64,000 bases of DNA, from contig JBBABA010000001.1 of NCBI GenBank assembly GCA_041657955.1, positions 106,419 to 170,418 on the forward strand, given 5' to 3'. This DNA is from Thermoplasmata archaeon (lineage in GTDB: Archaea > Thermoplasmatota > JASEFT01 > JBBABA01). The translations under genes and the position numbers were made by a program. Positions 1 to 64,000 of this stretch are shown piece by piece. The notes under the pieces were generated by a model, which saw only the letters and a program-made list of their open reading frames with translations, was not told the DNA's origin and ran no database searches. Each line of letters starts with the position of its first letter. The stretch's first letter is position 1.

Positions 1-2718
1 AACAGTTAATGTTACGGGGTAAGTACCTTCTTTTGTGTATTTATGTATAACTATATCGCCGATATCTGTCACCCCGTCTCCGAAATCCCACACATATGAT
101 AATCGGTAATCTGGATTTCCAGAGCGCGACCGCGAAGCGTCAAACATTATGCTTTCCCCAGCCACTGCTGACGTTCTATTTAATCTAGCAACAACTGTCG
201 GCGGTCCGGTAGTTATAGTATTTTTTGTATCATTTTTTGTTATGGTGATTTTATAATCGCCCTCGTTCACAGTGAATTCAAGATTATCTCCACTCGCCGT
301 ATAATCTATCACGGCATTATCGTTTAGTCTTATCGCTTTTATCGTAAAGTTTTGAAAACCGCTCGTTGAAACATTGAACTGATAATTTGTTGGTAGGTAA
401 TTTCTAACTATAATCGTCTTGTTTGTGTTGTTCCCGAATTCTCGTAGTGAGCGGCCAGACGAGTATAATTGCCCGAGCTCTCCCGAAGTCAAATATATTA
501 CGTTTCCTCTTGCCTCTATGTAGGTTAATAACGCATCGAGTTTCTCTAAGTTTTGCGAAACGGTTTTTTCATCACTGACGCTATCGATATAATTCTCTAC
601 CGGTGTTGTTATTACAAGCGGGCTCCAGCCACTTAGGATGGAGTCAACAGAGCTCAGCAATCCTCCTGTAAGATCCGCTCTACCAATCGGGTTATAAACG
701 AGATTTCTTCTAATGTATCTCATTCCATAATCGTTTTTTTCGCCGCCAGAATCAGCAGTTGAAGAAATATACTGGATGCCGCTTTCATTCCATACGCTTT
801 CGGTTATATTGTTCCAAGTATAATTGACTGCTACTGTGTTGTTCGGATAGAAATTGAATAATCTATAGAACTCTTCGATGCCTGTCTGAATTATTTTGCT
901 TTGATCGTTGTACGATTTCGACGCTGGCGGTGTCGCATTGTAGTTCGAATATTCGCTGTATATGTTATAATCTGTAGAAGCGTTGATAATGTTGCTCAAG
1001 AAAGCGCTCGTCGCAATCGCGTCGTTATTCTTCAGTGCGGATAGCCACACGTCCTTATTAAAATGAGTAAAACCGTTGTATCCGGCATAAAACGTTCCAT
1101 TTTCGATGTGGGCTATGTAGTTGCTTATTATGGAGTTATCGATCGGGACAAAATAATAGTTGTTGTAGTTATCGTTTCGCACATTCTGGAAATCGGGTGT
1201 GTCGCCAGTAAATACGTATGCTGATATTGCTGGGGTAACGTTGAATTTATCATTATGTTTCTCTAGGACGCTTATAACTTTTGTTAAAGTTGTCTCCGTC
1301 TCTCCCCCACCCCCCCACCCATCGCTTTCTATAACAACGACATCTCTATTTTTGAAAACATTGCCATAGGAGACAACGATGCTCTCGCTATTTTCATTAT
1401 TATCTAGCAACCACTCATTTGTTCCGTTGATTACTGCACGTATGCTGTGTAATCCCTCCGAACTCATCCAATCGATAGTGGCTTTTCCTTCCCCGCCGGC
1501 GTTTATCGAATTAATTTTAGCACTTCCGATAAACGTAGAATCTGCATAAAAATCAACTTGTAAATCTGATGCTGGACTGTCACCAATGTTGGTGATTGTA
1601 GCGTTAACTGTAATGTTTTGTGTTGGTACGGGATTTATGTCAGAAAATGTTGGCGGTGAGAGGATTGCAAGGTCAGTAGTAGCGTCTTTGTTGATCGTTA
1701 TGTTTTGCTGGGATTTTGAGATGTTTATCTGGGGTTTTGCGTTGCCTACGATTATCGTATGCGGCGTAGAATAAGTTGTTGCCGTGAGATTCTGCTCAAA
1801 GAGCGTCAATGCTTGTGTTGGAATTGTACCATCGGAGAGTGTGGTGAGGTTTTGACTAACTATACTGCCTTCTCTGTTTTTGATTGTAATTGGAATGTTT
1901 AGCACGGATGCTCCATTGGAGTCTATTACTTTCCCAGATAGGTAATTTTTTACGACGATTCTCCCAGAGCCTTGGGATACGACTTGAGGCGGGTTTTTGT
2001 ATGTGGTGTTTATCGTTTCTATGACCCCCCCGTAAGTAGCGAAGTAACCATTTGGGAATGATGAGTTGGTTATTAGTGCATAGCCACCATAGGTATATGC
2101 CCCCATGTAGTTAAGGAACGTACAATTGTTAAAATAAAATGAGGTGCCGTCTATATTTACATATTGCACTGTCGAATTTTCCACTCTATGATTTGCACCG
2201 TTTCCATACACAAAATATAAACCGCCACCGATGTACGAATTGTATGCACAGAAATCCAAAGACCAAACAGCCGTTTTCGGGTAACTGTTGCCCATTGTAA
2301 ATCTTTCAAAATTTGATTTATTTACTACAACTTTTCCTCCGTTAGCATAGAAATAGTATCCATATTGCTGGTCGTTTGCAGTAACATTAGAGAAATTTAT
2401 AAACAACTCTCCACCTAGCACATTCAACCAATATCTGACGTCTGAAGTAGAATTAATTTTTAGGATACTGTTTGTAAGTACTAACGAACCACCACTTGTT
2501 ATGGTTAGATTGCCGTTAATTAAAACACTTGTATCATTTAAGTAAACCGTTTTATTAGAGATTTCCCAATCTCCTTCAGAGGGCGGCAGGTTTTCGTTTA
2601 TTGAACTTCTAGTAGAAAAAGTATAATTATCTTTTGTCATTCGAGATCCGGCTGATGGCGTGGAAGAAACGCAAGAGAATAGGAGAAGGATCACAGCTAA
2701 AAATGTTACTTCTTTCAT
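1..2718 (-). CDS. Secreted cell-surface glycoprotein (5' partial in window; signal peptide, N-x-S/T-rich beta-rich region, C-terminal PKD domain); C-terminus runs off window start
   Basis: Long uninterrupted reverse-strand frame from ATG at 2718 to position 1 (no stop). N-terminus is MKEVTFLAVILLLFSCVSS (signal-peptide-like). Very many N-x-S/T sequons. C-terminal WDFGDG...H.Y...G.Y.V.L.V motif is typical of PKD domains. Not in the ORF track because no stop lies in the window. Confidence 0.7.
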   Translation of the reverse strand, partial: MKEVTFLAVILLLFSCVSSTPSAGSRMTKDNYTFSTRSSINENLPPSEGDWEISNKTVYLNDTSVLINGNLTITSGGSLVLTNSILKINSTSDVRYWLNVLGGELFINFSNVTANDQQYGYYFYANGGKVVVNKSNFERFTMGNSYPKTAVWSLDFCAYNSYIGGGLYFVYGNGANHRVENSTVQYVNIDGTSFYFNNCTFLNYMGAYTYGGYALITNSSFPNGYFATYGGVIETINTTYKNPPQVVSQGSGRIVVKNYLSGKVIDSNGASVLNIPITIKNREGSIVSQNLTTLSDGTIPTQALTLFEQNLTATTYSTPHTIIVGNAKPQINISKSQQNITINKDATTDLAILSPPTFSDINPVPTQNITVNATITNIGDSPASDLQVDFYADSTFIGSAKINSINAGGEGKATIDWMSSEGLHSIRAVINGTNEWLLDNNENSESIVVSYGNVFKNRDVVVIESDGWGGGGETETTLTKVISVLEKHNDKFNVTPAISAYVFTGDTPDFQNVRNDNYNNYYFVPIDNSIISNYIAHIENGTFYAGYNGFTHFNKDVWLSALKNNDAIATSAFLSNIINASTDYNIYSEYSNYNATPPASKSYNDQSKIIQTGIEEFYRLFNFYPNNTVAVNYTWNNITESVWNESGIQYISSTADSGGEKNDYGMRYIRRNLVYNPIGRADLTGGLLSSVDSILSGWSPLVITTPVENYIDSVSDEKTVSQNLEKLDALLTYIEARGNVIYLTSGELGQLYSSGRSLREFGNNTNKTIIVRNYLPTNYQFNVSTSGFQNFTIKAIRLNDNAVIDYTASGDNLEFTVNEGDYKITITKNDTKNTITTGPPTVVARLNRTSAVAGESIMFDASRSRSGNPDYRLSYVWDFGDGVTDIGDIVIHKYTKEGTYPVTLTV

Positions 2719-3057
2719 AGTGTTACCTACAAATTATACCAATGTCTTAGTTTTTACAATTTTCACAACTTTGATAATCGCGAGAGCGTTTAATGGTTAT
2801 AGATTGTCAAATAATACCATCGAAAACATAATCCACAATCAGCTTAAACATTTTTCGCTGGTGTTTGTGCTTGCCATCAATTTAAAAACAAACGCGACAT
2901 CAAAACATCGTGCACCTATTCTGACTTAGAACAACAAACCCAGCAGAGATTAGATACCCAATAACATAATGGAACACGCTTTTAGATCACATAACAAAAT
3001 ATTCAACACCATCAGTTAGGGCGACTTAAGGAAAATTATACGCAGTTTCCAATGTCT

Positions 3058-3627
3058 TCACTCCAATTCTTTTGGGTACATCCCTAGCTCCTTAGTCGAT
3101 TTGTTTGAGAGTATTTTAGCAGGTATCCCTCCAATTGTTATATTGTCTGGAAAGCTCTTGTTAACTACACTATTTGCTCCTATAGCCACGTTATTTCCAA
3201 TCTTAATATCACCAAATAACTTAGCACCGGGGCCGATATAAACATTATCACCCAAAACTGGAGCTCCATGATATTCTCCTAAAACGGTACAGGGATGTAT
3301 TCTACAATTTCTGCCGACTTTACACTTAGGACTTACTACTATGGTCCCATAATGCACTATACACAACCCTGGCCCGAAAACATTTATTGGAATTTGAAAA
3401 CTAAGTTTTAACGCAAGCCTTCTATTCAAAAGTTTTAATAAAAGGTAATATGGCTTTAATAAAACATTCCCACGACGACAGTTGGTTAAGTATTCAATTT
3501 TTCTAAGACGTCGTTGAAATCTTAAAACGTCGTTTTTTAAATAATCCATTATTGTATATTTCTTTAAATTATGATATCTTAGATCCTCTGATAGATAGAA
3601 TAAATATTCTTGTTTAGAGTTAATCAT
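3058..3627 (-). CDS. Hexapeptide-repeat (left-handed beta-helix) acetyltransferase, serine O-acetyltransferase / WcaB-like
   Basis: Tandem hexapeptide motifs: IGNNVAIGANSVV, GDNVYIGPGAKL, GRNCRIHPCTVLG. Confidence 0.8.
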   Translation of the reverse strand: MINSKQEYLFYLSEDLRYHNLKKYTIMDYLKNDVLRFQRRLRKIEYLTNCRRGNVLLKPYYLLLKLLNRRLALKLSFQIPINVFGPGLCIVHYGTIVVSPKCKVGRNCRIHPCTVLGEYHGAPVLGDNVYIGPGAKLFGDIKIGNNVAIGANSVVNKSFPDNITIGGIPAKILSNKSTKELGMYPKELE

Positions 3628-3786
3628 TTTCTACACCGCTTCGATTTTAATTTACCTCTAAATTGGTATAAAAACTTTGCCCATCTATTGCTCTGTTTAA
3701 CGAATAAGTCCCAGCACGAATAGCACTTTGTCTACTTCAAACACCTGCGAATTTAACACATAACTGCAGGTGCCTTAGCCCCATAT

Positions 3787-4782
3787 TCATTAAGCACATC
3801 GTACGCCCAAAACCTCTAGACCGCTTCTGCCCGAAGCGTTTTTTCGGATTTTGAAGTGGTGTTCTCACTAAACATGCGCTTTACCGCCGAGAATATGCCC
3901 TCCACGGCCCACCTTTTACCGTATCGTTTCCTGTACGCCCACAGCTTGTAGCCACATTCCTGAAATTTTCGTATTTCGTCTCTCCGCCGCCTACTACCCC
4001 TGCAATGGTCTGTACTGGCATTGCTTCTTAGTTTGATTGCGCTGCCGATTTTTTCTTTGTCGAGGTATGTGAACAGTTCGTTGGAGTCCATCGCACCGTC
4101 GCCGTACAGCTTTTTGACTTTCTTGCCGTCTTTCTTCAATTTCTTCAGGTGCTTTTTTGCTATCTTCGGCTCGGATTTGCCTTTTTTCTGGATGTACGCT
4201 TCTACCTTGAGCAGCTTTTTCTTCCTCACGTCTGCGGTTATCACTATGACGAGATATTTCCTCTTGCTCTTCTGCTTGTATTTGAACATCCGGTACTCTC
4301 CCGCGCTGCCGCTCTTGAGGCCGGATCCGTCCGTGGCGACCTCAAGTTCCTCTTCCGTTGGCAATGCTATTTCTGGGATCATGTTGTGCACCCTGTTCCA
4401 TGTGGTGGAATAATCCGCATACTCCGGGACGAATCCGTATCTCGCCAGTGAGCGAGATATACCCTCAAGGCCGCGATAGTCCACCCACTGCTTCCATACC
4501 GCCTGCCACCTTATATACGATTCGGGGAACTTGTACTGGCCTCCTCTTTTCCCCTCGTTCATCTGATTGAGTTCGGGGTACCACCCTTTGACAAAATCAA
4601 GGTCCAAATAGAATTCCCCTCTTACAACAAGCTGCTCGTTGTATGTAGGCCAATCTCTCTCGTCAACGAACTTACGTCCCCAGCGTTTCGATTTGCTGCT
4701 CTTTGGCATATGCATCCCATCCGTTATGGGATATGCGAAACGCCGATGAATAAGTTTTCGGGAGGATTCATTAAACACAGCA
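3787..4782. mobile_element. Putative insertion sequence: transposase gene bracketed by 15-bp near-identical direct sequences (ttcattaaGcacatc / ttcattaaAcacagc)
   Basis: 13/15 matching repeats at 3787-3801 and 4768-4782 flank the transposase ORF. Also a 7-bp inverted repeat at 3741-3747/3765-3771. Confidence 0.35.
3816..4778 (-). CDS. DDE transposase, IS4/IS5 superfamily (archaeal ISH-like)
   Basis: Motifs DGSGLKSG, LVIVITAD, YGDGAMDS and the C-terminal RWAVEGIFSAVKRMF (RWxIE..F signature of DDE_Tnp_1). Lysine-rich linker. Listed start is GTG; the MHMPK ATG at about 4715 may be the real start. Confidence 0.75.
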   Translation of the reverse strand: MFNESSRKLIHRRFAYPITDGMHMPKSSKSKRWGRKFVDERDWPTYNEQLVVRGEFYLDLDFVKGWYPELNQMNEGKRGGQYKFPESYIRWQAVWKQWVDYRGLEGISRSLARYGFVPEYADYSTTWNRVHNMIPEIALPTEEELEVATDGSGLKSGSAGEYRMFKYKQKSKRKYLVIVITADVRKKKLLKVEAYIQKKGKSEPKIAKKHLKKLKKDGKKVKKLYGDGAMDSNELFTYLDKEKIGSAIKLRSNASTDHCRGSRRRRDEIRKFQECGYKLWAYRKRYGKRWAVEGIFSAVKRMFSENTTSKSEKTLRAEAV

Positions 4783-4865
4783 CCATCTATGGGCTTTGTC
4801 TCAGAATTCGTCTTTTTCCACAGATAACCTTACTGTTCTATGAATCAACTTTTAAGAATACAAAA

Positions 4866-5843
4866 TCAATAGAGAAATACAACACATAGTATTACCGATA
4901 TTCCAATAAAGGCTTCAATTAACCAAAGTATTCCGACTACTTTCCACTCTTTCAGGGGTCTGAAATGCATTATAATATGAGTCATAGATTCAATCCTATC
5001 GCCTCGAGGATAATACAACCATCCATTTAGTGCAACATATCCATAGTTTCTTCCACGAAACCTACCTCTAGCTTTGAGAAAAAACTCAACAATCATCGGA
5101 GCAAACAGTATTATACCCCAAGAAGCAAGTCCACCTATGATGGCTGCAGTCACTATTATTCCTCCAATAGAAAGCGTGAATACATCTCCAGGAAATACTT
5201 TTGCGGGATAACGATTATAGAGCAGGAACGCCCCAAGCGCCCCAACTAATGGAAAGAGAATCCACAGAGATTCGTACTTACCTTCTAAGTACGCTATCAA
5301 TAATAATACTGTGGATGCAATTAATGTCAAACCGGTGCATAAGCCATTAAGTCCATCTAGCATATTAGTAGCGTTTGCACCGCATGTTACTCCAAAAGCT
5401 ATAAGAAATGGAACCAACCACACCGAGGAAATGACAATTCCAAAAGGAGAGAAATCCAATGTCATGCCTCTCAAAAAGAAACCGGTTGGAAGCGCGAAGA
5501 AAAATGGCAATATCGCTTTAATACTCTGTCGTAAATCTAGAAGGTCATCTAATACACCAGTGAATGCACAACCCATGAGCGTGAAGAGTACTGCCATCAT
5601 TGTAGTAGCGTCTACAGGATCACTCACTGTTCTTAGAAAAAGAAACGCTCCGACGAAGAAGCCGATGAGCACCGCCACACCACCCATCTCTGGAATTTCC
5701 GGCCTGTGGCGTTTGTTCATATCTCTTCCTATTATTTTATGTGACTTCATATACCGCATCACAAATGGGGTTAAAACTAGTGTTACGATGAATGAAATCA
5801 GTAGAGAGAATATGTATGTCATATCGTTCATATTAAACCCCAC
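4866..5843 (-). CDS. UDP-GlcNAc:polyprenyl/dolichyl-phosphate GlcNAc-1-phosphate transferase (GT4 MraY/WecA/AglH family), initiating enzyme
   Basis: Polytopic membrane protein with the NATNMLDGLNGL motif (NxxNxxDGxDGL) and aspartate-rich loops typical of the MraY/WecA family. Confidence 0.8.
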   Translation of the reverse strand: MGFNMNDMTYIFSLLISFIVTLVLTPFVMRYMKSHKIIGRDMNKRHRPEIPEMGGVAVLIGFFVGAFLFLRTVSDPVDATTMMAVLFTLMGCAFTGVLDDLLDLRQSIKAILPFFFALPTGFFLRGMTLDFSPFGIVISSVWLVPFLIAFGVTCGANATNMLDGLNGLCTGLTLIASTVLLLIAYLEGKYESLWILFPLVGALGAFLLYNRYPAKVFPGDVFTLSIGGIIVTAAIIGGLASWGIILFAPMIVEFFLKARGRFRGRNYGYVALNGWLYYPRGDRIESMTHIIMHFRPLKEWKVVGILWLIEAFIGISVILCVVFLY

Positions 5844-6140
5844 TCAAATTGTTAGGAGGATGTATCTTAGGTAACCATTATTAAACTATAGTTCTATAAG
5901 AGTTTTTCTCCCTAGCGTGTATAAACCCCCATTAGGGATAATAGATATCCACTTATAGATTGCATACGTAAAACCGGTATGAAATAATTCTTTGTCCGAT
6001 TTTTGAGGGAATAATTTGGGTATGTTTATGGCAAAACTTTTTATATACACACCAGATGTGTCGATTTGGGTTAAATGAAATTGTAATGCACTTTTCGTAA
6101 CAGATAATGTGTCGTTAACCAATGAAAGAATAACTATATT

Positions 6141-6150
6141 GGGGGGGGGG
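6141..6150. repeat. G10 homopolymer tract 8 nt upstream of the start codon of the truncated dehydrogenase gene
   Basis: gggggggggg read directly in sequence at 6141-6150, followed by catgtagaATG. Confidence 0.9.
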
Positions 6151-6158
6151 CATGTAGA

Positions 6159-7022
6159 ATGCGTATCAAAGATACGAAAGTATGTATAATCGGTCTTGGT
6201 GTGGTTGGCTTATCTACGGCGGTATATGTAAAAGAGAAAGGATTAGAGGTAATTGGTTATGATATTGACGTGAAAGCGATTGAAAAATCTCGAAAGAATG
6301 GCATAACCGCATACAAAAAATGGGAAGATGTGGGTGAATGCGATATTTATATAATTTGTGTAACAACAAGTTTAAACAAAAACAAACCGAATTTATCGTC
6401 TGTATATAATGTAATTTCGAAAATAAATAAAACGTCGATGGATAATACACTCATATCGATCGAAAGCACAGTCCCTATGGGCGCATGTAGAGCGTTGTTT
6501 AGGAACACATTAAAGAACAGAGGCATGCTGATACACGTTCCTCACAGATATTGGTCTGGTGACACTATAAACCACGGTGTAAAACAGCACCGAGTAATAG
6601 GTGCAATAAACGACAGAAGCATGAATGCAGGGCAATCGTTTTATTCAGGAATCCTAGAGATTCCACTCTATAAAACATCGACAATTGAAACAGCAGAGAT
6701 GTGTAAAATTACTGAAAACACCGATAGATTCCTAAAAATAGCTTTTGCTGAAGAATTAAAAATGATGTGTGATAACGCAGGAGTGGACTTTGAAGATCTT
6801 AGGAACGCTTGCAACACTAAATGGAATATGGAAATACTGGAGCCGAGAGAGGGAATTGGTGGAACCTGTCTGCCAAAATATATAGTATATCTCTCCCTCT
6901 TGGGTAAAAATGGTATATCTCAAGCAGCTATTAAAGCTGATAAAAGGTATAAATCCTGGTTGAGTGATAGAAATCTCTCCAAACATAAAAAAAACTCTCC
7001 TTATGTATCATCTAAAACATAA
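6159..7022 (+). pseudogene. Truncated UDP-N-acetyl-D-mannosamine/UDP-glucose dehydrogenase paralog (N-terminal and central domains only; lacks C-terminal UDP-binding domain)
   Basis: N-terminal Rossmann motif CIIGLGVVGLS. Central domain similar to the 58939..60204 gene (ENTDRFLKIAFAEEL ~ ENTFRAVNIALANEL). Ends shortly after the catalytic-Cys motif GIGGTCLPKY, with a non-homologous tail (287 aa versus about 420). Confidence 0.55.
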
Positions 7023-7158
7023 GGCAAAAAATTATCCTATCAATTGTAAGTTTTATGCAACTTCACATTGAAGTTGACATTAAATGACTGAAAGACACAA
7101 TAATAAAGGTCGAGACACCAACAAGGTTTATTATGCCGGATATAATTAGTGAAATACA

Positions 7159-8226
7159 ATGAAGGTACTGTTCGACATAGGCCACCCTGCACAGGTCCAT
7201 ATTTTCAAAAACGTAATTCGGGGCTTAAACGAGAGAGGACACGAAACAAAAGTTATTGTCCGGGAAAGAGATTGTGCAACCCACCTATTAAATAAATATG
7301 ATATTGGATATGAAACGATCATAGAAGAACACTACCACGGGCTCTTAAGAAAAGCATTGGGTACACCACACTTAGTTTACAAGTCCTACGACATCTTAAA
7401 AAAATTCGATCCAGACGTATTAATTTCCGAAGGGCCTCTGTACAGCCATATCGCATGTAAACTTCTGGGAAAACATTCAATTTCATTCCTCATTAATGAG
7501 AGCGAATATGGAGCGTATTTAGACAACATCTTTTCCCCTTTCGTAGACTTGGTATGTACATCGACCTCGTTCGAGGGGCGGATAGATCCTAGGAAAAACA
7601 CACAATATAACGGCTACCTTCATTTGACATATTTGCATCCTGATTATTTCAAACCAGACGATACTGTTCTCAGAGAACTAGAAATTGACAAAAATGAAAA
7701 ATTTTTCATTCTGAGATTTAAAAAGTACGATGCAACTCATGATATTGGTCAGCATGGTTTTTCATTCGATAAATTTAGATTTATAAAAAAGTTGGAGCAT
7801 TATGGAAAGGTCTTTGTTAGCTCTCATGGAGGATTATCTAGAGATCTCAAAAAATATGAGCTTCGCCTGCCACCAGAGAAACTTCAAGATGCTATTTATT
7901 TTGCTAACACATATATTGGCGATGGCTTTTCAACAGCCACAGAATCTGCAATATTAGGCACACCTGCAATACTCGTTTCGACGATAAAGAGGGGTTATAT
8001 TAATGAGCTCAGGGATAAATATGGGTTGGTATACACATGTAAAGACGACGAGGAGGCGCTGAGAATATTTTCACAGCTCCAAGAAGACAAGCGTCTAAAA
8101 GAGAAATGGAGAATGAAAAAAGAAAAAATGTTAAGTGAAAAAATAGATGTAACCGCGTTTATAATCGACCTTATAGAGAATTACCCACAAAGTGTCGAAA
8201 AAATAAAAAGTGCGAGAGGGGGGTAA
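7159..8226 (+). CDS. DUF354-family protein (predicted GT-B-like, common in archaeal glycosylation loci)
   Basis: N-terminus MKVLFDIGHPAQVHIFKNVIRGLNERGHE matches the DUF354 signature (MK..FDIGHPAHVH.FK). Confidence 0.75.
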   Translation: MKVLFDIGHPAQVHIFKNVIRGLNERGHETKVIVRERDCATHLLNKYDIGYETIIEEHYHGLLRKALGTPHLVYKSYDILKKFDPDVLISEGPLYSHIACKLLGKHSISFLINESEYGAYLDNIFSPFVDLVCTSTSFEGRIDPRKNTQYNGYLHLTYLHPDYFKPDDTVLRELEIDKNEKFFILRFKKYDATHDIGQHGFSFDKFRFIKKLEHYGKVFVSSHGGLSRDLKKYELRLPPEKLQDAIYFANTYIGDGFSTATESAILGTPAILVSTIKRGYINELRDKYGLVYTCKDDEEALRIFSQLQEDKRLKEKWRMKKEKMLSEKIDVTAFIIDLIENYPQSVEKIKSARGG

Positions 8227-8229
8227 TAT

Positions 8230-10026
8230 ATGAAACTCACAAAGCGAACTTGTTATGTGCTAATTATGTTTTTGATAATGCTCAACATAGTATTTCGATA
8301 TCCCACGACACCACACGAAATAGGTGCGGACTCATTTTTCATTCACAGTCTCGCAAATTCCATAACCAACAATGGAGACGCGAAATGGATACTGCATCCA
8401 TTATCGTTTTTCGGTTTATATCCGGTTTCTTATGCAAGTGCTGTTCCATTCATATTATCAGGAATGTCCCAGGTGCTCGGAGTAGAAACTGAGATATCGA
8501 TATTGATATTTTCAACGGTTTTAGGCACATTGAACTTTCTTGGGGCATACCTTCTTATGGGTGAGATAATCAACGATGACAGATTCAAGATAGTGGTAGC
8601 GTTTGTCTATTCGTTGTCCCCACTTATCCTAAAGTTTACAATATGGACTGCATCAACAAGAGGGCTTTTTATTGCTTTATTGCCGTTGTTTCTTTGGTGC
8701 ATATTAAAACTTGTAAACAAACATCATATATGGAAATACATGGGATTATCTATTTTTTTGCTGTTATTATTGACCGCTACTCACCGAATGGTGTGGTTTG
8801 TTGTGGTACCAATAATCTTCTATATTGCCGCTACCTTTATTCATAACACAGGTACAAGTAAATCTTCTTTTGGTATGTATGCATCCAAAATTTTACTTAT
8901 TCCGGTGATGATAGCTATTTTCGCGGTATTCTTCATAGCTACATATCACTTCATTTTACCGGCCGATTCAACCTTTCAGAGCATAATATCAACATTGATA
9001 GAGAACAAATATTCGGTGTTTCTCTTCTTAGTCTCTACCGGAGTTTTAATGATTTTTTTTCAATTATATGTAAAAACCCATACAATAACTATGATGACGG
9101 GAGTCGGTCTTGTAGCTTTGTTTGCAACTCTAATTTCAATGCAACTCACAGATTTAGCGGTGTTAAGAGATTTTTCGGGTGTACTCGCGTTAGATGTCCC
9201 TTTCGTTGAAGAATCCGAAGCAATTTATTATCCACAATTATTCTTCCTGACTAGTGTAATTATACTGGGGGCAAGGTATGGCATAATGATATTTTTTATG
9301 GCTATAGGTATTATTCTTCTCTCTTTTAAACAAAAAAAAATTGGTAACAATGTAATGATCCTAACATCGTTATTTTTTATAAATACAATACTATTCGTCG
9401 AATATTCCCATGATTTCTTAGCAATATTCTTGTTTATAGTGGCTGGTTATGGCGTATTCTGGTATATCGAAAATTGGAGGAGTGTTAAACGATACGCCTT
9501 CTCTATGCTTGCCATAATTTTATTACTTTCTCTTGTATTTTCTGCATATACTTTAGGTTATAGATATAGTAACATGTTCCCTACAACGGGCGATCATAAT
9601 TATATGGTAGACCCCACTTATCAAACCGGGATATTTCTAAGAACATATGCTAATGGAACATTCTATGGAAATGATTTTGAAGCATTACGAGTAGCAGCAT
9701 CTTCCGGCTTAGTGTATCTAGGCACTATTCAATACGAATTCGTCGATAAGGAAAAGATGACAATCATACCTAAGGATTTTTCGATAGCGGGTCTTCCCAA
9801 TTACATGAAAAATCCTTTTATAATAGTTAAATCAAATATTACTTCGATCGATACTAGATATGACTGCGATAGTGAAATTGCAAGAAATTTCACATCGTAT
9901 TACAGCATAGAATACCTTGTAAGTAATATAGTTGTGATGACTGACAAGTCGGTATTTGCCAATTCCGTTTATGGGAAGAGATATGAAATGTTTGCGAATG
10001 AGAGGGATATTATATTTTATCTCTGA
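8230..10026 (+). CDS. Polytopic membrane protein, putative GT-C-type glycosyltransferase/oligosaccharide polymerase (no WWDYG motif, so not a canonical AglB/STT3)
   Basis: About 12 predicted hydrophobic helices in the N-terminal 430 aa plus a soluble C-terminal domain. RBS-like GAGAGGGGGG upstream. Function assigned only by architecture. Confidence 0.4.
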   Translation: MKLTKRTCYVLIMFLIMLNIVFRYPTTPHEIGADSFFIHSLANSITNNGDAKWILHPLSFFGLYPVSYASAVPFILSGMSQVLGVETEISILIFSTVLGTLNFLGAYLLMGEIINDDRFKIVVAFVYSLSPLILKFTIWTASTRGLFIALLPLFLWCILKLVNKHHIWKYMGLSIFLLLLLTATHRMVWFVVVPIIFYIAATFIHNTGTSKSSFGMYASKILLIPVMIAIFAVFFIATYHFILPADSTFQSIISTLIENKYSVFLFLVSTGVLMIFFQLYVKTHTITMMTGVGLVALFATLISMQLTDLAVLRDFSGVLALDVPFVEESEAIYYPQLFFLTSVIILGARYGIMIFFMAIGIILLSFKQKKIGNNVMILTSLFFINTILFVEYSHDFLAIFLFIVAGYGVFWYIENWRSVKRYAFSMLAIILLLSLVFSAYTLGYRYSNMFPTTGDHNYMVDPTYQTGIFLRTYANGTFYGNDFEALRVAASSGLVYLGTIQYEFVDKEKMTIIPKDFSIAGLPNYMKNPFIIVKSNITSIDTRYDCDSEIARNFTSYYSIEYLVSNIVVMTDKSVFANSVYGKRYEMFANERDIIFYL

Positions 10027-10179
10027 TGGGAATCTAATGAGGGCTATAGTATTGATAACAAGAGGATTTAAAGTGAATTTGAGATATGTAGGTGCGTCAA
10101 AACATATTGGGCGTGCGAAAATACAAACAGAATCAAAAGTCTACGTCGACAAACACGATATGATGTTTGGTGGTGAATT

Positions 10180-11352
10180 ATGAATATATTATTTCTTACA
10201 AGTAATTTGAGGAAATGTTCTGGAGGCCCTGTAAGATATATTTTAAAATTGGCAGAATATTTGAGTAGGCACGGGCACGATGTACATATTTTATCGTTTC
10301 GTACGAGTAAAAATGAGTATACGCCATATGCCGGAGTAGTTAATCATAAATTAAACATAGAGATCGATGATAGAATGAATTTATTTAGAACGATTCTACC
10401 TTTATTACGGGAAACAAAAAAGATAATTCAAGAAAATAACATCGAGATCCTACATATGAACACTACTCTCTCAAATATACTTGGAGTACTGATGAAAAGT
10501 AAAAAGAACAATCTTGTGCTCGTTAGGGCGGTACTTGGCTGGCATGTGGAAATTAAAAACCACTCGAAAGCACAGAATAGATATGTTCGCCAAATACAAC
10601 AACAAATATTGGCAAATTCAAGGACGTTTTTGGAAAAAATCACAATAATGAATAACGATGCAACAATTACTGTTAGTCCAGAATTGCGGGAGTATGCAAT
10701 AAACTGTGGTGCAAACCCAAAAAGAATTTCAGTAATACCCTGCGGTGTAGATATTCTCCCTTTGCCGTTGTTGGAAAGAAAAGAAGAAACGATGAATAAA
10801 TTACACTTGGAATTAAAGCCAACGATTGTGTTTATAGGATCTATCCGAAAAACTAAAGGCATAGGTTATTTGCTACAGGCAGCAAAGCGTCTTCCTGATT
10901 ATCAATTTATTCTAATCGGAGAAGGCCCAGATTTAGATGCCTATAAAGATTTTGCGAAAAAACTGGAAATTACAAACATTAGGTTTGAGGGGTATGTAGA
11001 AGACGAATTGTTACATGAATATTTTGCTGTTGCTGATTTATTCTGCTTGCCATCGTTCTTAGAGGGTGTTCCAATGGCGATGTTGGAAGCGATGAGTTAT
11101 GGAGTTCCACCGCTGGTTACAAATATTGGTGGGAACCCTACTGTGATTGAACATGGTAGGAATGGGTATTTAATACCACCAGGGAATAGTGCAGCCATAA
11201 GACACGCGATAAAAGAGTTGTTTGATAATCCCGATAAATTAAAGAGTATTGGTGAAAACGCTAGAAAAACGATAGAGAGTAAATATGCGTGGGATATAGT
11301 TTCAAAACAGATAGAAAAGGTATATTTGACGAGTTTAGATGATAGAGAATGA
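10180..11352 (+). CDS. GT4-family glycosyltransferase
   Basis: C-terminal GT-B domain with EX7E-type motif: FLEGVPMAMLEAMSYGVPPLVTNIGG. Confidence 0.85.
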   Translation: MNILFLTSNLRKCSGGPVRYILKLAEYLSRHGHDVHILSFRTSKNEYTPYAGVVNHKLNIEIDDRMNLFRTILPLLRETKKIIQENNIEILHMNTTLSNILGVLMKSKKNNLVLVRAVLGWHVEIKNHSKAQNRYVRQIQQQILANSRTFLEKITIMNNDATITVSPELREYAINCGANPKRISVIPCGVDILPLPLLERKEETMNKLHLELKPTIVFIGSIRKTKGIGYLLQAAKRLPDYQFILIGEGPDLDAYKDFAKKLEITNIRFEGYVEDELLHEYFAVADLFCLPSFLEGVPMAMLEAMSYGVPPLVTNIGGNPTVIEHGRNGYLIPPGNSAAIRHAIKELFDNPDKLKSIGENARKTIESKYAWDIVSKQIEKVYLTSLDDRE

Positions 11353-11840
11353 ACATATCGATGCTTTTTTATGTGGACGATATGGAGAGCACATGTGGCG
11401 ATTCTACACATTTTAGGGCGAACTAAACGACACAGTTATTGATCTAGACCTCGAGGATCAAAGCAAGGGCGTAGTGGATTAAAATGCCCTGTAAAAATAT
11501 AGCAACCATAGCAACCTATCCGAAATATATCTAGTTTCTAGATATTTATTCGGTGCGTGGAGAGAGTGAGCGAGTTTAGTACAAATAAGATCGGTCTATT
11601 AACACAAAGCATCTATGAAAATAATGACTAGGTAGTTATTTGATTGGTAGTGATATTGGGAATTCACTATATGCCAACATGCTGATATGGGGAATAGATT
11701 AATTGTAGCACTCAACGTATCTTTGCGAAAAATATATCTCCCACATAGGCAATGTGATTGAGGATTTACTCATAAAATTTGGAAAATATTGTAGCATCAG
11801 GGAAAAGGGATTTCTGGCCCTATGATACTATGAGGCGTCT

Positions 11841-12986
11841 ATGCATGTAATCTGCGCGTTTGATGGAGTAAAAGGTGCACCTAAGATTCATACATACAAT
11901 ACCTGTAAGCACCTAGTTAAACTTGGACACACTGTTGATTTAATCACGACAGTACCACCTGAAGAATTCAAAAATATAGGTGTAAAAATTATAAAAGTGA
12001 AAGACATAAACTTAAAAGAATCTATTCTAAAAACAATTCTTAAAAACACTTTTTTCACTCTTAACTCGCTATTTAGAACGTGTGACATTTTCTATACGCG
12101 GAATTGTCTATTGGCTTCGTTGTTTAAGTTACTTAGACCTACCACGTCCGTCGCATGTGAGGTCAATGGTTTGCGCTATGTCGAACTTCCTATATCGGGA
12201 TGTAAAAATACAGTAAGGATAAAAATTGTGGCTTTTCTCGAAATAAAACTTATGCCCTTCTTAGTTGACGCGGTTATCGTAGTTACAAAAGGATTAGGGG
12301 ACACCATGGTAAAAGGCGGAGCGCCTAAAAACAAGATTTTCTTGGTTCGAAATGGCGTGAATCATCAACTATTCAAACCCATTAGAGACCAAAAGAGCAT
12401 TCGCGCCCTCTATGGTATTTCAGAAAATGAGACAGTAATAATATTTGTGGGTAAGGTATGTGCATGGCATGGTGTAGAACATACTTTTGGAATATTTGCG
12501 CGGGTTTTGATGGAAAAAAAAAATGTCAAACTCTTTTTTGTAGGCGATAAAAAAGAAGAACTCGATACAAAACTTCGAATGATGATAGACGAACTCTCGC
12601 TGACTGAGAATATAATTTTCACAGGCTGGATGGATAACAAGGATGTCTCCGACTGCATAATGGCTGCAGATGCAGGTATTCATACCGGTATGCACGGCTA
12701 TGAGCTAAACCCCTTTAAAGTGCTCGAATACATGGCCGCCGGCAAACCCGTCATAGGAAGTAAATTTGGTCTGGAAGAGTTGATAGCAAAAAGCGAGGGG
12801 GGGATTATTATAAACCCCCTAAATTATGAAGAGAGCGCAAAACAGATTCGCGAGCTTGTAAACGACAAGGATAAAATGAAAAAACTTGGAGAAAACGGTA
12901 GAATCTATATACACCAAAATCATGATTGGATGAAAGTGACGAGAGATTTGGAAAAGGTTTTTGATGTTGTTGTAAAAAATAAGTGA
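11841..12986 (+). CDS. GT4-like glycosyltransferase
   Basis: GT-B C-terminal domain (FFVGDKKEE...GYELNPFKVLEYMAAGKPVIGSKFGL). Long (about 490 bp) upstream non-coding spacer. Confidence 0.7.
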   Translation: MHVICAFDGVKGAPKIHTYNTCKHLVKLGHTVDLITTVPPEEFKNIGVKIIKVKDINLKESILKTILKNTFFTLNSLFRTCDIFYTRNCLLASLFKLLRPTTSVACEVNGLRYVELPISGCKNTVRIKIVAFLEIKLMPFLVDAVIVVTKGLGDTMVKGGAPKNKIFLVRNGVNHQLFKPIRDQKSIRALYGISENETVIIFVGKVCAWHGVEHTFGIFARVLMEKKNVKLFFVGDKKEELDTKLRMMIDELSLTENIIFTGWMDNKDVSDCIMAADAGIHTGMHGYELNPFKVLEYMAAGKPVIGSKFGLEELIAKSEGGIIINPLNYEESAKQIRELVNDKDKMKKLGENGRIYIHQNHDWMKVTRDLEKVFDVVVKNK

Positions 12987-13285
12987 TTGTTTGAATTGAA
13001 ACTTTCAATCAACAAAATTTTCGCATATATGCATTAAGACAATAGACGTTCTAGAAACGAAATTATTTTATAAATAGGACAACCCTCTTTTTAGTAAAGT
13101 TTCATTTATGCCAACCAACTTCTCAAAGTTTCTATCATAATTCGCTCTTTCTTGCGCAACCTGTTGTCGCAAGCAACATAAAAGGCGTCGACGACTTACT
13201 TACTCACTATTAGATAATTTAAAATATCTAACTATCGTTCTTATCCTTACTATTATATCGACACCATATCACAAATCAATAGCAT

Positions 13286-14293
13286 ATGTCGGGGAGTGAG
13301 AAGAAGATGAAATGGAGTAACAAACGAGTCCTAGTTACAGGCGCCGGAGGTTTTATAGGAAGTCATCTTGTTGAGTCTCTACTAGAGATGGATGCCGATG
13401 TTGTGGCTTTTGTTCGCTACAATTCTCGAAACGATTGGGGTGCGATTGAGTTCTTATCGAAGGAGCAATTATCCTCAATTACTATCGTGGCAGGAGATCT
13501 CAGAGATGTTGACGCAGTTAGAAGAGCGATGAAGGATGTAGATATCGTTTTTCATCTTGGTGCATTAATTGGGATCCCATATTCCTATGTAAACCCTAGG
13601 GAAGTTGTTGATGTAAATATTATGGGTACGCTAAATATACTCCAGGCCGGAGTGGATTTGTGCCCTGAGAAGATTATCCACACATCTACAAGTGAGATTT
13701 TCGGGACAGCGCAATATGTCCCCATTGACGAAAAACATCCAGTTAACCCACAATCCCCCTATGCAGCAAGTAAGGTGGGGGCGGATTTCTTGGCACTTTC
13801 CTTTTATCGATCCTTCGATTTACCAGTATCTATTTTGCGACCGTTTAATACATACGGACCCCGTCAATCGGCACGTGCAGTAATACCAACAATAATAACC
13901 CAAGCCCTCACCACAGATGTTATTAAACTAGGAAATCTAACATCGACGCGGGATCTGACGTTTGTAAAGGACACCGCGAAAGGTTTTATAAAGTTGGCCG
14001 AAAGTAACGTGGTTGGGCAAACAATTAACATCGGTTCAAACATCGAGATTTCTATAGGTGACCTTGCAAAAAAGATTATTAAATTGACTGGGAAGGACGT
14101 CAAAATAATTTCCGAGGAAAAAAGAAAAAGACCCCCAAAAAGCGAAGTGGAACGTCTCCGTATAGATAATTCCAATGCCAAAAAAGCAATTGGGTGGGAA
14201 CCCACCACTTCACTCGAAGTGGGTCTAAGAAAAACAATCGATTGGATTTCACAAAACCTAGATTTATACAAAATAGATCGATATGTTGTATGA
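13286..14293 (+). CDS. NAD-dependent nucleotide-sugar epimerase/dehydratase (extended SDR; UDP-glucose 4-epimerase/UDP-GlcA decarboxylase-like)
   Basis: VLVTGAGGFIGSHL Rossmann motif and YAASK catalytic motif. Confidence 0.85.
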   Translation: MSGSEKKMKWSNKRVLVTGAGGFIGSHLVESLLEMDADVVAFVRYNSRNDWGAIEFLSKEQLSSITIVAGDLRDVDAVRRAMKDVDIVFHLGALIGIPYSYVNPREVVDVNIMGTLNILQAGVDLCPEKIIHTSTSEIFGTAQYVPIDEKHPVNPQSPYAASKVGADFLALSFYRSFDLPVSILRPFNTYGPRQSARAVIPTIITQALTTDVIKLGNLTSTRDLTFVKDTAKGFIKLAESNVVGQTINIGSNIEISIGDLAKKIIKLTGKDVKIISEEKRKRPPKSEVERLRIDNSNAKKAIGWEPTTSLEVGLRKTIDWISQNLDLYKIDRYVV

Positions 14294-14304
14294 GGGTGAT
14301 CTAA

Positions 14305-15027
14305 ATGAAGGTAGTAATACTGGCGGGGGGTAAAGGAACTAGACTGCTTCCATATACTACAGTTTATCCTAAACCGTTGGTTCCGATAGGCGATAGACCT
14401 ATACTCGAAATTCTTATTCGACAACTAGCAAAGAACGGTTTCGATGAGATTATACTCGCGGTAGGTCATCTCGCGGAGCTGATTCAAGCTTTTTTTGGGG
14501 ACGGGAGCAAGTACGGCATAAAGATAGAATATTCTAAGGAGGATAAGCCACTGGGCACAGCAGCCCCCATTCTGAAAATTAGGGATAAGTTGAATGAAAC
14601 GTTCATTATGATGAATGGTGACATTCTAACAACACTAGATTTCTCCGCCTTAGTCCATTATCATCAGAAAAATAAGGCGGCAGCTACGGTTGCGTTAAAT
14701 AAAAGAGACGTAAACATAGATTATGGTGTGGTCGAGGTAGATTCTAAACAAAACATACATGAATGGAAAGAAAAACCGAAGATTAGTTATAATGTCAGCA
14801 TGGGGGTATACGTTCTTGAGCCGGAGGTTTTAGACTATGTGCCTCAAAATCAGCCCTATGATTTGCCGGAACTAATAAGAGATTTAATCAATAACAATAA
14901 GATTGTAAAAGGGTATCTATATGATGGGTATTGGTTGGATATTGGTAGACCAGAAGACTATAAAAAAGCGGTTGAGGAAAAGAACCCACAGGAATTGATT
15001 GAATGGATCTTAAAGGGAAAAAAATAG
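14305..15027 (+). CDS. Sugar-1-phosphate nucleotidyltransferase (short form)
   Basis: MKVVILAGGKGTRLLPYT...KPLVPI nucleotidyltransferase signature. Confidence 0.8.
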   Translation: MKVVILAGGKGTRLLPYTTVYPKPLVPIGDRPILEILIRQLAKNGFDEIILAVGHLAELIQAFFGDGSKYGIKIEYSKEDKPLGTAAPILKIRDKLNETFIMMNGDILTTLDFSALVHYHQKNKAAATVALNKRDVNIDYGVVEVDSKQNIHEWKEKPKISYNVSMGVYVLEPEVLDYVPQNQPYDLPELIRDLINNNKIVKGYLYDGYWLDIGRPEDYKKAVEEKNPQELIEWILKGKK

Positions 15028-15863
15028 TAGTTACTGGAAGTGCGGGATTCATAGGGAGTCGTGTTGTAGTTAAGTTGAAAGAAGAAGGAGCAGAGGTTAT
15101 AGAATTTGATATAAAAAATAAAATCGATCTTACTGAATGGAAAACAATCCCAAAAACAGATGGTGTTGACATCATTTACCACTTAGCCGCGATAATGTAT
15201 GTACCATATTCGTTTCAACACCCAAGAGAAACTTATTTTACAAATATCGGAAGCACAATAAACATGTTAGAATTATGTAGAAACAACAACGCAAGAATGA
15301 TTCTTGCAAGCTCCTATGTTTACGGAGATCTAAGTGGTGTGTCAATCAATGAAAGTTGTCCGATTAATCCTACAAATCCATATATGGTAAGCAAGGTCGT
15401 CTGCGAAGAGTTATGCAAATCCTATCATGACGACTATGGTATTAGTTGTACAATCTTAAGGCCGTTTAATATCTACGGTGAAGGACAGGACGATAGGTTT
15501 CTAATCCCGCATATAATAAAGCAAATCGAAGAGAATGGCAAAATTGTTTTAGACAATTCAAATCCTAAAAGAGATTTTTTGCATATCGATGATATGGTGA
15601 ATGCCTATATCAAAGCGGGAGAATATGACAAATCGAAATTCGAGATTATAAATATAGGATACGGAAAAAGTTACAGCGTAAGAGAGATCGTGGATATAAT
15701 AGTTAGTTGTTATAATAGAACGATCGAGGTTACATATCTTAACAAAAGAAGAAAGGGCGAGATTATGGATACAGTTGCTGACATTTCGAAAGCAAAGAGA
15801 TTGCTGGGGTGGGTGCCAAATGTGAGCGTTAAAGAGGGATTAAGACGGATGGTTGGCAAATAA
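15003..15863 (+). CDS. NAD-dependent epimerase/dehydratase
   Basis: IVVTGSAGFIGS and YMVSK motifs. Overlaps the upstream gene by 25 nt. Confidence 0.8.
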   Translation: MDLKGKKIVVTGSAGFIGSRVVVKLKEEGAEVIEFDIKNKIDLTEWKTIPKTDGVDIIYHLAAIMYVPYSFQHPRETYFTNIGSTINMLELCRNNNARMILASSYVYGDLSGVSINESCPINPTNPYMVSKVVCEELCKSYHDDYGISCTILRPFNIYGEGQDDRFLIPHIIKQIEENGKIVLDNSNPKRDFLHIDDMVNAYIKAGEYDKSKFEIINIGYGKSYSVREIVDIIVSCYNRTIEVTYLNKRRKGEIMDTVADISKAKRLLGWVPNVSVKEGLRRMVGK

Positions 15864-16039
15864 TTTCATTACTAACGATAAACTCCGAGACCAAACGAGT
15901 AGAAATGGAGGGAGAGTCATTGAAGAAAAATACAGCTGGAAATGTATTACCGGGGGCGTCGAAGAGTTGTGCAAAAACGCATTAAACCAGTAATGTAGCT
16001 GATACTGACACAAATATAAAAATAACAGGACTTGTTATG

Positions 16040-16178
16040 CTATCGTTTAGAGGCACAACTAATACATAATTCAAACCAAATTGTGAGAGAAACACCACAT
16101 AATTGCCAAGGAAAGGGCCGACTGGGGAAAAACTTCGCTAAATTGGAAGAGATGTACAGGAAGTTACTTGCAACTTGA
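16040..16178 (+). pseudogene. 3'-terminal remnant of a GT4 glycosyltransferase gene (paralog of 54684..55802) with a 1-nt deletion
   Basis: About 90 bp at 16085-16178 aligns to 55721-55802 at about 85% identity. Encodes IAKERADW/GKNFAKLEEMYRKLLAT* versus IAKERADWEKNFAKLEEMYQKLLAT* at the intact gene's C-terminus. Confidence 0.6.
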
Positions 16179-16202
16179 AACTACAGTAATATAGGTATTA
16201 AC

Positions 16203-18281
16203 TCAAAGTGCCAAATCTTTATTTAGTGCTAATGCCCAGAGCGTATAACCTATTTCATATGAACCTTTAAATGCGCCGAACCCGTCTTTAGATTGCACGT
16301 TACCTTTATTGTCAACACACCTATAGGAAAAGAATGCCCCTGTTGAATTATAATTGTGAACATACATATCAATTTCTGCGGAATTGTGATCTACGAGAAA
16401 TTTCCAAGCCGATATGGCATTGGGTGTATAGTCATATCTGCCACCGGATAGGATGTACAAATATCTGGAGCATATAAGAAAAAGCATCTGATGAATTTCA
16501 AAGAAGGTTTCAGTATTTTTAGTATTCCATTTCAAGCCTCCATTTGGAAGAAGCAGATTTCTGATTACCCAATCAAAATTTTTCTTCGCTGAAAGAAGGT
16601 ATTCATCAGAACCCGTTGCCTTATTTGCCAATAGAAGGGCTATATCCGCTTTCAATTGATTCTGAATCGCGGTTCTATATTCTCTTGGTTTGAATGGGAA
16701 TAGTCCATCTTTTAGTTGATGGTTAATGAATTCCATAGCATAATTGTGTATCTCTGTTTGCAGTTTACTTATGTGCTCCGTATCATCTAACAGTTTATAG
16801 ACTAACAAAAGATTTGCATACGCACGCAGAATCACAGAATGATGGTCTTCGAACATCGGAGTAAATTTAGATGAAGTAAAATTATATAATTTATTTATAT
16901 CATGAAGAATCTGCTCAGTCAGTTTAGGATCTTTGTCTTTGAAATACAGGTATCCCAATGCTAAAGATGATAAAGTTGCCCCACATTCATATTCTTCGCT
17001 AGTATGTGCATGCCCATCCGGGACACCATCTATTTTACCTTCCTGATTTATTTTTGAATGAATATATCTCAATTCATTTTTGAGATTTTCATCAAGTGAC
17101 GCATCACCTGTTACTATTGCATAGTGTGTGCCTCCTTCCTGCAATTCTACAGCGTATTTCCAGTCGTGTGGTACATAACCAGACCAATCAGTTCCAGTCC
17201 AATTCAGTTGCCTAATCCAGTTCTGGCGATCCGGGTCCCAAAACCCTTTCTGTTTGTATCCTTTTTTAATGTGCAACACTTGCTCTTCCAAATAATTATG
17301 TCGAGTGTCAGAATACATAGAATGGTAATTTGTAATATAATGTATCAATTTTTGGTCAGTAGCTTTGTACTCATCTTCGGTAGTATATATTGTTATCTTT
17401 CTTTCAAGAAGCTCTTTATACGCATCGAAGAATTCTTTTATGTTCATAATCCAGGACCTTGCATCTCCGACATACCCAAATTTAACAACTCCTCTATCGG
17501 TTAAAAAATCTGTAACAAAATTTCTAATCCAGTCCCCCCCCGGTCTCTTCTCGATCCTTGTTCGAGCCACCTTGGGATCCAGTGGCGTTACATTCATAAT
17601 TTTTATTTTTCCATTATCAATTACTTTTGCATTATATACTTTATCCATATAGACATTGATGGGAAATGGTTTAATCACATCTTCAGCTATGTGATATAAA
17701 CTTAATTTATCAAATCCTATCCCAATTCCAAGAACCTTTCCTCCGTACTCCATAATGTTGTACATGGGTGTTCCGGCTCCAAAATTTGAAGAACACTCAT
17801 TATGTCCCGCAGTAATTATTTTAGCTTTTGCGCCGAGAGCACATACCGAACTTGTAGGATGAATGCTTCTGAATACTCCGCTTCTTTTTCTAAATGTTTC
17901 TGGGATTAAACCAAGTGTTGATGGAGCTATGTTTGGGTCGAAGACTTCATTTTTTTCGAGGGTATCAACCATCCTCCCCCCCACGGGCATTGAAAATGCA
18001 GGCATTGCCAAAGTTCCATCATGCCCAATAACTTCGATTAACGCATTTATTATGGTATCTGCACCACCCTCGACATTACCAATGCTTCTAAGAGAACTCT
18101 GAACAAAAAGAATGTCCCCAGAACGAACCCCCATATCCTTTAAATCATCTGCAATCTCAGATTTCGATATTGGTCTATTTGAAAAGGTTTTATAATCCCC
18201 TCTTAGACGCTTAACAATTTTTATCACTCTTTTTTTTGCGTTTATTGGAAGTTTGTGATACATTTTTTTAATAATTGACAT
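16203..18281 (-). CDS. Fusion protein: N-terminal AAC(3)-family (aminoglycoside 3-N-acetyltransferase-like) domain plus about 400-aa C-terminal helical domain of unknown function
   Basis: N-terminal 270 aa carries the AAC(3) family hallmarks: DILFVQSSLRSIG, GTLAMPAFS, IPETFRKRSGVFRSIHPTSSV, LGIGIGFDKLSLYHIAE. C-terminal region is not recognised, possibly alpha/alpha-toroid. Confidence 0.75.
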   Translation of the reverse strand: MSIIKKMYHKLPINAKKRVIKIVKRLRGDYKTFSNRPISKSEIADDLKDMGVRSGDILFVQSSLRSIGNVEGGADTIINALIEVIGHDGTLAMPAFSMPVGGRMVDTLEKNEVFDPNIAPSTLGLIPETFRKRSGVFRSIHPTSSVCALGAKAKIITAGHNECSSNFGAGTPMYNIMEYGGKVLGIGIGFDKLSLYHIAEDVIKPFPINVYMDKVYNAKVIDNGKIKIMNVTPLDPKVARTRIEKRPGGDWIRNFVTDFLTDRGVVKFGYVGDARSWIMNIKEFFDAYKELLERKITIYTTEDEYKATDQKLIHYITNYHSMYSDTRHNYLEEQVLHIKKGYKQKGFWDPDRQNWIRQLNWTGTDWSGYVPHDWKYAVELQEGGTHYAIVTGDASLDENLKNELRYIHSKINQEGKIDGVPDGHAHTSEEYECGATLSSLALGYLYFKDKDPKLTEQILHDINKLYNFTSSKFTPMFEDHHSVILRAYANLLLVYKLLDDTEHISKLQTEIHNYAMEFINHQLKDGLFPFKPREYRTAIQNQLKADIALLLANKATGSDEYLLSAKKNFDWVIRNLLLPNGGLKWNTKNTETFFEIHQMLFLICSRYLYILSGGRYDYTPNAISAWKFLVDHNSAEIDMYVHNYNSTGAFFSYRCVDNKGNVQSKDGFGAFKGSYEIGYTLWALALNKDLAL

Positions 18282-18478
18282 ATTTGTCCTCTATGGTTAT
18301 TACCTCTATAAAAAATCACTCATTGAAAGTATAACATTGTTGTAGATTTCAACCGTGGCCATCGCCACGTATTGTTCGCGGCTAACCATTAAATTAAATA
18401 TCTCACTTTTCACATTCGGCGCTATCTTAATGCCCCATAGGAATTCTCAATAGTATTTTAGTTTTTTCTTAATGAACC

Positions 18479-19222
18479 TCACATATAATATCCACCATTC
18501 AGATTAATCACCTGACCAGTTATGTAACCCGCGTCGTCAGAAGCGAGATATGCAACCAAACTACCTACTTCTTCAGGTTTTCCAAAACGACCAAGGGGTA
18601 TTTGAGATAATATCGAGTCTTGCATTTCTTGTGGCAACCGTTTGAGCATACCTTCATAAATATATCCAAGCGCGATTGCATTGACAGTTATTCCTTTTTT
18701 TGCAACTTCTTTTGCTGTTGCTTTTGTAAAGCCGATAACTCCTGCTTTAGATGCAGCATAGTTTGCGGCACCTGCTACGCCGATTTGACCGACCACCGAC
18801 GTTATATTGATTATTCTGCCACTTTTTTGGTTACGCATGATATCGATTACTGATTTTGTGCAATTGAAAGTTCCCGTTAGATTTGTGCTTATTACTTCGT
18901 CCCATGTCTCGTCCGTCATTTTTGCAATCGTACTATCCTTGAATATCCCCGCATTGTTGACAAGTATATCGATTCTTGCAAACTCCTTTAAAGTTACGTC
19001 CACCATCTTTTTTACTTGCTCATAACTCGATACATCCGCCCCTATAACGATTGCGCGTCTGCCCATATCTTTGATAGAATTTGCAACGTTCTCTGCGGCT
19101 TGCCTATCTTGCTTATAGTTGACTACAACATCTGCCCCTTCCTTAGCCAGGGTTAAGGCGATAGTTTGGCCAATACCTCTCGAACCACCAGTCACTATAG
19201 CTACTTTATTATCTAGCTTCAT
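18479..19222 (-). CDS. Short-chain dehydrogenase/reductase (FabG-like)
   Basis: VAIVTGGSRGIG, NNAG and Y..ASKAG motifs. Start refined to the MKLDNKV ATG at 19222. Confidence 0.85.
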   Translation of the reverse strand: MKLDNKVAIVTGGSRGIGQTIALTLAKEGADVVVNYKQDRQAAENVANSIKDMGRRAIVIGADVSSYEQVKKMVDVTLKEFARIDILVNNAGIFKDSTIAKMTDETWDEVISTNLTGTFNCTKSVIDIMRNQKSGRIINITSVVGQIGVAGAANYAASKAGVIGFTKATAKEVAKKGITVNAIALGYIYEGMLKRLPQEMQDSILSQIPLGRFGKPEEVGSLVAYLASDDAGYITGQVINLNGGYYM

Positions 19223-19572
19223 TTTTCTACCACCATTATTACTCAAACTGTGTAAATCAAGGAGATATGTCACCCCTTGCGCAGTTACTGTTACGGTCAT
19301 TCTCCAATTTAAGTCCTTTGACGAATTTCTCGAACCAACAGTTATCTGCCTCGCCCGAATACTTACTCTCTGGCTTGTGTAGAAACCCTTCACAGCTAAT
19401 AAAACAACAATCAACTCATCCTACATAATACATAGAAGTTGTATGCCAAGAACTTTGTCATCAGATATCTCTTCTGTGCTCTTATTCCTTTGCTAGGAAC
19501 ATACTCGCCGAACATCCTTTTTATCACGGAGTTTCCAATACTACAAAATTCGTTTCAGAATTTTGTACGTAC

Positions 19573-19598
19573 TATGAAATCTCCAGCGAGATTTCATA
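19573..19598. promoter_or_regulatory. Perfect 10-bp inverted repeat (tatgaaatct-ccagcg-agatttcata) in divergent intergenic region
   Basis: Read directly from the sequence. Lies about 260 nt upstream of the amidotransferase gene start. Confidence 0.5.
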
Positions 19599-19635
19599 CG
19601 TTTGTATAGAGTTTTTACGAAAAACTCCATAGTCG

Positions 19636-19664
19636 TACAAACTTTGCTTCTGGCAAAGTTTGTA
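19636..19664. promoter_or_regulatory. Perfect 12-bp inverted repeat (tacaaactttgc-ttctg-gcaaagtttgta)
   Basis: Read directly from the sequence. Lies 38 nt downstream of the first palindrome. Confidence 0.5.
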
Positions 19665-19856
19665 GATATCGAGTATTTGCTTGTGTGTTCCGGTATGCCG
19701 TTTCTTTTAAGTATTCCTAAACCATATTGTATAACCAACGAGGCTCGCATCCCATCCACCTCAAACAGATGGGTGGGGGATTTGTCTCCAGATTAGGGTT
19801 TCTACAAAGCCGATGGGACGAAACGTTTTAATATCACACAAACACTCAAACATTGC

Positions 19857-20990
19857 ATGATAATTAAAAGAAAGGTGTGCCTTCGTTGCATCATGGATAC
19901 AACAGCTGAAGGTATCGTTTTTGACGATAAAGGTCAGTGCAACTACTGTACAAAATTCCTAAACTTGCTAAAAAAATACAAACCTTTATCAAGAGAGATG
20001 CAACAAAAAAAGCTATCTTTGTTGATTGAAAAAGTAAAAAGAGATGGTCGGAACAAACCATATGATTGTATAGTTGGTGTTAGTGGTGGCGTTGATAGTT
20101 CTTATGCGTTACACATAACAAAAAAATTCGGTTTACGACCTTTAGCAGTTCACATGGATAACGGATGGGATTCTGAACTTGCTCAGCAAAATATAGAACA
20201 TCTGGTCAAGGGTCTCGGTGTTGATTTGTATACCTATGTCATTGATTGGGATGAATACAGAAGTCTTATGCAAGCGTTTTTTGATGCTGATGTGATCGAT
20301 GTCGAATTATTGTATGATAATGCCCTGAGTGCGGTCGTCCATATGATGGCAAAAAAATACGGAATCGAGTATATACTTGCCGGGTCCAATACAATGACAG
20401 AGGGTATGAGTATACCTCCGAACTGGAATTGGTTTAAATTTGATAAAAAAAATATCTACGCCATAGCAAAACAATTTGGAGATATTAAAATCAAGTCGTT
20501 TCCCGCCATTGCGCACAGAGAAAAGCTATATTATAGCTATATTCGAAAGATAAAGTGGATTAGCTTTTTAGATTATTTTGAATACAATAAATTCGAAGCT
20601 TTGAAAATACTGCAATCTCAGTACAATTACAAACCTTACCCCTATAAACATTACGAATCAGTATTTACAAGATTTTATCAAGGTTACATTCTCCCTCAAA
20701 AATTTGGTGTTGATAAACGAAAATTACACTTATCAACCTTGATTATTTCTGGACAAATGTTGCGAGAAGAAGCCATTAAAATGATGGAAAATATCCCCTA
20801 TCCTTCTCAAAGCGATCTGGATGAAGACATAACGTATTTTCTTAAAAAAATGCGCTGGAATAAAACAGATTTAGAAGAATATCTAAGTAGGCCAGAAAAA
20901 TCGCACTTACTTTATGGAAGCGAAATGCGTTTGTTTGATTTTTTGCGCAAGATGAAAAGAAGATACAGTTGTTATAGGGTGCGGAAGTAA
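19857..20990 (+). CDS. N-acetyl sugar amidotransferase (PP-loop ATP pyrophosphatase; WbuX/WbpG/AglX family)
   Basis: N-terminal Cys-rich segment (CLRCIM...CNYC) and SGGVDSS PP-loop motif. Followed by HisH/HisF homologs, as in acetamidino-sugar systems. Confidence 0.8.
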   Translation: MIIKRKVCLRCIMDTTAEGIVFDDKGQCNYCTKFLNLLKKYKPLSREMQQKKLSLLIEKVKRDGRNKPYDCIVGVSGGVDSSYALHITKKFGLRPLAVHMDNGWDSELAQQNIEHLVKGLGVDLYTYVIDWDEYRSLMQAFFDADVIDVELLYDNALSAVVHMMAKKYGIEYILAGSNTMTEGMSIPPNWNWFKFDKKNIYAIAKQFGDIKIKSFPAIAHREKLYYSYIRKIKWISFLDYFEYNKFEALKILQSQYNYKPYPYKHYESVFTRFYQGYILPQKFGVDKRKLHLSTLIISGQMLREEAIKMMENIPYPSQSDLDEDITYFLKKMRWNKTDLEEYLSRPEKSHLLYGSEMRLFDFLRKMKRRYSCYRVRK

Positions 20991-20995
20991 AAGAA

Positions 20996-21352
20996 ATGAA
21001 GATCGGCGTTCTTGCAATTCGGGGTGCTGTCTCCGAGCACATAGCGATGGTTAAAATGACTATGAACAAGTGTGGGGTAAACGGTACTACGTGTTGTTTA
21101 AAAGAGAAGAAGGACGTAGAAAACATAGATGGACTGATTACCCCTGGCGGGGAAAGCATGATAATCTCCAAATTTATTTCAAATAAAAAAATGAGCGACA
21201 TCATACAGTTTAGCGACTCTGTGGAATCAGCAGAACTTACTCGAACTCAAAAGAATGTTCAAATAAACGTAGACGATATTTGGACAAACGATAGTAAAGA
21301 AAATTGTGTCTCTTTTATAACAGAAATTCTCAGTGAGAGGAAATCCTTATGA
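20996..21352 (+). pseudogene. Truncated PdxT/SNO-type class-I glutaminase fragment (catalytic Cys region absent)
   Basis: MKIGVLAIRGAVSEHIAMV...IDGLITPGGES matches the PdxT N-terminus (MKIGVLGLQGAVREHI...DGLILPGGEST). The remaining 50 aa are unrelated and there is no GTCAG catalytic motif. Stop overlaps the hisH-like start (ATGA). Confidence 0.55.
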
Positions 21353-21966
21353 TAGGAATCATCGACTATGGATTGGGCAATATCGGTTCAATTGTCAATA
21401 TGCTAAAAAAAATCAGGGCACCATGTATGCTTGTCTCAAACCCCGAAGAGTTGAAAGGCATAAAAAAAATAATTTTACCTGGCGTTGGCTCATTTGATGC
21501 CGGAGCTAGTAACCTGAAAGCTACTTCATTATGGGACGCTATTAAGGTAAAAGTTCTTGATGAACAAGTCCCTTTACTTGGTATTTGCTTGGGTATGCAG
21601 TTACTTTTTAATAAAAGCGAGGAGGGCAAAGAGGACGGCCTAGGGTTAGTGAGTGGAGAAATTAAACGGTTTGATTTTAGTCAGATGGAACAGAAACTAA
21701 AAATTCCTCACATGGGATGGAATGTTGTTACACCGACAAAAACCGACCCCCTCTTTTTCCATATGCCTCATAAAGAGATGCGGTTTTATTTTACCCACTC
21801 GTATCATGCAGTGTGTGCCAAACCAGAGAATATCCTAGCTGTAACCTCATATGGGTACGAATTTACATGTGTTGTACGAAATGGTAATATCTTTGGTGTA
21901 CAATTCCATCCAGAAAAAAGCCATAAGTTTGGTATGCAGTTACTCAAAAATTTTGCGGAGTTATAA
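21349..21966 (+). CDS. Imidazole-glycerol-phosphate-synthase HisH-like glutamine amidotransferase subunit (WbuY/AglY-like)
   Basis: IGIIDYGLGNIGS, GICLGMQLL, HMGWN and GVQFHPEKS motifs. Confidence 0.85.
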   Translation: MIGIIDYGLGNIGSIVNMLKKIRAPCMLVSNPEELKGIKKIILPGVGSFDAGASNLKATSLWDAIKVKVLDEQVPLLGICLGMQLLFNKSEEGKEDGLGLVSGEIKRFDFSQMEQKLKIPHMGWNVVTPTKTDPLFFHMPHKEMRFYFTHSYHAVCAKPENILAVTSYGYEFTCVVRNGNIFGVQFHPEKSHKFGMQLLKNFAEL

Positions 21967-21967
21967 T

Positions 21968-22729
21968 ATGCTGCGAACAAGGGTTATACCGTTTTTGTTA
22001 TTAAGGAACAGTGGTCTTTACAAAGGGATAAATTTCAAAGATCATAAATATGTCGGCGATCCAATCAACACGGTGAAGATATTTAACGAGAAAGAGGTCG
22101 ACGAACTTGCATTGCTTGATATTACGACTTCATTGGAAAACAAAGAACCAAATTACTCCCTCATAAAAGATATTGTGAGTGAGGCGTTTATGCCTATCTC
22201 TTATGGTGGAGGGGTAAAAACCCTTGAACAAGCACGAAAACTTTTTAATCTCGGTATAGAAAAGATTATAGTCAATACGTCCTTTGCACACAATCCAGGT
22301 ATTATAACTGAGATCGCCTCTGTTTTTGGCTCTCAAAGTGTTGTTGTTTGCATAGATGTAAAAAAATCGTTATCGGGGAATTATGCATCATACATTATGT
22401 CTGGAACGCAAAAAACTAAGGAATCCCCTGTTGAATTAGTCAAAAAAGCACAGGAGATTGGTGCGGGAGAAATTGTTATCAACTCGATTGATCGCGACGG
22501 CACACTGTCAGGTTACGACCTAAAGATTATTAATGAGATAACGCAATCAGTTTCTGTACCGGTTATTGTAGTAGGTGGGGCATCAAATCTTGAAGATTTT
22601 AAAAAAGCGGTCGAGTCGGGTGCGAGTGCGGTTGGAGCGGGCGCCATGTTTGTTTTCAACGGACCCCATAGGGCAGTTCTTATAACTTATCCAAGCTATG
22701 ATGTACTTAAGAATATATTGGGAGAATAA
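21968..22729 (+). CDS. HisF-like cyclase subunit (WbuZ/AglZ-like)
   Basis: RVIPFLLL, GGGV and IVNT motifs of the HisA/HisF TIM barrel. Start refined to the ATG just after the hisH-like stop. Confidence 0.8.
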   Translation: MLRTRVIPFLLLRNSGLYKGINFKDHKYVGDPINTVKIFNEKEVDELALLDITTSLENKEPNYSLIKDIVSEAFMPISYGGGVKTLEQARKLFNLGIEKIIVNTSFAHNPGIITEIASVFGSQSVVVCIDVKKSLSGNYASYIMSGTQKTKESPVELVKKAQEIGAGEIVINSIDRDGTLSGYDLKIINEITQSVSVPVIVVGGASNLEDFKKAVESGASAVGAGAMFVFNGPHRAVLITYPSYDVLKNILGE

Positions 22730-22733
22730 AGAT

Positions 22734-22901
22734 ATGCAGCATCAAACGTGTACACGATGTATCATGGATACATCGGATCCAGACATCACCTTTGACGAGA
22801 ATGGAGTGTGCAATCATTACATCACTACGATTGAAAAATTAAGAGCACCGCCATGTTCATTATCCAAAGAATCTAAGAAACAATTATTAGGTGACAGATA
22901 A
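22734..22901 (+). pseudogene. Duplicated N-terminal fragment of a WbuX-like amidotransferase (55-aa Cys-rich mini-ORF)
   Basis: MQHQTCTRCIMDTSDPDITFDENGVCNHY... parallels the N-terminus of the 19857 gene (CLRCIMDTTAEGIVFDDKGQCNYC). Good RBS (GGAGAATAAAGAT-ATG). Terminates after 55 codons, overlapping the GT4 start. Confidence 0.5.
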
Positions 22902-24100
22902 TGGTTAAAATATTTTACCTTTCACAAGAACACCCTCTTCCTAACAACCCAATAAGTCAAATATTTATCACATACAGGGTAAAAGTATTAAACGCTCAAA
23001 GGCAAGATCCCGATCTATATTTTCTGGAAAAGAAATACGGATCAGGTTGTGCATTCTTACGAAAAATGTTGGGCAAGACCGATTACCAAAATCAACATTT
23101 GCCAGTTATCAGGGACGGAATCAAATGGAACGGGGTAGTATATAAATTTGGATTTAAAGAATTAATTCAAAGGAAAATTAATAAAAACAAATTCGAGCGA
23201 CAGTCGTGTGAGAAAATCGCTCGCGATATACTATCGAGCACCGACTTTACTAACTACGACATGATTCACTGTTATAGTCCATACCCCGAGGGCTATGTCG
23301 GGACTTTATTAAGCCAAAAAACTGGACTGCCGCTGGTAATAACATGTATCGGTTCAGATATACATACTCGACCACAGTTGAACCCAGTAATCAGGGAGTT
23401 GACAGTGGCGGCGATGACAAAAGCCAACAAGGTCATTTTCGTAAGCAATTCCCTATTAGATACCGCCCAAAAATTAGGTTATTCTGGCGAGAACGCTGTT
23501 GTGATACCGAATGGAGTAGATTTAACTACCTTCACTATCCAGGAGCGCGAGTCCAACAAACGGGAACTGGGCTTGTCGGGCAAAGTGGTAGGTTTTGTAG
23601 GTAACCTGATAAGAGTAAAACGAGCCGACATGTTTCCAGCCATATTCAAACAGATTCAGGAAACACAGAAAAATGTAGAATTCTTAATCGTGGGTGATGG
23701 TGAATTTAAGAAGTCGATTGCCGATAAATGTAAAATATTAGGTATACGAGCCAAATTTATGGGATTTGTCGAAACACCATTGGTTCCTAAGTGTATGAAT
23801 GCGATGGATGTCTTAATTCTTCCGTCAAGAAATGAAGGTTTTCCTTGTGTTGTTTTGGAAGCGCAAGCATGTGGCGTACCCATCGTAGGAAGTGGTAATG
23901 GGGGAGTGCCAGAAGCCATTGGTGATGCCGGTATAATTGTCAAAGAGGGTATGCAATTTGAGGAAAGATTTGCGGATGCAGTCATTAAGGCGGTAAATAT
24001 GAAATGGGACCGTGATTTATTAAGAAGGAGGGCCTTAAAATTTGATTGGAATGTCACGGTTCAAAAAGAAATTGAAATTTATCAATCAGTAGTCAAATAG
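22901..24100 (+). CDS. GT4-family glycosyltransferase
   Basis: LPSRNEGFPCVVLEAQACGVPIVGSGNGG (EX7E motif). Confidence 0.8.
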   Translation: MVKIFYLSQEHPLPNNPISQIFITYRVKVLNAQRQDPDLYFLEKKYGSGCAFLRKMLGKTDYQNQHLPVIRDGIKWNGVVYKFGFKELIQRKINKNKFERQSCEKIARDILSSTDFTNYDMIHCYSPYPEGYVGTLLSQKTGLPLVITCIGSDIHTRPQLNPVIRELTVAAMTKANKVIFVSNSLLDTAQKLGYSGENAVVIPNGVDLTTFTIQERESNKRELGLSGKVVGFVGNLIRVKRADMFPAIFKQIQETQKNVEFLIVGDGEFKKSIADKCKILGIRAKFMGFVETPLVPKCMNAMDVLILPSRNEGFPCVVLEAQACGVPIVGSGNGGVPEAIGDAGIIVKEGMQFEERFADAVIKAVNMKWDRDLLRRRALKFDWNVTVQKEIEIYQSVVK

Positions 24101-24183
24101 ACCCGGTATTCTTCAAGAGAAAGCGATAAAGAACGAAAGAAATATACAACAAGCATAAAGATAATTGAGTAAGGATTACGTTT

Positions 24184-24312
24184 ATGCTTAGTAACGGAGG
24201 GTGCCCCTACCATTGTAGTTTTTGCTGTAGTCATGTTGTTTGGCAAAGAAGAACAAGATTTCGTTCTCCAGAGAATGCCATTAGCATTAGCAGTAATTAC
24301 GCAAGGGGGTGA
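24184..24312 (+). pseudogene. Remnant of a cobalamin-binding radical SAM enzyme gene (43 codons retaining the CX3CX2C motif)
   Basis: MLSNGGCPYHCSFCCSHVVWQRRTRFRSPENAI: GCPYxCxFC plus RFRSPEN is the hallmark of class-B (B12-binding) radical SAM enzymes. No B12-binding domain upstream; downstream frames are broken. Confidence 0.5.
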
Positions 24313-24486
24313 CATATCTCCTTGGTTTACACAGCCCCTATGATGATTTTTCATACCACCGTGATAATATACTGCGGGGCGGTATACAACCGTCTATGGG
24401 ACTAAAATTTTAGTTATTATCCTTATTGGTAGGGATACTAATCGATTGGAAATCTAAATATACCGTATATCGAATTAAGGCTGATT

Positions 24487-25572
24487 ATGAAAATATTGAT
24501 TGCGTGCCCCTCACATCAGTCATATGGAGTTAACAGCGCCATTATACGAGCTTTTGTTGATTTTGGTTGCGAGACCGATATCTCAACCTGGTCGGAGTCG
24601 TATACCTTCCTTAGTAGGACAAAACTGTTTTTTTGTTCCCAGATTAGTTCAATTGTTGAATCATTCGCCAAACCAGGAATAATGGTAGGGGAGTTCCAAA
24701 GAGATATGATAATGGAATACAATAAAAAATTACTACAAACAGTGAATGCAACTAAACCAGACGTGCTTCTAGCATTAAAAGGGGACGCTTTGTTGCCCGA
24801 CACCATAAAAAAGCTCAGAGAGAACTCCAATATCCCTCTTGTTCTTTGGTGTTATGATAGCGCCGTCCGCTTTAGGAATATTCTAAATGGTGGAAAATAT
24901 TACCATCTTTTCTACACCTGTGAACCAAGCGACATTCCAGAACTACAAAAATATGGTATTCGGGCAAAATTTCTACCAATGGCCTATGACCCCCATACAT
25001 ACTTCAGATTAGAAGACAAAACTGTTGTTAGAGATGTTTGTTTTGTGGGTACTTTGATCAATTACCCTCAGAGAAGGAGGGTATTAGGCGAGATCATTTC
25101 ACGGTATAATGAGTTGAATATAGAGGTATGGGGGCCCACCTGGAGCATATACTATCCGTTTTCATTATATGAATATCTAATTACGCAAAGAGACCTCAGG
25201 ATGCACCTTCATAATCATGGGATCTATCCTCGGGAAGTTAATAAAATCTACAATACATCAAAGATATGCTTAAATACCCACCATCCCCAACTGAAGGAGG
25301 GTTTAAATCCGAGAGTCTTTGAGATAATGGGTGCAGGCGGATTCCAGTTAGTGGATTATAAGAAAAAACTGGAGGAGCTGTTTAATGTAGAGAAGGAAAT
25401 GGTTTATTATAAAAACGAAGATGATTTATTAGAGAAGGTGGGGTATTATATAGAGAACGAAGACGAAAGAAAAAAGATTGCAGAAAGAGGCATGGATGCA
25501 GTCAAGAAAAAACATACTTATAAACATAGAGCCCAGGTTATTCTTGATGATATTAAGAAAATAAGGCAGTAA
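24487..25572 (+). CDS. CgeB-like/DUF3880-type glycosyltransferase
   Basis: C-terminal EIMGAGGFQLVDYKK...YYKNEDDLLEKVGYYIENEDERKKIAERG resembles the CgeB family. Confidence 0.55.
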   Translation: MKILIACPSHQSYGVNSAIIRAFVDFGCETDISTWSESYTFLSRTKLFFCSQISSIVESFAKPGIMVGEFQRDMIMEYNKKLLQTVNATKPDVLLALKGDALLPDTIKKLRENSNIPLVLWCYDSAVRFRNILNGGKYYHLFYTCEPSDIPELQKYGIRAKFLPMAYDPHTYFRLEDKTVVRDVCFVGTLINYPQRRRVLGEIISRYNELNIEVWGPTWSIYYPFSLYEYLITQRDLRMHLHNHGIYPREVNKIYNTSKICLNTHHPQLKEGLNPRVFEIMGAGGFQLVDYKKKLEELFNVEKEMVYYKNEDDLLEKVGYYIENEDERKKIAERGMDAVKKKHTYKHRAQVILDDIKKIRQ

Positions 25573-25676
25573 TCTAGATAAAGTACCATAAAAAACACCA
25601 CTACATACGCACCAAGTTCATATGCATCAATAAATAATTTCAAAATATTATACAAAAACAAAAGAGTTGAACAAAA

Positions 25677-27125
25677 ATGGATGAAGGTACCATTAAAAAA
25701 AGAGCGTCTATCGGAGTCATGTCTCTCATATTAAGAACTGGAATATTGAAAATAATATCATTCATCGGCAGCATCATCCTCGCTAGGTTACTTATACCCG
25801 CGGATTTTGGTATTTATGCGATAGTTAGTTTCATAGTGACGTTTTTCGGGACCTTTACCAATGCTGGTCTTGGGGCATCTCTAATAAGAAAAAGCACCGT
25901 CACGAACAAGGAGCTGACTACAGCTTTTACAACTCAACAAATATTGACAGGAACAGTTTGTATAATTATTATCGTCATTGCACCACTTTTTAATTTGATA
26001 TGGAAAACATCCACTACAATAGAATGGCTTGTTAGGATAATGGTAATTTCTTTTTTCATTAACTCTCTTGGTGTAGTACCTACGATTCAATTGGAGAGAG
26101 AATTAAAATATAATAAGTTAGTGGTATCTGACGTTTTGAGATCAGTATCATATACGTTCACATCGGTAATTCTCGCATATTCGGGTTATGGTGTCTGGAG
26201 TTTTATTTTAGGCGCTTTTGTTAGCAGTATCTTGGGCACTATTTCGTTATTTATAATATCTCCATGGCATATTTCTATTGGCATAGATAAAAAAAGTTTG
26301 AAAGAAATGCTTAGTTTTGGAGTAGTTTTTCAAGCTGGTGTAGTAGTAAGTTTAGTGTACACTTCAGTCACACCCGTCCTCGTTGGGGTATTAGCCGGGG
26401 CGACAGGATTAGGTTATGTGGTGTTTGCAGATGCCACAATCCAGTTCCCACTCATATTTGTGTATGCTTATCAACGCGTCACTTTCCCAACTTTTTCCTA
26501 TTTAAAAGACAACAAAGAAACTTATAGAAAGGCAATTGAAAAATCTATAAGATATGCATCATATTTTTTGTATCCTCTCTTTTTCATAATCCTAACAACA
26601 GCATCATTTTTTATACCCATAATATTTGGAAACAAATGGATGCCTGCCTTACCAGTTATTTATATTTCGCTAGTCTATCTTATGATATATCCAATGATAG
26701 TCCCCAGCAATAGTATGTTCTTCGTGGCAGGCAAACCGGGAATTGTATTGAGTATAACAACCGCTATGGCCATAATAACTTGGGCAGCAGGAATACCCTT
26801 GATATTATATTTTGGATTTATCGGCTTACCTTTAGCAAATTTATTTAATGCACTAATCTGGAAGTATCAATATGATGAGATGAAAAAAATAATTGACTTT
26901 AAGATTTATCGCAACATGTATCCTGCATTTTTAAGTGCCTTGGGGGCGGGGATAATTATTTATGTAATTACACTATTCGTTAACATGAATTTTATAATGC
27001 TAGTACTCACCGGAGCATTTGGACTTCTCATTTATCTTCTGTTTTTGTATGGGTTTGAGGGTAAAAAATTAATTGTGGAAATTAAAAACATATATCTGTT
27101 GTTAATAAAGAAGGAAACATTGTGA
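25677..27125 (+). CDS. Wzx-like oligosaccharide flippase (polysaccharide biosynthesis protein family, MATE-like; AglR-like)
   Basis: About 12-14 TM helices. N-terminus KRASIGVMSLILRTGILKIISFIGSIILARLL is typical of the PF01943 family. Confidence 0.8.
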   Translation: MDEGTIKKRASIGVMSLILRTGILKIISFIGSIILARLLIPADFGIYAIVSFIVTFFGTFTNAGLGASLIRKSTVTNKELTTAFTTQQILTGTVCIIIIVIAPLFNLIWKTSTTIEWLVRIMVISFFINSLGVVPTIQLERELKYNKLVVSDVLRSVSYTFTSVILAYSGYGVWSFILGAFVSSILGTISLFIISPWHISIGIDKKSLKEMLSFGVVFQAGVVVSLVYTSVTPVLVGVLAGATGLGYVVFADATIQFPLIFVYAYQRVTFPTFSYLKDNKETYRKAIEKSIRYASYFLYPLFFIILTTASFFIPIIFGNKWMPALPVIYISLVYLMIYPMIVPSNSMFFVAGKPGIVLSITTAMAIITWAAGIPLILYFGFIGLPLANLFNALIWKYQYDEMKKIIDFKIYRNMYPAFLSALGAGIIIYVITLFVNMNFIMLVLTGAFGLLIYLLFLYGFEGKKLIVEIKNIYLLLIKKETL

Positions 27126-27307
27126 TCAACAAAACGAAAAAGACCAGCCACTTCTAACACTTTTAAGAAATAAAAAAATATTGTATTAATTTCATCATAT
27201 AACAATCAAGAGGAAATCTTCATGTATCTAAAGTTTGATTATCTGTGTATCACCACCATAAAACTATGCGACAAAATAATGAATTACGATTAAGGTAGAG
27301 CGGCAAT

Positions 27308-28390
27308 ATGAAAATAACATTAATAGTAGGCGCACGGCCACAATTTATCAAGGTAGCACCAGTTTTAAGGAAAATAGGAAAGCAGCACGAGGAGATTCTA
27401 ATCCATACGGGGCAGCACTATGATTATGAAATGAGCAAAATATTTTTTGATGAACTAACTCTTCCAAAACCAGATTATCATTTGGGCGTTGGATCTGGTC
27501 CCCACGGAGAACAAACAGGAAAAATGTTGAAAAAAATAGAGGAGGTTTTGATAGAAGAACGTCCGAATTTAGTTTTGGTTTTTGGCGACACTAACACTAC
27601 TATTGCTGGTGCTTTGTCCGCTGCTAAGTTGCACATAAAGATAGCACACGTTGAAGCCGGCTTGAGAAGTTTTGACAGGAGAATGCCTGAAGAGACCAAT
27701 AGGGTTTTAACGGATCATTGCTCTGATTTTTTATTCTGTCCGACTAAAACTGCTGTCGAGAATTTAAAAATAGAAGGAATTAAAAAAGGCGTATATCTCA
27801 CAGGGGACGTTATGGTAGACGCCTTAAAAGAAAATATTATAATCGCCGAGCGGAAATCGAAGATATTGAGTGAACTGGGCTTAAAGAAGAACGGATATCA
27901 TTTAGCAACGATTCACAGAGCAGAAAATACTGATGACTTTAATAGATTGAAGAGTGTTGTAGGCGCTTTTTGTGAGATTGAAAATCTAGTTTTTTCCTGC
28001 CATCCAAGAACAGAAAAATATTTGAGAAAGTATGGTTTGTGGAAGAAACTGATTGGGTATGTAAACGTGATAACGCCAGTAGGATATTTAGACATGCTTA
28101 GATTGGAAAAAAACGCTAAGAAAATTTTAACCGATTCCGGCGGCGTTCAGAAAGAGGCATACATACTAAAGGTACCATGCATCACTTTAAGAGAGAATAC
28201 GGAGTGGATTGAAACTGTGGAAGATGGGTGGAATGTTTTGGTCGGTTCAGACAAGAAAACGATTATCAAAATGGTGAATGAATTCGAACCGGAAGGAAGG
28301 CAGAGAAATGTTTTTGGTAACGGAAATGCAAGCGAGAAGATTGCAAAAATCATAAATAATGCGTATGATGAAGATACCGATGACGCATAA
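27308..28390 (+). CDS. wecB: UDP-N-acetylglucosamine 2-epimerase (non-hydrolysing, WecB/MnaA-type)
   Basis: RPQFIKVAPV, HTGQHYD, GDTNTTIAGALSAAK and HVEAGLRS motifs. Confidence 0.85.
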   Translation: MKITLIVGARPQFIKVAPVLRKIGKQHEEILIHTGQHYDYEMSKIFFDELTLPKPDYHLGVGSGPHGEQTGKMLKKIEEVLIEERPNLVLVFGDTNTTIAGALSAAKLHIKIAHVEAGLRSFDRRMPEETNRVLTDHCSDFLFCPTKTAVENLKIEGIKKGVYLTGDVMVDALKENIIIAERKSKILSELGLKKNGYHLATIHRAENTDDFNRLKSVVGAFCEIENLVFSCHPRTEKYLRKYGLWKKLIGYVNVITPVGYLDMLRLEKNAKKILTDSGGVQKEAYILKVPCITLRENTEWIETVEDGWNVLVGSDKKTIIKMVNEFEPEGRQRNVFGNGNASEKIAKIINNAYDEDTDDA

Positions 28391-28429
28391 TTATAGTCTC
28401 TTACATCATTTCATTTAAGGTACTTTCTT

Positions 28430-30316
28430 TTACACTTTTCTTAGAGACTCTATTATCTCAATTATGCCTTTATCTCCCATATCTATAGTTCTTTTATACA
28501 ATTCTGGATCATCATTTAGAAATTTCTCGATGATTTTTACAGCATCTTTGTCATTGGAAAACATTTGTAGCATATTCCCAAATTGTTCAAGTGCCGTCTT
28601 TCGAATCTTGGTTGCTTTGTGATATAACGATATGGTCGGCACGCCTGCAACAACAGATTCATAGAATCCTGTAGAGGGGCAATCACAAATTACCCTATCA
28701 ACTGTGTACAGATGTTCAACAAATGGATTCGTGGCTATCTCAATATTTTCAAAGTTTTTATCTTTTATAAAATCTGGGATGGGGTTATACGATACATCGG
28801 CAGATGGTATGCCTTTCCAAACAAATACATACTCCTTTTTAGTTGAGAAATACTCTATGAGTGCTTTTTGAAATTTATAGTACCAGACATCAGGATATTC
28901 TGCACCGCCAATCGGGCGATGATCCCCTAAAAAGAAAAGGGGTAGGTATATTATTCTCTCTCTCGTTTTACTACCGCTATGTTTATTTCTTCTATCATCC
29001 CTCAGATTTTTTATTTTCACCACATTTAACAATCTATGTGGGCTGTAAAAAAGTTTAGTTGGAAGATTGTATAGTTTACACAGACATTCAAAATATTCTT
29101 TGTGCTCTTTGTTGGAGCATATATAATTTCTATAGGGGACCAGTTCTGTAGCCACCCATCCCTTCGCATCAAAAGCACCATCGCCGTGGAAATAACTGAC
29201 GCTTACAGTTTTATCATAGTAGTTTGCGGCGGCAATGGCCGCGAAATGAGCCGACAACCACTCATATGGTGTAATAACAAAATGAATATTTTCTTTTTCA
29301 TAAAATTCAATGAAAAATTTGAAATAGGCAAAAATCTCTGGACACACCTTCGAAACAAAATATTTTAGGTTTGGTAAAATTATTTGCGAAACTTCCATTT
29401 GACATTTTTCATCAATCCAGGAAATCAACTCATCTTTCTCTAAAACATCGGCTGCGTTTTTCCAATCATTACTATGTTCGTTTTTATTTCCAGTATGAAT
29501 ATCCAAATACGTTTTTGCACCAAACCTAGAGCATTTCAGTATTCGATCGCCATCATATGATAGGGAATAAAGGTTATGGCCCTTTTTTAAAACACTTTTT
29601 ACTATTTCGAATAAATTATAATTCGAGATCGGTACCAACAACAATATATTTAAACAATCTTTATTTTTCCCGGTTGGGGGGTACTCCTTTCCGTAATTTA
29701 AGAAGAAATATATGTTCCTTGCAAATTGATATTTACCCAACATTCTTTTTATATGCATCTTTAAATATTTTATATTATAACTATATTTTTTACTTATCCT
29801 AGTGTGTTTACCTATCGCTGGTATGTGAATTGACTCTAATGATGTATTCCTTTCGTTACAGAGGATCGGAATAATTTGGGAGTATAAACTTCTACTATCA
29901 TCCCACAGTCTGAAATCAAGGGTTCTCTTACGTGGTGGGTGTGAAACAAACACTATATTTGATGGTTTTATTTTATCGAACAACATCCTTAATGTAAGAC
30001 ATCTGAGAATCAAAGGGCCTAATACTGCGAATAGAAACTGAAAATACATTATTCCTAATTTCAGATCGAATTTCTTTAGTTCGGGTACATGGTTTTGAAG
30101 GAATGCATCTAATTTACTCAACCACTCGAGAATCGATTTAAGATACTCATCTTCAGTAGAGGCTAATTGAACCTCATCATAATAGTCTTCAATAATCGAG
30201 TATTTTATCCCCACCCTATCCAATTGATAGCAAACTTCTGGGGTCAGGGCGACGATAATACTGCCCTTGTCAAATTTCACAGTCGGGTCATACGCTTCGA
30301 GCAGATACGTTTTCAT
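28430..30316 (-). CDS. Large uncharacterised protein with GT-B-like C-terminal domain (candidate nonulosonic-acid or glycerophospho-transferase)
   Basis: 628 aa and very AT-rich. C-terminal DRVICDCPSTGFYESVVAGVPTI resembles the GT-B nucleotide-binding loop. No firm family assignment possible by eye. Confidence 0.3.
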   Translation of the reverse strand: MKTYLLEAYDPTVKFDKGSIIVALTPEVCYQLDRVGIKYSIIEDYYDEVQLASTEDEYLKSILEWLSKLDAFLQNHVPELKKFDLKLGIMYFQFLFAVLGPLILRCLTLRMLFDKIKPSNIVFVSHPPRKRTLDFRLWDDSRSLYSQIIPILCNERNTSLESIHIPAIGKHTRISKKYSYNIKYLKMHIKRMLGKYQFARNIYFFLNYGKEYPPTGKNKDCLNILLLVPISNYNLFEIVKSVLKKGHNLYSLSYDGDRILKCSRFGAKTYLDIHTGNKNEHSNDWKNAADVLEKDELISWIDEKCQMEVSQIILPNLKYFVSKVCPEIFAYFKFFIEFYEKENIHFVITPYEWLSAHFAAIAAANYYDKTVSVSYFHGDGAFDAKGWVATELVPYRNYICSNKEHKEYFECLCKLYNLPTKLFYSPHRLLNVVKIKNLRDDRRNKHSGSKTRERIIYLPLFFLGDHRPIGGAEYPDVWYYKFQKALIEYFSTKKEYVFVWKGIPSADVSYNPIPDFIKDKNFENIEIATNPFVEHLYTVDRVICDCPSTGFYESVVAGVPTISLYHKATKIRKTALEQFGNMLQMFSNDKDAVKIIEKFLNDDPELYKRTIDMGDKGIIEIIESLRKV

Positions 30317-30322
30317 AACAGT

Positions 30323-31290
30323 TTACACACCCATGAACCGTCGGTTTTCTAATATCCACTCATATTCCTTCTTTAATCCATCTGCAAGATTGGTACTGGT
30401 CTTATAATTTAAGATATCTTGGGCATTTGAAACGTCTGCGATAGTATGTTCAACATCACCTTTTTGCTTTTCAATATACCGTACTTTGGCTTTTTTTCCT
30501 ACGGTATCCTCCATAATTCGAATCACCTCTTTCAAGGTAATTCTCGACCCTCCGCCGATATTAAACACACCCCAATCTACCTTAGACTTCATGGCAAGCA
30601 TATTCGCATTTACTGCATCTGAAACATATGTGAAATCGCGTGTTTGTTTTCCGTCGCCAAAGACAACTATTTCTTCGTTTTTAATTATTGATCTTATAAA
30701 CCGATTAAACGCCATATCGGGGCGCTGTCTCGGCCCATAAACAGTAAAATACCGCAGAGCAGTAATTGGAATGTTATAGTTTTTCCAATAAAGATAACAC
30801 AGATTTTCTGCGGCAAGCTTTGAAACACCATATGGTGAAACAGGTCTAACAGGTAAATGCTCCCGCATGGGTAATTCGCAATCGCCATATACTGAAGATG
30901 ATGAAGCGTATATTAATTTCTTAATTTTTGTATTTTTACACGCCTCCAAAATCCTTTGTGTAGCCATAACATTGTCTCTAAGATAGATATCAAAGCTCTC
31001 GCCCCAACTTGCTCTAACGCCTGGCTGAGCAGCCTCATGGAAAATATAGTCCGCATCCGAAATAAGTTTTTTCAGATTCAAATCCAAGATGTTCTTATCA
31101 ATCAGTTTAAAAGCTTTATGAGACATCAGTTTTTCTATATTTTTCATCTTTAATTCTCTCGCATAGTAATCCGTGAAACAATCGATGCCTATTACCTCAT
31201 GGCTCGACTCGATTAATTTTTCTGAGATGTGCGAACCAATGAAACCTGCAGCACCAGTTACTATACACTTAATAGTATCGCCCCCGTCAT
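30323..31290 (-). pseudogene. NAD-dependent epimerase/dehydratase with apparent frameshift at a G5 (plus-strand C5, 31281-31285) tract near the 5' end
   Basis: Rossmann N-terminus (KCIVTGAAGFIGSHI) is encoded in frame upstream of the annotated MKNIEKL start but has no in-frame ATG/GTG/TTG. An ATG at 31290 overlaps the upstream galU stop (ATGA) in the +1 frame. One extra G in the G5 run would restore MTGGDTIKCIVTGAAGFIGS. Confidence 0.55.
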
Positions 31291-32099
31291 TTTTCTAAAA
31301 TTTTTTGCAGTTCTATATTTGTCTGTAGCCAATCAACCTTGTTCCCAACATCATATCGTTTACCTTCAATCAGATGTGCGTAGATATCATGATGTTTATT
31401 GTATAATTTAAGTGAATCCGTAAGTTGAACTTCGTTATTTATCCCCGGTTTTGTTTTTTCGATATAACTGAAAATATCTGGTTTGAATATATATCTTCCA
31501 ATGATGCCTATATCCGATGGCGCTTTTTCAATAGGTGGTTTTTCCACGAGGTTCTTTACCTTATAAATGCGGGAAGACATCTTTTCCCCATCTATTATGC
31601 CGTACCTCGGTATGTTCTTTCTCAAAATCTTCTGAACACCGATTACTGAGGAATCATATTGTTCGGAGGCAGTCATCAGTTGTTTTATGCACGGTGTTTT
31701 ACTTATTATTATATCATCTCCGAGCAGTACGGCAAATGGTTCATTTCCAATGTGCTTTCTGGCACACCAGACCGCGTGGCCCAGGCCTCTCTGCGAACTT
31801 TGTCTTATATAAAATATGTCTACCTTGCTGAGGAGGTCCTCAAGCTGTTGTAGATATTTATATTCGTCTCTGTCTACCAGTGCCAGCTCAAGTTCGATGG
31901 ACCTGTCGAAATGATCTTCGATAGCCCTTTTTCCTCTACCAGTAACAATTACTATATCATCTATACCCGCAGCAACGGCTTCCTCCACAACATATTGAAT
32001 TACTGGTTTATCTACTACGGGTAGCATCTCCTTGGGTTGGGCCTTTGTTATGGGTAAGAATCTGCTTCCCATGCCCGCTGCAGGAATTATCGCCTTCAT
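31287..32099 (-). CDS. galU: UTP-glucose-1-phosphate uridylyltransferase
   Basis: MKAIIPAAGMGSRFLPITKAQPKEMLPVVDKPVIQYVVEEA. Confidence 0.85.
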   Translation of the reverse strand: MKAIIPAAGMGSRFLPITKAQPKEMLPVVDKPVIQYVVEEAVAAGIDDIVIVTGRGKRAIEDHFDRSIELELALVDRDEYKYLQQLEDLLSKVDIFYIRQSSQRGLGHAVWCARKHIGNEPFAVLLGDDIIISKTPCIKQLMTASEQYDSSVIGVQKILRKNIPRYGIIDGEKMSSRIYKVKNLVEKPPIEKAPSDIGIIGRYIFKPDIFSYIEKTKPGINNEVQLTDSLKLYNKHHDIYAHLIEGKRYDVGNKVDWLQTNIELQKILEK

Positions 32100-32111
32100 A
32101 AAAACCACACA

Positions 32112-33422
32112 TCACTTGTTAGGCAAACCAATTGCATAATATTTCACATCTTCCCCGATCTTTTTACGGTCCAACACCCTTCTTCCATCAATCACTATTT
32201 TTTTGGCCATTTTATTAAAGTTCTTAGAATTTAGTTCTTCAAATATTTCCCAATCATTTTGAACTATACAAGCGTCCGCACCATCAAGGGCATCGTCAAT
32301 CGAGTCTACATATTTTATCTCTTTAAATATTTTTTTCATGTTAGGCATAGCCACAGGATCATAAGCAATCACATGAGCGCCTTCTTTAATTAAGGCCGAA
32401 ATTATTGGGATAGCTCTACTCTCTCTTACATCATTTGTATTTCCTTTAAATGATAGGCCAAGGACAGCGACTTTAGAATTTTTTAAATTGGGGATTTCGT
32501 TCTTTAACATTTCTACAAGTCTAAGCGGTTGCCTTTCATTTAATTTTAGGACGGACCTAAATATATCTGATTTACATCCATATTTTTCAGAAGCATGTAT
32601 CAGGGCTTTCAAATCCTTCGGGAAACAGCTACCACCGAATCCGCAACCAAACTTCAGAAAATGGGGGTTAATTCTTGAATCAAGGGCGACTGCATCTAAT
32701 ACTTTTTCGGCGTCTATACCAAACTTTTCACACATGTTTGCAATCTCATTAGCATATGTTATTTTAAGTGCCAAAAACGAGTTGGATGCGTACTTTATCA
32801 TTTCTGCTGTAGCTAGGTCCACGACAATCTTCGGACACGAGAATTTTTTATATAGATTCTTAAGCAAATTTCCGCTTTTCTTGTCAAACCCGCCAATAAC
32901 TATCCTATCGGGATTGAAGCTATCCTGGAGAGCCGAACCTTCGCGTAGGAATTCTGGATTGACACAAATACCGACATCTTTTCCAACAGTTTTACCTGAA
33001 CTCCGTTCCAATATCGGTATCAAATGCTCTTTTGTAGTTGTCGGGGTTACCGAACTTTTTACTACGACTAAATGATAACCCTTCTTTTCTCTTAATGACT
33101 TTCCCACGTCCGATGTTGCTTTTCCAATAATGGAGAGATTTTGTCCCCCGTCTTTTAATGATGGGGTTTCTACACAAATAAAAGTGAGGTCTGTTTTACG
33201 AATTGCATCGAAACTCGTAGTCGCAGTTAATCTTTTAGATTCGATAGCAGCAACAAGTGCCTTCTCTAAATTTTCCTCATAAAACGGAGGTTTTTTTGAA
33301 TTTATAGAAACAACTTTTTCCTTAGAGATGTCGATGCAAGTAACTGTGTGTTTGTGTTTTGTAAAGGTTATCGCAGTAACAAGTCCCACATAACCAGCAC
33401 CAACAATCGAAATATGTGCCAT
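32112..33422 (-). CDS. ugd: Nucleotide-sugar 6-dehydrogenase (UDP-glucose dehydrogenase family)
   Basis: HISIVGAGYVGL NAD motif and GFGGSCFPKD catalytic-Cys motif. Confidence 0.85.
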   Translation of the reverse strand: MAHISIVGAGYVGLVTAITFTKHKHTVTCIDISKEKVVSINSKKPPFYEENLEKALVAAIESKRLTATTSFDAIRKTDLTFICVETPSLKDGGQNLSIIGKATSDVGKSLREKKGYHLVVVKSSVTPTTTKEHLIPILERSSGKTVGKDVGICVNPEFLREGSALQDSFNPDRIVIGGFDKKSGNLLKNLYKKFSCPKIVVDLATAEMIKYASNSFLALKITYANEIANMCEKFGIDAEKVLDAVALDSRINPHFLKFGCGFGGSCFPKDLKALIHASEKYGCKSDIFRSVLKLNERQPLRLVEMLKNEIPNLKNSKVAVLGLSFKGNTNDVRESRAIPIISALIKEGAHVIAYDPVAMPNMKKIFKEIKYVDSIDDALDGADACIVQNDWEIFEELNSKNFNKMAKKIVIDGRRVLDRKKIGEDVKYYAIGLPNK

Positions 33423-33538
33423 TAAACCTAGTTATGTGGGTATAATATATAAGTATTTGTGAGCTTCCCCTCATCACCAGATAGTACCAGTTGCTAGGTG
33501 TTTAGTTGCCATCAATAATTTCTATTCTACATTCTATA

Positions 33539-35584
33539 CTAAATCTTCTGTTTCTCACAATATATGGAGAATGTAATATCTTTTCTTTGAGCCTTGGCGT
33601 TTTTAACTGTATCATCTATCTCTCCAATAGAATGTAATAATCTAAGGAAATATCCACCATGTTTAACTTCGCGATAATTAATCATTGGGGCGTTATATAA
33701 TTTAGATTTATCTGAGTATACCTTGATCTTTTTATCTTTATCTCCTACTTCGATCCATCCTTCGGTGGCACCCAAGCAATGTTTAGACGACACCATAGAA
33801 CTTGCAGGTTCGTCATGTGATATGGTGTGGCCCTTTAATTCATGCGTCTCTGCAATTTTTCCACCATTATGCGTGGCGTAAAATAGCGAGTCACAATCGA
33901 AAGCATCCGGAATAAAAGTGATAATTCCCGTGCGAAACGTTGCAAGTGGATTTTCATGAAAATCAAAAGAATAAGAAATATCCAATCGCTGCTCTAATAA
34001 GTAAATCTGTATATCCTTGTATATCGTGCCTATATGTGTGTTAATTGCACCTTTAATTGAAACGAATTTATCGGACTCATTATAATCGTTAGGCAGTTTT
34101 GGAGACACCCTCTCCAAATCTGCGATTTTACTTTTGCCTGGGATTTCAATAATTGTATGACCGGTATAATAATCCGCACCGAGTGAAATATCATCATAGT
34201 AGCCATGTGGTAGCGTGCCAATCAACGGTTGCTCCGATATGCCCTTAAATATTACAGAGTCGATAGATAATCCGCGTCTGCTGTTCAAAACGACTTTTAA
34301 TTTCTCAGTTTCAATGATAACCATATTGCCTTGTTGCGTCACTGTTGGTCGAATTTCTACCTTCGATTTTTCGAATACCGTATCCCTCTGTAGCCCGTTT
34401 TCAATGTTTCCTACACTATTCGACACAACCGAGAGAGCATCATTTAATCTTTCTTGAAACGCGAGATATCTTTTCTCTTCAATATGGGTCCTAAAATCGC
34501 TGCTCCACAGAAAGCAAAGTTCCTTCCATAAATCATTTAATTTACGTTCATCAGCACGTTTTATATTTTGAGTATTGTCATCTCGGTAACCAGATTCGAT
34601 GCGCTTTAAGCATTTGTAAATTCTATAGCATTTTGTATTATTACCTATGTTGTCTCTGCCACTTAGAGCCCATCGAGTGATATTGTATTTTTCCTGTTTT
34701 TTGACAGGGATAGGATCTTCTGGGGATTCCAGTTTTATATGATTGAACGAGTTGTCTCCTTCTGCAAGACCAGGGACTCTTGACGGCGCGACGATTTCAA
34801 AATTCGGATTCGCAGATAATTCTTTAAACAATCTCGTAATCCTAGTCCATTCCCCATCCTTACATATATCTACCTCAGTATCATAGCGCCCCGGCCTATA
34901 ATCAAATATTTCAATATCGTTGCCATAGAGGGGGAAAAACCGAACAGATTCCCCTAAATGAGAGTGCAAGTAGTTCATATATTCATCTAACTCGATTTCC
35001 CCTTGCGCATATCTTTGAAACTTTTGAAAAAATATCGAATTATTCCAGATAACTGGTATATTTTTTCCATTTGAATCCATTGCTGTTTGAGGGAAATACT
35101 GCCACTCCTTTGGCCATTCGGGGTGGTACCTGTAGGGATTGTTCCACTCCATTACAATGGCTTTGTAACCCGCATCGAGGTAATGTTCTATTAATCCCGG
35201 AGAATATGCCTGTTCATTCACCCAGGCAATTTGTGGTTTTTGTCCCAAGAACGATTGATACACCCGATGACCGATTTCCAAGTTGTAAGCATTTACTTCA
35301 GATGGCACTAGAGGGCCGATAAGTTGGGTGTATCCCGAACCTATGAACTCACACGCATCATTCATCCAAAGCTCTTTTAGTTTTTTTATCCACGATGGAG
35401 AGATTTCATTAATCTTTTCTAAAGTATATCCTGGGGATTCTATTCCCAGTGGGGTCTTCATTTCTTCACAGATATTCAAAAGTGGCCAGAAGCATCGTTC
35501 TATTACCTGAGGATAATCTTTCTCTGGAATCGAAGAGAATGCGAGATTTAGATGGAAGATCGCGTATAGATGGAGTTTTTTCAT
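33539..35584 (-). CDS. Glycoside hydrolase family 57-like protein (divergent first motif)
   Basis: EFIGSGYTQLIGPLVP (~EIVxxGFYEPVLA.IP), AWVNEQAY (~WLTERVW, nucleophile region) and EWNNPYRYHPEW. The canonical HQP motif is replaced by FHLNLAF. Confidence 0.5.
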   Translation of the reverse strand: MKKLHLYAIFHLNLAFSSIPEKDYPQVIERCFWPLLNICEEMKTPLGIESPGYTLEKINEISPSWIKKLKELWMNDACEFIGSGYTQLIGPLVPSEVNAYNLEIGHRVYQSFLGQKPQIAWVNEQAYSPGLIEHYLDAGYKAIVMEWNNPYRYHPEWPKEWQYFPQTAMDSNGKNIPVIWNNSIFFQKFQRYAQGEIELDEYMNYLHSHLGESVRFFPLYGNDIEIFDYRPGRYDTEVDICKDGEWTRITRLFKELSANPNFEIVAPSRVPGLAEGDNSFNHIKLESPEDPIPVKKQEKYNITRWALSGRDNIGNNTKCYRIYKCLKRIESGYRDDNTQNIKRADERKLNDLWKELCFLWSSDFRTHIEEKRYLAFQERLNDALSVVSNSVGNIENGLQRDTVFEKSKVEIRPTVTQQGNMVIIETEKLKVVLNSRRGLSIDSVIFKGISEQPLIGTLPHGYYDDISLGADYYTGHTIIEIPGKSKIADLERVSPKLPNDYNESDKFVSIKGAINTHIGTIYKDIQIYLLEQRLDISYSFDFHENPLATFRTGIITFIPDAFDCDSLFYATHNGGKIAETHELKGHTISHDEPASSMVSSKHCLGATEGWIEVGDKDKKIKVYSDKSKLYNAPMINYREVKHGGYFLRLLHSIGEIDDTVKNAKAQRKDITFSIYCEKQKI

Positions 35585-35587
35585 GAT

Positions 35588-36799
35588 TTATACCCGTTCA
35601 ACTTCGATTTTTATTTTTTTAATGACTTTTTCTGCAATTTTTATTGCCTGCTCGCGTGTTTTACCAATAGCAACCACATATCCATGTCTGTCTGTATGAT
35701 TTTCGATTCTAGGTACTATATTTCCTACTTTTATCACATCATCGATTGTTAATTCGTACACACCTTCGATTTTTCTCGCTTCTGATATGCCTGAAATGCT
35801 CACAATTTTACCGGGGTCCGGGAAAATAAATCTTTCTGCTACGCCCTTGGTAAATTTAGGTACTAACCAATCCAAATTAGGCTCGATATTTACAGCCATT
35901 TCGATAAGAGGATATAGTATATTAGCTCCATTAGATAACGGTACTTTTAAGGAACAAAATCTTCCACCACTGGTTCTTGCAGCCATTTCAATTACTTTGG
36001 GGCCTTCACTGTCTATTAGGATATCTCCTTTTGCCACGCCCCATGTTAATCCAAGCGCTTTAATGGCTTTCTCTACTACATGCAATACTTTGTCTAACTC
36101 CTCTTTTGACAACCTTGTTGGCAATTCACCGCCATCTTCGATGAAAAATGGGTCAAAAGACTTCTTATCGCTATAATTCCTATCTGCGATGCAAGGCGTA
36201 TAAATTTTGTCATTATATATCACAGATTCGGTACTTATCTCAAACCCCTGGAGGTACTCCTCCACTAAAATGGTTTTTTGCTTTGAAAAACTCAATGAAT
36301 ACTTGTAATATTTTTCAATATCAGCAATCGATGAAATCTTTACAACACCTCTTGCTCCAGAATTGTCAATAGGTTTAAAAACAACAGGAAATCCCAAATT
36401 TTCAGCAACTATCTTTGCTTCCTCTATAGAAGATGCGCTAAAAAATCGAGATGTAGGTACATTGTTTTTCTTAAAACACTGGATTCTTTTCAGTTTATTG
36501 GTAGCTCGTTCTGCTATTTCCGGGTCAATTCCAGGCAAATTTAATGCGCGAGCTACTTTAGCCACAACAACAGGAATCTCTACTCCATGTGTCATTACCC
36601 CATCTATTTTGTATTTTTTACCGATCTCGATTAGTTTGTCCACATCTTTAATATCCGCGTTTATTCCCACATCTGCAATTTTTAGGCCGGGTGCTTTTGG
36701 ATTTTGATCTACTACAATAACCCTCAAACCCATCTCTTTAGCAATTTGAATTGCAGTTACTTGCTCAATACCAGCGCCTAGCAACATTATAGTTTTCAT
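35588..36799 (-). CDS. ATP-grasp family ligase
   Basis: PurK/carboxylase-like ATP-grasp layout: IMLLGAG...GFPVVFKP...SGARGV...EEYLQGFEIS. Start refined to MKTIMLLGAG, abutting the upstream SDR stop. Confidence 0.7.
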   Translation of the reverse strand: MKTIMLLGAGIEQVTAIQIAKEMGLRVIVVDQNPKAPGLKIADVGINADIKDVDKLIEIGKKYKIDGVMTHGVEIPVVVAKVARALNLPGIDPEIAERATNKLKRIQCFKKNNVPTSRFFSASSIEEAKIVAENLGFPVVFKPIDNSGARGVVKISSIADIEKYYKYSLSFSKQKTILVEEYLQGFEISTESVIYNDKIYTPCIADRNYSDKKSFDPFFIEDGGELPTRLSKEELDKVLHVVEKAIKALGLTWGVAKGDILIDSEGPKVIEMAARTSGGRFCSLKVPLSNGANILYPLIEMAVNIEPNLDWLVPKFTKGVAERFIFPDPGKIVSISGISEARKIEGVYELTIDDVIKVGNIVPRIENHTDRHGYVVAIGKTREQAIKIAEKVIKKIKIEVERV

Positions 36800-36800
36800 T

Positions 36801-37550
36801 TTATCCAAAATATAAGCCACCGTTTACATTTATTGTTTGACCTGTAATATAACTAGCTTTCTCGCTTGCAAGAAATACAACAACATTGGCTATCTCTTCA
36901 GCGGTGGCAATTCTTCCTATGGGAATACTTCTAACTTTTTCTCTTCCAGCCGGAGTTGTCATCTCTGCGACAATCATGTCTGTATCCACTAATCCCGGTG
37001 AAACTGCATTTGAGGTAACCCCATTCTTACTGTAAATGCGAGCTAAAGATTTGGTTAGATTAATCAACCCCGCTTTTGCTATGGCATAATGAACTTGGTT
37101 CACTCCCCCCCACTGTCCGCCTATTGAACAAATATTGATAATTCTTCCCCACCCTTGCCCTATCATATCGGGTATTGCCTCCTGGCAAAAAATAAACGGC
37201 CCCCGGAGATTTACAGCCATCATATTGCCCCAATCTTCGTCATTAATTGTTTCGAATGGTTTCTCCTGGGTAAGTGCAGCATTATTTACTAGGATGTTTA
37301 ATTTACCAAAATTTTTATGCACTTCCTCAATAACTTTGTGTATATCGCCCCTACTTTTTTGGTCAAGTTTTATACATATTGCTCTACTGCCTTTACTTTC
37401 TATCTCTTTAACTACAGCAACGGCTTTTTCTTTGTTGGTGTTATATGTCAGTGCAACGTTTATTCCTTCCTTGGCCAAAGCTATTGCTATTGCCCTTCCA
37501 ATGCCACGGCTCCCACCGGTTACCAAAGCAGTTCTCTCTTCCATCAACAT
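36801..37550 (-). CDS. Short-chain dehydrogenase/reductase (FabG-like)
   Basis: ALVTGGSRGIGRAIA, NNAA and YAIAKAG motifs. Confidence 0.85.
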   Translation of the reverse strand: MLMEERTALVTGGSRGIGRAIAIALAKEGINVALTYNTNKEKAVAVVKEIESKGSRAICIKLDQKSRGDIHKVIEEVHKNFGKLNILVNNAALTQEKPFETINDEDWGNMMAVNLRGPFIFCQEAIPDMIGQGWGRIINICSIGGQWGGVNQVHYAIAKAGLINLTKSLARIYSKNGVTSNAVSPGLVDTDMIVAEMTTPAGREKVRSIPIGRIATAEEIANVVVFLASEKASYITGQTINVNGGLYFG

Positions 37551-37561
37551 TTTATGCTCTC

Positions 37562-39262
37562 CTAGGGATCTAAAGTAACATGCGTTCGTAAGCCCATCTC
37601 CACCTCACAGAGGATCGGGCCCTTAGTATCAAGAACGGCCCTAATTTTTTGCGCTAACCCATCTTGTGAAGCGATTTTAGATGCCTCAATCTTGTACGCA
37701 CGGGCAATTGCCAAAATATCTGGAATTGAATAGCCATACTTCGGGGATGATGCAAAATAGCGGCCCCCAAGCTTTGAATCCTGATAATCCATAATTGCAC
37801 CGTATGAATGATTGTTCAGAACAAATATCTTAACTGGCAGATTGTACGAACGAATTGTCTGCAACTCTTGAATGTTTAACTGAATAGCGCCGTCACCAAT
37901 GGTACAAATAACCCGTGGAGAACCATCTCTGTAATGGACTGCAACCCCAATCGCGGCTGGCATTGAATAGCCCATTGTAGAGTGCGCTGTATCGGTAAAA
38001 AGTCTCTGTTGAGCACGTACTTCCACTGCTTGCATAGCCCACATCACGTTCTGTCCTGCATCTGCAATCAATATATCATCATCGGCCATCTGTTCAGATA
38101 ATGTTTTCATAAATACGTAGGGATTTACCGCGTCTTTTTCTGAATAATATTCTGGTTTACAAAAAGGATTTTCCTCAAAACTATTCCTCGTTTGTTTTCG
38201 CCAAACAGAGAACTGTGGGCAGCCATCTTTTTCCAACTCACTCAAAAGAAGGGTCAAGAACTCTTTAGCATCACATGCAAGTGATAGGTCTGTTGGCACA
38301 CGTTGATTTAATTCGTCGGGATCGATGTCAACATGGACCAATTTACCATTCGGTACAAAGTCCTTTGGTTTCATTTTTACCTGACGTAAGGTTAAACGAG
38401 TTCCAACTGCCAAAACCAAGTCACTCTTGGTAAGAGAAATATTCGTTGCGCGATTACCCATCACGCCAATCAATCCAGAATAGAGAGGACTATCATGAGC
38501 AAACGTGTCCACTCCACCAAAGGTTACAGCGACTGGTATATCACCTAGTGTTGCCAAAGCCTTGATTTCATCCGTTGCTCTCGCATTACGAACTCCGCCT
38601 CCGCTGATGATCATCGGACGCTTAGATTTTCGAATCCAGTCAGCAACGACTGTTACTTTCTCTCGAATGCTGTTGTTGTCCTCTGGACGGGTTTCGTCTG
38701 GTTCATAAGCTCTTAGTTCCCTTGCCACTATTTCTGCCCACTGTATGTCCATTGGCAAATCAATCAACACAGGCCCCGGCCGACCTGATTGCGCTATCCA
38801 AAGTGCTTTCTCTAATTCATAGCGAATATCATGCGGATTTGTAATCATAACAGCATACTTTGTTAAAGGTTTTACAACACTCACGATGTCTGTTTCCTGA
38901 AAGCCAACCTGACGTTGTTTGCTTTCACCCTTGTAATCGTGTGTTTGAACTTGCCCTGTAAAATATATGGCAGGAATGGAATCATAATAGGAGCAGGCAA
39001 TTCCTGTCACTAGATTGGTAGCACCTGGACCACTGGTAACAGCCATAGCGCCAATCTTATGAGTTGCTCGTGCGTACCCATCCAGTGCTATTGCCCCAGC
39101 TTGTTCATGCATTACACAGATGGGCGTTAACTTGCCGGTACGAAGGTTGAGATTATATACAGAATCTACCAGATGGGATATTGCCCCTCCGGTGAAGATA
39201 AACACATATTCCACGCCGTGTTTTACCAAAAATTCCGCAACATAGTCTGTTAATTTCATCAC
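37562..39262 (-). CDS. Thiamine-diphosphate-dependent enzyme, acetolactate synthase large-subunit-like
   Basis: N-terminal GVEYVFIFTGGAISHLVD...HEQAGAIALDGYARAT. C-terminal ThDP motif GDGAIQLNIQEL...N...YG. Confidence 0.85.
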   Translation of the reverse strand: MMKLTDYVAEFLVKHGVEYVFIFTGGAISHLVDSVYNLNLRTGKLTPICVMHEQAGAIALDGYARATHKIGAMAVTSGPGATNLVTGIACSYYDSIPAIYFTGQVQTHDYKGESKQRQVGFQETDIVSVVKPLTKYAVMITNPHDIRYELEKALWIAQSGRPGPVLIDLPMDIQWAEIVARELRAYEPDETRPEDNNSIREKVTVVADWIRKSKRPMIISGGGVRNARATDEIKALATLGDIPVAVTFGGVDTFAHDSPLYSGLIGVMGNRATNISLTKSDLVLAVGTRLTLRQVKMKPKDFVPNGKLVHVDIDPDELNQRVPTDLSLACDAKEFLTLLLSELEKDGCPQFSVWRKQTRNSFEENPFCKPEYYSEKDAVNPYVFMKTLSEQMADDDILIADAGQNVMWAMQAVEVRAQQRLFTDTAHSTMGYSMPAAIGVAVHYRDGSPRVICTIGDGAIQLNIQELQTIRSYNLPVKIFVLNNHSYGAIMDYQDSKLGGRYFASSPKYGYSIPDILAIARAYKIEASKIASQDGLAQKIRAVLDTKGPILCEVEMGLRTHVTLDP

Positions 39263-40146
39263 TACCTCTCTTTCTTATGTTTCAACCTTCTTGTGTTATT
39301 ATACCACTCTTCTATTTTACGTAAATTTTCTTTTTCGATAGGATATATGTTCTCTTTTTGAGGGAACTTCCTTTTTCTGACTTCATCGGCATATCTTCCA
39401 ACAGCATCTGTAATATTTTCTCCAATGTCAGCATATCTTTTAATAAATTTTGGAACAAACCACTCAAACATTCCTAGAATGTCATGAATTATAACAAGTG
39501 TACCATCTACTTGATCTCCTGCTCCAATTCCATATACGGGAACAGATAAAGCTTTAGCTATTAACCCAGCAGATTCGGCAGGCATTGCTTCAAGTAACAA
39601 GAATGAAATTCCCGCTTCCTGCAGAGCTAAAGCATCTTCTAGAATCATTTTGAAACTATCCAGTGTTTTCCCCTGCACTCTATAGCCGCCAAAAGAAGCT
39701 GTACTTTGTGGGGTCAACCCTAAATGGCCCATCACAATAATACCCGAATCCACCATTGCTTTAACTCTTGGGGCCATTCCTTTTCCACCTTCAATTTTCA
39801 CAGCGTCACACCCCACTTTTATGAATTTTCCGGCATTGACCACAGCATCCCTATCTGAAGGCTGGTAAGACATATAGGGCATATCTCCGATAACAAAAGA
39901 GAATTCAACTGCTCTACATACGGCTGAGGCCATTGTTATCATTTCATCCATGGTAACCGGATTTGTTGTTTTATAACCGAGAGTTGTCATTCCGCCCGAA
40001 TCTCCCACGAGAATCATGTCAACCCCAGCTCTATCGGCGTACAAGGCAAATGGGTAATCATACGAAGTTATGAATACCGCTTTTTCCCCTTCTTTTTTCA
40101 TTTTTTGCAGATCCAAAAGAGTTTTTTTTCTTCCTTCTTTTTTCAT
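39262..40146 (-). CDS. panB: 3-methyl-2-oxobutanoate hydroxymethyltransferase (ketopantoate hydroxymethyltransferase)
   Basis: Strong match to PanB across its length: ITSYDY, ADRAGVDMILVGDSGGM, TTNPVTMDEM, DMPYMSY, KIEGG, HLGLTPQS, GIGAG. Confidence 0.85.
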   Translation of the reverse strand: MKKEGRKKTLLDLQKMKKEGEKAVFITSYDYPFALYADRAGVDMILVGDSGGMTTLGYKTTNPVTMDEMITMASAVCRAVEFSFVIGDMPYMSYQPSDRDAVVNAGKFIKVGCDAVKIEGGKGMAPRVKAMVDSGIIVMGHLGLTPQSTASFGGYRVQGKTLDSFKMILEDALALQEAGISFLLLEAMPAESAGLIAKALSVPVYGIGAGDQVDGTLVIIHDILGMFEWFVPKFIKRYADIGENITDAVGRYADEVRKRKFPQKENIYPIEKENLRKIEEWYNNTRRLKHKKER

Positions 40147-40362
40147 GTTTCTTCCCCCCCATGTCCTTCTCATCTGTCACTATCTTTTGTTTGTAACAAT
40201 TTCACACTCAATACTTCCGCTACCTCGATATTCATGCTGCTTCTCACCAAACTTGCAAGGATATTTGTCCAGTTCTATATTAACTTAATTATATTGCCCC
40301 TTATTTCCTGAATGACATAATATACTTTTTCATTGAAATTAACCTCATCTGGTTTTATAATT

Positions 40363-40530
40363 TGTTTACTGTGCGCTTTTGTCACATACTGGGCAGACAT
40401 AATCTATCCCCACCTTTACCAATGCGTCTAACAACGGGGTGACTGTTCCCCCAGGGAAGAGAAATACTCTCTTCACACCAATTGATTTTAAAGTTTTAGC
40501 AATATTTTCAGCACCTAACATTTTCATCAT
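40363..40530 (-). pseudogene. N-terminal fragment (54 codons) of a second ThDP-dependent enzyme gene
   Basis: MMKMLGAENIAKTLKSIGVKRVFLFPGGTVTPLLDAL matches the ThDP-enzyme N-terminal module (G.E.L...GV..VFG.PGG..L...DAL), then stops. Below the 60-aa ORF cutoff. Confidence 0.5.
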
Positions 40531-41701
40531 CCACGAATATTCCTGTATCGAAACTTATTATCTTATCATATATTTTTATCTGAGTGATGTGTGGAAAATT
40601 AACCTTAAGATAATCTGAAATCTCTTCCTGACTATCATACGATGAAATAAACACAGGTATATTTTTATTTTTTAGAATCTCTGGACTCTGTACTTCATAT
40701 CCCTCGAACAACATTCCGTGTTTTTTTGGATTGAAGTCGACAATACAATCAATTTTAACATTATTGAGTAATCCAGATTGAAGAAGTTGAGTTGTATGCA
40801 TACCTGCACCATATATAATTATTTTCTTTATGTTGGGATTTATTTTGGATTTAAGATGTTGTATAAACTTCGTTCTTCGATGCTTATACTCCTTCATTAT
40901 ATTTTTATTTATTTCATACTCATTTTTTAAAGTACACTTTTCGACTTTTTCATTTTTCAGTAATATTCTTATAATCGGTATCTCTTGTAATTTCTCAACT
41001 GCTACAACATGTAAACCCAAAATGCTGGCAATATTTCTGAGGGACCCCTCGGTATAATGCATGATATGTTGATTCGAAAAAAAATCAGCGATATTGTTAA
41101 CGAAAGGTCTACTTGTATCTGGAACTTCTATATAAATATATTTATTTGGATTTGTAATTTTAATAGTTGATTTTAAAAAATCAAGTGGATTTTGAATATG
41201 CTCCAGAACGTGTATTATTGTAATTATATCAAATTTTTCGCTAAATGAATTTAAAAAATTTTCATTAAAAAACCCTTTGATTATTCTAATTCCATATTTG
41301 TTCATAGCTTCTTGAACTCCTTCTTCTGAAGGTTCAATACCAAAAACAACGTACCCTCTGCTCCTTGCAATATTTAGGAATCTCCCATCAAAAGCTCCGA
41401 TATCAAATATCGATTTGCAATTTTTTGGGGTATTGTTGTATATGAACTCTAGTTGTGACCTTCTGAAAAAGTCGGATCTCTCACCATACCTCATATCTGA
41501 TTTATAAAAATGTTCTAAGGTTTTATCTGTTGGTCGAGGATTGGTAAAAATCATCCCACAAGTCGTACAGATTGCCTGTTGTGCTGTCCAAATAAATAAT
41601 TTATTTTTACCCCATACTCTATACTCTTTTTTATAAACCACTTCGTAATCCTTGGAACTACATATAGGACAATTTATCTCTCTCGTTTCTATTTCCTCCA
41701 T
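40508..41701 (-). CDS. SAM-dependent methyltransferase with N-terminal zinc ribbon (sugar C-/O-methyltransferase-like architecture)
   Basis: CPICSS...CTTCG zinc ribbon, then class-I MTase motif FDIGAFDGRF, and a C-terminal extension as in NDP-hexose C-methyltransferases. Confidence 0.7.
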   Translation of the reverse strand: MEEIETREINCPICSSKDYEVVYKKEYRVWGKNKLFIWTAQQAICTTCGMIFTNPRPTDKTLEHFYKSDMRYGERSDFFRRSQLEFIYNNTPKNCKSIFDIGAFDGRFLNIARSRGYVVFGIEPSEEGVQEAMNKYGIRIIKGFFNENFLNSFSEKFDIITIIHVLEHIQNPLDFLKSTIKITNPNKYIYIEVPDTSRPFVNNIADFFSNQHIMHYTEGSLRNIASILGLHVVAVEKLQEIPIIRILLKNEKVEKCTLKNEYEINKNIMKEYKHRRTKFIQHLKSKINPNIKKIIIYGAGMHTTQLLQSGLLNNVKIDCIVDFNPKKHGMLFEGYEVQSPEILKNKNIPVFISSYDSQEEISDYLKVNFPHITQIKIYDKIISFDTGIFVDDENVRC

Positions 41702-41703
41702 TT

Positions 41704-42705
41704 TTACCTACCACCTACAACTATCTGACTCACTCGTTTTGCACCTTTTCCATCAATCAATTCCACTCCATTAGATGAAATTTTCTTTATAAAATCGTTG
41801 CGGTTGGCTATCCCTTCAAACCTTCTTTTAAATGTAGTAAAATCAAGATTTTTATAGTATCCTAATGATACCAGCAGTCCTTTTTGTTCCAACTCGTTAG
41901 CGTATTTAATGTCGTCGTCAATATAACGATTTATTACGACTGGTGGAATACCTAGATACAAAAATTCGAAAACACTCACACCAAAGCCACAGATTACAAA
42001 TTTCCAAGGACCGAGGGTATCGACAATTTTCCAATTAAACTCATGTGCCTCAATGTGGTTACATTCGGAGCAGATATCTCTAATTTCAGATTTAAATTTA
42101 TAATTCTTGCCCATAAGAACTGTAAAATCGAACTTTGGTAACCGTGCCAAATAGTCGATAAAATGTCCCAACATATCGTTTGGGTCACTTCCTCCAAAAG
42201 TAACAACGACTCTGTTTGAATTTACATCGAAAAGAGGTTTCCCCCCCTTTTTGATAATGTTTGGATTCAACAACACATATTCCGGGCCATGAAGCACCGT
42301 GACATGGCGTGGGATTCTCTTAAGCTCGGGCGGCTCATACAAATACGGGAAGACGGCAATATCTGCCTTCTCTACTATCTTGGACGCGTTATCTATAATT
42401 ACCAATTTTGATCCAGTACCTTTTATTCCATCTACCAACTGTTTAGGTATTTCCTTCAAATCCAGAACAACTACATCCGGCGCTTTATCTTTTATTTCAG
42501 ATAGTACATTGTCAACAGGATGTGAGTTAATGATATTTAATCGAATCCATTTCTTTTGAAGTTCTAGCGGGGTATCTGTATAAAAGTATATAGCCGAATC
42601 TGGTTCCAAACAATGAACCTCTTCCGCTATTGACAAACAACGAGAAAAATGACCGAATCCTATCTGTTCGTTGGATAAAAAATAAAAAATGAACGTTCTA
42701 GACAA
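41704..42705 (-). CDS. pseG: PseG-like UDP-sugar hydrolase (MurG-like GT28 fold)
   Basis: N-terminal QIGFGHFSRCLSIAEE matches the PseG G.GH..R motif. About 330 aa, two-domain layout. Confidence 0.6.
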   Translation of the reverse strand: MSRTFIFYFLSNEQIGFGHFSRCLSIAEEVHCLEPDSAIYFYTDTPLELQKKWIRLNIINSHPVDNVLSEIKDKAPDVVVLDLKEIPKQLVDGIKGTGSKLVIIDNASKIVEKADIAVFPYLYEPPELKRIPRHVTVLHGPEYVLLNPNIIKKGGKPLFDVNSNRVVVTFGGSDPNDMLGHFIDYLARLPKFDFTVLMGKNYKFKSEIRDICSECNHIEAHEFNWKIVDTLGPWKFVICGFGVSVFEFLYLGIPPVVINRYIDDDIKYANELEQKGLLVSLGYYKNLDFTTFKRRFEGIANRNDFIKKISSNGVELIDGKGAKRVSQIVVGGR

Positions 42706-42761
42706 CTAGCACCCTCCTTTATGCATATCTCTTTTTCTAGACAAACGATGTCCCCAATATA

Positions 42762-43691
42762 TCAAGGTTTACCCCATAAACTAGGATTAATTATCTTCTC
42801 AGGAGCGCTCCCCAGATTATTTATTTCTTGGATTGTTTCTTTTGCAAGTTTTCCTTTTTTTAATATTCTCAGATTTTCGATTAATTGCTCCGTTTTTTCC
42901 ACACCTATCAAAACGCTATCCAACTCATTGATACTAAGATTATATCTTAATGCTAGCTCTCCTATCGTTATATTATTCTCTTCACATATTGTCAATATCC
43001 TCTGGCGATATAGCCAAAATTCTTTTAGTTTATCTGGAATGTTGTCTTTAAAAAACAATCCTTGTAAAAACACGCTTCTTGCAAGCACAGTAATTCCTTT
43101 TCTTTTTGCTTTTTTAAGAAAACCATTTTCAAGCAGCCTTTTGTCTATGAGGTTGAAAGGCACTTGTATTACTTCAACACCTTCGATATTCAACGCCTTT
43201 TCCGCTTCATCTGGTGCGTATGTTGAAACACCAATCTTTTCTATAATTCCTTCTAATTTTAATCTCTCCAACTCCCTTAGGATAAGGCCATTCTCTTTTA
43301 TGGCATCTTCAAATCTGTGAAACAGATATATGGACAATGTTTTAATCCCAAGGTTTTCTAGAGTTTTTTTGACATTTTTTTTGACGCTATCGACAATAGT
43401 TTCTTTGTTTTTGTCCCAGTTAGTGGGAGGAACCTTTGATATGAATACTAATTTCCCACTGTCAAATTCTTTAAGACACGCCCCCAATATTTTTTCGCTG
43501 TCTCCATATTCGGGCGCGGTATCAAACGTATTTATTCCATTTTCAACTGCGTTTTTGATTATGGACGCGCTCTCTCCAAAACTGGGTTTGCCAGTAATAT
43601 TATTTATACCATAATTCATTCCTAGTTGCGCGGCGCCGAGACACAATCTAGAAATTTGAACGCCTGTTTTTCCTAATTTAGAGTATTCCAT
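42762..43691 (-). CDS. Aldo/keto reductase
   Basis: MEYSKLGKTGVQISRLCLGAAQLG...FDTAPEYG, typical AKR N-terminus. Confidence 0.85.
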   Translation of the reverse strand: MEYSKLGKTGVQISRLCLGAAQLGMNYGINNITGKPSFGESASIIKNAVENGINTFDTAPEYGDSEKILGACLKEFDSGKLVFISKVPPTNWDKNKETIVDSVKKNVKKTLENLGIKTLSIYLFHRFEDAIKENGLILRELERLKLEGIIEKIGVSTYAPDEAEKALNIEGVEVIQVPFNLIDKRLLENGFLKKAKRKGITVLARSVFLQGLFFKDNIPDKLKEFWLYRQRILTICEENNITIGELALRYNLSINELDSVLIGVEKTEQLIENLRILKKGKLAKETIQEINNLGSAPEKIINPSLWGKP

Positions 43692-43713
43692 AATCCTTTG
43701 CTCACAATCATAA

Positions 43714-45027
43714 TCAGTCTTTTGTTAGGCGATAAAATCCCCTTCGCGCTATTGGTCCTTTAAGCATCTTCTCTACATAGTTCTTCTCGATAGCCTCAGC
43801 AATCCCAAAGAATACCTCTTTTGTCTCTTTTAAATATTTTTTGATGTGGACATCTTTATGTGCATAAGAAGATTTGAACTGGTTCCAAGCCAGAAAGCCT
43901 CTTTTCAACATCTCCTGGGTGAATAGTGTGGATATTGCTAAATCATTTTCATACTTGAAAGAAAAATGGCTTAACGGTGGAATCCCCTCGATACCTATTT
44001 TCAAACCAGTTTCATCAGCAATCTCTTTCCAACCCTTTTGAATTTTTTCGCCAACATCTATAAGGTGCTCTGCTACTTTTTCTTGTTTAAACTTCTTGAT
44101 TGTTGCCAATGCTGCAACGGGTCCTATCCGCTCTGACCAGTTTGTACTGCTGATAAATGTAGACTGTGCCGCTTCCATTATCTCTTCCTTGCCTATTACC
44201 GCAGCCATGGGATATCCATTCGCCATAGCCTTTGCGAAAACCGCCATATCTGGATTGACCCCTAATCGCAAATGAATTCCACCCGTGTTCATTCTAAAGC
44301 AAGAAGTGATTTCATCGAAGATCAAAACCGCACCCGTAGATGAAGCGATTTTTCTAATAGACTCTAAAAAGCCGCTCTTCGGGGTAGCTTCTCTTAAAGG
44401 CTCCATTATTATTGCCGCTAGTTCTTTCTCATTTTCGGAAACTATTCTTTCAAGCTCTTCTATTTTATTATAATGAAATGGTAGTGCAGTACCCTTTAAA
44501 CTGCGAGGTACGCCTGCAGGCTCTAATCCTGGCATAAGCTGACCATCTAAGGCATTGTTCTCTCCTAGGTTTGCAGCCAGATACCAGTCACACCAACCAT
44601 GATATCCACAAAAGGCAACCTTATCCCTCCCAGTTGCAGCCCTAGCTATCCTTATTGCCATGGATGCCGACTCACCACCAGATCGTGCGTAGCGTACCAT
44701 TTCCGCCCATGGGTGAAGTTTACACAACAGTTCAGCCAGTTCTACTTCCTCTGGGCAATTTAGCGTCGAAGCAATTCCATTATCAATAGCTTTCTTAACG
44801 GCATTGTCTACATCTCGGTCCGCATACCCGAGAATACACGCACCTATACCCATTATGCTCATGTCTATGTACTCGTTTCCATCTAAGTCTACAACATTTA
44901 CTCCCTTTGCTTTTTTATAGTATGCTGGCCATAATTCCGGTAAAAACATTTCAGAACGCTTTGAAAGCAGTTGAGTGCCACCGGGAATAAGCCTGCGCGC
45001 CTTCCTATAAAGTTTCTGACCCTTCAT
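43714..45027 (-). CDS. Class-III (glutamate-1-semialdehyde aminomutase-like) PLP aminotransferase
   Basis: IPGGTQLLSKR, DLDGNEYID and FDEITSCFRMN motifs. Start overlaps the upstream stop (ATGA); GGAGGAG RBS. Confidence 0.85.
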   Translation of the reverse strand: MKGQKLYRKARRLIPGGTQLLSKRSEMFLPELWPAYYKKAKGVNVVDLDGNEYIDMSIMGIGACILGYADRDVDNAVKKAIDNGIASTLNCPEEVELAELLCKLHPWAEMVRYARSGGESASMAIRIARAATGRDKVAFCGYHGWCDWYLAANLGENNALDGQLMPGLEPAGVPRSLKGTALPFHYNKIEELERIVSENEKELAAIIMEPLREATPKSGFLESIRKIASSTGAVLIFDEITSCFRMNTGGIHLRLGVNPDMAVFAKAMANGYPMAAVIGKEEIMEAAQSTFISSTNWSERIGPVAALATIKKFKQEKVAEHLIDVGEKIQKGWKEIADETGLKIGIEGIPPLSHFSFKYENDLAISTLFTQEMLKRGFLAWNQFKSSYAHKDVHIKKYLKETKEVFFGIAEAIEKNYVEKMLKGPIARRGFYRLTKD

Positions 45028-45809
45028 GACTTCTCCTCCCAAAATTTCTCATAGCCCTCTTCACCTATAAAATGAACGTTCTTCTTCAGTAATTTTGGAT
45101 TTTTTTTGAAGAAATTAAGCACATCTTTCATATCGAAATCTGGTTTTTTGGGATACAATTCAGCGTATATCGTACTTACAACCTCAAAATCTTCCTGGTT
45201 ATCTACTGTCCATCTCATTTTCGAATAGTCAACATCGCTCTTGTAAGAACTAACTTTGAATCTTTCAGGCCTCTTCCAGATAAACGGGGTCACGTGTTCT
45301 CTTTCCAGTTGTTCTTTTGCCTCTCTCCATGCGGTTTCAAGCACGGAAAAGCTGAAGACCTCTGCGTCAAGGCCATCCGGATAGCGGCAACCGTCAAATT
45401 TTTTATCAGCGACTCCTGCGCCCGTGGCAACACCGATAAAGTCATAATTTTTCGATCTTAAAAATAAGGTCAGAACCTTGTCTATTAATGTGGGATCGAC
45501 CAGAGGGCAGTCTGCTGTAATTCTAATCACAACATCCGCCTTATGCTCTTTTGCCGCTTTGTAGAACCTATCCAAAACATCGTTCTCGCTACCAGAAAAG
45601 CAACTAATCTTGTTTTCTTCGCATATTTTTCGTATAGAATCATTAATCCTCTCTTCAGAGGTGGCCACAACCACTTCGTTAATTTTCTTTACTTTCCTCA
45701 ATCTTTCTACTATATGCACCAGCATGGGCTTGCCGAGAATGGGTTTTAAAACCTTGCCTGGCAGACGGGTGGAGCTCATTCTTGCCTGTATGATTGCAAC
45801 AACCTTCAT
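45024..45809 (-). CDS. pseF: Cytidylyltransferase, acylneuraminate/pseudaminate cytidylyltransferase family (PseF/SpsF-like)
   Basis: MKVVAIIQARMSSTRLPGKVL signature of the CTP_transf_3 family. Confidence 0.75.
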   Translation of the reverse strand: MKVVAIIQARMSSTRLPGKVLKPILGKPMLVHIVERLRKVKKINEVVVATSEERINDSIRKICEENKISCFSGSENDVLDRFYKAAKEHKADVVIRITADCPLVDPTLIDKVLTLFLRSKNYDFIGVATGAGVADKKFDGCRYPDGLDAEVFSFSVLETAWREAKEQLEREHVTPFIWKRPERFKVSSYKSDVDYSKMRWTVDNQEDFEVVSTIYAELYPKKPDFDMKDVLNFFKKNPKLLKKNVHFIGEEGYEKFWEEKS

Positions 45810-46825
45810 TTCGAGACCTTCTTGTATGTAATGAACTCTCCTTTTTTAATTTCAGACGTCGTCTTTTTTCCGATCAGATTATAAACCTCTTTCGGTGGCA
45901 ACGAACCTTCCGGCGATGGCCTTACAACCATCAACATATCCTTGGTTATGGTTGTTCCTTTTGGGATTTCGCATTTGGCATATATCGCCCTTCTCCATGC
46001 TCTTTCGGTAAGTTCATGCTCAGATGGTCGAACTTCCTTAGCCCTCTTCATTTTTTCTACATCCCTTATCCCTGTTATCATTTGTTTTAACTCGTTTGGA
46101 TTTAGCGCGTAGGAATGATCAGGTCCAGGAAGCGATTTGTCTATGGTAAAATGTTTCTCTATTACGTTTGCGCCCATTGCAACCGCGGCTATCGACGCAT
46201 AAATCGTTGATGTATGATCTGAAAAACCCACTGGGACTCCAAAAACCCGTTTTAAAGCCAGCAACGAATTCAGATTAACATCATCCGTTTTAGCCGGGTA
46301 TTGGGAAACACAGTAAAGGAGAACGATTTGTTTGTTCCCTGTTGCGTACACACACTTAACAGTCTCTCTAATTTCATCCTCGTAAGCCATACCCGTCGAA
46401 ATTATGACGGGTTTATTTTTCTTTGCGATATGCTCAACAAGGGGGAGGTGTGATAGTTCATAGGATGCAATCTTATATGCAGTTACTCCTAAGGACTCTA
46501 ATAAATCAGCACTTTCTTCATCAAAAGCCGTAGAGAGGAAGATTAAACCTTTTTTATTTGCATATTCAAAAAGTTCTTTGTGCCACTCCTTACGAAGTGC
46601 CATCTTATTCAGTTTGTCAACAATCTCCTTATTCCTCACTTCATTAAACAATCTCTCGGCTATCCACGTTTGAAATTTTATGGCGTCTGCACCAGATTCA
46701 GCTGCGATATCGATTAGTTTCTTTGCTTGTTCCAATTTACCATCATGATTTGAGCCAACTTCAGCAATGACGAACGTCGGATTTCCTTCGCCGATCAGTT
46801 TATTGCCGATCCTTATATCCTTTAT
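45806..46825 (-). CDS. pseI: NeuB-family nonulosonic acid synthase (PseI/NeuB-like); conserved N-terminus lacks a canonical start codon
   Basis: GNPTFVIAEVGSNHDG...GADAIKFQT...SDHT motifs. The first in-frame ATG (46735) truncates the conserved N-terminus. The upstream 90 nt are in frame, with no ATG/GTG/TTG. Confidence 0.65.
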   Translation of the reverse strand: MKDIRIGNKLIGEGNPTFVIAEVGSNHDGKLEQAKKLIDIAAESGADAIKFQTWIAERLFNEVRNKEIVDKLNKMALRKEWHKELFEYANKKGLIFLSTAFDEESADLLESLGVTAYKIASYELSHLPLVEHIAKKNKPVIISTGMAYEDEIRETVKCVYATGNKQIVLLYCVSQYPAKTDDVNLNSLLALKRVFGVPVGFSDHTSTIYASIAAVAMGANVIEKHFTIDKSLPGPDHSYALNPNELKQMITGIRDVEKMKRAKEVRPSEHELTERAWRRAIYAKCEIPKGTTITKDMLMVVRPSPEGSLPPKEVYNLIGKKTTSEIKKGEFITYKKVSK

Positions 46826-46837
46826 ACAAACCCCTCC

Positions 46838-48052
46838 TTATCCGATTATGTTAGTTACTGCCCGTATAACACTTTCCACGTCGTTATCCGCCATCTTTGG
46901 ATAAAGTGGTAAACTCAAAGCTTGTTGATAAAATGTCATGGTATTCGGAAAGTCGCTATCAACATACCCAAAACGGCTTCGATAATATGGTTGTAGATGT
47001 ACTGGAATATAATGTACCTGTGAGCCAACCCCCCGTTCTTTTAATTCGCTCATTACTTGAGCGCGGCTCTTTCCAATATTTCTAAAATCTATCCTGATTA
47101 CATACAGGTGGTAAGATGATTTTGCACCATCTTTCTCAATGGGTACGATTACATTCTTCAGTTTTTTAAAGGCCGCATTATATCGGCTTACAATCCAACG
47201 GCGGCGCTCGACAAATAGATCTAACTTCTTCAGTTGGGTTATTCCAAGAGCACATTGAAAATCAGTCATGCGATAATTATAGCCTAGCTCCTGCATTTCA
47301 TAATACCAAGGATTAACCTCAACCTTTTTGGTTTTTGGATTGAGGGAAAAGGCCAGATCTTTGTTTATGAATCTGTTGGAATCTTTAGTAATTCCATGCG
47401 TCCTAAAGAGGAGTAGTTTTTGATAAAACTTCTCATTATTGGTCAGAACCATTCCGCCTTCACCAGTAGTTATGTGTTTAACGGGATGGAAACTAAGTAC
47501 TGTCATATCTGCAATGCTTCCTATCTTCCTCTCTTTGTATTCTGCACCCAAAGCATGGGCAGCATCTTCAATTACACATAAATTATTCTTCTTAGCAATT
47601 CTCATTATTTCGTCCAATTCACACGGATGGCCAGCAAAATCAACAGGTATTATCGCCTTCGTTTTTGTGGTTATATTTCTTTTAATTTCGGCGGTATCTA
47701 TAGTGTATGTACCTAATTCTATATCTGCAAAGACAGGTTTGCCGCCTACGTAGAGGACACTGTTTGACGATGCTACGAACGTCAGGGGTGAAGTTATTAC
47801 CTCGTCGCCTTCCGATATGCCTGCAGCAAAACAGGCAGTGTGCAGCGCAGCAGTGCCGCTAGAAACCGCTACAGCGTATTTTGCACCAACATAGTTCGCT
47901 ACCAAACCCTCGAACTCACTTACTTTCGGGCCCTGGGTTATAAAATCACTTTTTAAGGTCCGTAACACCTCATTAATATCATCATCACTAATCCATTGTT
48001 GCCCGTAGGGTAGTGTTTTTTTAACAGTCGTATGGTTTGTCGATTTTTTCAT
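46838..48052 (-). CDS. pseC: DegT/DnrJ/EryC1/StrS-family PLP aminotransferase (PseC-like)
   Basis: FITQGPKV, AVSSGTAALH and PVDFAGHPCELDEI (active-site Lys region). The TAA stop is immediately followed by GGAGGGG. Confidence 0.8.
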   Translation of the reverse strand: MKKSTNHTTVKKTLPYGQQWISDDDINEVLRTLKSDFITQGPKVSEFEGLVANYVGAKYAVAVSSGTAALHTACFAAGISEGDEVITSPLTFVASSNSVLYVGGKPVFADIELGTYTIDTAEIKRNITTKTKAIIPVDFAGHPCELDEIMRIAKKNNLCVIEDAAHALGAEYKERKIGSIADMTVLSFHPVKHITTGEGGMVLTNNEKFYQKLLLFRTHGITKDSNRFINKDLAFSLNPKTKKVEVNPWYYEMQELGYNYRMTDFQCALGITQLKKLDLFVERRRWIVSRYNAAFKKLKNVIVPIEKDGAKSSYHLYVIRIDFRNIGKSRAQVMSELKERGVGSQVHYIPVHLQPYYRSRFGYVDSDFPNTMTFYQQALSLPLYPKMADNDVESVIRAVTNIIG

Positions 48053-48074
48053 AAGTATCACCAATTTCACAATT

Positions 48075-49022
48075 CTATGTCAAGTTGGGATTGTTCCTTA
48101 TCCATGTTTCTGTTAGTTTAGTACCTTCCTCTAAAGACGTTTTCGGCACCCAGCTCAACAGCTCTTTTGCTTTGGAGCAGTTGCATAATAATTTTTGAAT
48201 CTCGCTTTGGGGGTGTATGTGTTTGACGTGCTTAATCCTCGATTTATCATTTACTATCAACATCGCCAGATCGTTAATAGAAATATCCTTTCCCATACCC
48301 GCGTTTATTATTTCGCCATTTACTTTATCACTATAACCAGCACCTACCACAAACCTTGCACAGTCCTCAACATACATCAAATCTCTTGTTTGTGTTCCGT
48401 CGCCATATATATTCAATGTTTGATTGTTTAAATTTCTTTTAATAAATATTGCTACCACACCGCCTTCTCCAGTAGTTTTTTGAAACGGCCCATATACATT
48501 AAACGGCCTTAGGACAACTACTGGCAACTTATATGCAAACCAGTACGATCGCACCACATTCTCTCCCGCAATCTTTGAACCTGCATATGGCGATGCGGGT
48601 TTTGTTGGGTGATTTTCATCTATCCCAGACTCATCCTTTGACCGATCATAAACCATACATGTGCTCATGAATACCATTTTTGTATCATACGTTCTGCAAT
48701 GTTCCAATACATTAAAAGTGCCTATAACGTCATTGTTAAATGTTGTTTGTGGATCGTCAATGCTATCTTGTACGTTTATCTTGGCGGCTAGATGATAACA
48801 GATGTCCAATTCGTTTTTGAATAGCTTTTTTATCGTTTTTTTATCATTTATGTTTCCTTTTGTTAAACCTTTAAAATTTGGTATTTTGTCAAAATCGGAA
48901 ACATTGCTAATCCTACCATTCGACAGGTCGTCCAATGCCCATACGTAATGCCCCTCATCTAATAGGTATTTAACTACCCATCTCCCTATAAACCCAGCAC
49001 TACCGGTTACCAGTATATTCAT
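48075..49022 (-). CDS. NAD-dependent epimerase/dehydratase
   Basis: ILVTGSAGFIGRW and YAGSK motifs. Confidence 0.85.
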   Translation of the reverse strand: MNILVTGSAGFIGRWVVKYLLDEGHYVWALDDLSNGRISNVSDFDKIPNFKGLTKGNINDKKTIKKLFKNELDICYHLAAKINVQDSIDDPQTTFNNDVIGTFNVLEHCRTYDTKMVFMSTCMVYDRSKDESGIDENHPTKPASPYAGSKIAGENVVRSYWFAYKLPVVVLRPFNVYGPFQKTTGEGGVVAIFIKRNLNNQTLNIYGDGTQTRDLMYVEDCARFVVGAGYSDKVNGEIINAGMGKDISINDLAMLIVNDKSRIKHVKHIHPQSEIQKLLCNCSKAKELLSWVPKTSLEEGTKLTETWIRNNPNLT

Positions 49023-50011
49023 TCTAAATCACTCAATATCTTCAAAATTTCATTTTTAGACAAAAGCTTCATATCGCACGAGTTTTTGATACTTTTTACT
49101 TTCTTCAAACCATTTAGACTTTCCAAGTCGGGGTCTGTTATTTGAGGAGATACGACATAGATATCCTCTCCTTCGTATGCTCTTGACATCTCTTCTTCAG
49201 TCATAATCTCTTCATACATTTTTTCGCCCGCTCTTCGTCCAATGATTTCCTTTGAGGCTTTGCCATATTTCTCAATCATCGCCTCGGCTAAATCGTTTAT
49301 GTTTAGCGGTGGCATTTTAAAAATGAATATCTCTCCCCCCCTAGCCATGATGCCAGATAATAGAACCAATTCGATCGCTTTATCTTTCGATATGATGAAC
49401 CTTGTCATTTCTGGATCTGTTATCGTTATTTTTTTGTTCTCTAATATCTGCTTTTTAAATAGTGGAATAACAGAGCCCGTAGAGCCAGCTACATTTCCAA
49501 ATCTGCAACACGCAAAAATAGTTGTGCGTCCACCATATTCATTGCCCGCAATCATCAGTTTTTCTGCGAGCAATTTTGTCGTTCCCATAGTGTTCGATGG
49601 GTTTGCCGCCTTGTCCGAACTTGTATATACCACTTTTTTTACTTTTTTCTCTATTGCTGCCTGGATAACATTCGCAGTGCCAGTTATATTTGTTTCGATA
49701 GCGTCTAATGGGTTATATTCACACTCTTCGACATGCTTATATGATGCCGTGTGAAAGACAATGTCTATGCCATTTAACGCGTATTGCAATCTAGTTAAAT
49801 TTCGAACGTCTCCTAATAAAAATCTTAAACACCCTGTTTCGTCACGATATTTCTGGCGTAAATCGAAAAGCCCGTTTTCATGTACGTCGAAAATTCTAAT
49901 AACTTTTGGTTCAAATTTTATTAGTTTTTCTATTAGTAATCTGCCGATATACCCTGCTCCACCAGTGATTAAAATTTTCTTATCCTTGTAAAAACTTTTC
50001 ATAGACACCAT
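49019..50011 (-). CDS. pseB: UDP-GlcNAc 4,6-dehydratase, CapD/PseB/FlaA1-type
   Basis: ILITGGAGYIGR...DVRN...TSSDKAANPSNTMGTTK, typical of the polysacc_synt_2 family. Start set at the MVSMKSF ATG. Confidence 0.75.
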   Translation of the reverse strand: MVSMKSFYKDKKILITGGAGYIGRLLIEKLIKFEPKVIRIFDVHENGLFDLRQKYRDETGCLRFLLGDVRNLTRLQYALNGIDIVFHTASYKHVEECEYNPLDAIETNITGTANVIQAAIEKKVKKVVYTSSDKAANPSNTMGTTKLLAEKLMIAGNEYGGRTTIFACCRFGNVAGSTGSVIPLFKKQILENKKITITDPEMTRFIISKDKAIELVLLSGIMARGGEIFIFKMPPLNINDLAEAMIEKYGKASKEIIGRRAGEKMYEEIMTEEEMSRAYEGEDIYVVSPQITDPDLESLNGLKKVKSIKNSCDMKLLSKNEILKILSDLE

Positions 50012-50267
50012 AGATACATCTCCGATTGGATATAATAAGCGAAAACCACTCCATGTATATAAATTAAATGCTAGAAAGTACCAAAAATCCACACACTTAT
50101 TCTCTATGTATTCTTTGTACCTAAACACTTATCTGATTTTCTTTTATGTACGAACATAGCGGTCACTTATGGCATCAAATAACTCTAGCCATAACGTTTC
50201 GATTTTATAACATTCGAAAAAGTAGGTAGAGCGTTTTATAACTTCCCAGAGAATCGTCAATTTATTG

Positions 50268-51053
50268 CTATAAAAATATGATTGTACTGCCCTTTATTGG
50301 ATACTCTCTTCTACATTTTGAGCAGGTATACGAATTTGTCGAAAAAACAAAACCACCTTTACAATTTGGACACCATATTATTGATTCAATTGCCTTTTGT
50401 TTATTGTTATATACCACATCGTGTCTCTGTCCTTCCTTCTCTGCAACGAGAAGCCAACATTGGGGGAAATTAGTTGTCGTAGAGTAGACTTCCAAATAAT
50501 CGAACAGAGGTATCAGGAAGAATTTAAAAACACCCTTCACACCATTCAATAATATTTTAGCAAAGAGACTATCACATTTCGTTTGTCCAAGTACTTGATA
50601 TGCCCATCTTATTCCGGTATAGAGTGGTTTATTTGATGGGAGTATCGAAACAACCTTCAACCCACTTTTCTCACATAAATATTTCAATCCATAACTAGTA
50701 TATCTGAAAAAATCATAAGGTACTTGGTGTTCACACATTACAAACGGGACGTATAGAAAGAGCTTTCCACCCGGTTTGAGGACTCTTTTTACTTCCCCAA
50801 AAAAGCGAAAAGGCTCTGCTATATGTTCTAATGTAGTAGTATTTAAAATAAAATCAACACCCCCATCCTTAATGAAATTAATTCTCGTAATGTCACACAT
50901 AAAATCTAGTTTGGAGTACTCCCACTTAGCGTCACCTTTTCCAAAATCCGCTGATAAATAATTGCAGTGCTCAAAGAAAAAGTTATAACGACATTCCCCC
51001 GCCCCCAAATCGAGTAAAATGCTCCCACGTGATATCTGTTCTTTAGCATTCAT
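50268..51053 (-). CDS. Class-I SAM methyltransferase with C-terminal Trm112-like zinc ribbon
   Basis: LDLGAGECRY...VLKPGGKLFL MTase core. C-terminal CPNCKG...CSKCRREYP. Confidence 0.7.
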   Translation of the reverse strand: MNAKEQISRGSILLDLGAGECRYNFFFEHCNYLSADFGKGDAKWEYSKLDFMCDITRINFIKDGGVDFILNTTTLEHIAEPFRFFGEVKRVLKPGGKLFLYVPFVMCEHQVPYDFFRYTSYGLKYLCEKSGLKVVSILPSNKPLYTGIRWAYQVLGQTKCDSLFAKILLNGVKGVFKFFLIPLFDYLEVYSTTTNFPQCWLLVAEKEGQRHDVVYNNKQKAIESIIWCPNCKGGFVFSTNSYTCSKCRREYPIKGSTIIFL

Positions 51054-51181
51054 AAGAAATTCAAAAATAGATATCGACTGGGCATCATCTGTCCATCCTA
51101 ATTTTTTAAATCTATCAAATAATTCGTTGCGTTCTATATAACTTCCTCCTTAAGCCCAATTATGTTGTTTTATGCCTCTAT

Positions 51182-52264
51182 TTATCCATTAATCTGAATA
51201 AACGAATTTTCCCCAAGCACCAGTCTGTGCCCTCTCGGAAGGCTGCCTTTTACAGAAGAGATCACAGAATTCCTTCCGATCAAACTATCAATTATCTTGT
51301 TCCCGCACTCTATCTTACAGTCGCCTATAATTATACTTGCCTCTATTTCGCTATTTGTAATTGTAGTGTTGTCACCGATTGATGTATATGGGCCGATATA
51401 TGCGTTAGGCCCGATTTTACAATTTTTGCCTATGATTGCCGGACCTCTGACAACACTTCCTTCATATATAGTAGTATTTTCACCGATGCCGACCCTTCCT
51501 TTTATGACTGCCCCATCCATAATTTTGCCTTTATTATATGGAACCAAATCGTCAAGAACTAAATGGCTGGCTTCCAGTATGTCTTCTGGCTTTCCAGTAT
51601 CCTTCCACCAACCCTCTACTAGGTATGCGTGAACGCGGTATTTTCTCTTAACGAGTTCGTGGATGGCATCCGTGATTTCCAACTCGCCTCTCCATGAGGG
51701 TTTTAATGTTTTTATCATCTCAAAGATCAGCGGCGTGAAGAAATATATACCAGTGAGCGCAAGATCACTCTTCGGTTTCTTTGGTTTTTCCTCCAGGGAC
51801 AGTATTTTTCCGTTCTTATCCAACTCCGCTACACCAAATCTCTGGGGCTCTTTTACTTTACAGAGGGCAACAGCACCATCATATCCATTTTTTTTAAAAT
51901 CCTCAACCATCTTCTTTATTCCGCCTCGCAGAACATTGTCACCAAGATAAACAACGAAAGGATCTTTTCCGATGAATGGTCTAGCACAAGCAACAGCATG
52001 GGCGATGCCTCTCGGGGCGCCTTGCTCCATGTAGGTAATTTCCACTCCGAAATCTGAGCCGTCTTTCAGAAGCTCCTTGACTTTGCCTGGCATATTGTCT
52101 CCGAGAATCACGCACAAATCTTTTATTCCTGCATCTCTCAGGTCCTCTAAGCAATACAAGATATTCGGTTTATTTGCTATCGGGATTAGTTGTTTTGGGC
52201 CCGTGTGTGTTAATGGGCGCAAGCGCGTGCCGGAGCCGCCGGAAAGTATTACTCCCTTCATCAT
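51182..52264 (-). CDS. rmlA: Glucose-1-phosphate thymidylyltransferase (long form with C-terminal LbH domain)
   Basis: MMKGVILSGGSGTRLRPLT...KQLIPI. C-terminal hexapeptide repeats. Confidence 0.75.
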   Translation of the reverse strand: MMKGVILSGGSGTRLRPLTHTGPKQLIPIANKPNILYCLEDLRDAGIKDLCVILGDNMPGKVKELLKDGSDFGVEITYMEQGAPRGIAHAVACARPFIGKDPFVVYLGDNVLRGGIKKMVEDFKKNGYDGAVALCKVKEPQRFGVAELDKNGKILSLEEKPKKPKSDLALTGIYFFTPLIFEMIKTLKPSWRGELEITDAIHELVKRKYRVHAYLVEGWWKDTGKPEDILEASHLVLDDLVPYNKGKIMDGAVIKGRVGIGENTTIYEGSVVRGPAIIGKNCKIGPNAYIGPYTSIGDNTTITNSEIEASIIIGDCKIECGNKIIDSLIGRNSVISSVKGSLPRGHRLVLGENSFIQING

Positions 52265-52274
52265 AGTAACCGCT

Positions 52275-52721
52275 TCAGTTTATTTTAATGTCCCAGCTAT
52301 ATGGTATTTTGTTCGTGTTATATTCCAGTCTTTCTTCATCTGGATTTTTATAATCATACACTTTATCTGGGAAATTCAACAGGATTACTGGCTTATCGCT
52401 TATTGCCTTGAAACCATGCCAGTTGCTGCCGTCTATCGTAAGGGCCACCATGTTGTCCTCACCTATGAAATGCTCGTTTAATTCTTTGGTTTTTTCATCA
52501 TAGACGCACACTTTTGCCATCCCCTGGATTACTATAAACGTATCCGTTTGTTTGGTTTTTGGATGGCGATGCCATGCGCGGATTACGCCTTTTTGAGTTA
52601 CAGAGTAATAACACATAGCGAACGGATAGTAATAATCGCCGTCCGATCTTATCAATTCGCAGAGATACCCTCTCTCATCGCAATGTTTTTTCAGCTGTCT
52701 TATCAAAGTTCCCTTTATCAT
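52275..52721 (-). CDS. rmlC: dTDP-4-dehydrorhamnose 3,5-epimerase (cupin)
   Basis: RAWHRH...NWHGF motifs of RmlC. Start set at MIKGTL. Confidence 0.75.
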   Translation of the reverse strand: MIKGTLIRQLKKHCDERGYLCELIRSDGDYYYPFAMCYYSVTQKGVIRAWHRHPKTKQTDTFIVIQGMAKVCVYDEKTKELNEHFIGEDNMVALTIDGSNWHGFKAISDKPVILLNFPDKVYDYKNPDEERLEYNTNKIPYSWDIKIN

Positions 52722-52722
52722 C

Positions 52723-53451
52723 TTATCTTCCTCCAAGCAATTTTTTAACATCAATTATCGAGTTCAATTTTGTACAGTCTAGACTACAATCCCTCGGTAG
52801 TGGAAGAGGTATTTTGTCTAATGTGGTCTCCTGTAGATTTGGTGTCAATTTCTTAGCCCATTCATATATATTAAATTTTCCATTTCCGATGTGGTATATA
52901 CCAGTAGCCTTTCTTTCTATTAACGCTAAGAGTATCTGGGCAAACTCATCGTAATAGAGAAGGGATTGAAACATATCTATAGGTGCAACCGGATGTTTCC
53001 AAGGTCCTCGTGCTTTCATCGTACCTCTAATTATTAGATGTTGGGGTGCTCTTTTAACTTCAAATTCTCCCAATAATTTAGTTAGTGCGAAGAAATTTTT
53101 TGGATTTGGAAAGTCTGTTTCCCTATACATCCCTTTCTCGCCATCAAATACATAATCCGTAGATGTATAGATGAGATAGATGTTGTGTTCACGACAAGCA
53201 TCTGCGATGTATTGCGTGCCTGTTACATGCACATTGTACACTTCCTGGCGATTTTTCTCACAGTAATTTAAGTTTGTATTTGCAGCGAGGTGGATACAGA
53301 TTGTGGGTTGATATTTTGAAAACGCCTCTTTAACGTGTTTTTCATTTGTTATATCCATTTCCTGACGCCCCAAACAAATTAATCCCTTCTTCATCTGTTT
53401 AAGGGTAGTAGCAAGTTTACCGTTTCCACCCGTTACCAATATTGTTTCCAT
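52723..53451 (-). CDS. rmlD: dTDP-4-dehydrorhamnose reductase
   Basis: ILVTGGNGKL...YTSTDYVFDG. Start at METILV. Confidence 0.8.
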   Translation of the reverse strand: METILVTGGNGKLATTLKQMKKGLICLGRQEMDITNEKHVKEAFSKYQPTICIHLAANTNLNYCEKNRQEVYNVHVTGTQYIADACREHNIYLIYTSTDYVFDGEKGMYRETDFPNPKNFFALTKLLGEFEVKRAPQHLIIRGTMKARGPWKHPVAPIDMFQSLLYYDEFAQILLALIERKATGIYHIGNGKFNIYEWAKKLTPNLQETTLDKIPLPLPRDCSLDCTKLNSIIDVKKLLGGR

Positions 53452-53591
53452 TATTACACCATTTTGATTCCATATTAGTCTACTCATAAATATAATTAAT
53501 GTTGCCAAAAATCATTTAACTGTCTATTCTATTCCCTACAATAATATAAATAAACTATCAATCATATAGATGAAAACCTAGGTGTGAGAGT

Positions 53592-54560
53592 ATGACGACG
53601 ATCTTAGTAACCGGTGGTATGGGGTTCATCGGCAGTAATTTCATAAGATGCGCTCTGAACAAATATAAAGATTATAAAATTATAAATCTTGACAAACTCA
53701 CGTATGCTGGCAATCTAGACAATCTGAAAGATATCAAAGATAAAAGATACCGCTTCGTTAAAGGGGACATTTGTAACAGAAAGATTGTAGATACTCTTAT
53801 GAAAAAATCAGATATTGTTATAAATTTTGCCGCAGAAACCCATGTAGACCGATCAATCCTCGATGCTGGTGTATTTGTAAAAACAGACGTCTTAGGTACC
53901 TACACGCTCCTCGAATCTGCAAAAAGATACAATATAAAAAAATTCCTCCAAATATCTACAGACGAAGTCTATGGAAGCGTTGATACTGGTTCGTTTTTAG
54001 AATCTTCGCCACTTTCCCCAAATAGTCCTTATGCGGCAAGTAAAGCCAGTGCAGACTTACTCGTTCGTTCCTATTATGCAACTTACAAATTCCCAGTTTT
54101 GATCACTAGAAGCTCTAATAATTTCGGGCCATATCAATATCCCGAGAAACTTATACCATTGTTCGTTACAAATGCTATTGACAACCTTCCTCTACCAGTG
54201 TATGGTGATGGTATGAATGTCCGTGACTGGTTGTATGTTACGGACAATTGTGAAGCGATAGACGCAGTGTTACAATCCGGAGAAATTGGGGGAATTTACA
54301 ATATCGGCGGCGGGAACGAAAAAACAAATTTGGAAATAACTAATCGTATATTAAAACGGCTAGGCAAACCAGAAAAACTCATAATGTTTGTAAAGGACAG
54401 GCCGGGGCACGATAGGAGATATTCCATAGGCTGTTCGAAAATTAAAAAAATGGGATGGAAAACAAAATACAGTTTCGAGGATGCTTTGAATAAAACTATC
54501 GACTGGTATGTAGAAAACGAGTGGTTGTGGCGAAAGCTCAAGAAGAGGAAGGATTTTTAA
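53592..54560 (+). CDS. rmlB: dTDP-glucose 4,6-dehydratase
   Basis: ILVTGGMGFIGSNF, AAETHVDRSI and YAASKASAD motifs. Confidence 0.9.
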   Translation: MTTILVTGGMGFIGSNFIRCALNKYKDYKIINLDKLTYAGNLDNLKDIKDKRYRFVKGDICNRKIVDTLMKKSDIVINFAAETHVDRSILDAGVFVKTDVLGTYTLLESAKRYNIKKFLQISTDEVYGSVDTGSFLESSPLSPNSPYAASKASADLLVRSYYATYKFPVLITRSSNNFGPYQYPEKLIPLFVTNAIDNLPLPVYGDGMNVRDWLYVTDNCEAIDAVLQSGEIGGIYNIGGGNEKTNLEITNRILKRLGKPEKLIMFVKDRPGHDRRYSIGCSKIKKMGWKTKYSFEDALNKTIDWYVENEWLWRKLKKRKDF

Positions 54561-54683
54561 CAAAATTATAAAAAATAATAGAGTATTCGTGGGATTTGGC
54601 GAAAGGGTGAGTCAGAGAATATTAAAAATACTTTAAAACATATAGCTTTTTAGAGGTATATTACGCATTATTCGGAGAATTCA

Positions 54684-55802
54684 ATGAAAATCATATATAC
54701 CGTCGAGTCTAAGATCATCCACAACTATAGATTCATAAACAAATTTATCGAGAAAGGCTACGAAGTATATATAATAAACTTCGGCTACGATAAGTATGAC
54801 GATATACCCGGGGCAACTGTCATAAACAAGACAAGGCGTTTTGCGAACATACCCTGGATCCGCGGCATAATCTGGAAGCTGTTTTATTTCCTTGACATAT
54901 GGTTCTTAAAAAAGCAGATAGATACGATAAAGCCCGACGTCCTCCACGGCGGCTGGGTGCTTCGCGACGGGTATTTTTGCGCCGCAACCGGTTTTCACCC
55001 TTTTATTTTGATGCCATGGGGCTCGGATATACTAATCCACCCGAATAGATCGCGCATTGCCAAACGAAAGGTAAAATACGCAATAGCCAAAGCAGACATG
55101 ATAACATGCGATGCAGAATACGTGAAAAAACGGATAATGGAGCTTCAGCCGTTTGACCCAGACAAAATAATAGTCTTTCCTTGGGGCATAGATCTAAAGA
55201 AATTCAACCCGAATTACGACCGCCGAGCGATAAGAGACAGACTCGGCATCAGCGATGAAAAGATAGTTCTGATAACGAGGAGCCTTGAGCCAATCTATGG
55301 CTTAGAGTACCTCTTAACCGCAATTCCAAAGGTTCTGGAAAGGCATCCGAACACAAGATTCGTATTCTGTGGAGGCGGTTCTCTACAGAATGTGTGCAAC
55401 GAGTTCATAAATAACAACAATCTATCTGGCAAGGTTTTCCTAATGGGTGCAGTCAAGAACGAAGAACTCCCTCTCTTTCTTTGCACTGCAGATGTCTGGG
55501 CGTCACCCTCTTTAAGCGACGGCACGCCCGTTTCACTTCTCGAAGCAATGGCTTGCGGTTTGCCAGTAATAGTCACGGACAATACGCCTGTGTTGGAGTG
55601 GGTGACGGACGGGGTAAATGGTCTGGTAATTCAGAAAAAGGATCCTCATGCAATTTTTGAAAGCGTATGCAAACTTTTAGATGATGAAGAATTAAGAAAA
55701 AAGTTTGGTGAAGAAAATCTGAAAATCGCAAAGGAAAGAGCCGACTGGGAAAAGAATTTTGCAAAATTAGAAGAGATGTACCAGAAGTTACTTGCAACTT
55801 AA
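54684..55802 (+). CDS. GT4-family glycosyltransferase
   Basis: SPSLSDGTPVSLLEAMACGLPVIVTDNT. Its 3' end is duplicated as a remnant at 16085-16178. Confidence 0.85.
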   Translation: MKIIYTVESKIIHNYRFINKFIEKGYEVYIINFGYDKYDDIPGATVINKTRRFANIPWIRGIIWKLFYFLDIWFLKKQIDTIKPDVLHGGWVLRDGYFCAATGFHPFILMPWGSDILIHPNRSRIAKRKVKYAIAKADMITCDAEYVKKRIMELQPFDPDKIIVFPWGIDLKKFNPNYDRRAIRDRLGISDEKIVLITRSLEPIYGLEYLLTAIPKVLERHPNTRFVFCGGGSLQNVCNEFINNNNLSGKVFLMGAVKNEELPLFLCTADVWASPSLSDGTPVSLLEAMACGLPVIVTDNTPVLEWVTDGVNGLVIQKKDPHAIFESVCKLLDDEELRKKFGEENLKIAKERADWEKNFAKLEEMYQKLLAT

Positions 55803-55910
55803 AACTCTTCTGGTTTTCATACGATCCTAGTATTTCGCTCTGCACTATTGATTTACAAAATAATAAAATTAAACGTGTTATTGCAAAATCTTTAGCCCCG
55901 TCAAAAGCAT

Positions 55911-56816
55911 CTACTTGACGTTTTTCTTGTACCATTCGATATATCTCTTTGCCCCTTCCTCGAAGTCTACTTTTGGCTTCCATCCCAGTTCTTTCTCTGC
56001 TCTTTTACCGGATACGTTCTTTCCGCCATAGTCTCCAGGTCTTGCCTCTTTATACTCTATTTTTACATTGCCAAGCAACTTCTTAACTGTTTCTGCAACT
56101 TCTTTAACAGTTACTCCCCTCATGCCTTCAAGATTGTACGTCCTGTTCTTTGCAGCATCCTTCAGTGCAGCTACGTTTCCCTCTGCCAGATCCTCGACGT
56201 ATATGAAATTTCTATACTGGGAGCCATCGCCTTGTATGGTCAACGACTCGCCGTTTAGTGCCTTTTTTACGAATATTGACAAAACGGTTCCGCCTCTTGC
56301 TCTGGGCCCATACGGAATGCCATATCTTAAGATAGTGAAGTTCTGGTTGTATAGTTTCTGGTAGCTATGGCAATATAGTTCTGCTGCGACTTTTGACGAT
56401 GTATATACATGATCTGCCTTTTCAACGTGTAGCGGCGTGCTCTCGTCAACATCTGTCTCGGAAGCAAGTCCGTATACCCATACTGTACTGGCAAGCACAA
56501 CCCGCCCTATGTTGTTCCTCTTTGCAGCCTCAAGCACATTTGCCACACCCATTATGTTTATCTCTCCCGCTTCGATCGGATTCTTATAAACATCATTCAC
56601 ATCCGCCATTGCGGCTAGAAGATAAACAGCATCGTAATCACCAGTCAACGCAACAGTAGTTTTAGAAAGATTAGTGATATCTATGTATATGTGGCGGACA
56701 TCATCTCTGTGCGGTTTCATAATGTCGAATACCGTGACATCGTGTCCATGGGCGACTAGCTTGTCCACAACGTGCGTACCGATAAATCCAGAACCGCCTA
56801 TTACTCCAACTTTCAT
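55911..56816 (-). CDS. NAD-dependent epimerase/dehydratase
   Basis: VGVIGGSGFIGTH and YTSSK motifs. Confidence 0.85.
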   Translation of the reverse strand: MKVGVIGGSGFIGTHVVDKLVAHGHDVTVFDIMKPHRDDVRHIYIDITNLSKTTVALTGDYDAVYLLAAMADVNDVYKNPIEAGEINIMGVANVLEAAKRNNIGRVVLASTVWVYGLASETDVDESTPLHVEKADHVYTSSKVAAELYCHSYQKLYNQNFTILRYGIPYGPRARGGTVLSIFVKKALNGESLTIQGDGSQYRNFIYVEDLAEGNVAALKDAAKNRTYNLEGMRGVTVKEVAETVKKLLGNVKIEYKEARPGDYGGKNVSGKRAEKELGWKPKVDFEEGAKRYIEWYKKNVK

Positions 56817-57931
56817 GCTAACACCTTCTTCAAAGAATCTATGACGAAATTGCCCATTTCATCAGTCATTGTCGGGAATAACGGCAAGCATACTTGCCTC
56901 GCACAGACGTCTTCTGCCACTGGAAAATCGCCCTGTTTATATCCCATTTTCATAAATATCGGTTGCAGGTGCAACGGAAGCTCATAGACTTCACCAGACA
57001 AACTGACCTCATACTGTTCCCTCAATTTTTGTTTAATCGCCTTTCTATCCAGTCCCTTATCCAAGATAGCGATGTATTTGTAATAATTTGTATGGGAGTT
57101 TGATGGGATTTTTAATGAAGTTATGTGCGGAACGTTCTTTAAACCCTCGTCGTATATCTTGGCAACCCTTCTTCTGTCTGCTATGAAACTCTCCAGTCTC
57201 TTGAGTTGAGAAACACCGATGGCGGCATGAACCTCTGAAAGTCTCCAATTGTATCCCATTTCAGTATGGAGATTTGCTGTGAAACCAGATTTGCCTTGGT
57301 CTCTAAACACCATCGCTCTGTCATAAATTATCTTGTCGTTAGTTACTATCATTCCTCCTTCCGCAGATGTCATGACTTTCGTTGGATAGAATGAAAAACT
57401 ACCTGCTAATCCAAACGTTCCTGCGTGTTTGCCGTTAAGTTTACTCCCGTGGGCATGTGCTGCATCCTCAAAGAAGATTATTCCTTTTTTTTCGCAGAAT
57501 TCCTTGAGCTCTTCAGTGTCAGGTGCAATATTTCCTCCGATATGGACAGACACCACCGCTTTTGTTTTTTTGGTTATTTGCTTCTTTACTGTTTCTAAAC
57601 TTATTGCATGAGTGTTCGGATCTACGTCTGCGAATTTTACTTTGCCGCCTGCGTGAACTACGCCGAATGCGGTTGCTGCGAACGTGTTGGTTGGTACTAT
57701 TACTTCTTTGCCACTCACGTCGAAAATACGCATAGGTATCTCTATAGAGCTTGTTCCGCTATTCACCGCTACAGCGTATTTTGTTCCTATCGTAGAGGCA
57801 AACTTTTCTTCAAATTCTTTCGTGTATTTCCCCAGGGTAAGCTGTCCAGATTCCAGTATTCCATCAATCTGTTTTAAGAGGACTTCCCTGTCTTCCTTCG
57901 GAAAGCATATCTTTGCTGCAGGTACCTTCAT
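56813..57931 (-). CDS. DegT/DnrJ/EryC1/StrS-family aminotransferase
   Basis: YAVAVNSGTSSIEI and DAAHAHGS motifs. The listed ORF has a 108-aa spurious N-terminal extension; start set at MKVPAAK. Confidence 0.8.
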   Translation of the reverse strand: MKVPAAKICFPKEDREVLLKQIDGILESGQLTLGKYTKEFEEKFASTIGTKYAVAVNSGTSSIEIPMRIFDVSGKEVIVPTNTFAATAFGVVHAGGKVKFADVDPNTHAISLETVKKQITKKTKAVVSVHIGGNIAPDTEELKEFCEKKGIIFFEDAAHAHGSKLNGKHAGTFGLAGSFSFYPTKVMTSAEGGMIVTNDKIIYDRAMVFRDQGKSGFTANLHTEMGYNWRLSEVHAAIGVSQLKRLESFIADRRRVAKIYDEGLKNVPHITSLKIPSNSHTNYYKYIAILDKGLDRKAIKQKLREQYEVSLSGEVYELPLHLQPIFMKMGYKQGDFPVAEDVCARQVCLPLFPTMTDEMGNFVIDSLKKVLA

Positions 57932-58037
57932 AAATGCCACCTTTTTGTGGATGTGATTACCGTTTGTTTCTTTATATAGTTTCTGTAAAAGATACTGGTT
58001 CTGGCCACGTATTGTCATCTGGGTTGTTCTTGGATAT

Positions 58038-58526
58038 TTGCCAAAACTTTTTAAACAAATTGTCCGATCTCTTTCTATGGGCAGAAAAAGAAGGTATATG
58101 ATTTCGAGATGTATCTCTCTGGACAGACTAGAAAAGATGATAAAAGAAAAAGAACTTGAAGCACGTATTTTAAAAAGGCTATATTTTATACGGTGGCTGT
58201 ATGAGTGCAACAATATCGAAAAAGCTGTTAAAAAAACCAAGATTACAAAAGCCACAGGGTATGCGTGGTTGCGTAGATGGAATGAGAAAGGCTATGATGG
58301 GTTGCTACCGAATTTTAGAGGCGGCAGGCCATCCAAACTCCATGATGTGCAAAAAAACGACTTGACATCAGTACTTACCAAAAGGAACAGATGGACTATT
58401 GTCGATGTTCAGGATTTAATAAAGAAACGATACGATGTTCATTACTCTAGTAGCCAGGTAAGGCGCTTGTTAACGTTGTTTGGCATGAAAAGCAAGAATA
58501 CCTATTCGCGCTATTATCGCTACTGA
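58038..58526 (+). mobile_element. IS630/Tc1-mariner-type transposase N-terminal HTH fragment (no DDE domain follows)
   Basis: AVKKTKITKATGYAWLRRWNEKGYDGLLPNFRGGRPSKL is typical of the IS630 OrfA winged-helix. The ORF stops after 162 aa, with AT-rich flanks. Confidence 0.55.
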
Positions 58527-58938
58527 ATGCAATTAATCCGATTACTGGATAATAAGTTTAATTTATTTAGATAAATTTAAAAAAGAGGAATATTGGAACA
58601 ATATGTCTGTTAAATGCACTTTGACGGTTCAGTTTTTCTAAATATAAAATTCGAGTTGTTTATTTTGTCGAAAACAAAAAGTTAACATAGAATTCAACAT
58701 AACGTCTGTTATTCAAACGGTCAACGAAACAGTAGCGAGTGTCGGATAGGTGAATGTCCAGTTGAGCTGGTGGGTGTATAAACATTCTTAAGTCGATGAC
58801 CTTGCTTTTCAACAGTGTATAGGAAAAAATATATACAAAATGACAAATAGAGATGATGCCATGCATAAAGAGAAAAAGTTCGAACCAAATGAGGAGAAAA
58901 AGAGCACCGATGGGTGTTGATGGAAACGGGGGAAGAGC

Positions 58939-60204
58939 GTGGAAAGAATTTGTGTAATCGGCCTGGGGTATATAGGACTTCCAACCGCCGCTTTTTTAGC
59001 AAATAGCGGATACAAGGTATATGGGATGGACATTAACAATGAGTTAGTCGATAAAATAAATTCTTGCAAGGTGCCTTTTGTAGAAAAAGGCCTTAATGAT
59101 TTGGTAACGCGCAGTGTAAAAACCGGGAATCTGACTGTGCAGACTAAAATTCACGACGCCGATGTATACTTTATATGTGTTCCAACGCCATTCACGAAGA
59201 ATAAAAAAGCCGATTTGACCTACGTCGTTTCCGCAACCAAATCAATCCTGCCGAAAATTAAGAAAGGAAACATGGTCATATTGGAATCTACAGTTCCGCC
59301 ACTCACTACTAAAAATATTGTTGGGCCGATATTGGAGAAAAGTGGATTGCATGTCGGCAGGGACATATCGTTATGCCACTGCCCCGAACGCGTGATGCCT
59401 GGCAACATAATCAACGAAATGATAAACAACGATAGGGTGATCGGCGGGGTCGATAGAAAATCGACTCTGAGGGCACTAAAAATATACAAAAAATTTGTAA
59501 AAGGCAGAATATTCTTGACGGATGATACCACCGCAGAATATGTAAAGTTGATCGAGAACACATTTAGGGCGGTAAATATTGCTCTGGCAAACGAATTAGC
59601 ATTAATCGCCGAGAAAGTTGGGATAAATGCAATGGAGGCGATAAATCTTGCCAACAAGCATCCCCGCGTGGATATTCACAATCCGGGTCCAGGGGTCGGA
59701 GGGCATTGCATACCTGTAGATCCGTGGTTTGTAGTTGAAACCGCGGGCGGAACATCCAAACTCATACCTCTTGCTCTGACTATAAACGAGAGCATGCCAG
59801 AACACGTTGTAAATCTATTAACAGACGCGCTCAAAGAAGCAGGCAAGAGCCTCAAGAAATCGAAAGTTGTCGTGCTAGGTGCTGCATACAAGGGTAATGC
59901 CGAGGATACACGCGAAAGCCCGACGACGCCGATTGTTGCCAAGTTACTCAAAGCGAGAACCAAGCATGTTGTTATTTATGACCCATACGTGACAAAATAC
60001 GAATACCCTATAGAACATAACTTTTCAAAGGCAGTGAAAGGTGCGGATGCACTTATTGTAGTTACTGATCATAACGAATTTAAACGCATGAATATGAGCG
60101 ATGTCAAAAAACTCATGGCACCGAAACCCATATTAGTGGATTCTAGAAATATTGTAAAAAACCATAATGGCTTTATATTTAGGGGCATTGGAATTGGAAG
60201 ATAA
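58939..60204 (+). CDS. wecC: UDP-N-acetyl-D-mannosamine dehydrogenase-like nucleotide-sugar dehydrogenase
   Basis: ICVIGLGYIGLPTA and GGHCIPVDP catalytic motif. Convergent with the second WecB gene. Confidence 0.8.
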   Translation: MERICVIGLGYIGLPTAAFLANSGYKVYGMDINNELVDKINSCKVPFVEKGLNDLVTRSVKTGNLTVQTKIHDADVYFICVPTPFTKNKKADLTYVVSATKSILPKIKKGNMVILESTVPPLTTKNIVGPILEKSGLHVGRDISLCHCPERVMPGNIINEMINNDRVIGGVDRKSTLRALKIYKKFVKGRIFLTDDTTAEYVKLIENTFRAVNIALANELALIAEKVGINAMEAINLANKHPRVDIHNPGPGVGGHCIPVDPWFVVETAGGTSKLIPLALTINESMPEHVVNLLTDALKEAGKSLKKSKVVVLGAAYKGNAEDTRESPTTPIVAKLLKARTKHVVIYDPYVTKYEYPIEHNFSKAVKGADALIVVTDHNEFKRMNMSDVKKLMAPKPILVDSRNIVKNHNGFIFRGIGIGR

Positions 60205-60239
60205 AAACCCCCATAACCGGTGCGCAGATTTTATTGAGT

Positions 60240-61322
60240 CTAATCTCCATTTTCCAATACGATATCTAGAATCTTCTCTCCTGCGCACCCGTCTCCGAAA
60301 GGATTTACCCAATTTCTATCTTTCTTAAGCATGATATCAACGCCATTGAGTATCTTCTTTTTGTTAACACCTACCAGGATATTGCACCCGATTTCTAGTG
60401 TCTCCTGTCTTTCCGTATTGTCTCTAAGGGTTACGCACGGCACATTAAGGTTGCAAGATTCCTCCTGCACTCCGCCTGAATCTGTCAGTATCAATCTGGC
60501 GTTTGACTCTATCTGTAAAAATTCCAAAAACCCAACAGGTTCTATCATTCTAACACCTCGTGGAATACTTAAGCCAAACTCTTTTATTCTTTTGGCAGTT
60601 CTCGGGTGGATGGGGTATATGATCGGTATTTCATATTTGTCGTAAACCAGTTTTAACCCCTCTAAAATAGATTTCAACCTCCCCGCTACATCTACATTCT
60701 CCTGTCTATGGGCTGTAATAAGAAAATATCCACCCCCCTCTAGTTGTAATTCTTTTAGAACATTCACTTTTCTTTTCGCAATCTTGAGGTTTTGAGAAAC
60801 TGCATCTACAATCGTATTTCCAGTAACAAATATCTTGCCATCATCGATACCTTCTTTTAAGAGGTTACGCCTGTTCTTGTCTGTTGGCGCGAATAGGTAA
60901 TCGCTGCAGTGATCTGTCAATATCCTGTTTATTTCTTCAGGCATAGTTCTATCGTAACTGCGCAACCCAGCTTCGACATGTCCGACCTTTATGTGCATTT
61001 TGGTCGCAGTCATTGCTCCTGCAAAAACTGTATTTGTATCGCCTTCCACAAGAACAACATTCGCTTTTTCTTTAGACAGTATCTTCTCTATACCTGTCAT
61101 CATTTTGGCAACTTCCACGGCGTGACTACCAGAGCCTACATCTAGATTGTATTTCGCATCAGGAATGTTCAGTTCCTCGAAAAATATTTTATCCAGCTTG
61201 TATGAATAATGCTGACCGGTATGAAGTACAAAGTAATCTAACCGCCTCTTTTCGCAAACTCTTATTATCGGCGACATCTTGATTATCTCTGGGCGGGTTC
61301 CGAGAATTATTGCTATCTTCAT
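60240..61322 (-). CDS. wecB: UDP-N-acetylglucosamine 2-epimerase (second copy)
   Basis: RPEIIKMSPI, HTGQHYS, GDTNTVFAGAMTATK and HVEAGLRS motifs. Confidence 0.85.
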   Translation of the reverse strand: MKIAIILGTRPEIIKMSPIIRVCEKRRLDYFVLHTGQHYSYKLDKIFFEELNIPDAKYNLDVGSGSHAVEVAKMMTGIEKILSKEKANVVLVEGDTNTVFAGAMTATKMHIKVGHVEAGLRSYDRTMPEEINRILTDHCSDYLFAPTDKNRRNLLKEGIDDGKIFVTGNTIVDAVSQNLKIAKRKVNVLKELQLEGGGYFLITAHRQENVDVAGRLKSILEGLKLVYDKYEIPIIYPIHPRTAKRIKEFGLSIPRGVRMIEPVGFLEFLQIESNARLILTDSGGVQEESCNLNVPCVTLRDNTERQETLEIGCNILVGVNKKKILNGVDIMLKKDRNWVNPFGDGCAGEKILDIVLENGD

Positions 61323-61575
61323 AATCTTAATCCATTTTTATTAGGCATCCAATTATTCAAGGCATGAAGATTGGGGTTTCAAATATATAAAAGTCGTCTA
61401 TCTATGACCCAAACTCATTAAACTTAACATTAGCATAACTTCTTTCTGGCAGCTCCTCCGACAATCAATAGATATGGTACACCAAAAAGTCTTCTCAAGC
61501 TGAAAGGCTCGTATAACGGGAACAACATCTTTATATGTCCACAATATATGTAAAAAAGAAACAGATCGAGAAGTG

Positions 61576-62559
61576 ATGTGGGGCGGTTGCTTGAAACCAA
61601 CAGCAAGTTTTAGTGCGGTCATCTGTACATTGTTTAAAAGAAAAAACGAACTGCTGGGCTGTTTAGAGTCGATAGTTGAACAAAACATACCTCCGGACGA
61701 AATAATCTTTGTCTCTAAAGAGTATCCGAACGACGAATTGAAAGACACAATAGAATGTCTTGCAAAACCTTCGAAAAAATTAAAAAACAAGATCAAGGTT
61801 AGATACATAATACAAACCGGAGTCGGACTCACTAACGCCAGAAACTCGGCAATACCACATATCGAAACGGACATAGTTTTTTTCTTGGACGATGACGTTA
61901 TTTTAGACTCGAACTATTTTAAAACAATAATTGAAACCTATGAAAGCGATCCAAACGGAGAGATTGTGGGTGTGGGGGGAATCCCTCGCGTGATAAAAAC
62001 CGAGCAAGCCTCTCCCATCAGACAAACAGTAGGAAAAATATCAAAAAAACTAGATGTTATTTTTTCAATAATGCCCAAGAGTCCTTACAAGATTACTAGT
62101 GCTGGGTGGGGCGGCTCCGCATATTTAGATGTGCTCGGCGTGATTGATAAAAAAATCGGAGTGGACGTATTGTCCGGTTCCAACATGAGTTTTAGAAGAA
62201 AAATTTTCACTGAATTTAAATTCGACGAGGGGATACCTGGAAAGTTTTTTGGAGAAGATTATATGTTCACATACGCAGTTTCAAGAAAGTATAAGTTAAT
62301 CCTGGACCCGAATGCAAAAGTGCTCCATCTCGAATCCCCCATAAACAGGTTCGAGAGAACCAAAGAAGAAATCCCTACTCGGATATACTTCTATAAAAAA
62401 TACATTAAAAAAAATAGGGTAAAATTCCTAATATCGCTCTGTTGGTATTTTTCGAGAGAACTTATGCTATTATTCTTAACACCTTCCAACAATAATTTTT
62501 TAAATTTTAAAATTCTTGCGCGTGCCTATCTGGCAGCGATGCGAAAAGGTAAAACGTAG
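61576..62559 (+). CDS. GT2-family glycosyltransferase
   Basis: FSAVICTLFKRKNEL...FLDDDVILD (GT-A DXD region). Confidence 0.7.
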   Translation: MWGGCLKPTASFSAVICTLFKRKNELLGCLESIVEQNIPPDEIIFVSKEYPNDELKDTIECLAKPSKKLKNKIKVRYIIQTGVGLTNARNSAIPHIETDIVFFLDDDVILDSNYFKTIIETYESDPNGEIVGVGGIPRVIKTEQASPIRQTVGKISKKLDVIFSIMPKSPYKITSAGWGGSAYLDVLGVIDKKIGVDVLSGSNMSFRRKIFTEFKFDEGIPGKFFGEDYMFTYAVSRKYKLILDPNAKVLHLESPINRFERTKEEIPTRIYFYKKYIKKNRVKFLISLCWYFSRELMLLFLTPSNNNFLNFKILARAYLAAMRKGKT

Positions 62560-62596
62560 AATAAATTCAAATGAGGAATCATGGGTATCTTTCCTC

Positions 62597-63595
62597 TTAT
62601 GGTTTGTACCCAATTGATTTTAGGTCTGCTTCGACCATCATTTTAACTAAATCCTTAAAATATACTTCTGGTTTCCAACCCAATTTTTTCATCGCCTTTT
62701 TATAATCACCAACAAGGCTATCAACTTCGCTCGGTCTAAGATATCGGGGGTCTGTCTTGACGTGATTGCGCCAATCGCGTCCAACCAATTTGAAAGCTTC
62801 TTCTAAGAACTCCATTACAGAATGCTGTTCTCCTGTAGCAATCACATAGTCGTCAGGCTCGTTCTGTTGAAGCATAAGCCACATGGCTCTTACATAATCT
62901 CCTGCAAAACCCCAGTCTCTTTTCGCGTCGAGATTTCCGAGGTAGATAAACTCTTCCTTACCCGCCATTATCTTTGCAAGCCCTCTTGTTATTTTTCTAG
63001 TGACAAAAGTCTCCCCTCTCCGTGGCGATTCATGATTAAAAAGAATCCCACTGCAGGCGAATAACCCGTACGCCTCTCGATAATTGATAGTCATATAATG
63101 TGCGAAAACTTTCGCGACAGCATACGGACTTCGGGGATGAAAATGAGTCTTTTCGGTTTGGGGCGTTTCTTTTACATTTCCAAACATCTCGCTGCTCGAC
63201 GCCTGATAAAATCTTGTGTTAATATCGGATCTTCTAATAGCCTCAAGAATCCTGATATTTCCAAGAGCCGTTGTTTCGCTTGTATACTCTGGAATGTCAA
63301 AACTCACCCGTACATGACTCTGCGCTGCCAGATTATATATCTCATCGGGTTCAATCTCGGAGATAATGTTGGCGAGAGAAGTGGCATCAGAAAGATCCCC
63401 ATATTTTAGGAACAACCTTACGTTTGAAAGGTGCGGGTCTTTGTACAGGTGATCAATTCGTCCAGTGTTGAACGAACTCGACCGTCTGATGATTCCATAA
63501 ACTTTATATCCTTTGGAAAGAAGCAACTCGGTTAAATACGAGCCATCCTGCCCGGTAATCCCGGTAATTAATGCTGTTTTTTCCTCATGCGACAT
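62597..63595 (-). CDS. gmd: GDP-mannose 4,6-dehydratase
   Basis: [19 protein letters not shown]...YNLAAQSHV...SPYAVAKV. Confidence 0.9.
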
Positions 63596-63609
63596 GCTGA
63601 CACCTCCTC

Positions 63610-64000
<391 letters not shown>

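Follow-up and report, generated by a model that had tools for sequence, protein, structure and literature searches.

Leftover gene pieces in an archaeal acetamidino-sugar module: two small ORFs as probable scars of cassette rearrangement

A large glycan-biosynthesis cluster in a Thermoplasmata archaeon MAG, containing GT4 transferases, a Wzx-like flippase and NDP-sugar enzymes, houses an acetamidino-sugar module at positions 19857-22729 of the window (the whole 64,000-nucleotide stretch of DNA analysed here). The locus raises the question of what its two small ORFs are, one of 118 codons (ORF118) lying between the amidotransferase gene and hisH, and the other of 55 codons lying directly after hisF. 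An earlier reading made from the letters alone (the sequence-only reading) took both as remnants, the first of a glutaminase partner that had been displaced by HisH and the second of a duplication of the neighbouring amidotransferase gene, unless the second was an expressed zinc-ribbon mini-protein. Every ORF described in that reading is present at its coordinates, and the fragment matches (ORF118 to PdxT and the 55-codon ORF to WbuX) are far above chance. It is argued below that both ORFs are indeed gene fragments, but not of the sources then proposed, and that they are probably scars of cassette rearrangement, being neither functional partners of the trio nor an old enzyme partner and a new mini-protein. 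The features of the locus are as follows.

19857-20990, + strand: WbuX-type amidotransferase, intact, N-terminal subtype A (MDTTAEGI..CNYC); TIGR03573, 3.1e-83
20996-21352, + strand: ORF118, 118 codons, between wbuX and hisH, with a PdxT-derived head and an X477-derived tail
20991-21205, + strand: head of ORF118, copied ectopically from the pdxT of the same genome; blastn, 78% identity over 214 nt
21206-21352, + strand: tail of ORF118, consisting of about 48 codons left from the 3' end of an X477-family gene, with a stop that overlaps the hisH start (ATGA); profile E=2.4e-05
21349-21966, + strand: HisH-type glutaminase subunit (WbuY/AglY-like), intact; TIGR01855, 4.3e-68; Pfam GATase, 4e-23
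21968-22729, + strand: AglZ/HisF2/WbuZ-type cyclase-like subunit, intact; NF038364, 1.9e-107; His_biosynth, 2.1e-59
22734-22901, + strand: the 55-codon ORF, a stub in which about 51 homologous codons from the 5' end of a second wbuX are left; subtype B (MDTSDPDI..CNHC), with CNHY in this copy; TIGR03573
22901-24100, + strand: GT4 glycosyltransferase, given for context, its gene fused onto the end of the stub; Glyco_trans_1_4, 1.2e-30

The trio is real and intact, as had been proposed. The upstream WbuX scores 280 bits against TIGR03573 (cutoff 203.2), with residues 6-342 covering profile positions 2-342 of 344, and its translation carries both the 4-Cys N-terminal ribbon (CLRC...CNYC) and the PP-loop VSGGVDSS, with weak NAD_synthase and PP-loop Pfam matches at residues 57-164. 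HisH scores 229 bits against TIGR01855 (cutoff 105.4) and keeps the nucleophile Cys (GICLGMQ) and the FHPEKS motif. HisF scores 358.3 bits against the AglZ/HisF2 model NF038364 (cutoff 310) and, at 288.9 bits, lies just under the cutoff of 299.7 of the WbuZ model TIGR03572. The closest known acetamidino-forming modules are WbuX/WbuY/WbuZ of E. coli O145 and AglX/AglY/AglZ of Methanococcus maripaludis, and hisH2-hisF2-wbpG of Pseudomonas aeruginosa is a related system. The present trio resembles WbuXYZ/AglXYZ in consisting of the same three protein families within a glycan cluster, with scores above the curated cutoffs except for TIGR03572, and differs from them in its hybrid order, with an intact wbuX upstream and a truncated second wbuX downstream. 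We infer from family membership, by which the product is assigned, that the trio is a predicted working acetamidino-sugar module. Acetamidino sugars are known to be included in archaeal N-glycans (PMC11407970). The closest relatives are bacterial, with at most 68% identity (61-68% for the best relatives of WbuX), although the host is a Thermoplasmata MAG.

We consider first the 55-codon ORF. Against TIGR03573 it aligns to positions 2-30 of 344 only (1e-08, 35 bits, cutoff 203), far from full length; it has no PP-loop, and no further wbuX remnant was found downstream of it. That it repeats the N-terminus of the amidotransferase holds true in so far as the two are homologous, with 35-38% amino-acid identity (tblastn 2e-05 and 3e-08) and 71% nucleotide identity over 59 nt, but it is a distant relative rather than a close duplicate, since in the full alignment only 16 of 51 amino acids (31%) are identical. 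With the WbuX subtypes A and B defined from the N-terminal alignment, the stub shows 69-77% identity over 26-36 amino acids to type-B WbuX N-termini. That the stub arose from the adjacent wbuX by tandem duplication was rejected on the identity of 31%, together with the fact that the stub is nearer to the family consensus than the intact gene is. The stub is then not a duplicated piece of its neighbour, being of a different WbuX subtype and located at the place where a wbuX usually starts after hisF. It begins 4 nt past the hisF stop; in the related loci, hisF is followed by wbuX (order hisH-hisF-wbuX) in 95 of 160, while the WbuXYZ order with wbuX upstream is found in 12 of 160. The median hisF-to-wbuX distance in the relatives is 31 nt as projected from the ends of the tblastn alignments, so that the real gaps are shorter than this.

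It could be supposed that the 55-codon ORF encodes an expressed zinc-ribbon mini-protein in its own right, e.g., a regulator or a WbuX accessory. Its start context, inherited from wbuX, is good, three of the four Cys are kept, and in sister contigs it is called by the gene finders. However, its ribbon (CTRC...CNHY) has Tyr in place of the fourth ligand Cys, whereas Cys stands at this position in 19 of 19 aligned homologues. Moreover, its sole non-self database matches are N-termini of full-length WbuX genes: candidate mini-protein matches were discarded because P0006 and P0007 are the stub itself and the contigs of P0008 and P0009 show frameshifted full-length WbuX, and the third non-self match, P0010, is a WbuX N-terminus as judged by its sequence only. 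The sister strains are 100% identical across the stub block, giving no conservation independent of identical copies. The mini-protein is accordingly very unlikely.

We now turn to the head of ORF118. Its derivation from PdxT and the absence of the catalytic region, as noted before, are borne out by the profile alignments: residues 2-71 match positions 1-64 of 184 of TIGR03800 (PdxT; 4.6e-13) and residues 5-72 match positions 1-63 of 188 of Pfam SNO (PF01174; 3.2e-11). Like PdxT (Pdx2/SNO, the glutaminase subunit of PLP synthase), with whose residues 1-70 its own residues 1-70 align, ORF118 keeps the PGGES loop in this region; unlike PdxT, it has only one third of the domain and no Cys-His-Glu triad, the alignment to P0005 and P0004 stopping at residue 70 with GTCAG and HPE lying beyond, and its score against TIGR03800 (49.5 bits) is below the cutoff of 105.55, short of a full PdxT domain. 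The closest relative of the head is the genome's own pdxT (71% amino-acid and 78% nucleotide identity), and the copy spans -5 to +209, i.e., it starts 5 nt before the ATG and ends with codon 70. That genuine pdxT (locus L010) is intact and lies after arcTGT; the 458.5-kb contig carries both it and the copy, about 250 kb apart. Judged by synonymous divergence, the head is also nearer to the own pdxT (dS 0.55-0.80) than to an outgroup pdxT (dS 1.2-2.0).

These results bear directly on the proposal that ORF118 is a decayed PdxT-type glutaminase, once the partner of the amidotransferase and later displaced by HisH. The proposal accounts for the match of the head to PdxT, and PdxT and HisH are both class-I glutaminases. 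However, in the 160 related loci no PdxT-like gene stands beside WbuX or HisH; the nearest relative of the head is the host's housekeeping pdxT, including the 5 nt upstream; no frameshifted remainder of pdxT is present; the tail comes from another gene; and ORF118 is restricted to one species-level clade, where it occurs in three near-identical clusters. The displaced partner is thus largely refuted already, and we give it almost no chance of being correct. It is noted that the apparent 78% homologue P0003 on contig L009 was set aside as an independent orthologue, because over the first 1565 nt it matches the genuine TGT-pdxT locus without a difference (100% identity). Contig L009 is chimeric, whether through faulty assembly or through actual recombination; only its tail and hisH constitute a third allele, and it is unusable for the head comparison.

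The tail was described before as unrelated. This is correct with respect to PdxT but not otherwise, because the tail is a C-terminal remnant of an X477 gene, which normally abuts hisH. The X477 family consists of uncharacterised proteins of about 470 amino acids (range about 455-500) encoded upstream of hisH in acetamidino cassettes; from weak similarity to the models of polysialyltransferase, CDP-glycerol glycerophosphotransferase and Epimerase_2 (GT-B-like), they are putative GT-B-like transferases. The tail gives a tblastn match directly upstream of hisH in locus L018 (E=0.023-0.029), ranks first of 639 segments with a 5-sequence C-terminal HMM (E=0.0016), aligns in the C-terminal register by hhalign (E=0.034), and with the 73-sequence C-terminal X477 profile is again first of 639 six-frame segments (E=2.4e-05, 19.9 bits, with E=0.029 for the runner-up). 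Residues of about 63-113 of ORF118 correspond to the last approximately 50 profile positions, including the motif W-x-x-[ND]-[SW]-x-x-N-x-x-x-F. The position is the same as well: hisH is directly preceded by X477 genes in L018, L066, L023, L031, L103 and L134, a junction like that of ORF118 is seen in L018, L066 and L031, and in L066 the overlap with hisH is also ATGA. As about 420 N-terminal residues of the family are missing, ORF118 holds only an X477 fragment and is not a family member as a protein. Nucleotide-level searches and searches in the other frames gave no source for the tail.

These comparisons demonstrate, at the level of sequence, the origins of the fragments, the usual order in the relatives and the lack of PdxT-type genes there, and the trio is, as judged in this way, flanked and interrupted by leftover pieces from three other genes (pdxT, an X477 gene and a second wbuX). 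We propose the following history. The contiguous block 21206-22898 would derive from a cassette with the common order [X477 gene - hisH - hisF - wbuX], of which the last approximately 48 X477 codons, the whole hisH and hisF and the first approximately 51 codons of the type-B wbuX would have been retained, with the original stop/start junctions intact. In place of the lost 5' part of the X477 gene, 214 nt copied from the beginning of the organism's pdxT would have been joined in frame to the tail, yielding the chimeric ORF118, and the different type-A wbuX, now upstream, would supply the amidotransferase function. In a metagenome search for closer hisH relatives the best had 59% identity and no intermediate state was found, and the sliding-window identity, including a search for a recombination point in hisF, did not assign HisH and HisF to type A or B.

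Several points count against scars. The homology of the tail rests on about 45 residues; the X477 genes are accompanied by a type-A wbuX in 5 of 6 loci, whereas the local stub is of type B; the pdxT copy, starting almost at the start codon and fused in frame, is more orderly than is usual for random capture; and ORF118 is open without indels in all the alleles seen.

The last point leads to the possibility that ORF118, deposited as a hypothetical protein, is a young functional chimeric small protein, in which a catalytically dead N-terminal half of a GATase joined to a C-terminal helix of a transferase acts as an adaptor or regulator touching WbuX, HisH or HisF2. Besides its intactness, the retained PGGES and the operon-style spacing (a start 5 nt past the end of wbuX and 4 nt shared with hisH) fit with this, as does the uncorrected dN/dS of 0.27-0.39, with a simple Nei-Gojobori estimate of 0.30 (binomial P=0.009). 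However, when neutral evolution of two ORF118 alleles was simulated with the observed 80% transition bias, the 10 synonymous changes among 23 substitutions compared with a neutral mean of 6.4 (P=0.067), while WbuX, HisH and HisF gave P=0.0003-0.005 in the same test. The claim of purifying selection on ORF118 was therefore dropped, and ORF118 is compatible with neutral evolution, a weak constraint at the protein level being possible given the dN/dS of 0.30. Substitutions at the three codon positions number 4/9/10, the second position changing about as frequently as the third, and the three-way dN/dS of the tail is about 0.7. A 70-residue slice of the flavodoxin-like GATase fold is unlikely to fold alone, and AlphaFold2 on ORF118 (5-row alignment) gave no confident fold, with a mean pLDDT of 41.9. 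Together with the restriction to one clade, these data make a functional ORF118 protein improbable. We give equally little credence to the wider proposal that ORF118 was newly born from the N-terminal third of PdxT and the C-terminal helix of the transferase, with its product or its translation tuning the assembly or expression of HisH/HisF2/WbuX and with L009 representing ongoing pdxT-ORF118 recombination.

Returning to the scar explanation, each of the two stubs has retained a start codon with a purine-rich motif before it and ends in a stop that overlaps the next ATG, so that they are probably still translated in passing, and this passing translation may help the translational coupling of hisH and the GT4 gene, while the protein products of the stubs most likely have no function of their own. 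A variant of the same explanation is that the stubs are kept open by selection as leader ORFs coupling translation to the hisH and GT4 starts, with the frame selected rather than the sequence. This would be consistent with the overlaps ATGA (ORF118/hisH) and TAATG (stub/GT4), the former being ancestral as judged from X477/hisH in L066, with the in-frame fusion of pdxT from its start codon, and with near-neutral substitutions that have yet produced no stops. However, with the observed divergence a frame free of stops is no more than chance would give (P(no stop)=0.58), and hisH and the GT4 gene each have their own purine-rich motif upstream. We thus regard selected leader ORFs as somewhat doubtful.

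Gene remnants and mosaic cassettes occur in bacterial O-antigen and capsule loci. The present locus is like these in having truncated genes at cassette junctions and strain-level mosaicism, the block 19816-22589 differing by 3-6% between strains and being followed by about 2.4 kb without a SNP; it is unlike them in that one scar is a chimera with a piece of an unlinked housekeeping gene. A radical-SAM N-terminus at 24184-24312 is a possible third stub, which would be in keeping with a cluster where remnants abound. In the window, scans for Rfam families and tRNAs gave no matches.

Nothing at the locus points to a new mechanism, and the finding is mainly of use to annotators, who would best treat both the 118-aa 'SNO-domain' protein and the 55-aa ORF as gene remnants rather than as a glutaminase and a zinc-ribbon protein. 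The locus also illustrates the rebuilding of archaeal surface-glycan clusters, with bacterial-like cassettes, permuted order, strain mosaicism and a housekeeping-gene patch at a junction. Should ORF118 prove to be expressed and required, it would offer a small case of gene birth from fragments that can be dated.

The open reading frames described in the sequence-only reading lie where it had placed them, with family matches as described, and its assignment of the trio to the acetamidino modules of the WbuXYZ/AglXYZ type is upheld, with wbuX (19857-20990) and the following two genes being intact, matched by family models and forming a regular member of that type.

21349-21966, plus strand: HisH-type glutaminase (TIGR01855, 4.3e-68)
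21968-22729, plus strand: AglZ/HisF2-type protein (NF038364, 1.9e-107, exceeding the cutoff)

Archaeal N-glycans with acetamidino sugars have been described (PMC11407970), and bacterial clusters in which these three families are annotated together are also on record (PMC11340318). The trio is surrounded by a glycan-biosynthesis cluster with GT4 transferases, NDP-sugar epimerases/dehydratases, nucleotidyltransferases, a Wzx-like flippase and a UDP-GlcNAc 2-epimerase. Because the best relatives of the WbuX, HisH and HisF of this MAG are bacterial (Spirochaetota, Deltaproteobacteria and others), with 52-68% identity, it is suggested that the module was likely acquired by inter-domain transfer. 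A Methanomassiliicoccaceae WbuX has just 42% identity to that of the window.

Between wbuX and hisH lies the 118-codon ORF118 (20996-21352). Its exact product appears in the databases as a hypothetical protein from a 'Thermoplasmata archaeon' MAG, and the ORF is carried by a 458.5-kb metagenomic contig as well as by contigs of further samples. Its N-terminal ~70 residues do resemble PdxT, with matches to Pfam SNO (3.2e-11) and to the PdxT model TIGR03800 (4.6e-13) that span no more than residues 2-72 (profile positions 1-64) and score far under the family cutoff, and ORF118 is not recovered as a member of PdxT. The genuine full-length pdxT (product P0005, 198 aa) is present on the same contig, ~250 kb off, directly 3' of an archaeal tRNA-guanine transglycosylase gene. 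Window 20991-21204 matches this gene with 78% nucleotide identity (71% in amino acids) from 5 nt 5' of the ATG to codon 70, where the similarity ends abruptly, and a search after the head found no frameshifted continuation of pdxT. The extent of this match, together with dS values of the head that are lower against its own pdxT (0.55-0.80) than against another Thermoplasmata pdxT (1.2-2.0), argues that the head is a partial, ectopically placed copy of the housekeeping pdxT of this lineage.

The tail (residues 71-118) had been described as unrelated, which holds only with respect to PdxT. It has a weak tblastn match (E=0.023) in L018, one of the related loci, directly 5' of hisH; the sequence matched there is the C-terminal end of a protein of 477 aa, whose homologues (X477) also adjoin hisH in five other loci (L066, L023, L031, L103, L134). 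The homology was examined by three tests of growing depth. With a profile of five X477 C-termini, the ORF118 frame ranks first of 639 six-frame window segments (E=0.0016, next 0.46); by hhalign, ORF118 columns 74-112 fall on X477 columns 440-480 of 484 (E=0.034); and a profile of 73 full-length members matches ORF118 with E=2.4e-05 and 19.9 bits (next best 0.029) over residues ~63-113, including the motif W-x-x-[ND]-[SW]-x-x-N-x-x-x-F. Moreover, in L066 the X477 stop and the hisH start overlap in ATGA, and the overlap of ORF118 with hisH is identical. Based on these matches and the shared junction, ORF118 is read as an in-frame chimera, with pdxT codons 1-70 followed by the 3'-terminal ~48 codons of a gene of the X477 family. 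Elsewhere in the window, a 628-aa gene at 28430-30316 (minus strand), with no Pfam match, is a distant X477 relative (full-length family HMM, E=7.9e-05).

It was proposed in the sequence-only reading that ORF118 is the relic of an earlier glutaminase partner displaced by HisH. We mapped 160 related loci, 80 in genomes found with WbuX and 80 on metagenome contigs found with HisH, and none contains a PdxT-type gene, the only pdxT matches being weak cross-matches on HisH itself. ORF118 itself occurs in only three database clusters, all of one species-level clade, and the proposal is not supported. In the two relatives in which ORFs of the wbuX-hisH gap were inspected by sequence, these are methyltransferase-like (L097) and glycosyltransferase-like (L141), neither with a pdxT match.

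The 55-codon ORF (22734-22901) does resemble the amidotransferase N-terminus, as had been noticed, matching the WbuX model over positions 2-30 (1e-08), but is not recovered as a WbuX member; its identity to the N-terminus of the 19857 protein is 35-38%, with 71% nucleotide identity over 59 nt. That it duplicates its neighbour is not supported: just 16/51 residues are identical, and of the two WbuX N-terminal signatures, type A (MDTTA.GI.FD..G.CNYC) is that of the intact window WbuX and its best relatives, whereas the stub is of type B (MDTSDPDI.FDENGVCNHC), with 69-77% identity to type-B N-termini over 26-36 aa. Note also that wbuX directly follows hisF in 95 of the 160 loci and directly precedes hisH in only 12, and that the stub starts 4 nt past the hisF stop, the usual wbuX start site. 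The signature, the position and the low identity to the neighbour together argue that the stub is left over from the 5' end of a second wbuX distinct from the neighbour; a search 3' of it found no more of that gene, and its stop shares bases with the GT4 start codon (ATG). The suggestion of an expressed zinc-ribbon mini-protein fares no better, as the fourth ribbon Cys is replaced by Tyr and no stand-alone mini-protein is present among the database matches, two of which lie on contigs showing frameshifted full-length WbuX genes, with the third (P0010, on an 816-nt contig) assessed by sequence only.

The arrangement in the sister strain (L005-L008) is identical to that of the window. Relative to L005, the block 19816-22589 has diverged by 3-6%, with 80% of the substitutions being transitions, and is followed by ~2.4 kb without a SNP; within the block, 124 SNPs lie in genes from 19857 on (127 if counted from 19816). 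Compared with L003 and L004 (19816-25600), the differences lie mostly within wbuX, with 5 SNPs in hisF for L003. This uneven distribution indicates recombination between strains within the module. Between the window and the sister strain, the simple dN/dS of ORF118 is 0.30, with 0.16-0.21 for its neighbours, and by codon position the changes number 4/9/10 in ORF118 and 6/5/24 in HisH. Of the 23 ORF118 changes, 10 are observed to be synonymous, with 6.4 expected from a neutral simulation with this transition bias (P=0.067), and WbuX, HisH and HisF give P=0.0003-0.005. The frame would stay open by chance at this divergence with P=0.58, dN/dS of the tail across three alleles is about 0.7, and the AlphaFold2 model has a mean pLDDT of 41.9. 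Since the substitutions are compatible with neutrality, the open frame is at chance level and the pLDDT is low, there is no significant evidence of a functional ORF118 protein, while it may be under weak constraint.

A '78% homologue' of ORF118 (P0003) comes from the 2010-nt contig L009 (JGI 3300028032), whose counterpart in the window is 20991-21649. Over nt 1-1565 it agrees with the genuine arcTGT-pdxT locus at every position (1565/1565), and what follows represents a third allele of the tail of ORF118 together with hisH (425/445 identical to the window). The join is at the end of the segment common to pdxT and ORF118, where the two have a 26-nt exact match. Either a chimera made in assembly or a true recombinant between pdxT and ORF118 would account for this contig.

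Other features were observed in the window. A 42-aa ORF at 24184-24312 (plus strand; GGCPYHCSFCCSH...RFRSPENA), with a radical-SAM CxxxCxxC N-terminal motif and a match to Pfam Radical_SAM under the cutoff (E=0.0019), lies in the gap separating the GT4 gene from the transferase after it and is probably a third gene stub. An inverted repeat (19248-19293 and 24288-24334; 29 nt at 97%, 47 nt at ~89%) flanks the block from wbuX to GT4, each arm being 5' of an outward-facing gene (SDR on the minus strand, GT-like on the plus strand), and may represent a duplicated junction or a regulatory element shared by the two. At the place matching the SDR/FabG-like gene (18479-19414, minus strand), no such gene is called in the sister contigs (SRR290546xx); in L005 an 82-aa ORF alone is called at 8488-8736, and the similarity to the window begins only at 19816. 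The 692-aa protein of 16203-18281 (minus strand) has an aminoglycoside 3-N-acetyltransferase-like domain (PF02522, 6.4e-49, residues 60-293) and a ~400-aa C-terminal extension without Pfam match.

Most likely, the starting cassette had the common form X477-hisH-hisF-wbuX, most of both flanking genes were lost, the upstream gap was patched in frame by a copy of the pdxT 5' end, and the amidotransferase is supplied by a type-A wbuX placed upstream. It is noted that X477 occurs with type-A wbuX in 5 of 6 loci, whereas the stub is of type B, and that no clear A/B signal is present in HisH or HisF. Both stubs keep their inherited start contexts, and their stops overlap the next start codon, from which we infer that they are probably translated in passing, which may aid translational coupling. 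Polysaccharide loci commonly contain gene remnants where cassettes meet, and the sole unusual feature here is that one scar includes part of an unlinked housekeeping gene.

Follow-up and report, generated by a model that had tools for sequence, protein, structure and literature searches.

A PanB and YerE-like carboligase pair in place of a resident ThDP gene in a nonulosonic-acid locus of a Thermoplasmata archaeon

In a glycan island of an uncultured Thermoplasmata archaeon, a 2.9-kb segment with genes for a PanB paralogue and for a ThDP carboligase of YerE type (here ThDP2) occupies the place of a resident AHAS-like ThDP gene, which has been cut down to a 125-nt stub, the footprint of the replacement. 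Our preferred explanation, held tentatively and at somewhat less than even chances, is a side-chain-building module on a pseudaminic/legionaminic-type nonulosonic-acid pathway, in which one step has been exchanged for a PanB-fed carboligase route. The swap probably changes the decoration on the sialic-acid-like sugar, and exchange of the ThDP step within such a module would represent a way of diversifying the surface glycan.

The window, that is, the entire 64-kb stretch of DNA analysed, is by its gene content a glycan island throughout and belongs to a MAG contig of 458,766 bp. Four intact genes lie abutting or nearly abutting on the minus strand: an ATP-grasp ligase (35588..36820, MFA5771227.1, 403 aa from the annotated start), a FabG-like SDR ketoreductase (36801..37550, MFA5771228.1), the 565-aa ThDP2 (37562..39259/39262, MFA5771229.1), and PanB (39262..40173, MFA5771230.1), for which the annotated start, M10 at 40146, gives 294 aa; the ThDP2 ATG lies three bases after the PanB stop codon. 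Downstream of the ligase is a GH57-like protein of 681 aa (33539..35584), in which PF03065 covers residues 21-207 only. Upstream of PanB, and on the same strand, follow a non-coding junction (40174..40365), the ThDP-gene stub (40366..40521), a SAM methyltransferase of 397 aa (40508..41701; PF13489 and PF08484) and a Pse-type nonulosonic-acid core (41704..50128) comprising, by Pfam and NCBIfam, genes for a PseG-like protein (41704-42705), an aldo-keto reductase (42762-43691), a class-III aminotransferase (43714-45042), a CMP-sugar synthetase (45024-45809), NeuB (45806-46735), a DegT aminotransferase (46838-48070), an epimerase (48075-49022) and a PseB-like dehydratase (49019-50128). This layout agrees with the first-pass annotation, both for the four co-directional genes with their ThDP fragment and for their neighbours on either side. 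The window contains no pan, ilv or CoA genes, which upholds the earlier view that the genes are glycan-related and disfavours the housekeeping role it had offered as an alternative. No PseH-like acetyltransferase was found in the contiguous nonulosonic-acid operon. Elsewhere the island holds a PglD-like hexapeptide acetyltransferase (3058-3627). Besides the stub, an IS transposase and truncated genes are present in the island. Relative to the related locus L001 the island is a patchwork, with per-gene identities from 26% to 85%.

Comparison with related loci, archaeal and bacterial, shows the genes for the methyltransferase, SDR, ATP-grasp enzyme and GH57-like protein to be part of an accessory module conserved among nonulosonic-acid loci. 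In L001-L005 the series methyltransferase-ThDP-SDR-ATP-grasp-GH57 stands beside NeuB and a CMP-transferase, and the ATP-grasp module is joined by the same Pse-type core gene set in L001, L004, L007 and L105. A capsule-type locus (L008) has a shorter set, a methyltransferase with ThDP-SDR-ATP-grasp and no GH57, and the abutting ThDP-SDR-ATP-grasp order is retained across five different locus types. Among the closest relatives the ThDP gene of this module is AHAS-like and PanB is missing. The four genes do not form the single module first described: PanB and ThDP2 replaced the resident ThDP gene.

Each member of the module recurs in recognizable form. The ATP-grasp protein carries PF18603 (LAL_C2, 1.6e-19) plus ATP-grasp_3/4 domains and finds its best solved matches in 4dim and two L-amino-acid ligases, BL00235 and BacD, features that identify it as a probable carboxylate-amine/alcohol ligase of the L-amino-acid-ligase type. 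All of its homologues examined (51-82% identity) reside in NeuB/CMP-transferase loci, with those of Hippea and Methanobacterium occurring without ThDP or SDR genes. The SDR (adh_short_C2, 1e-63) matches 3-oxoacyl-ACP reductases best in both NCBIfam and the PDB. Its identity to the SDR at the same position is 79% in L001, 65% in L004, 76% in L008 and 56% in L105. The GH57-like protein, which by sequence has no match among solved structures, is encoded directly after the ATP-grasp gene or one gene later in L001, L004, L006, L007 and L105 (39-73% identity). The methyltransferase contains the C-terminal domain of sugar C-methyltransferases (PF08484, 31.6 bits against a cut-off of 23.5), and its slot holds methyltransferases of 397-422 aa in L001, L003, L004 and L105, with 26-28% identity where alignable (L003, L105). 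L001 and L003 share an identical ATP-grasp but have different methyltransferases (409 aa and 397 aa), suggesting that the methyltransferase is itself a swappable cassette. In L105 the slot of the ThDP gene holds a ThDP2-type enzyme (62% identity), followed by the SDR, ATP-grasp (56%) and GH57 (51%) genes, and with a class-I/II aminotransferase ahead of it where the window has PanB.

The replacement can be read from the stub. Its ORF (40521-40366, MLGAENIAKTLKSIGVKRVFLFPGGTVTPLLDALVKVGIDY..stop) runs for ~46 codons before a stop, and a 43-residue alignment gives 81% identity to the N-termini of the ThDP enzymes in L001 and L003, which we term sfmB-type for their resemblance to the Shewanella system considered below. 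We rejected a copy of the neighbouring ThDP2 as its source, the identity to that protein being only ~31%, and so the fragment, previously described as a decayed second ThDP copy, is the 5' remnant of the original gene. The nucleotides agree: across window 40522-40394/40399 they match the opening 125-129 nt of the L001/L003 sfmB-type genes at 77-78%. Homology to these two loci, again at 77-78%, spans the SDR start through GH57 (window 37536-33551), is broken upstream of the SDR, and returns only at those first 125-129 nt. The window holds no further remnant of the resident gene, and the left junction (40174..40365) gave no match by tblastx or blastn-short against all fetched loci.

Both genes of the segment are full-length, tightly coupled and intact in their motifs, and relatives at 91-95% identity exist in other metagenomes. 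That PanB is unambiguous, as first annotated, is borne out by PF02548 (4.6e-101), by TIGR00222 (293 bits against a cut-off of 208) and by retention of the catalytic residues D45, S46, D84, K112, E114, H136 and E181 (E. coli numbering), as well as of Ile202. Many PanBs with an ordinary enzyme annotation are ~60% identical to the protein; its nearest relatives adjoin YerE-like ThDP genes in glycan loci. PanB and ThDP genes are adjacent in L009, L010, L011, L014, L023 and L024, and the neighbours of the pairs in L011 and L023 are NTP-transferase, 4,6-dehydratase and DegT genes, a setting like that of 3,6-dideoxyhexose pathways. Six of the PanB contexts were picked by hand from the top matches. 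With linkage defined as a ThDP gene on the same strand within 500 bp, PanBs of at least 55% identity to that of the window are linked in 13 of 15 informative loci, compared to 2 of 41 below 55% (Fisher p = 5e-9), a difference that leads us to assign this PanB to glycan tailoring rather than housekeeping. Furthermore, its clade contains PanB-methyltransferase fusions, and linked PanBs differ from others by L213V, V51T, V183M, T208V and I113V/C, all flanking catalytic residues. Across loci it is the ThDP gene that PanB accompanies, rather than the SDR or ATP-grasp gene; pairs elsewhere occur with no ATP-grasp gene within 6-10 kb, indicating that the pair does not need the ligase.

ThDP2 retains all three TPP domains and the GDG..NN motif, but with 425.7 bits falls short of the 538 cut-off of TIGR00118 (AHAS large subunit). 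Its best solved homologues are 5ahk (325 bits), which we take to be PpYerE, and 8rph (JanthE, 294 bits), and in neighbour-joining trees, the only type constructed, it groups with PpYerE, JanthE and other PanB-adjacent ThDP enzymes. Identity to the sfmB-type enzyme of the related loci is only 31-32%, and the nearest match of that ancestral enzyme is a plant AHAS.

The chemistry given here under the preferred reading, and with it the substrates assigned to PanB, carboligase and ligase, is inferred. PanB would move a hydroxymethyl group from methylene-tetrahydrofolate onto a small 2-oxo acid, turning 2-oxoisovalerate into ketopantoate, or pyruvate or 2-oxobutyrate into 4-hydroxy-2-oxo acids; that it feeds a hydroxymethylated 2-oxo acid to the carboligase is the most likely arrangement. 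ThDP2 would then link this product, either as decarboxylated donor or as hindered ketone acceptor, to a second carbonyl compound, most simply pyruvate, giving a 2-hydroxy-3-oxo acid that retains its carboxylate. The FabG-like SDR would reduce the 3-oxo group, methylation of the product by the methyltransferase may follow, and the ATP-grasp enzyme would activate the carboxylate and couple it to the nonulosonic acid or an amino-sugar precursor as an amide, possibly an ester. That the SDR product is what the ligase couples to the sugar is probable: the constancy of the ThDP-SDR-ATP-grasp order across diverse loci, L008 and L105 among them, suggests that the ligase uses the ThDP/SDR product, and the 3-oxoacyl-reductase type of the SDR and the lack of a PseH-like acetyltransferase in the operon are in line with this. 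The predicted decoration would be ~+174.09 Da (C8H14O4) with ketopantoate or ~+146.06 Da (C6H10O4) with 4-hydroxy-2-oxobutanoate, each methyl group adding 14.02 Da, as against +116.05 Da predicted for the AHAS-like relatives. The first-pass annotation had likewise envisaged a branched hydroxy acid attached by the ATP-grasp enzyme, an idea that remains plausible, but had placed the ThDP enzyme before PanB. That order is chemically unlikely, as an acetolactate-synthase product is no PanB substrate without IlvC and IlvD, both absent, and the YerE-like nature of the ThDP enzyme makes PanB before ThDP2 the better order. Against our reading, YerE-like enzymes are known to use NDP-4-keto sugars, not 2-oxo acids, as their physiological acceptors, PanB-ThDP pairs without ATP-grasp and ATP-grasp without ThDP/SDR both occur, the methyltransferase domain is typical of C-methyltransferases acting on NDP-keto sugars, and the PglD-like acetyltransferase lies elsewhere in the island.

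The main rival, which we judge unlikely though deserving of serious weight, is a C-branched sugar formed by the strict YerE paradigm, where PanB would make a gamma-hydroxy-2-oxo acid that ThDP2 decarboxylates, attaching the resulting acyl unit to a nucleotide-activated keto sugar such as the PseB product, while the SDR, in the manner of YerF, reduces the ketone of the branch, methylation at C or O falls to the methyltransferase and the ATP-grasp performs an unrelated amidation. The closest characterised relatives of ThDP2 are indeed ketone-accepting YerE-like enzymes, the aldolase/YerE-like/reductase scheme is already published, and the dideoxyhexose-type settings of L011 and L023 without ATP-grasp, the sugar C-methyltransferase domain and the loss of the whole glycan in Shewanella sfmB-D mutants all point the same way. 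However, a C4 branch on the PseB product would block the amination required for a 5,7-diamino nonulosonic acid, and the window keeps its DegT aminotransferase; the module brings no additional nucleotidyltransferase or glycosyltransferase with it, the FabG-like SDR is unlike the extended SDRs typical for sugar-nucleotide reductases, and the strict gene order suggests that the ligase takes the ThDP/SDR product.

We consider improbable a literal pantoyl amide (+130.06 Da), as previously proposed, which is not the best prediction; here PanB would form ketopantoate from 2-oxoisovalerate, the SDR pantoate and the ATP-grasp the amide, leaving the ThDP enzyme to precursor supply. Conversion of an AHAS-type product to 2-oxoisovalerate needs the IlvC and IlvD missing from the window, ThDP2 is YerE-like and under the AHAS cut-off, and PanB is tied to the ThDP gene rather than to the SDR and ATP-grasp. 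The latter two are 79-82% identical to versions in PanB-less modules and are inherited from a PanB-less ancestor, and hence not tuned for ketopantoate or pantoate; ThDP-linked PanBs also differ from others beside their catalytic residues. These points outweigh PanB's score above the equivalog model for 3-methyl-2-oxobutanoate hydroxymethyltransferase, its conserved catalytic residues and Ile202, and the reductase and carboxylate ligase directly downstream. We give only a slim chance to a non-functional mosaic in which the replacement left the pathway broken and its genes drifting towards decay in a recombining island, as its transposase, truncated genes, stub and patchwork identity to L001 might imply, given the intact, coupled PanB and ThDP2, the close relatives in other metagenomes and the independent recurrence of a ThDP2-type enzyme with SDR and ATP-grasp in L105. 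Lastly, a housekeeping panB for coenzyme A synthesis present by chance is very improbable despite its ordinary-annotated relatives and equivalog score, as it is missing at this position in the closest relatives, belongs to a segment that displaced a glycan gene, has ThDP-linked nearest relatives and methyltransferase-fused clade members, and lacks pan or CoA neighbours.

Among characterised systems, E. coli PanB (1M3U) is a full-length member of the same family, ~45% identical and with all catalytic and metal-binding residues in common; the window protein differs from pantothenate PanBs in its pairing with a carboligase in glycan loci, the methyltransferase fusions of its clade, GDSGG in place of GDSLG and the clade-specific substitutions. 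The AHAS large subunit (IlvB/IlvI) shares the three-domain ThDP fold of ThDP2 (32-34% identity) and carboligation of 2-oxo acids, whereas ThDP2 falls under the equivalog cut-off, groups with YerE-like enzymes and has no small regulatory subunit, ilvC or ilvD in the window. The ATP-grasp has its fold and LAL C-terminal domain in common with BacD/BL00235, although identity to solved ligases is low (best score 105 bits) and it is confined to nonulosonic-acid loci. Cj1438 of Campylobacter jejuni is a capsule glucuronamide ligase of the ATP-grasp amide ligase type, and the window enzyme would resemble it in placing an amide on a glycan building block.

The earlier statement that no such pathway has been described was too strong on two counts. 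In the acyl-branched-sugar systems YerE/YerF and ErwI/ErwE/ErwF (Steitz et al. 2022, PMC9306805; review PMC12247030), YerE-like enzymes accept gamma-hydroxy-2-oxo acids that come from a dedicated aldolase encoded nearby or are obtainable by transamination, and an NAD(P)H reductase follows (PMC9306805). The window would share this logic of a dedicated 2-oxo acid maker, carboligase and subsequent reductase, with a folate-dependent PanB paralogue replacing the pyruvate aldolase, and a nonulosonic-acid locus with ATP-grasp ligase replacing the CDP-3,6-dideoxyhexose pathway; our literature search found no paper tying PanB to YerE-type branched-sugar loci. Secondly, the methyltransferase/ThDP/SDR/ATP-grasp set matches sfmBCDE of the S. 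oneidensis MR-1 flagellin modification operon sfmABCDE (SO_3261-SO_3265; SfmB 581 aa, SfmC 255 aa, SfmD 395 aa, SfmE 412 aa), which is needed for a glycan of mono-N-acetyl nonulosonic acid plus a nitrogen-free, O-methylated moiety of 236-264 Da (Bubendorfer et al. 2013, PMC3765264). Mutants lacking sfmB, sfmC or sfmD have no glycan left, those lacking sfmE only a shortened one, and the outer moiety is easily lost in the ion source (PMC3765264); these phenotypes and this lability fit a simple N-acyl amide poorly. The window differs in its stub of the IlvB-like member, with PanB and a YerE-like enzyme instead, in the attached GH57-like gene, and in its archaeal host, so that the target is no bacterial flagellin. 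The full Sfm-like set, matched by domain content and size only, is found in L001-L005 and L008, and the module has in common with Sfm a NeuB-type synthase, an IlvB-like ThDP enzyme of ~580 aa, a 3-oxoacyl-reductase-type SDR of ~250 aa, a SAM methyltransferase of ~395 aa and an ATP-grasp of ~410 aa, genes that accompany a Pse-like nonulosonic acid with an extra methylated moiety.

The four proteins at the centre of this analysis are identical to MFA5771227.1-MFA5771230.1, which are located on a 458,766-bp contig of a Thermoplasmata archaeon MAG. Their genes lie near the end of a minus-strand series that comprises, in order of transcription, a PseB-like dehydratase, an epimerase, a DegT aminotransferase, NeuB, a CMP-sugar synthetase, a class-III aminotransferase, an aldo-keto reductase, a PseG-like protein, a 397-aa methyltransferase (MT; 40508-41701), a short ThDP-enzyme fragment (40366-40521), PanB (39262-40173), a full-length ThDP enzyme, hereafter ThDP2 (37562-39259), a FabG-like SDR (36801-37550), an ATP-grasp protein with an L-amino-acid-ligase C-terminal domain (35588-36820) and a GH57-like protein (33539-35584). 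By family assignment, the first eight genes form a Pse-type nonulosonic-acid set, and the contiguous operon carries no PseH-type acetyltransferase. All scanned window ORFs of at least 150 aa were assigned to glycan functions, to a transposase or to no known family; none of them is a pantothenate, CoA or branched-chain amino-acid (pan/ilv) gene, nor were ilvC, ilvD or the AHAS small regulatory subunit found among them.

Family searches support the individual assignments. PanB, the KPHMT enzyme, is full-length (PF02548, 338 bits, cut-off 28.7; TIGR00222, 293 bits, cut-off 207.6; NF001452, 327 bits, cut-off 272), and alignment to 1M3U shows that E. coli D45, S46, D84, K112, E114, H136 and E181 are all retained, with L47 replaced by Gly. 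In the 1M3U structure these residues have catalytic and Mg-binding roles. The ATP-grasp protein matches PF18603 (LAL_C2) at 70 bits against a cut-off of 29.4, as well as PF02655 and PF13535; the GH57-like protein found no match among solved structures searched by sequence. ThDP2 possesses the TPP_enzyme_N, M and C domains and an intact GDG-X(24-27)-NN motif (29 residues, not shown), and its score of 425.7 bits on the AHAS model TIGR00118 lies below the equivalog cut-off of 538.35. The first-pass annotation had recognized the four genes and the neighbouring fragment from sequence alone, an observation fully borne out by gene identities and order, the equivalog pass of PanB, the domains and intact motif of ThDP2, and its failure to reach the AHAS cut-off.

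ThDP2 is probably YerE-like rather than a biosynthetic AHAS, with a predicted carboligation activity. By modest margins it matched 5ahk (325 bits), which we take to be PpYerE, and 8rph (294 bits), confirmed in the literature as JanthE, better than a plant AHAS (274 bits). In a distance-based neighbour-joining tree, ThDP2 and other PanB-adjacent ThDP enzymes grouped with PpYerE and JanthE and were separated from plant AHAS as well as from the ThDP enzymes of the type encoded by sfmB of Shewanella oneidensis MR-1, which are themselves nearest to AHAS. Both PpYerE and JanthE are YerE-like, ketone-accepting carboligases (PMC12247030, PMC12188165). The closest relatives of ThDP2 are 565-aa proteins of 59-77% identity, and its immediate neighbours within the nonulosonic-acid locus are PanB upstream and the SDR downstream.

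Relatives of the module were identified by searching with the ATP-grasp protein and inspecting the contigs recovered. In three such loci (ATP-grasp identities of 82%, 70% and 59%) the gene order is MT, ThDP enzyme (575-579 aa), SDR and ATP-grasp, beside NeuB and a CMP-transferase; the GH57-like gene is also present in the 82% and 70% relatives, and PanB is absent from all three. The four genes grouped as one module by the first-pass annotation are thus not the conserved unit, which consists of MT, ThDP enzyme, SDR and ATP-grasp without PanB. Among more remote relatives, those of Hippea and Methanobacterium formicicum retain an ATP-grasp/GH57-like pair in nonulosonic-acid loci without ThDP enzyme or SDR. 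In the Hippea locus (L006, 7175-15606), three ATP-grasp-like genes, with identities of 26%, 54% and 36% to that of the window, surround NeuB and precede the GH57-like gene; one pathway may there ligate several acids or amines.

How PanB and ThDP2 came to occupy this position is indicated by the fragment upstream of PanB, which over 43 residues shares 81% identity with the N-terminus of the ThDP enzymes of sfmB type in related loci; full-length ThDP2 is only 31-32% identical to this type. Nucleotide homology to these relatives (77-78%) extends from the SDR through the GH57-like gene (window 37536-33551) and beyond this stretch is confined to the initial 125-129 nt of the sfmB-type gene (window 40522 to ~40394); no further remnant of the old ThDP gene, including its 3' end, was found in the window, and the 190-bp junction had no match among the loci compared. 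Taken together, the identity of the stub, the divergence of ThDP2 and the gap in homology show that ~1.6 kb of a resident ThDP gene gave way to a 2.9-kb segment encoding PanB and ThDP2; the stub is the footprint of this exchange. The stub had earlier been read as a decayed second copy of a ThDP gene; with 81% identity to the sfmB type and only 31% to its neighbour, it is not a duplicate of the latter. A 50-aa ORF between MT and ThDP gene in the related locus L003 was considered as a similar stub and shows no similarity. GC content (0.40-0.44 in the cassette, 0.31-0.43 in its neighbours) is not decisive for a foreign origin.

The same slot is filled differently elsewhere. In the related locus L105 (4986-7842), the one inspected among the loci of these closest ThDP2 relatives, a ThDP2-type enzyme (62% identical) occupies the corresponding position after MT and before SDR (56%), ATP-grasp (56%) and GH57-like (51%) genes. 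Instead of PanB, a class-I/II aminotransferase and an additional SDR stand ahead of it, which suggests an alternative 2-oxo-acid supplier. Since L105 holds the ThDP2 type with an aminotransferase where PanB stands here, three slot arrangements can be distinguished: an AHAS-like enzyme alone, an aminotransferase with ThDP2, and PanB with ThDP2. Variation at the strain level is also seen in this slot region between L001 (5382-7557) and L003 (1534-3683), which encode one and the same ATP-grasp protein (P0002) and carry different MTs ahead of the ThDP gene (a 409-aa CMAS type versus the 397-aa type).

Comparison of the nonulosonic-acid locus (window 28430-53508) with its closest relative, L001, revealed highly uneven identities, ranging from 85% for the class-III aminotransferase and 73-82% for SDR, ATP-grasp and GH57-like proteins to 46% for NeuB and the CMP-transferase, 35% for the aldo-keto reductase and 26% for the PseG-like protein; gene-sized cassettes seem to be exchanged frequently. 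Sugar-nucleotide genes at 30323-31147 and 52275-53508 are apparently truncated or split, among them an epimerase/dehydratase whose profile match begins at position 44 and an RmlD-like ORF that covers only the first half of its profile and overlaps a cupin/RmlC-like ORF. In the region of 3816-4778 and 6159-7022, a DDE transposase gene lies beside a gene for a GT4-family (WecA-like) initiating transferase, near a UDP-sugar dehydrogenase gene whose C-terminal UDP-binding domain is missing, which points to rearrangement where the island ends. Full-length UDP-sugar dehydrogenase genes are present twice (32112-33422, 58939-60204), as are UDP-GlcNAc 2-epimerase genes (27308-28390, plus strand; 60240-61322, minus strand), and this doubling suggests that two or more ManNAc(A)-type pathways are encoded, or else that cassettes have been duplicated. 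A PP-loop (NAD-synthase-like) protein is followed by overlapping HisH-like and HisF-like genes (19857-22729), a trio that makes acetamidino groups on amino sugars, which points to a second kind of N-modification in the same island. A 692-aa protein with an aminoglycoside-3-N-acetyltransferase-like domain at residues 60-293 (16203-18281) adjoins another FabG-like SDR (18479-19414), whose N-terminus is extended by ~65 aa.

The relatives of PanB have a characteristic genomic context. Its best homologs are 63-69% identical, and in all five contigs inspected with matches of at least 58% identity, a ThDP gene (575-604 aa) abuts panB on the same strand within a glycan locus containing NeuB, DegT, nucleotidyltransferases, dehydratases or glycosyltransferases. 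The same PanB-ThDP pair is found near NeuB in a Bacteriovoracales genome, and a PanB 54% identical to that of the window has an ordinary housekeeping neighbourhood. Metagenome contigs were then scanned by PanB alignment, counting as linked those with a same-strand ThDP gene within 500 bp: linkage was found in 13 of 15 informative loci with PanBs at least 55% identical to that of the window, compared with 2 of 41 below this identity, a contrast whose Fisher p of 5e-9 overstates independence because the loci share phylogeny and six were hand-picked. ThDP-linked PanBs differ from others at L213V, V51T, V183M, T208V and I113V/C (E. coli numbering), positions that flank the catalytic residues; this pattern is suggestive, though confounded with phylogeny. 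The motif GDSGG/GDSLA versus GDSLG was rejected as a marker, as P0151 (GDSLG) is linked and P0213 (GDSGG) is not. A genome-collection scan with the single PanB query yielded only 10 loci, of 43-54% identity and not including the window's own genome.

Several of the best homologs (P0121, P0122, P0123, P0127 and P0140; 502-523 aa) are fusions of PanB with a C-terminal SAM methyltransferase domain, an architecture at odds with a role in making pantothenate. In both loci that were inspected (L009, 3233-4795; L010, 10001-11548), the fusion directly follows a YerE-like ThDP gene of ~600 aa in a glycan locus. Two PanB copies occur in tandem in L013 (8334-9595) and 1.7 kb apart in L040 (6001-9306), and duplication may be the source of glycan-linked paralogs. 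Some PanB/YerE-like loci also include E1alpha/E1beta-type or split transketolase-type ThDP enzymes (L010, 4107-6159; L024, 1104-3102 and 10666-12404); these are the other known sugar-branching classes, and some glycans may thus bear more than one C-C branch.

A biochemical framework for such a pair is available in the scheme published for acyl-branched sugars, in which a dedicated aldolase provides a functionalized gamma-hydroxy-2-oxo acid for YerE-like ligation followed by a reductase, with transamination named as an alternative source of the 2-oxo acid (PMC9306805). In this scheme ErwE accepts 4-hydroxy-2-oxobutanoate and does not accept pyruvate (PMC9306805). PanB products (ketopantoate and 4-hydroxy-2-oxo acids) fall exactly in this substrate class and, as aminotransferases and PanB both yield 2-oxo acids, the slot described here fits the scheme. 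We suggest that PanB would hydroxymethylate a small 2-oxo acid, which ThDP2 would join with another carbonyl compound; reduction of the resulting 3-oxo group would fall to the FabG-like SDR, MT could decorate the product, and the ATP-grasp enzyme would couple the remaining carboxylate to a nonulosonic acid or its amino-sugar precursor. We favour this order of acid assembly followed by ligation, while giving it slightly less than even chances, because the ThDP-SDR-ATP-grasp triad remains unbroken across five distinct kinds of locus, the SDR belongs to the 3-oxoacyl type, an AHAS-type ligation whose acceptor is a 2-oxo acid retains the carboxylate that the ATP-grasp enzyme needs, and the contiguous operon is without a PseH-type acetyltransferase. 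The predicted decoration would add ~+174.09 Da with ketopantoate or ~+146.06 Da with 4-hydroxy-2-oxobutanoate; for relatives that carry the AHAS-like enzyme the expected increment is +116.05 Da.

The main rival, which we consider rather unlikely, is that ThDP2 places a C-acyl branch directly onto a nucleotide keto sugar, with the ligase acting independently. Such sugars are the known acceptors of YerE-like enzymes, PanB-ThDP pairs occur elsewhere without ATP-grasp, MT bears a sugar C-methyltransferase domain, and the whole glycan is lost in Shewanella sfmB-D mutants. The literal pantoyl amide of the first-pass annotation, at +130.06 Da, appears improbable, and a broken mosaic more improbable still. 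A housekeeping panB, which had been offered as the alternative in the form of a CoA-precursor operon, is very improbable, given a window without pan, ilv or CoA genes, synteny in which the gene is missing from this site in relatives, and nearest relatives that are ThDP-linked in glycan loci; homolog contexts, linkage counts and flanking substitutions together rule it out as the main reading.

Extending acid assembly and ligation beyond this locus, we put forward, as a conjecture we consider less likely than not, that a distinct PanB paralog clade supplies folate-dependent C1 'side-chain starters' for surface glycans in many bacteria and this archaeon, feeding hydroxymethylated, possibly gem-dimethyl, 2-oxo acids to YerE-like carboligases. 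Here the ATP-grasp enzyme would attach a C8 polyhydroxy acid related to pantoate (~+174 Da) to a pseudaminic-type sugar, and the ThDP slot would be a hot spot in which keto-acid suppliers (none, aminotransferase or PanB) are swapped, varying the antigen. If true, both the glycan substituent and such use of a vitamin B5 enzyme would be previously undescribed. The analysis itself reassigns a gene auto-annotated as a vitamin B5 enzyme to glycan tailoring; the recurrent PanB and YerE-like pair widens the acyl-branched/acylated-sugar scheme to a putative folate-dependent keto-acid supplier, and the swap footprint exemplifies how archaea and bacteria vary nonulosonic-acid decorations through the exchange of single biosynthetic steps. 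The pair is also relevant to biocatalysis, where YerE-like enzymes and KPHMT are both employed for tertiary alcohols and quaternary centres.

No relevant paper emerged when the literature was searched for PanB/KPHMT together with YerE, branched sugars or O-antigen clusters, or for ATP-grasp together with acetolactate synthase in flagellin glycosylation. The first-pass annotation had taken the pathway as undescribed; more prior knowledge exists than it assumed, in the keto-acid/YerE-like/reductase scheme and in the Sfm module. The sfmABCDE operon of S. oneidensis MR-1 is required for an O-linked flagellin glycan; its products are a NeuB-like protein, a 581-aa IlvB-like ThDP enzyme, a 255-aa SDR of the 3-oxoacyl-reductase type, a 395-aa SAM methyltransferase and a 412-aa ATP-grasp protein (PMC3765264). 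This glycan combines a mono-N-acetyl nonulosonic acid (274 Da) with a nitrogen-free moiety of 236 Da (C9H16O7) that bears up to two O-methyl groups and whose structure is unsolved (PMC3765264). Matched by domain content and protein size rather than by alignment, the window resembles Sfm in combining, beside NeuB, a 397-aa MT, a slot for a ThDP enzyme, a 249-aa SDR and a 410-aa ATP-grasp protein; the full set, including an IlvB-like enzyme of 575-579 aa, is present in loci L001-L005, and L008 differs in its shorter MT, with a ThDP enzyme of 576 aa. Unlike Sfm, the window has no intact sfmB-type gene, only the 5' stub of ~46 codons. Our findings extend two known kinds of system, the nonulosonic-acid tailoring module of Sfm type and the scheme of keto-acid supply, YerE-like ligation and reduction; what is new is the proposed recruitment of a PanB paralog clade as keto-acid supplier and the preserved footprint of cassette exchange. 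The predicted masses and the enzyme pairs are concrete and testable, and they bear on the still-unsolved Sfm-type modification of Shewanella flagellin.

Follow-up and report, generated by a model that had tools for sequence, protein, structure and literature searches.

A predicted locus for a decorated, probably pseudaminic-type nonulosonic acid in a Thermoplasmata archaeon

Introduction

In Bacillus thuringiensis, a seven-enzyme pathway to CMP-pseudaminic acid includes Pen and Pal, according to the accounts of Li et al. (2015) given in PMC8987622 and PMC7439481. Together, Pen and Pal form both 4-keto epimers and complement the legionaminic acid (Leg) pathway of Bacillus subtilis (SpsM, C, D, G, E and F), in which SpsE, SpsF and SpsG take part and SpsF acts after Leg synthesis (PMC7439481). 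In Shewanella oneidensis MR-1, the flagellin modification genes sfmABCDE occur with pseB, pseC and SO_3269 (PMC3765264; bioRxiv 10.1101/2023.12.03.569772). By genetic evidence, the glycan depends on the sfm genes, and sfmBCDE are needed for a mono-N-acetylated pseudaminic acid (Pse)-like sugar bearing a C9–C11 O-methylated substituent, described as a C9H16O7 group with 0–2 O-methyls; the sugar contains just two nitrogens and gives NMR signals that fit β-Pse (PMC3765264). In a prophage of Acinetobacter baumannii, EpaA, which joins a CTP_transf_3 domain to an aldo-keto reductase (AKR) domain, acts with EpaB to convert Pse to 8-epi-Pse, as established by NMR (PMC12053666), and ElaABC is a C8 epimerase of CMP-Leg (PMC13656337).

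Here we analyze a 64,000-nucleotide stretch of a Thermoplasmata contig (the window), in which a preliminary description had recognized a nonulosonic acid (NulO) pathway at 41704-50128. On balance, we favor the reading that a larger locus (about 28430-50128) directs the synthesis and transfer of a decorated 5,7-diamino-3,5,7,9-tetradeoxy-NulO, a bacterial-type, sialic-acid-like sugar, by a non-canonical route, most likely in the pseudaminic configuration.

Results and discussion

Extent of the locus and replacement of PseB

All genes of the block lie on the minus strand, and the gene content first reported was borne out at its coordinates, with corrections to the placement of a zinc-ribbon methyltransferase, the length of NeuB, the label "orphan" for a 628-aa protein and the size of the unit. 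The unit is larger than 41704-50128: a packed co-directional array runs from about 50128 to 28430, with operon-like gene spacing throughout. The NulO pathway, the PseG-like hydrolase, the missing PseH and the GT-B protein all stand, while the roles given to tailoring and "extra" genes required revision, several of the latter matching partly studied bacterial modules. The array begins with three genes:

49019..50128, minus strand, Pen-like UDP-GlcNAc dehydratase (Polysacc_synt_2; PDB match 6BWC)
48075..49022, minus strand, Pal, NAD epimerase/dehydratase (6BWL, full length)
46838..48070, minus strand, PseC-type aminotransferase of the DegT family (TIGR03588)

The dehydratase, which probably starts at an internal Met near 50014, scored best against PseB in NCBIfam (303 bits, not reaching the cutoff of 407), while among solved structures it matched B. 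thuringiensis Pen best (6BWC, 283 bits), ahead of PseB (2GN4, 226) and PglF (179). Its neighbor, taken earlier for an extra tailoring enzyme, matched B. thuringiensis Pal (6BWL) over the full length with 459 bits (E 5e-137; runner-up 162 bits), and this identity rules out a tailoring role. Judged from these similarities, the pair is a two-enzyme stand-in for PseB that is followed, as in B. thuringiensis, by a PseC-type aminotransferase. The dehydratase differs in its motif, SSDK...M-x3-K, with Met where a review lists the SDR Tyr for Pen. In related loci, both dehydratases that pair with a Pal homologue have the Met form, as do two more for which no Pal was detected; Tyr is found in 45 PseB-like dehydratases from loci without a Pal homologue.

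The aminotransferase scored 500.5 bits on the PseC equivalog TIGR03588 (cutoff 423.5) and 267 bits on the LegC family model (cutoff 420). The NulO pathway is of the 5,7-diamino-tetradeoxy type.

Hydrolase, synthase and cytidylyltransferase, and the configuration of the sugar

The remaining core steps are assigned to the following genes:

45806..46825 (listed ORF 45806-46735), minus strand, NulO synthase, NeuB + SAF, SpsE/SfmA-like (Pfam NeuB at 4e-86)
45024..45809, minus strand, SpsF-type CMP-NulO cytidylyltransferase (CTase), CTP_transf_3 (PF02348 at 4e-43)
41704..42705, minus strand, PseG-family UDP-sugar hydrolase, divergent (GxGHxxR; 3HBM profile match)

The hydrolase scored 90.5 bits on TIGR03590 (cutoff 153.6) and carries a conserved GxGHxxR motif (G16, G18, H19, R22). 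The profile of its family matched Campylobacter jejuni PseG (3HBM) over the full length (E 8e-26), whereas the matches to MurG were weaker (1e-7 to 5e-9) and covered the C-terminal domain alone; the assignment as a MurG-type glycosyltransferase was rejected on this ground.

The synthase gene extends beyond the ORF first listed: the frame stays open as far as 46837, homology begins upstream of the first ATG, GTG or TTG, and the start is probably an ATA at 46825, downstream of a GGAGGGG motif. With the product, neither the NeuB model (349.8) nor the PseI model (321.9) reached its cutoff, and among solved structures B. subtilis SpsE came closest (250 bits), followed by PseI (208) and NeuB (177). 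The CTase, encoded by the sole CTP_transf_3 gene in the window, gave 153 bits against PDB 6OEW and 35 bits on the PseF model (cutoff 205). By homology, PseC would aminate C4, the hydrolase would release UDP, the synthase would condense the sugar with PEP, and the CTase would form the CMP-sugar.

Since the synthase, CTase and hydrolase resemble SpsE, SpsF and SpsG, and Pen with Pal can feed the Leg pathway, the Pse stereochemistry rests mainly on the PseC call. The B. subtilis system further shares the M-x3-K dehydratase motif, but the locus has a Pal partner and an aminotransferase above the PseC cutoff, has no SpsD acetyltransferase, and adds an AKR, a class-III aminotransferase (AT-III) and sfm-like genes. 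These same additions, the SpsE/SpsF-type downstream enzymes and the lack of an acetyltransferase also set it apart from the B. thuringiensis pathway. A legionaminic-type sugar, or another stereoisomer that is not Pse, formed along a UDP-linked route like that of SpsM/C/G/E/F and with the accessory modules unchanged, is the reading suggested by the preference of the synthase for SpsE over PseI and for the NeuB over the PseI model, by the SpsF-type rather than PseF-type CTase, by the M-x3-K motif shared with SpsM and PglF, and by the formation of both 4-keto epimers by Pen and Pal. The gene list given for the Legionella pneumophila Sg6/Sg12 LPS cluster likewise comprises PseG, a GSA-aminomutase-like protein, CTase, AKR, DegT, CapD and NeuB, and that paper also refers to a homopolymer of 4-epi-legionaminic acid in non-Sg1 serogroups. 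We nevertheless consider such a sugar unlikely, given the PseC and LegC scores, the pseB, pseC, pseG and pseI genes called by PGAP in related cassettes, and the fit of the S. oneidensis signals to β-Pse.

A widespread module of CTase, AKR and AT-III

Two genes lie between those of the CTase and the hydrolase:

43714..45042, minus strand, class-III (GSA-aminomutase-like) PLP aminotransferase, AT-III (PF00202)
42762..43691, minus strand, AKR (PF00248 at 5e-43)

These and the CTase had been regarded as locus-specific extras; instead, the three form a module kept by over 590 bacterial and archaeal species, mostly within PseB-PseC-NeuB clusters and often as fusions. AT-III, which falls under cutoff on the HemL models, shares 57–70% identity with proteins of more than 590 species and is without a characterized counterpart, though conserved in hundreds of species. 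Some homologues lie outside glycan loci (e.g. L033), and a few Acidobacteria loci carry a family member but no NulO genes.

Neighborhoods were counted in 43 well-flanked AT-III loci, which contained NeuB in 35, PseC in 34, PseB/Pen in 32, CTase in 32, AKR in 19 and a PseG-like gene in 18, about half being without AKR. The CTase lies at most 300 bp from AT-III in 26 of the 43, and in others is fused to AT-III, AKR or NeuB (CTase-ATIII in four loci, AKR-CTase in three, CTase-AKR in one, NeuB-CTase in two). Many lineages keep the cassette order, among them Planctomycetes and Geobacter pelophilus, where the cassette lies beside flagellin and Maf; in P. pseudonitzschiae, an AKR and a CTase-ATIII fusion are surrounded by PGAP-named pseB, pseC, pseG and pseI, and pseF is missing. 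The catalytic tetrad of the AKR (D57, Y62, K86, H125) is at least 90% conserved in 39 cassette AKRs.

By domain content, the AKR is the equivalent of the EpaA C-terminal domain. The coupling of CTP_transf_3 to AKR is common to both, split here and fused in L042, L051, L071 and L075, and the intact tetrad with an SDR nearby recalls EpaA/EpaB and ElaABC. Unlike in Epa and Ela, where AT-III is absent, it is an additional and more strongly conserved partner here, and the module sits inside a biosynthetic cluster whose only cytidylyltransferase is the CTase. By analogy with EpaA/EpaB and ElaABC, the AKR may carry out keto chemistry at C8 of the CMP-sugar, possibly with the SDR; AT-III would act on the same intermediate by amination, a 1,2 amino/oxo shift or stereoinversion.

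Aldehydes of small molecules are the usual substrates of AKRs and GSA-aminomutase-like enzymes, and, as in the Acidobacteria loci above, AT-III can occur apart from NulO genes; the three enzymes might thus supply the glycan with a separate small molecule, CMP- or CDP-activated (for instance an amino-alditol or a derivative of an amino acid), rather than act on the NulO. We hold this to be very improbable: on this view, the cluster would have no CMP-NulO synthetase; moreover, NeuB occurs fused to the CTase, SpsF works downstream of Leg synthesis, and Pse is the substrate of EpaA, which has the same pair of domains.

An sfm-like gene set proposed to replace PseH

The preliminary description had seen no PseH-type acetyltransferase in the block, and a GNAT/PseH-type enzyme was found neither in the block nor among the window ORFs covered by the scan, which were 120 aa or longer. 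With PseH missing, the most fitting of the substituents that it proposed is an alternative N-acyl group. The genes that most plausibly replace it lie beyond that description's range, at 35588-41701:

40508..41701, minus strand, zinc-ribbon SAM methyltransferase (Methyltransf_23 + C-terminal Methyltransf_14)
39262..40173, minus strand, PanB, 3-methyl-2-oxobutanoate hydroxymethyltransferase (NF001452)
37562..39262, minus strand, acetolactate-synthase-like TPP enzyme, SfmB-like in size and domains (three TPP domains)
36801..37550, minus strand, FabG-like SDR, SfmC-like, possibly EpaB-like (adh_short_C2)
35588..36820, minus strand, ATP-grasp carboxylate-amine ligase, SfmE-like (LAL_C2 + ATP-grasp domains)

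The methyltransferase, previously placed inside 41704-50128, lies just outside it. It carries CxxC...CxxC (C11, C14, C45, C48), matches the sugar 3-C-methyltransferases 5T6B and 4RV9 weakly, and shares its size and domain class with SfmD. Here and in S. oneidensis, the lengths are 566 and 581 aa for the TPP enzyme, 249 and 255 for the FabG-like SDR, 397 and 395 for the methyltransferase, and 410 and 412 for the ATP-grasp ligase; the likeness is one of domain content and size. Both systems have the same domain set with a NeuB-family synthase and neither has a recognizable PseH or PseF, Shewanella having the large cytidylyltransferase SO_3269; its product is missing one N-acetyl and bears a large O-methylated substituent. 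The present host differs in being an archaeon without flagellin or Maf, and its locus in the inserted PanB, the SAF domain retained by NeuB, Pen/Pal in place of PseB, and AKR and AT-III as separate genes.

Among the AT-III NulO loci, an ATP-grasp gene occurs in 12, a GNAT gene in 11 and both in none, and we propose that the ATP-grasp ligase substitutes for PseH. The SDR is 41–63% identical to SDRs that adjoin ATP-grasp genes in related loci, and the TPP enzyme, which scored 425.7 on TIGR00118 (cutoff 538), has homologues in three NulO loci (L042, L064, L069). PanB scored 326.8 on NF001452 (cutoff 272), is absent from all 86 related loci examined, and its gene shares 1 nt with that of the TPP enzyme within the array; its presence suggests a pantoate-like branched acid here. 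PanB could also be a housekeeping gene that sits here by chance. Modeled on Shewanella sfmBCDE, the ligase would acylate the future N7 amine in place of PseH, with a hydroxy acid from the PanB, TPP enzyme, SDR and methyltransferase genes as the acyl donor.

Two other acetyltransferases are encoded in the window, and either could acetylate N7:

16203-18281, AAC(3)-like acetyltransferase
3058-3627, LbH acetyltransferase

With such an enzyme supplying the N7 acetyl group from elsewhere, the product could be ordinary Pse5Ac7Ac, and AKR, AT-III, PanB, TPP enzyme, SDR and ATP-grasp ligase would be unrelated neighbors; PanB and the acetolactate-synthase-like enzyme do look like primary-metabolism enzymes, and AT-III homologues such as that of L033 fit this picture. 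It appears improbable to us, as an identical accessory gene order recurs across distant phyla, the CTase is fused to AT-III or AKR in several lineages, no other cytidylyltransferase could activate the sugar, the genes for PanB and the TPP enzyme overlap within the array, and the sfm genes are required in Shewanella. 

A further gene adjoins that of the ATP-grasp ligase, a conserved neighborhood:

33539..35584, minus strand, GH57/GH38-fold protein (PF03065 at 4e-16)

Its AF2 model (pLDDT 87) matches a GH57 4-alpha-glucanotransferase and GH38 mannosidases. Copies with 37–50% identity occur in L001, L010, L014, L023, L025, L068 and L074, and P0290 and P0351 join the protein to an acetyltransferase of the AAC(3)-like kind.

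A candidate transferase

The array ends with a gene whose product had been called a GT-B-like orphan and candidate transferase:

28430..30316, minus strand, PF27859 (LIC12162) family GT-B protein, 628 aa, candidate NulO transferase

It is no orphan, having 114 homologues and an identical database copy (P0121) that carries Pfam PF27859. Its AF2 model (pLDDT 89) gives GT-B matches, in agreement with the predicted fold, and this fold together with the occurrence of the family by NulO cassettes and flippases makes it a credible candidate for the NulO transferase. It would transfer the sugar to a lipid-linked glycan, which Wzx would then flip. In locus L084, the PF27859 gene follows the NulO cassette and precedes a Wzx flippase gene; it also precedes a Polysacc_synt-type flippase gene, directly in L086 and after a 1.7-kb gap in L085.

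A probable Pse-type nonulosonic acid locus in an archaeal glycan-assembly island

Nonulosonic acids (NulOs) shape the recognition of microbes by hosts, phages and partner cells, and their chemical diversity is usually inferred from gene clusters. The archaeal locus analyzed here belongs to a variant of the pseudaminic acid (Pse)-type pathway that is widespread and has been characterised only in part. The entire 64-kb window is a glycan-assembly island, encoding a GT4-family initiating transferase, several GT-B glycosyltransferases, a Wzx-type flippase, two UDP-GlcNAc 2-epimerases, UDP-sugar dehydrogenases, dTDP-rhamnose-type genes and a transposase. Searches for RNA genes found neither tRNAs nor Rfam families within it. 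All eight genes assigned to 41704–50128 in the preliminary description are present in a nearly gapless minus-strand array, while the zinc-ribbon methyltransferase that it had counted among them lies just beyond this range. Its observation was largely right, and its interpretation right in part.

Genes of the putative NulO cassette and neighbouring genes considered here
49019–50128, minus, Pen-like dehydratase
48075–49022, minus, Pal-like epimerase
46838–48070, minus, PseC aminotransferase
45806–46825, minus, NeuB-family synthase
45024–45809, minus, cytidylyltransferase (CTase)
43714–45042, minus, class-III aminotransferase (AT-III)
42762–43691, minus, aldo-keto reductase (AKR)
41704–42705, minus, PseG-like hydrolase
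40508–41701, minus, methyltransferase, 397 aa, directly downstream of the block in the same array
39262–40173, minus, PanB, above both NCBIfam cutoffs, with a 1-nt overlap with the TPP enzyme gene
37562–39262, minus, ALS-like TPP enzyme, 566 aa, under the ALS cutoff
36801–37550, minus, FabG-like SDR, 249 aa
35588–36820, minus, ATP-grasp ligase, 410 aa
33539–35584, minus, GH57/GH38-fold protein, 681 aa
28430–30316, minus, PF27859 protein, 628 aa

Judged from these genes, the locus appears to combine a Pen/Pal pair, an EpaA-like CTase and AKR with an uncharacterised AT-III, a putative acylation module that is sfm-like and includes PanB, and a GT-B protein of family PF27859. One archaeal operon thereby joins three pieces studied separately in bacteria: Pen/Pal, Acinetobacter EpaAB and the sfm genes of Shewanella. 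The locus indicates that many of the genes regarded as "Pse-like" in uncultured bacteria and archaea represent this variant and not the textbook six-enzyme pathway. The variant is marked by another CTase, to which a reductase and an uncharacterised aminotransferase are coupled, by an ATP-grasp ligase that takes the acetyltransferase's place, and by an uncharacterised GT-B family that probably supplies the transferase. The main question raised by the locus is what AT-III catalyses.

A Pen/Pal-like pair for the first step

The dehydratase scores below the cutoff of the PseB model TIGR03589 (303 versus 407.75 bits) and is thus not a canonical PseB; its best PDB match is Pen (6BWC, 283 bits), followed by PseB (226 bits) and PglF (179 bits). 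The adjoining gene, which overlaps that of this CapD-type dehydratase by 4 nt, encodes a 315-aa SDR matching Bacillus thuringiensis Pal (6BWL) with 459 bits and an E-value of 5e-137, the next solved relative scoring 162 bits. A Pal orthologue beside a CapD-type dehydratase is the arrangement of the Pen/Pal route, and the same pairing of a Pen-like dehydratase with Pal was found in two related loci (L048 and L084). Li et al. (2015) are cited in PMC8987622 and PMC7439481 for Pen and Pal jointly standing in for PseB. The epimerase, previously taken for a tailoring enzyme, is therefore reassigned as Pal, which accounts for one of the supposed tailoring genes.

The dehydratase carries the motif SSDK...M-x3-K, with Met where PseB has Tyr; Pen, by contrast, is listed with Tyr at the catalytic position (PMC8987622). 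Met also occupies this position in both of the two Pal-paired dehydratases of related loci, while Tyr is present in 45 PseB-like dehydratases from loci lacking a Pal homologue; two other Met forms occur without a detected Pal. The strong Pal match, its Pen-like partner and the pairing of Met with Pal across loci suggest that the two proteins form a distinct, co-evolving two-enzyme unit. We rejected the motif as a determinant of retaining versus inverting chemistry, since the inverting enzymes CapE and WbjB likewise have Met. The aminotransferase encoded next passes the PseC equivalog model TIGR03588 (500.5 bits, cutoff 423.5).

Hydrolase, synthase and the stereochemical assignment

The PseG-like protein scores 90.5 bits against TIGR03590, below the cutoff of 153.55, and a single-sequence PDB search returned no match for it. 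A family profile was needed, which matched Campylobacter jejuni PseG (3HBM) over its full length with an E-value of 8e-26, with the His of GxGHxxR conserved. The preliminary description had proposed a PseG and named a MurG-type glycosyltransferase as the alternative; MurG matches are weak (1e-7) and confined to the C-terminal domain, and the MurG-type reading was rejected.

The full-length synthase falls below the cutoffs of both the PseI model TIGR03586 (321.9 versus 340.25 bits) and the NeuB model (349.8 versus 399.65 bits), and its closest solved relative is SpsE. Its gene begins upstream of the first canonical start codon, likely at an ATA following a GGAGGGG motif. It is one of two minus-strand genes (46825–46837; 31271–31288) whose conserved N-termini extend upstream of the first ATG, GTG or TTG, the second being an epimerase (30323–~31273) that would lose its Rossmann GxxGxxG motif if the canonical start were used. 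An ATA or ATT codon lies a few bases past a G-rich Shine-Dalgarno-like motif in both, which suggests either that this genome uses start codons outside the canonical set or that the sequence contains errors.

The window synthase, CTase and hydrolase resemble Bacillus subtilis SpsE, SpsF and SpsG, which Dubois et al. placed in a UDP-linked legionaminic acid (Leg) pathway (PMC7439481); in the same work Pen and Pal, which make both 4-keto epimers, complement the B. subtilis Leg pathway. For a Legionella Sg6/Sg12 LPS cluster, the genes listed are those for NeuB, CapD, DegT, PseG, a CTase, an AKR and a GSA-aminomutase-like protein, a set comparable by name to that of the window; for non-Sg1 serogroups, that paper also cites a homopolymer of 4-epi-legionaminic acid. 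Given these Leg-compatible features, the putative Pse assignment leans chiefly on PseC and on the pse genes that PGAP names in related clusters.

A proposed sfm-like acylation module in place of PseH

No Acetyltransf/GNAT domain was detected in the block or in any scanned window ORF of at least 120 aa, confirming the earlier remark that the block contains no PseH-type acetyltransferase. Downstream, a TPP enzyme, a FabG-like SDR, a SAM methyltransferase of ~395 aa and an ATP-grasp ligase lie near the NeuB-family synthase and the pseB- and pseC-type genes, as in sfm-type clusters. The TPP enzyme (566 aa), SDR (249 aa), methyltransferase (397 aa) and ligase (410 aa) correspond in domain content and size to Shewanella oneidensis sfmB–E products of 581, 255, 395 and 412 aa, to which the window adds PanB. 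Together with the NeuB-family SfmA, sfmB–E are needed for the S. oneidensis flagellin glycan, composed of a 274-Da mono-N-acetyl Pse-like residue (C11H18N2O6) and a C9H16O7 group with 0–2 O-methyls; orthologues of PseH, G, I and F were sought by the authors without success (PMC3765264). SO_3269, the cytidylyltransferase of the same cluster, is described in a later preprint as unusually large and unstudied (bioRxiv 10.1101/2023.12.03.569772). Saccharibacteria, a gammaproteobacterium and Dehalococcoidia also carry NulO loci with this sfm-type set (L042, L064 and L069).

Among NulO loci with AT-III, an ATP-grasp ligase occurs in 12, a GNAT in 11 and both in none (hypergeometric p ~0.03, hand calculation). 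With this mutual exclusion and the sfm-like gene set, the best reading, by analogy, is that the ligase would replace PseH and acylate the future N7 with a hydroxy acid. PanB was detected in none of the other related loci examined; its presence here suggests that the acid may be a pantoate-like branched one in this archaeon.

The ligase gene is followed directly by that of the 681-aa protein, as also in NulO cassettes of Geobacter, Acidobacteria and Thiohalobacter. This protein is 37–50% identical across many cassettes and has more than 3000 homologues. A single-sequence PDB search gave no match; its predicted fold (pLDDT 87) resembles those of GH57 and GH38 enzymes. Glu124 and Asp223 are invariant, and from the conserved motifs of GH57 we take them to be the catalytic nucleophile and acid/base. 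A glycosidase-like enzyme within a cytoplasmic sugar-nucleotide pathway is unexplained.

A conserved CTase–AKR–AT-III module

The CTase is of the SpsF/6OEW-like CTP_transf_3 type and is not a PseF, scoring 35.4 bits against TIGR03584 (cutoff 205.7). AT-III has thousands of close relatives: a survey of one genome per GTDB species gave at least 591 confirmed relatives, 57–70% identical among the matches listed. They occur in Acidobacteria, Chloroflexi, CPR/Patescibacteria, Omnitrophota, Nitrospirota, Desulfobacterota and Planctomycetes, and, among archaea, in Bathyarchaeia, Thaumarchaeota and methanogens. The window proteins were compared by tblastn with 83 loci, and neighbours were counted in the 43 having at least 7 kb on either side of AT-III: NeuB was present in 35/43, PseC in 34/43, a PseB/Pen-type dehydratase in 32/43, the CTase in 32/43 (26 within 300 bp), AKR in 19/43 and a PseG-like gene in 18/43. 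Single-ORF fusions were also observed, of CTase–ATIII (four loci), AKR–CTase (three), CTase–AKR (one) and NeuB–CTase (two). On a Pseudosulfitobacter plasmid, PGAP-named pseB, pseC, pseG and pseI flank AKR and a 677-aa CTase–ATIII fusion, with no pseF, and the Geobacter pelophilus cassette lies next to genes for a Maf transferase and flagellin. Across 39 cassette AKRs the catalytic tetrad (D57, Y62, K86, H125) is kept. Conserved neighbourhood and gene fusion argue that CTase, AKR and AT-III form a conserved module. Cultured carriers of the cassette include Geobacter pelophilus, Syntrophorhabdus aromaticivorans UI, Syntrophaceticus schinkii, Pseudosulfitobacter pseudonitzschiae SMR1 and Halorussus aquaticus.

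By analogy, the CTase and AKR have an apparent precedent in the Epa and Ela systems. EpaA of Acinetobacter baumannii, a CTP_transf_3–Aldo_ket_red fusion, acts with the SDR EpaB to convert Pse5Ac7Ac to its 8-epimer, as established by NMR (PMC12053666), and ElaB, ElaA and ElaC carry out the same conversion for legionaminic acid, for which a model based on crystal structures and docking proposes C8 oxidation and re-reduction on the CMP-sugar (PMC13656337). Such redox chemistry on the CMP-sugar would account for redox enzymes being clustered with, or fused to, the CTase. Whereas EpaA holds both domains in one protein, the window CTase and AKR are encoded 1.3 kb apart, on either side of the AT-III gene; in four related loci the two are fused, a likeness to EpaA in domain content. 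A candidate EpaB counterpart is the SDR at 36801–37550, which may instead belong to the sfm-like module. A search of a phage collection with the CTase for EpaA-like genes returned only weak KdsB-like matches.

Unlike CTase and AKR, AT-III is without a characterised precedent. Among solved structures, GSA aminomutases come closest to it (~160 bits), ahead of aminotransferases for sugar aldehydes or ketones. Identity as HemL was rejected, as its scores lie below the cutoffs of TIGR00713 (207.7 versus 527) and PRK06209 (269.9 versus 486) and its gene sits in a NulO cluster and not among genes for haem synthesis. A role in building the N-acyl chain was likewise rejected, because AT-III accompanies either an ATP-grasp ligase or a GNAT, including plain-GNAT clusters without acyl-building genes (L084 and L088), and is fused to the CTase in others.

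AT-III would instead act on the same keto intermediate as AKR, and could aminate it, invert a stereocentre or bring about an amino/oxo shift. A specific version, which we offer tentatively and consider rather unlikely as it stands, is that the substrate is a CMP-nonulosonate keto intermediate (at C8 or C4, made by AKR or an SDR), yielding an undescribed NulO, either 8-amino (5,7,8-triamino) or a 7/8 amino-oxo-shifted isomer; the shift would correspond to GSA-aminomutase-like chemistry. If true, a widespread surface sugar has gone unnoticed in CPR bacteria, Acidobacteria, Chloroflexi, methanogens and Thermoplasmata. Among the papers searched, none pairs "triamino" with "nonulosonic", and the Leptospira and Clostridium NulO papers make no mention of AKR or class-III genes.

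AT-III homologues (58–60% identical) without NulO genes within 10 kb were found in four Acidobacteria/Bryobacteraceae loci (L033, L031, L041 and L044), so the family may have a second role or a non-NulO substrate. The L033 homologue is flanked by genes for an SMP-30/esterase protein, an amidohydrolase and unknown proteins, a context that gave no clue to its role.

A candidate NulO transferase

The 628-aa protein, previously called a GT-B-like orphan and candidate transferase, is no orphan: it has 114 homologues, most of which, along with a 100% identical protein (P0121), carry a precomputed PF27859 (LIC12162) assignment. It had no match in the Pfam copy used for scanning, which probably predates the PF27859 model, and the family profile had none in the PDB. 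Its role as a candidate holds, as its structural model has a GT-B fold (pLDDT 89) and family members adjoin NulO and flippase genes. In the Methanoperedenaceae contig L084, a member comes immediately after Pen-Pal-PseC-AKR-CTase-ATIII-GNAT-NeuB and ahead of a Wzx flippase; in two other contigs a member precedes a Polysacc_synt-type flippase gene, directly in one and across a 1.7-kb gap in the other; and a Planctomycete NulO cluster ends with one. The PF27859 protein is thus a plausible candidate NulO transferase.

L084 holds a second archaeal cassette (607–11836), comprising Pen-like, Pal, PseC, AKR, CTase, AT-III, GNAT, NeuB, an AP_endonuc_2 TIM-barrel protein and PF27859. It has no recognisable PseG-like gene for the release of UDP.

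Other genes of the island

A DDE transposase and a truncated dehydrogenase lie within the island at 3816–4778 (minus strand) and 6159–7022 (plus strand); the latter, a 287-aa UDP-sugar dehydrogenase fragment beside the transposase and without its C-terminal domain, looks like a rearrangement remnant. At 19857–22729 (plus strand), a WbuX N-acetyl-sugar amidotransferase (280 bits, cutoff 203) is followed by HisH-like and HisF-like genes. Such trios convert an N-acetyl to an acetamidino group, and the target could be N5 of the NulO or another amino sugar in the glycan. A 692-aa protein (16203–18281, minus strand) combines an N-terminal aminoglycoside-3-N-acetyltransferase (AAC(3))-like domain with ~400 residues without assignment. 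Two relatives (P0290 and P0351), both adjoining PseB/PseC genes, carry this domain as a fusion with the GH57-like protein, so the 692-aa protein, though 17 kb off, may belong to the NulO system.
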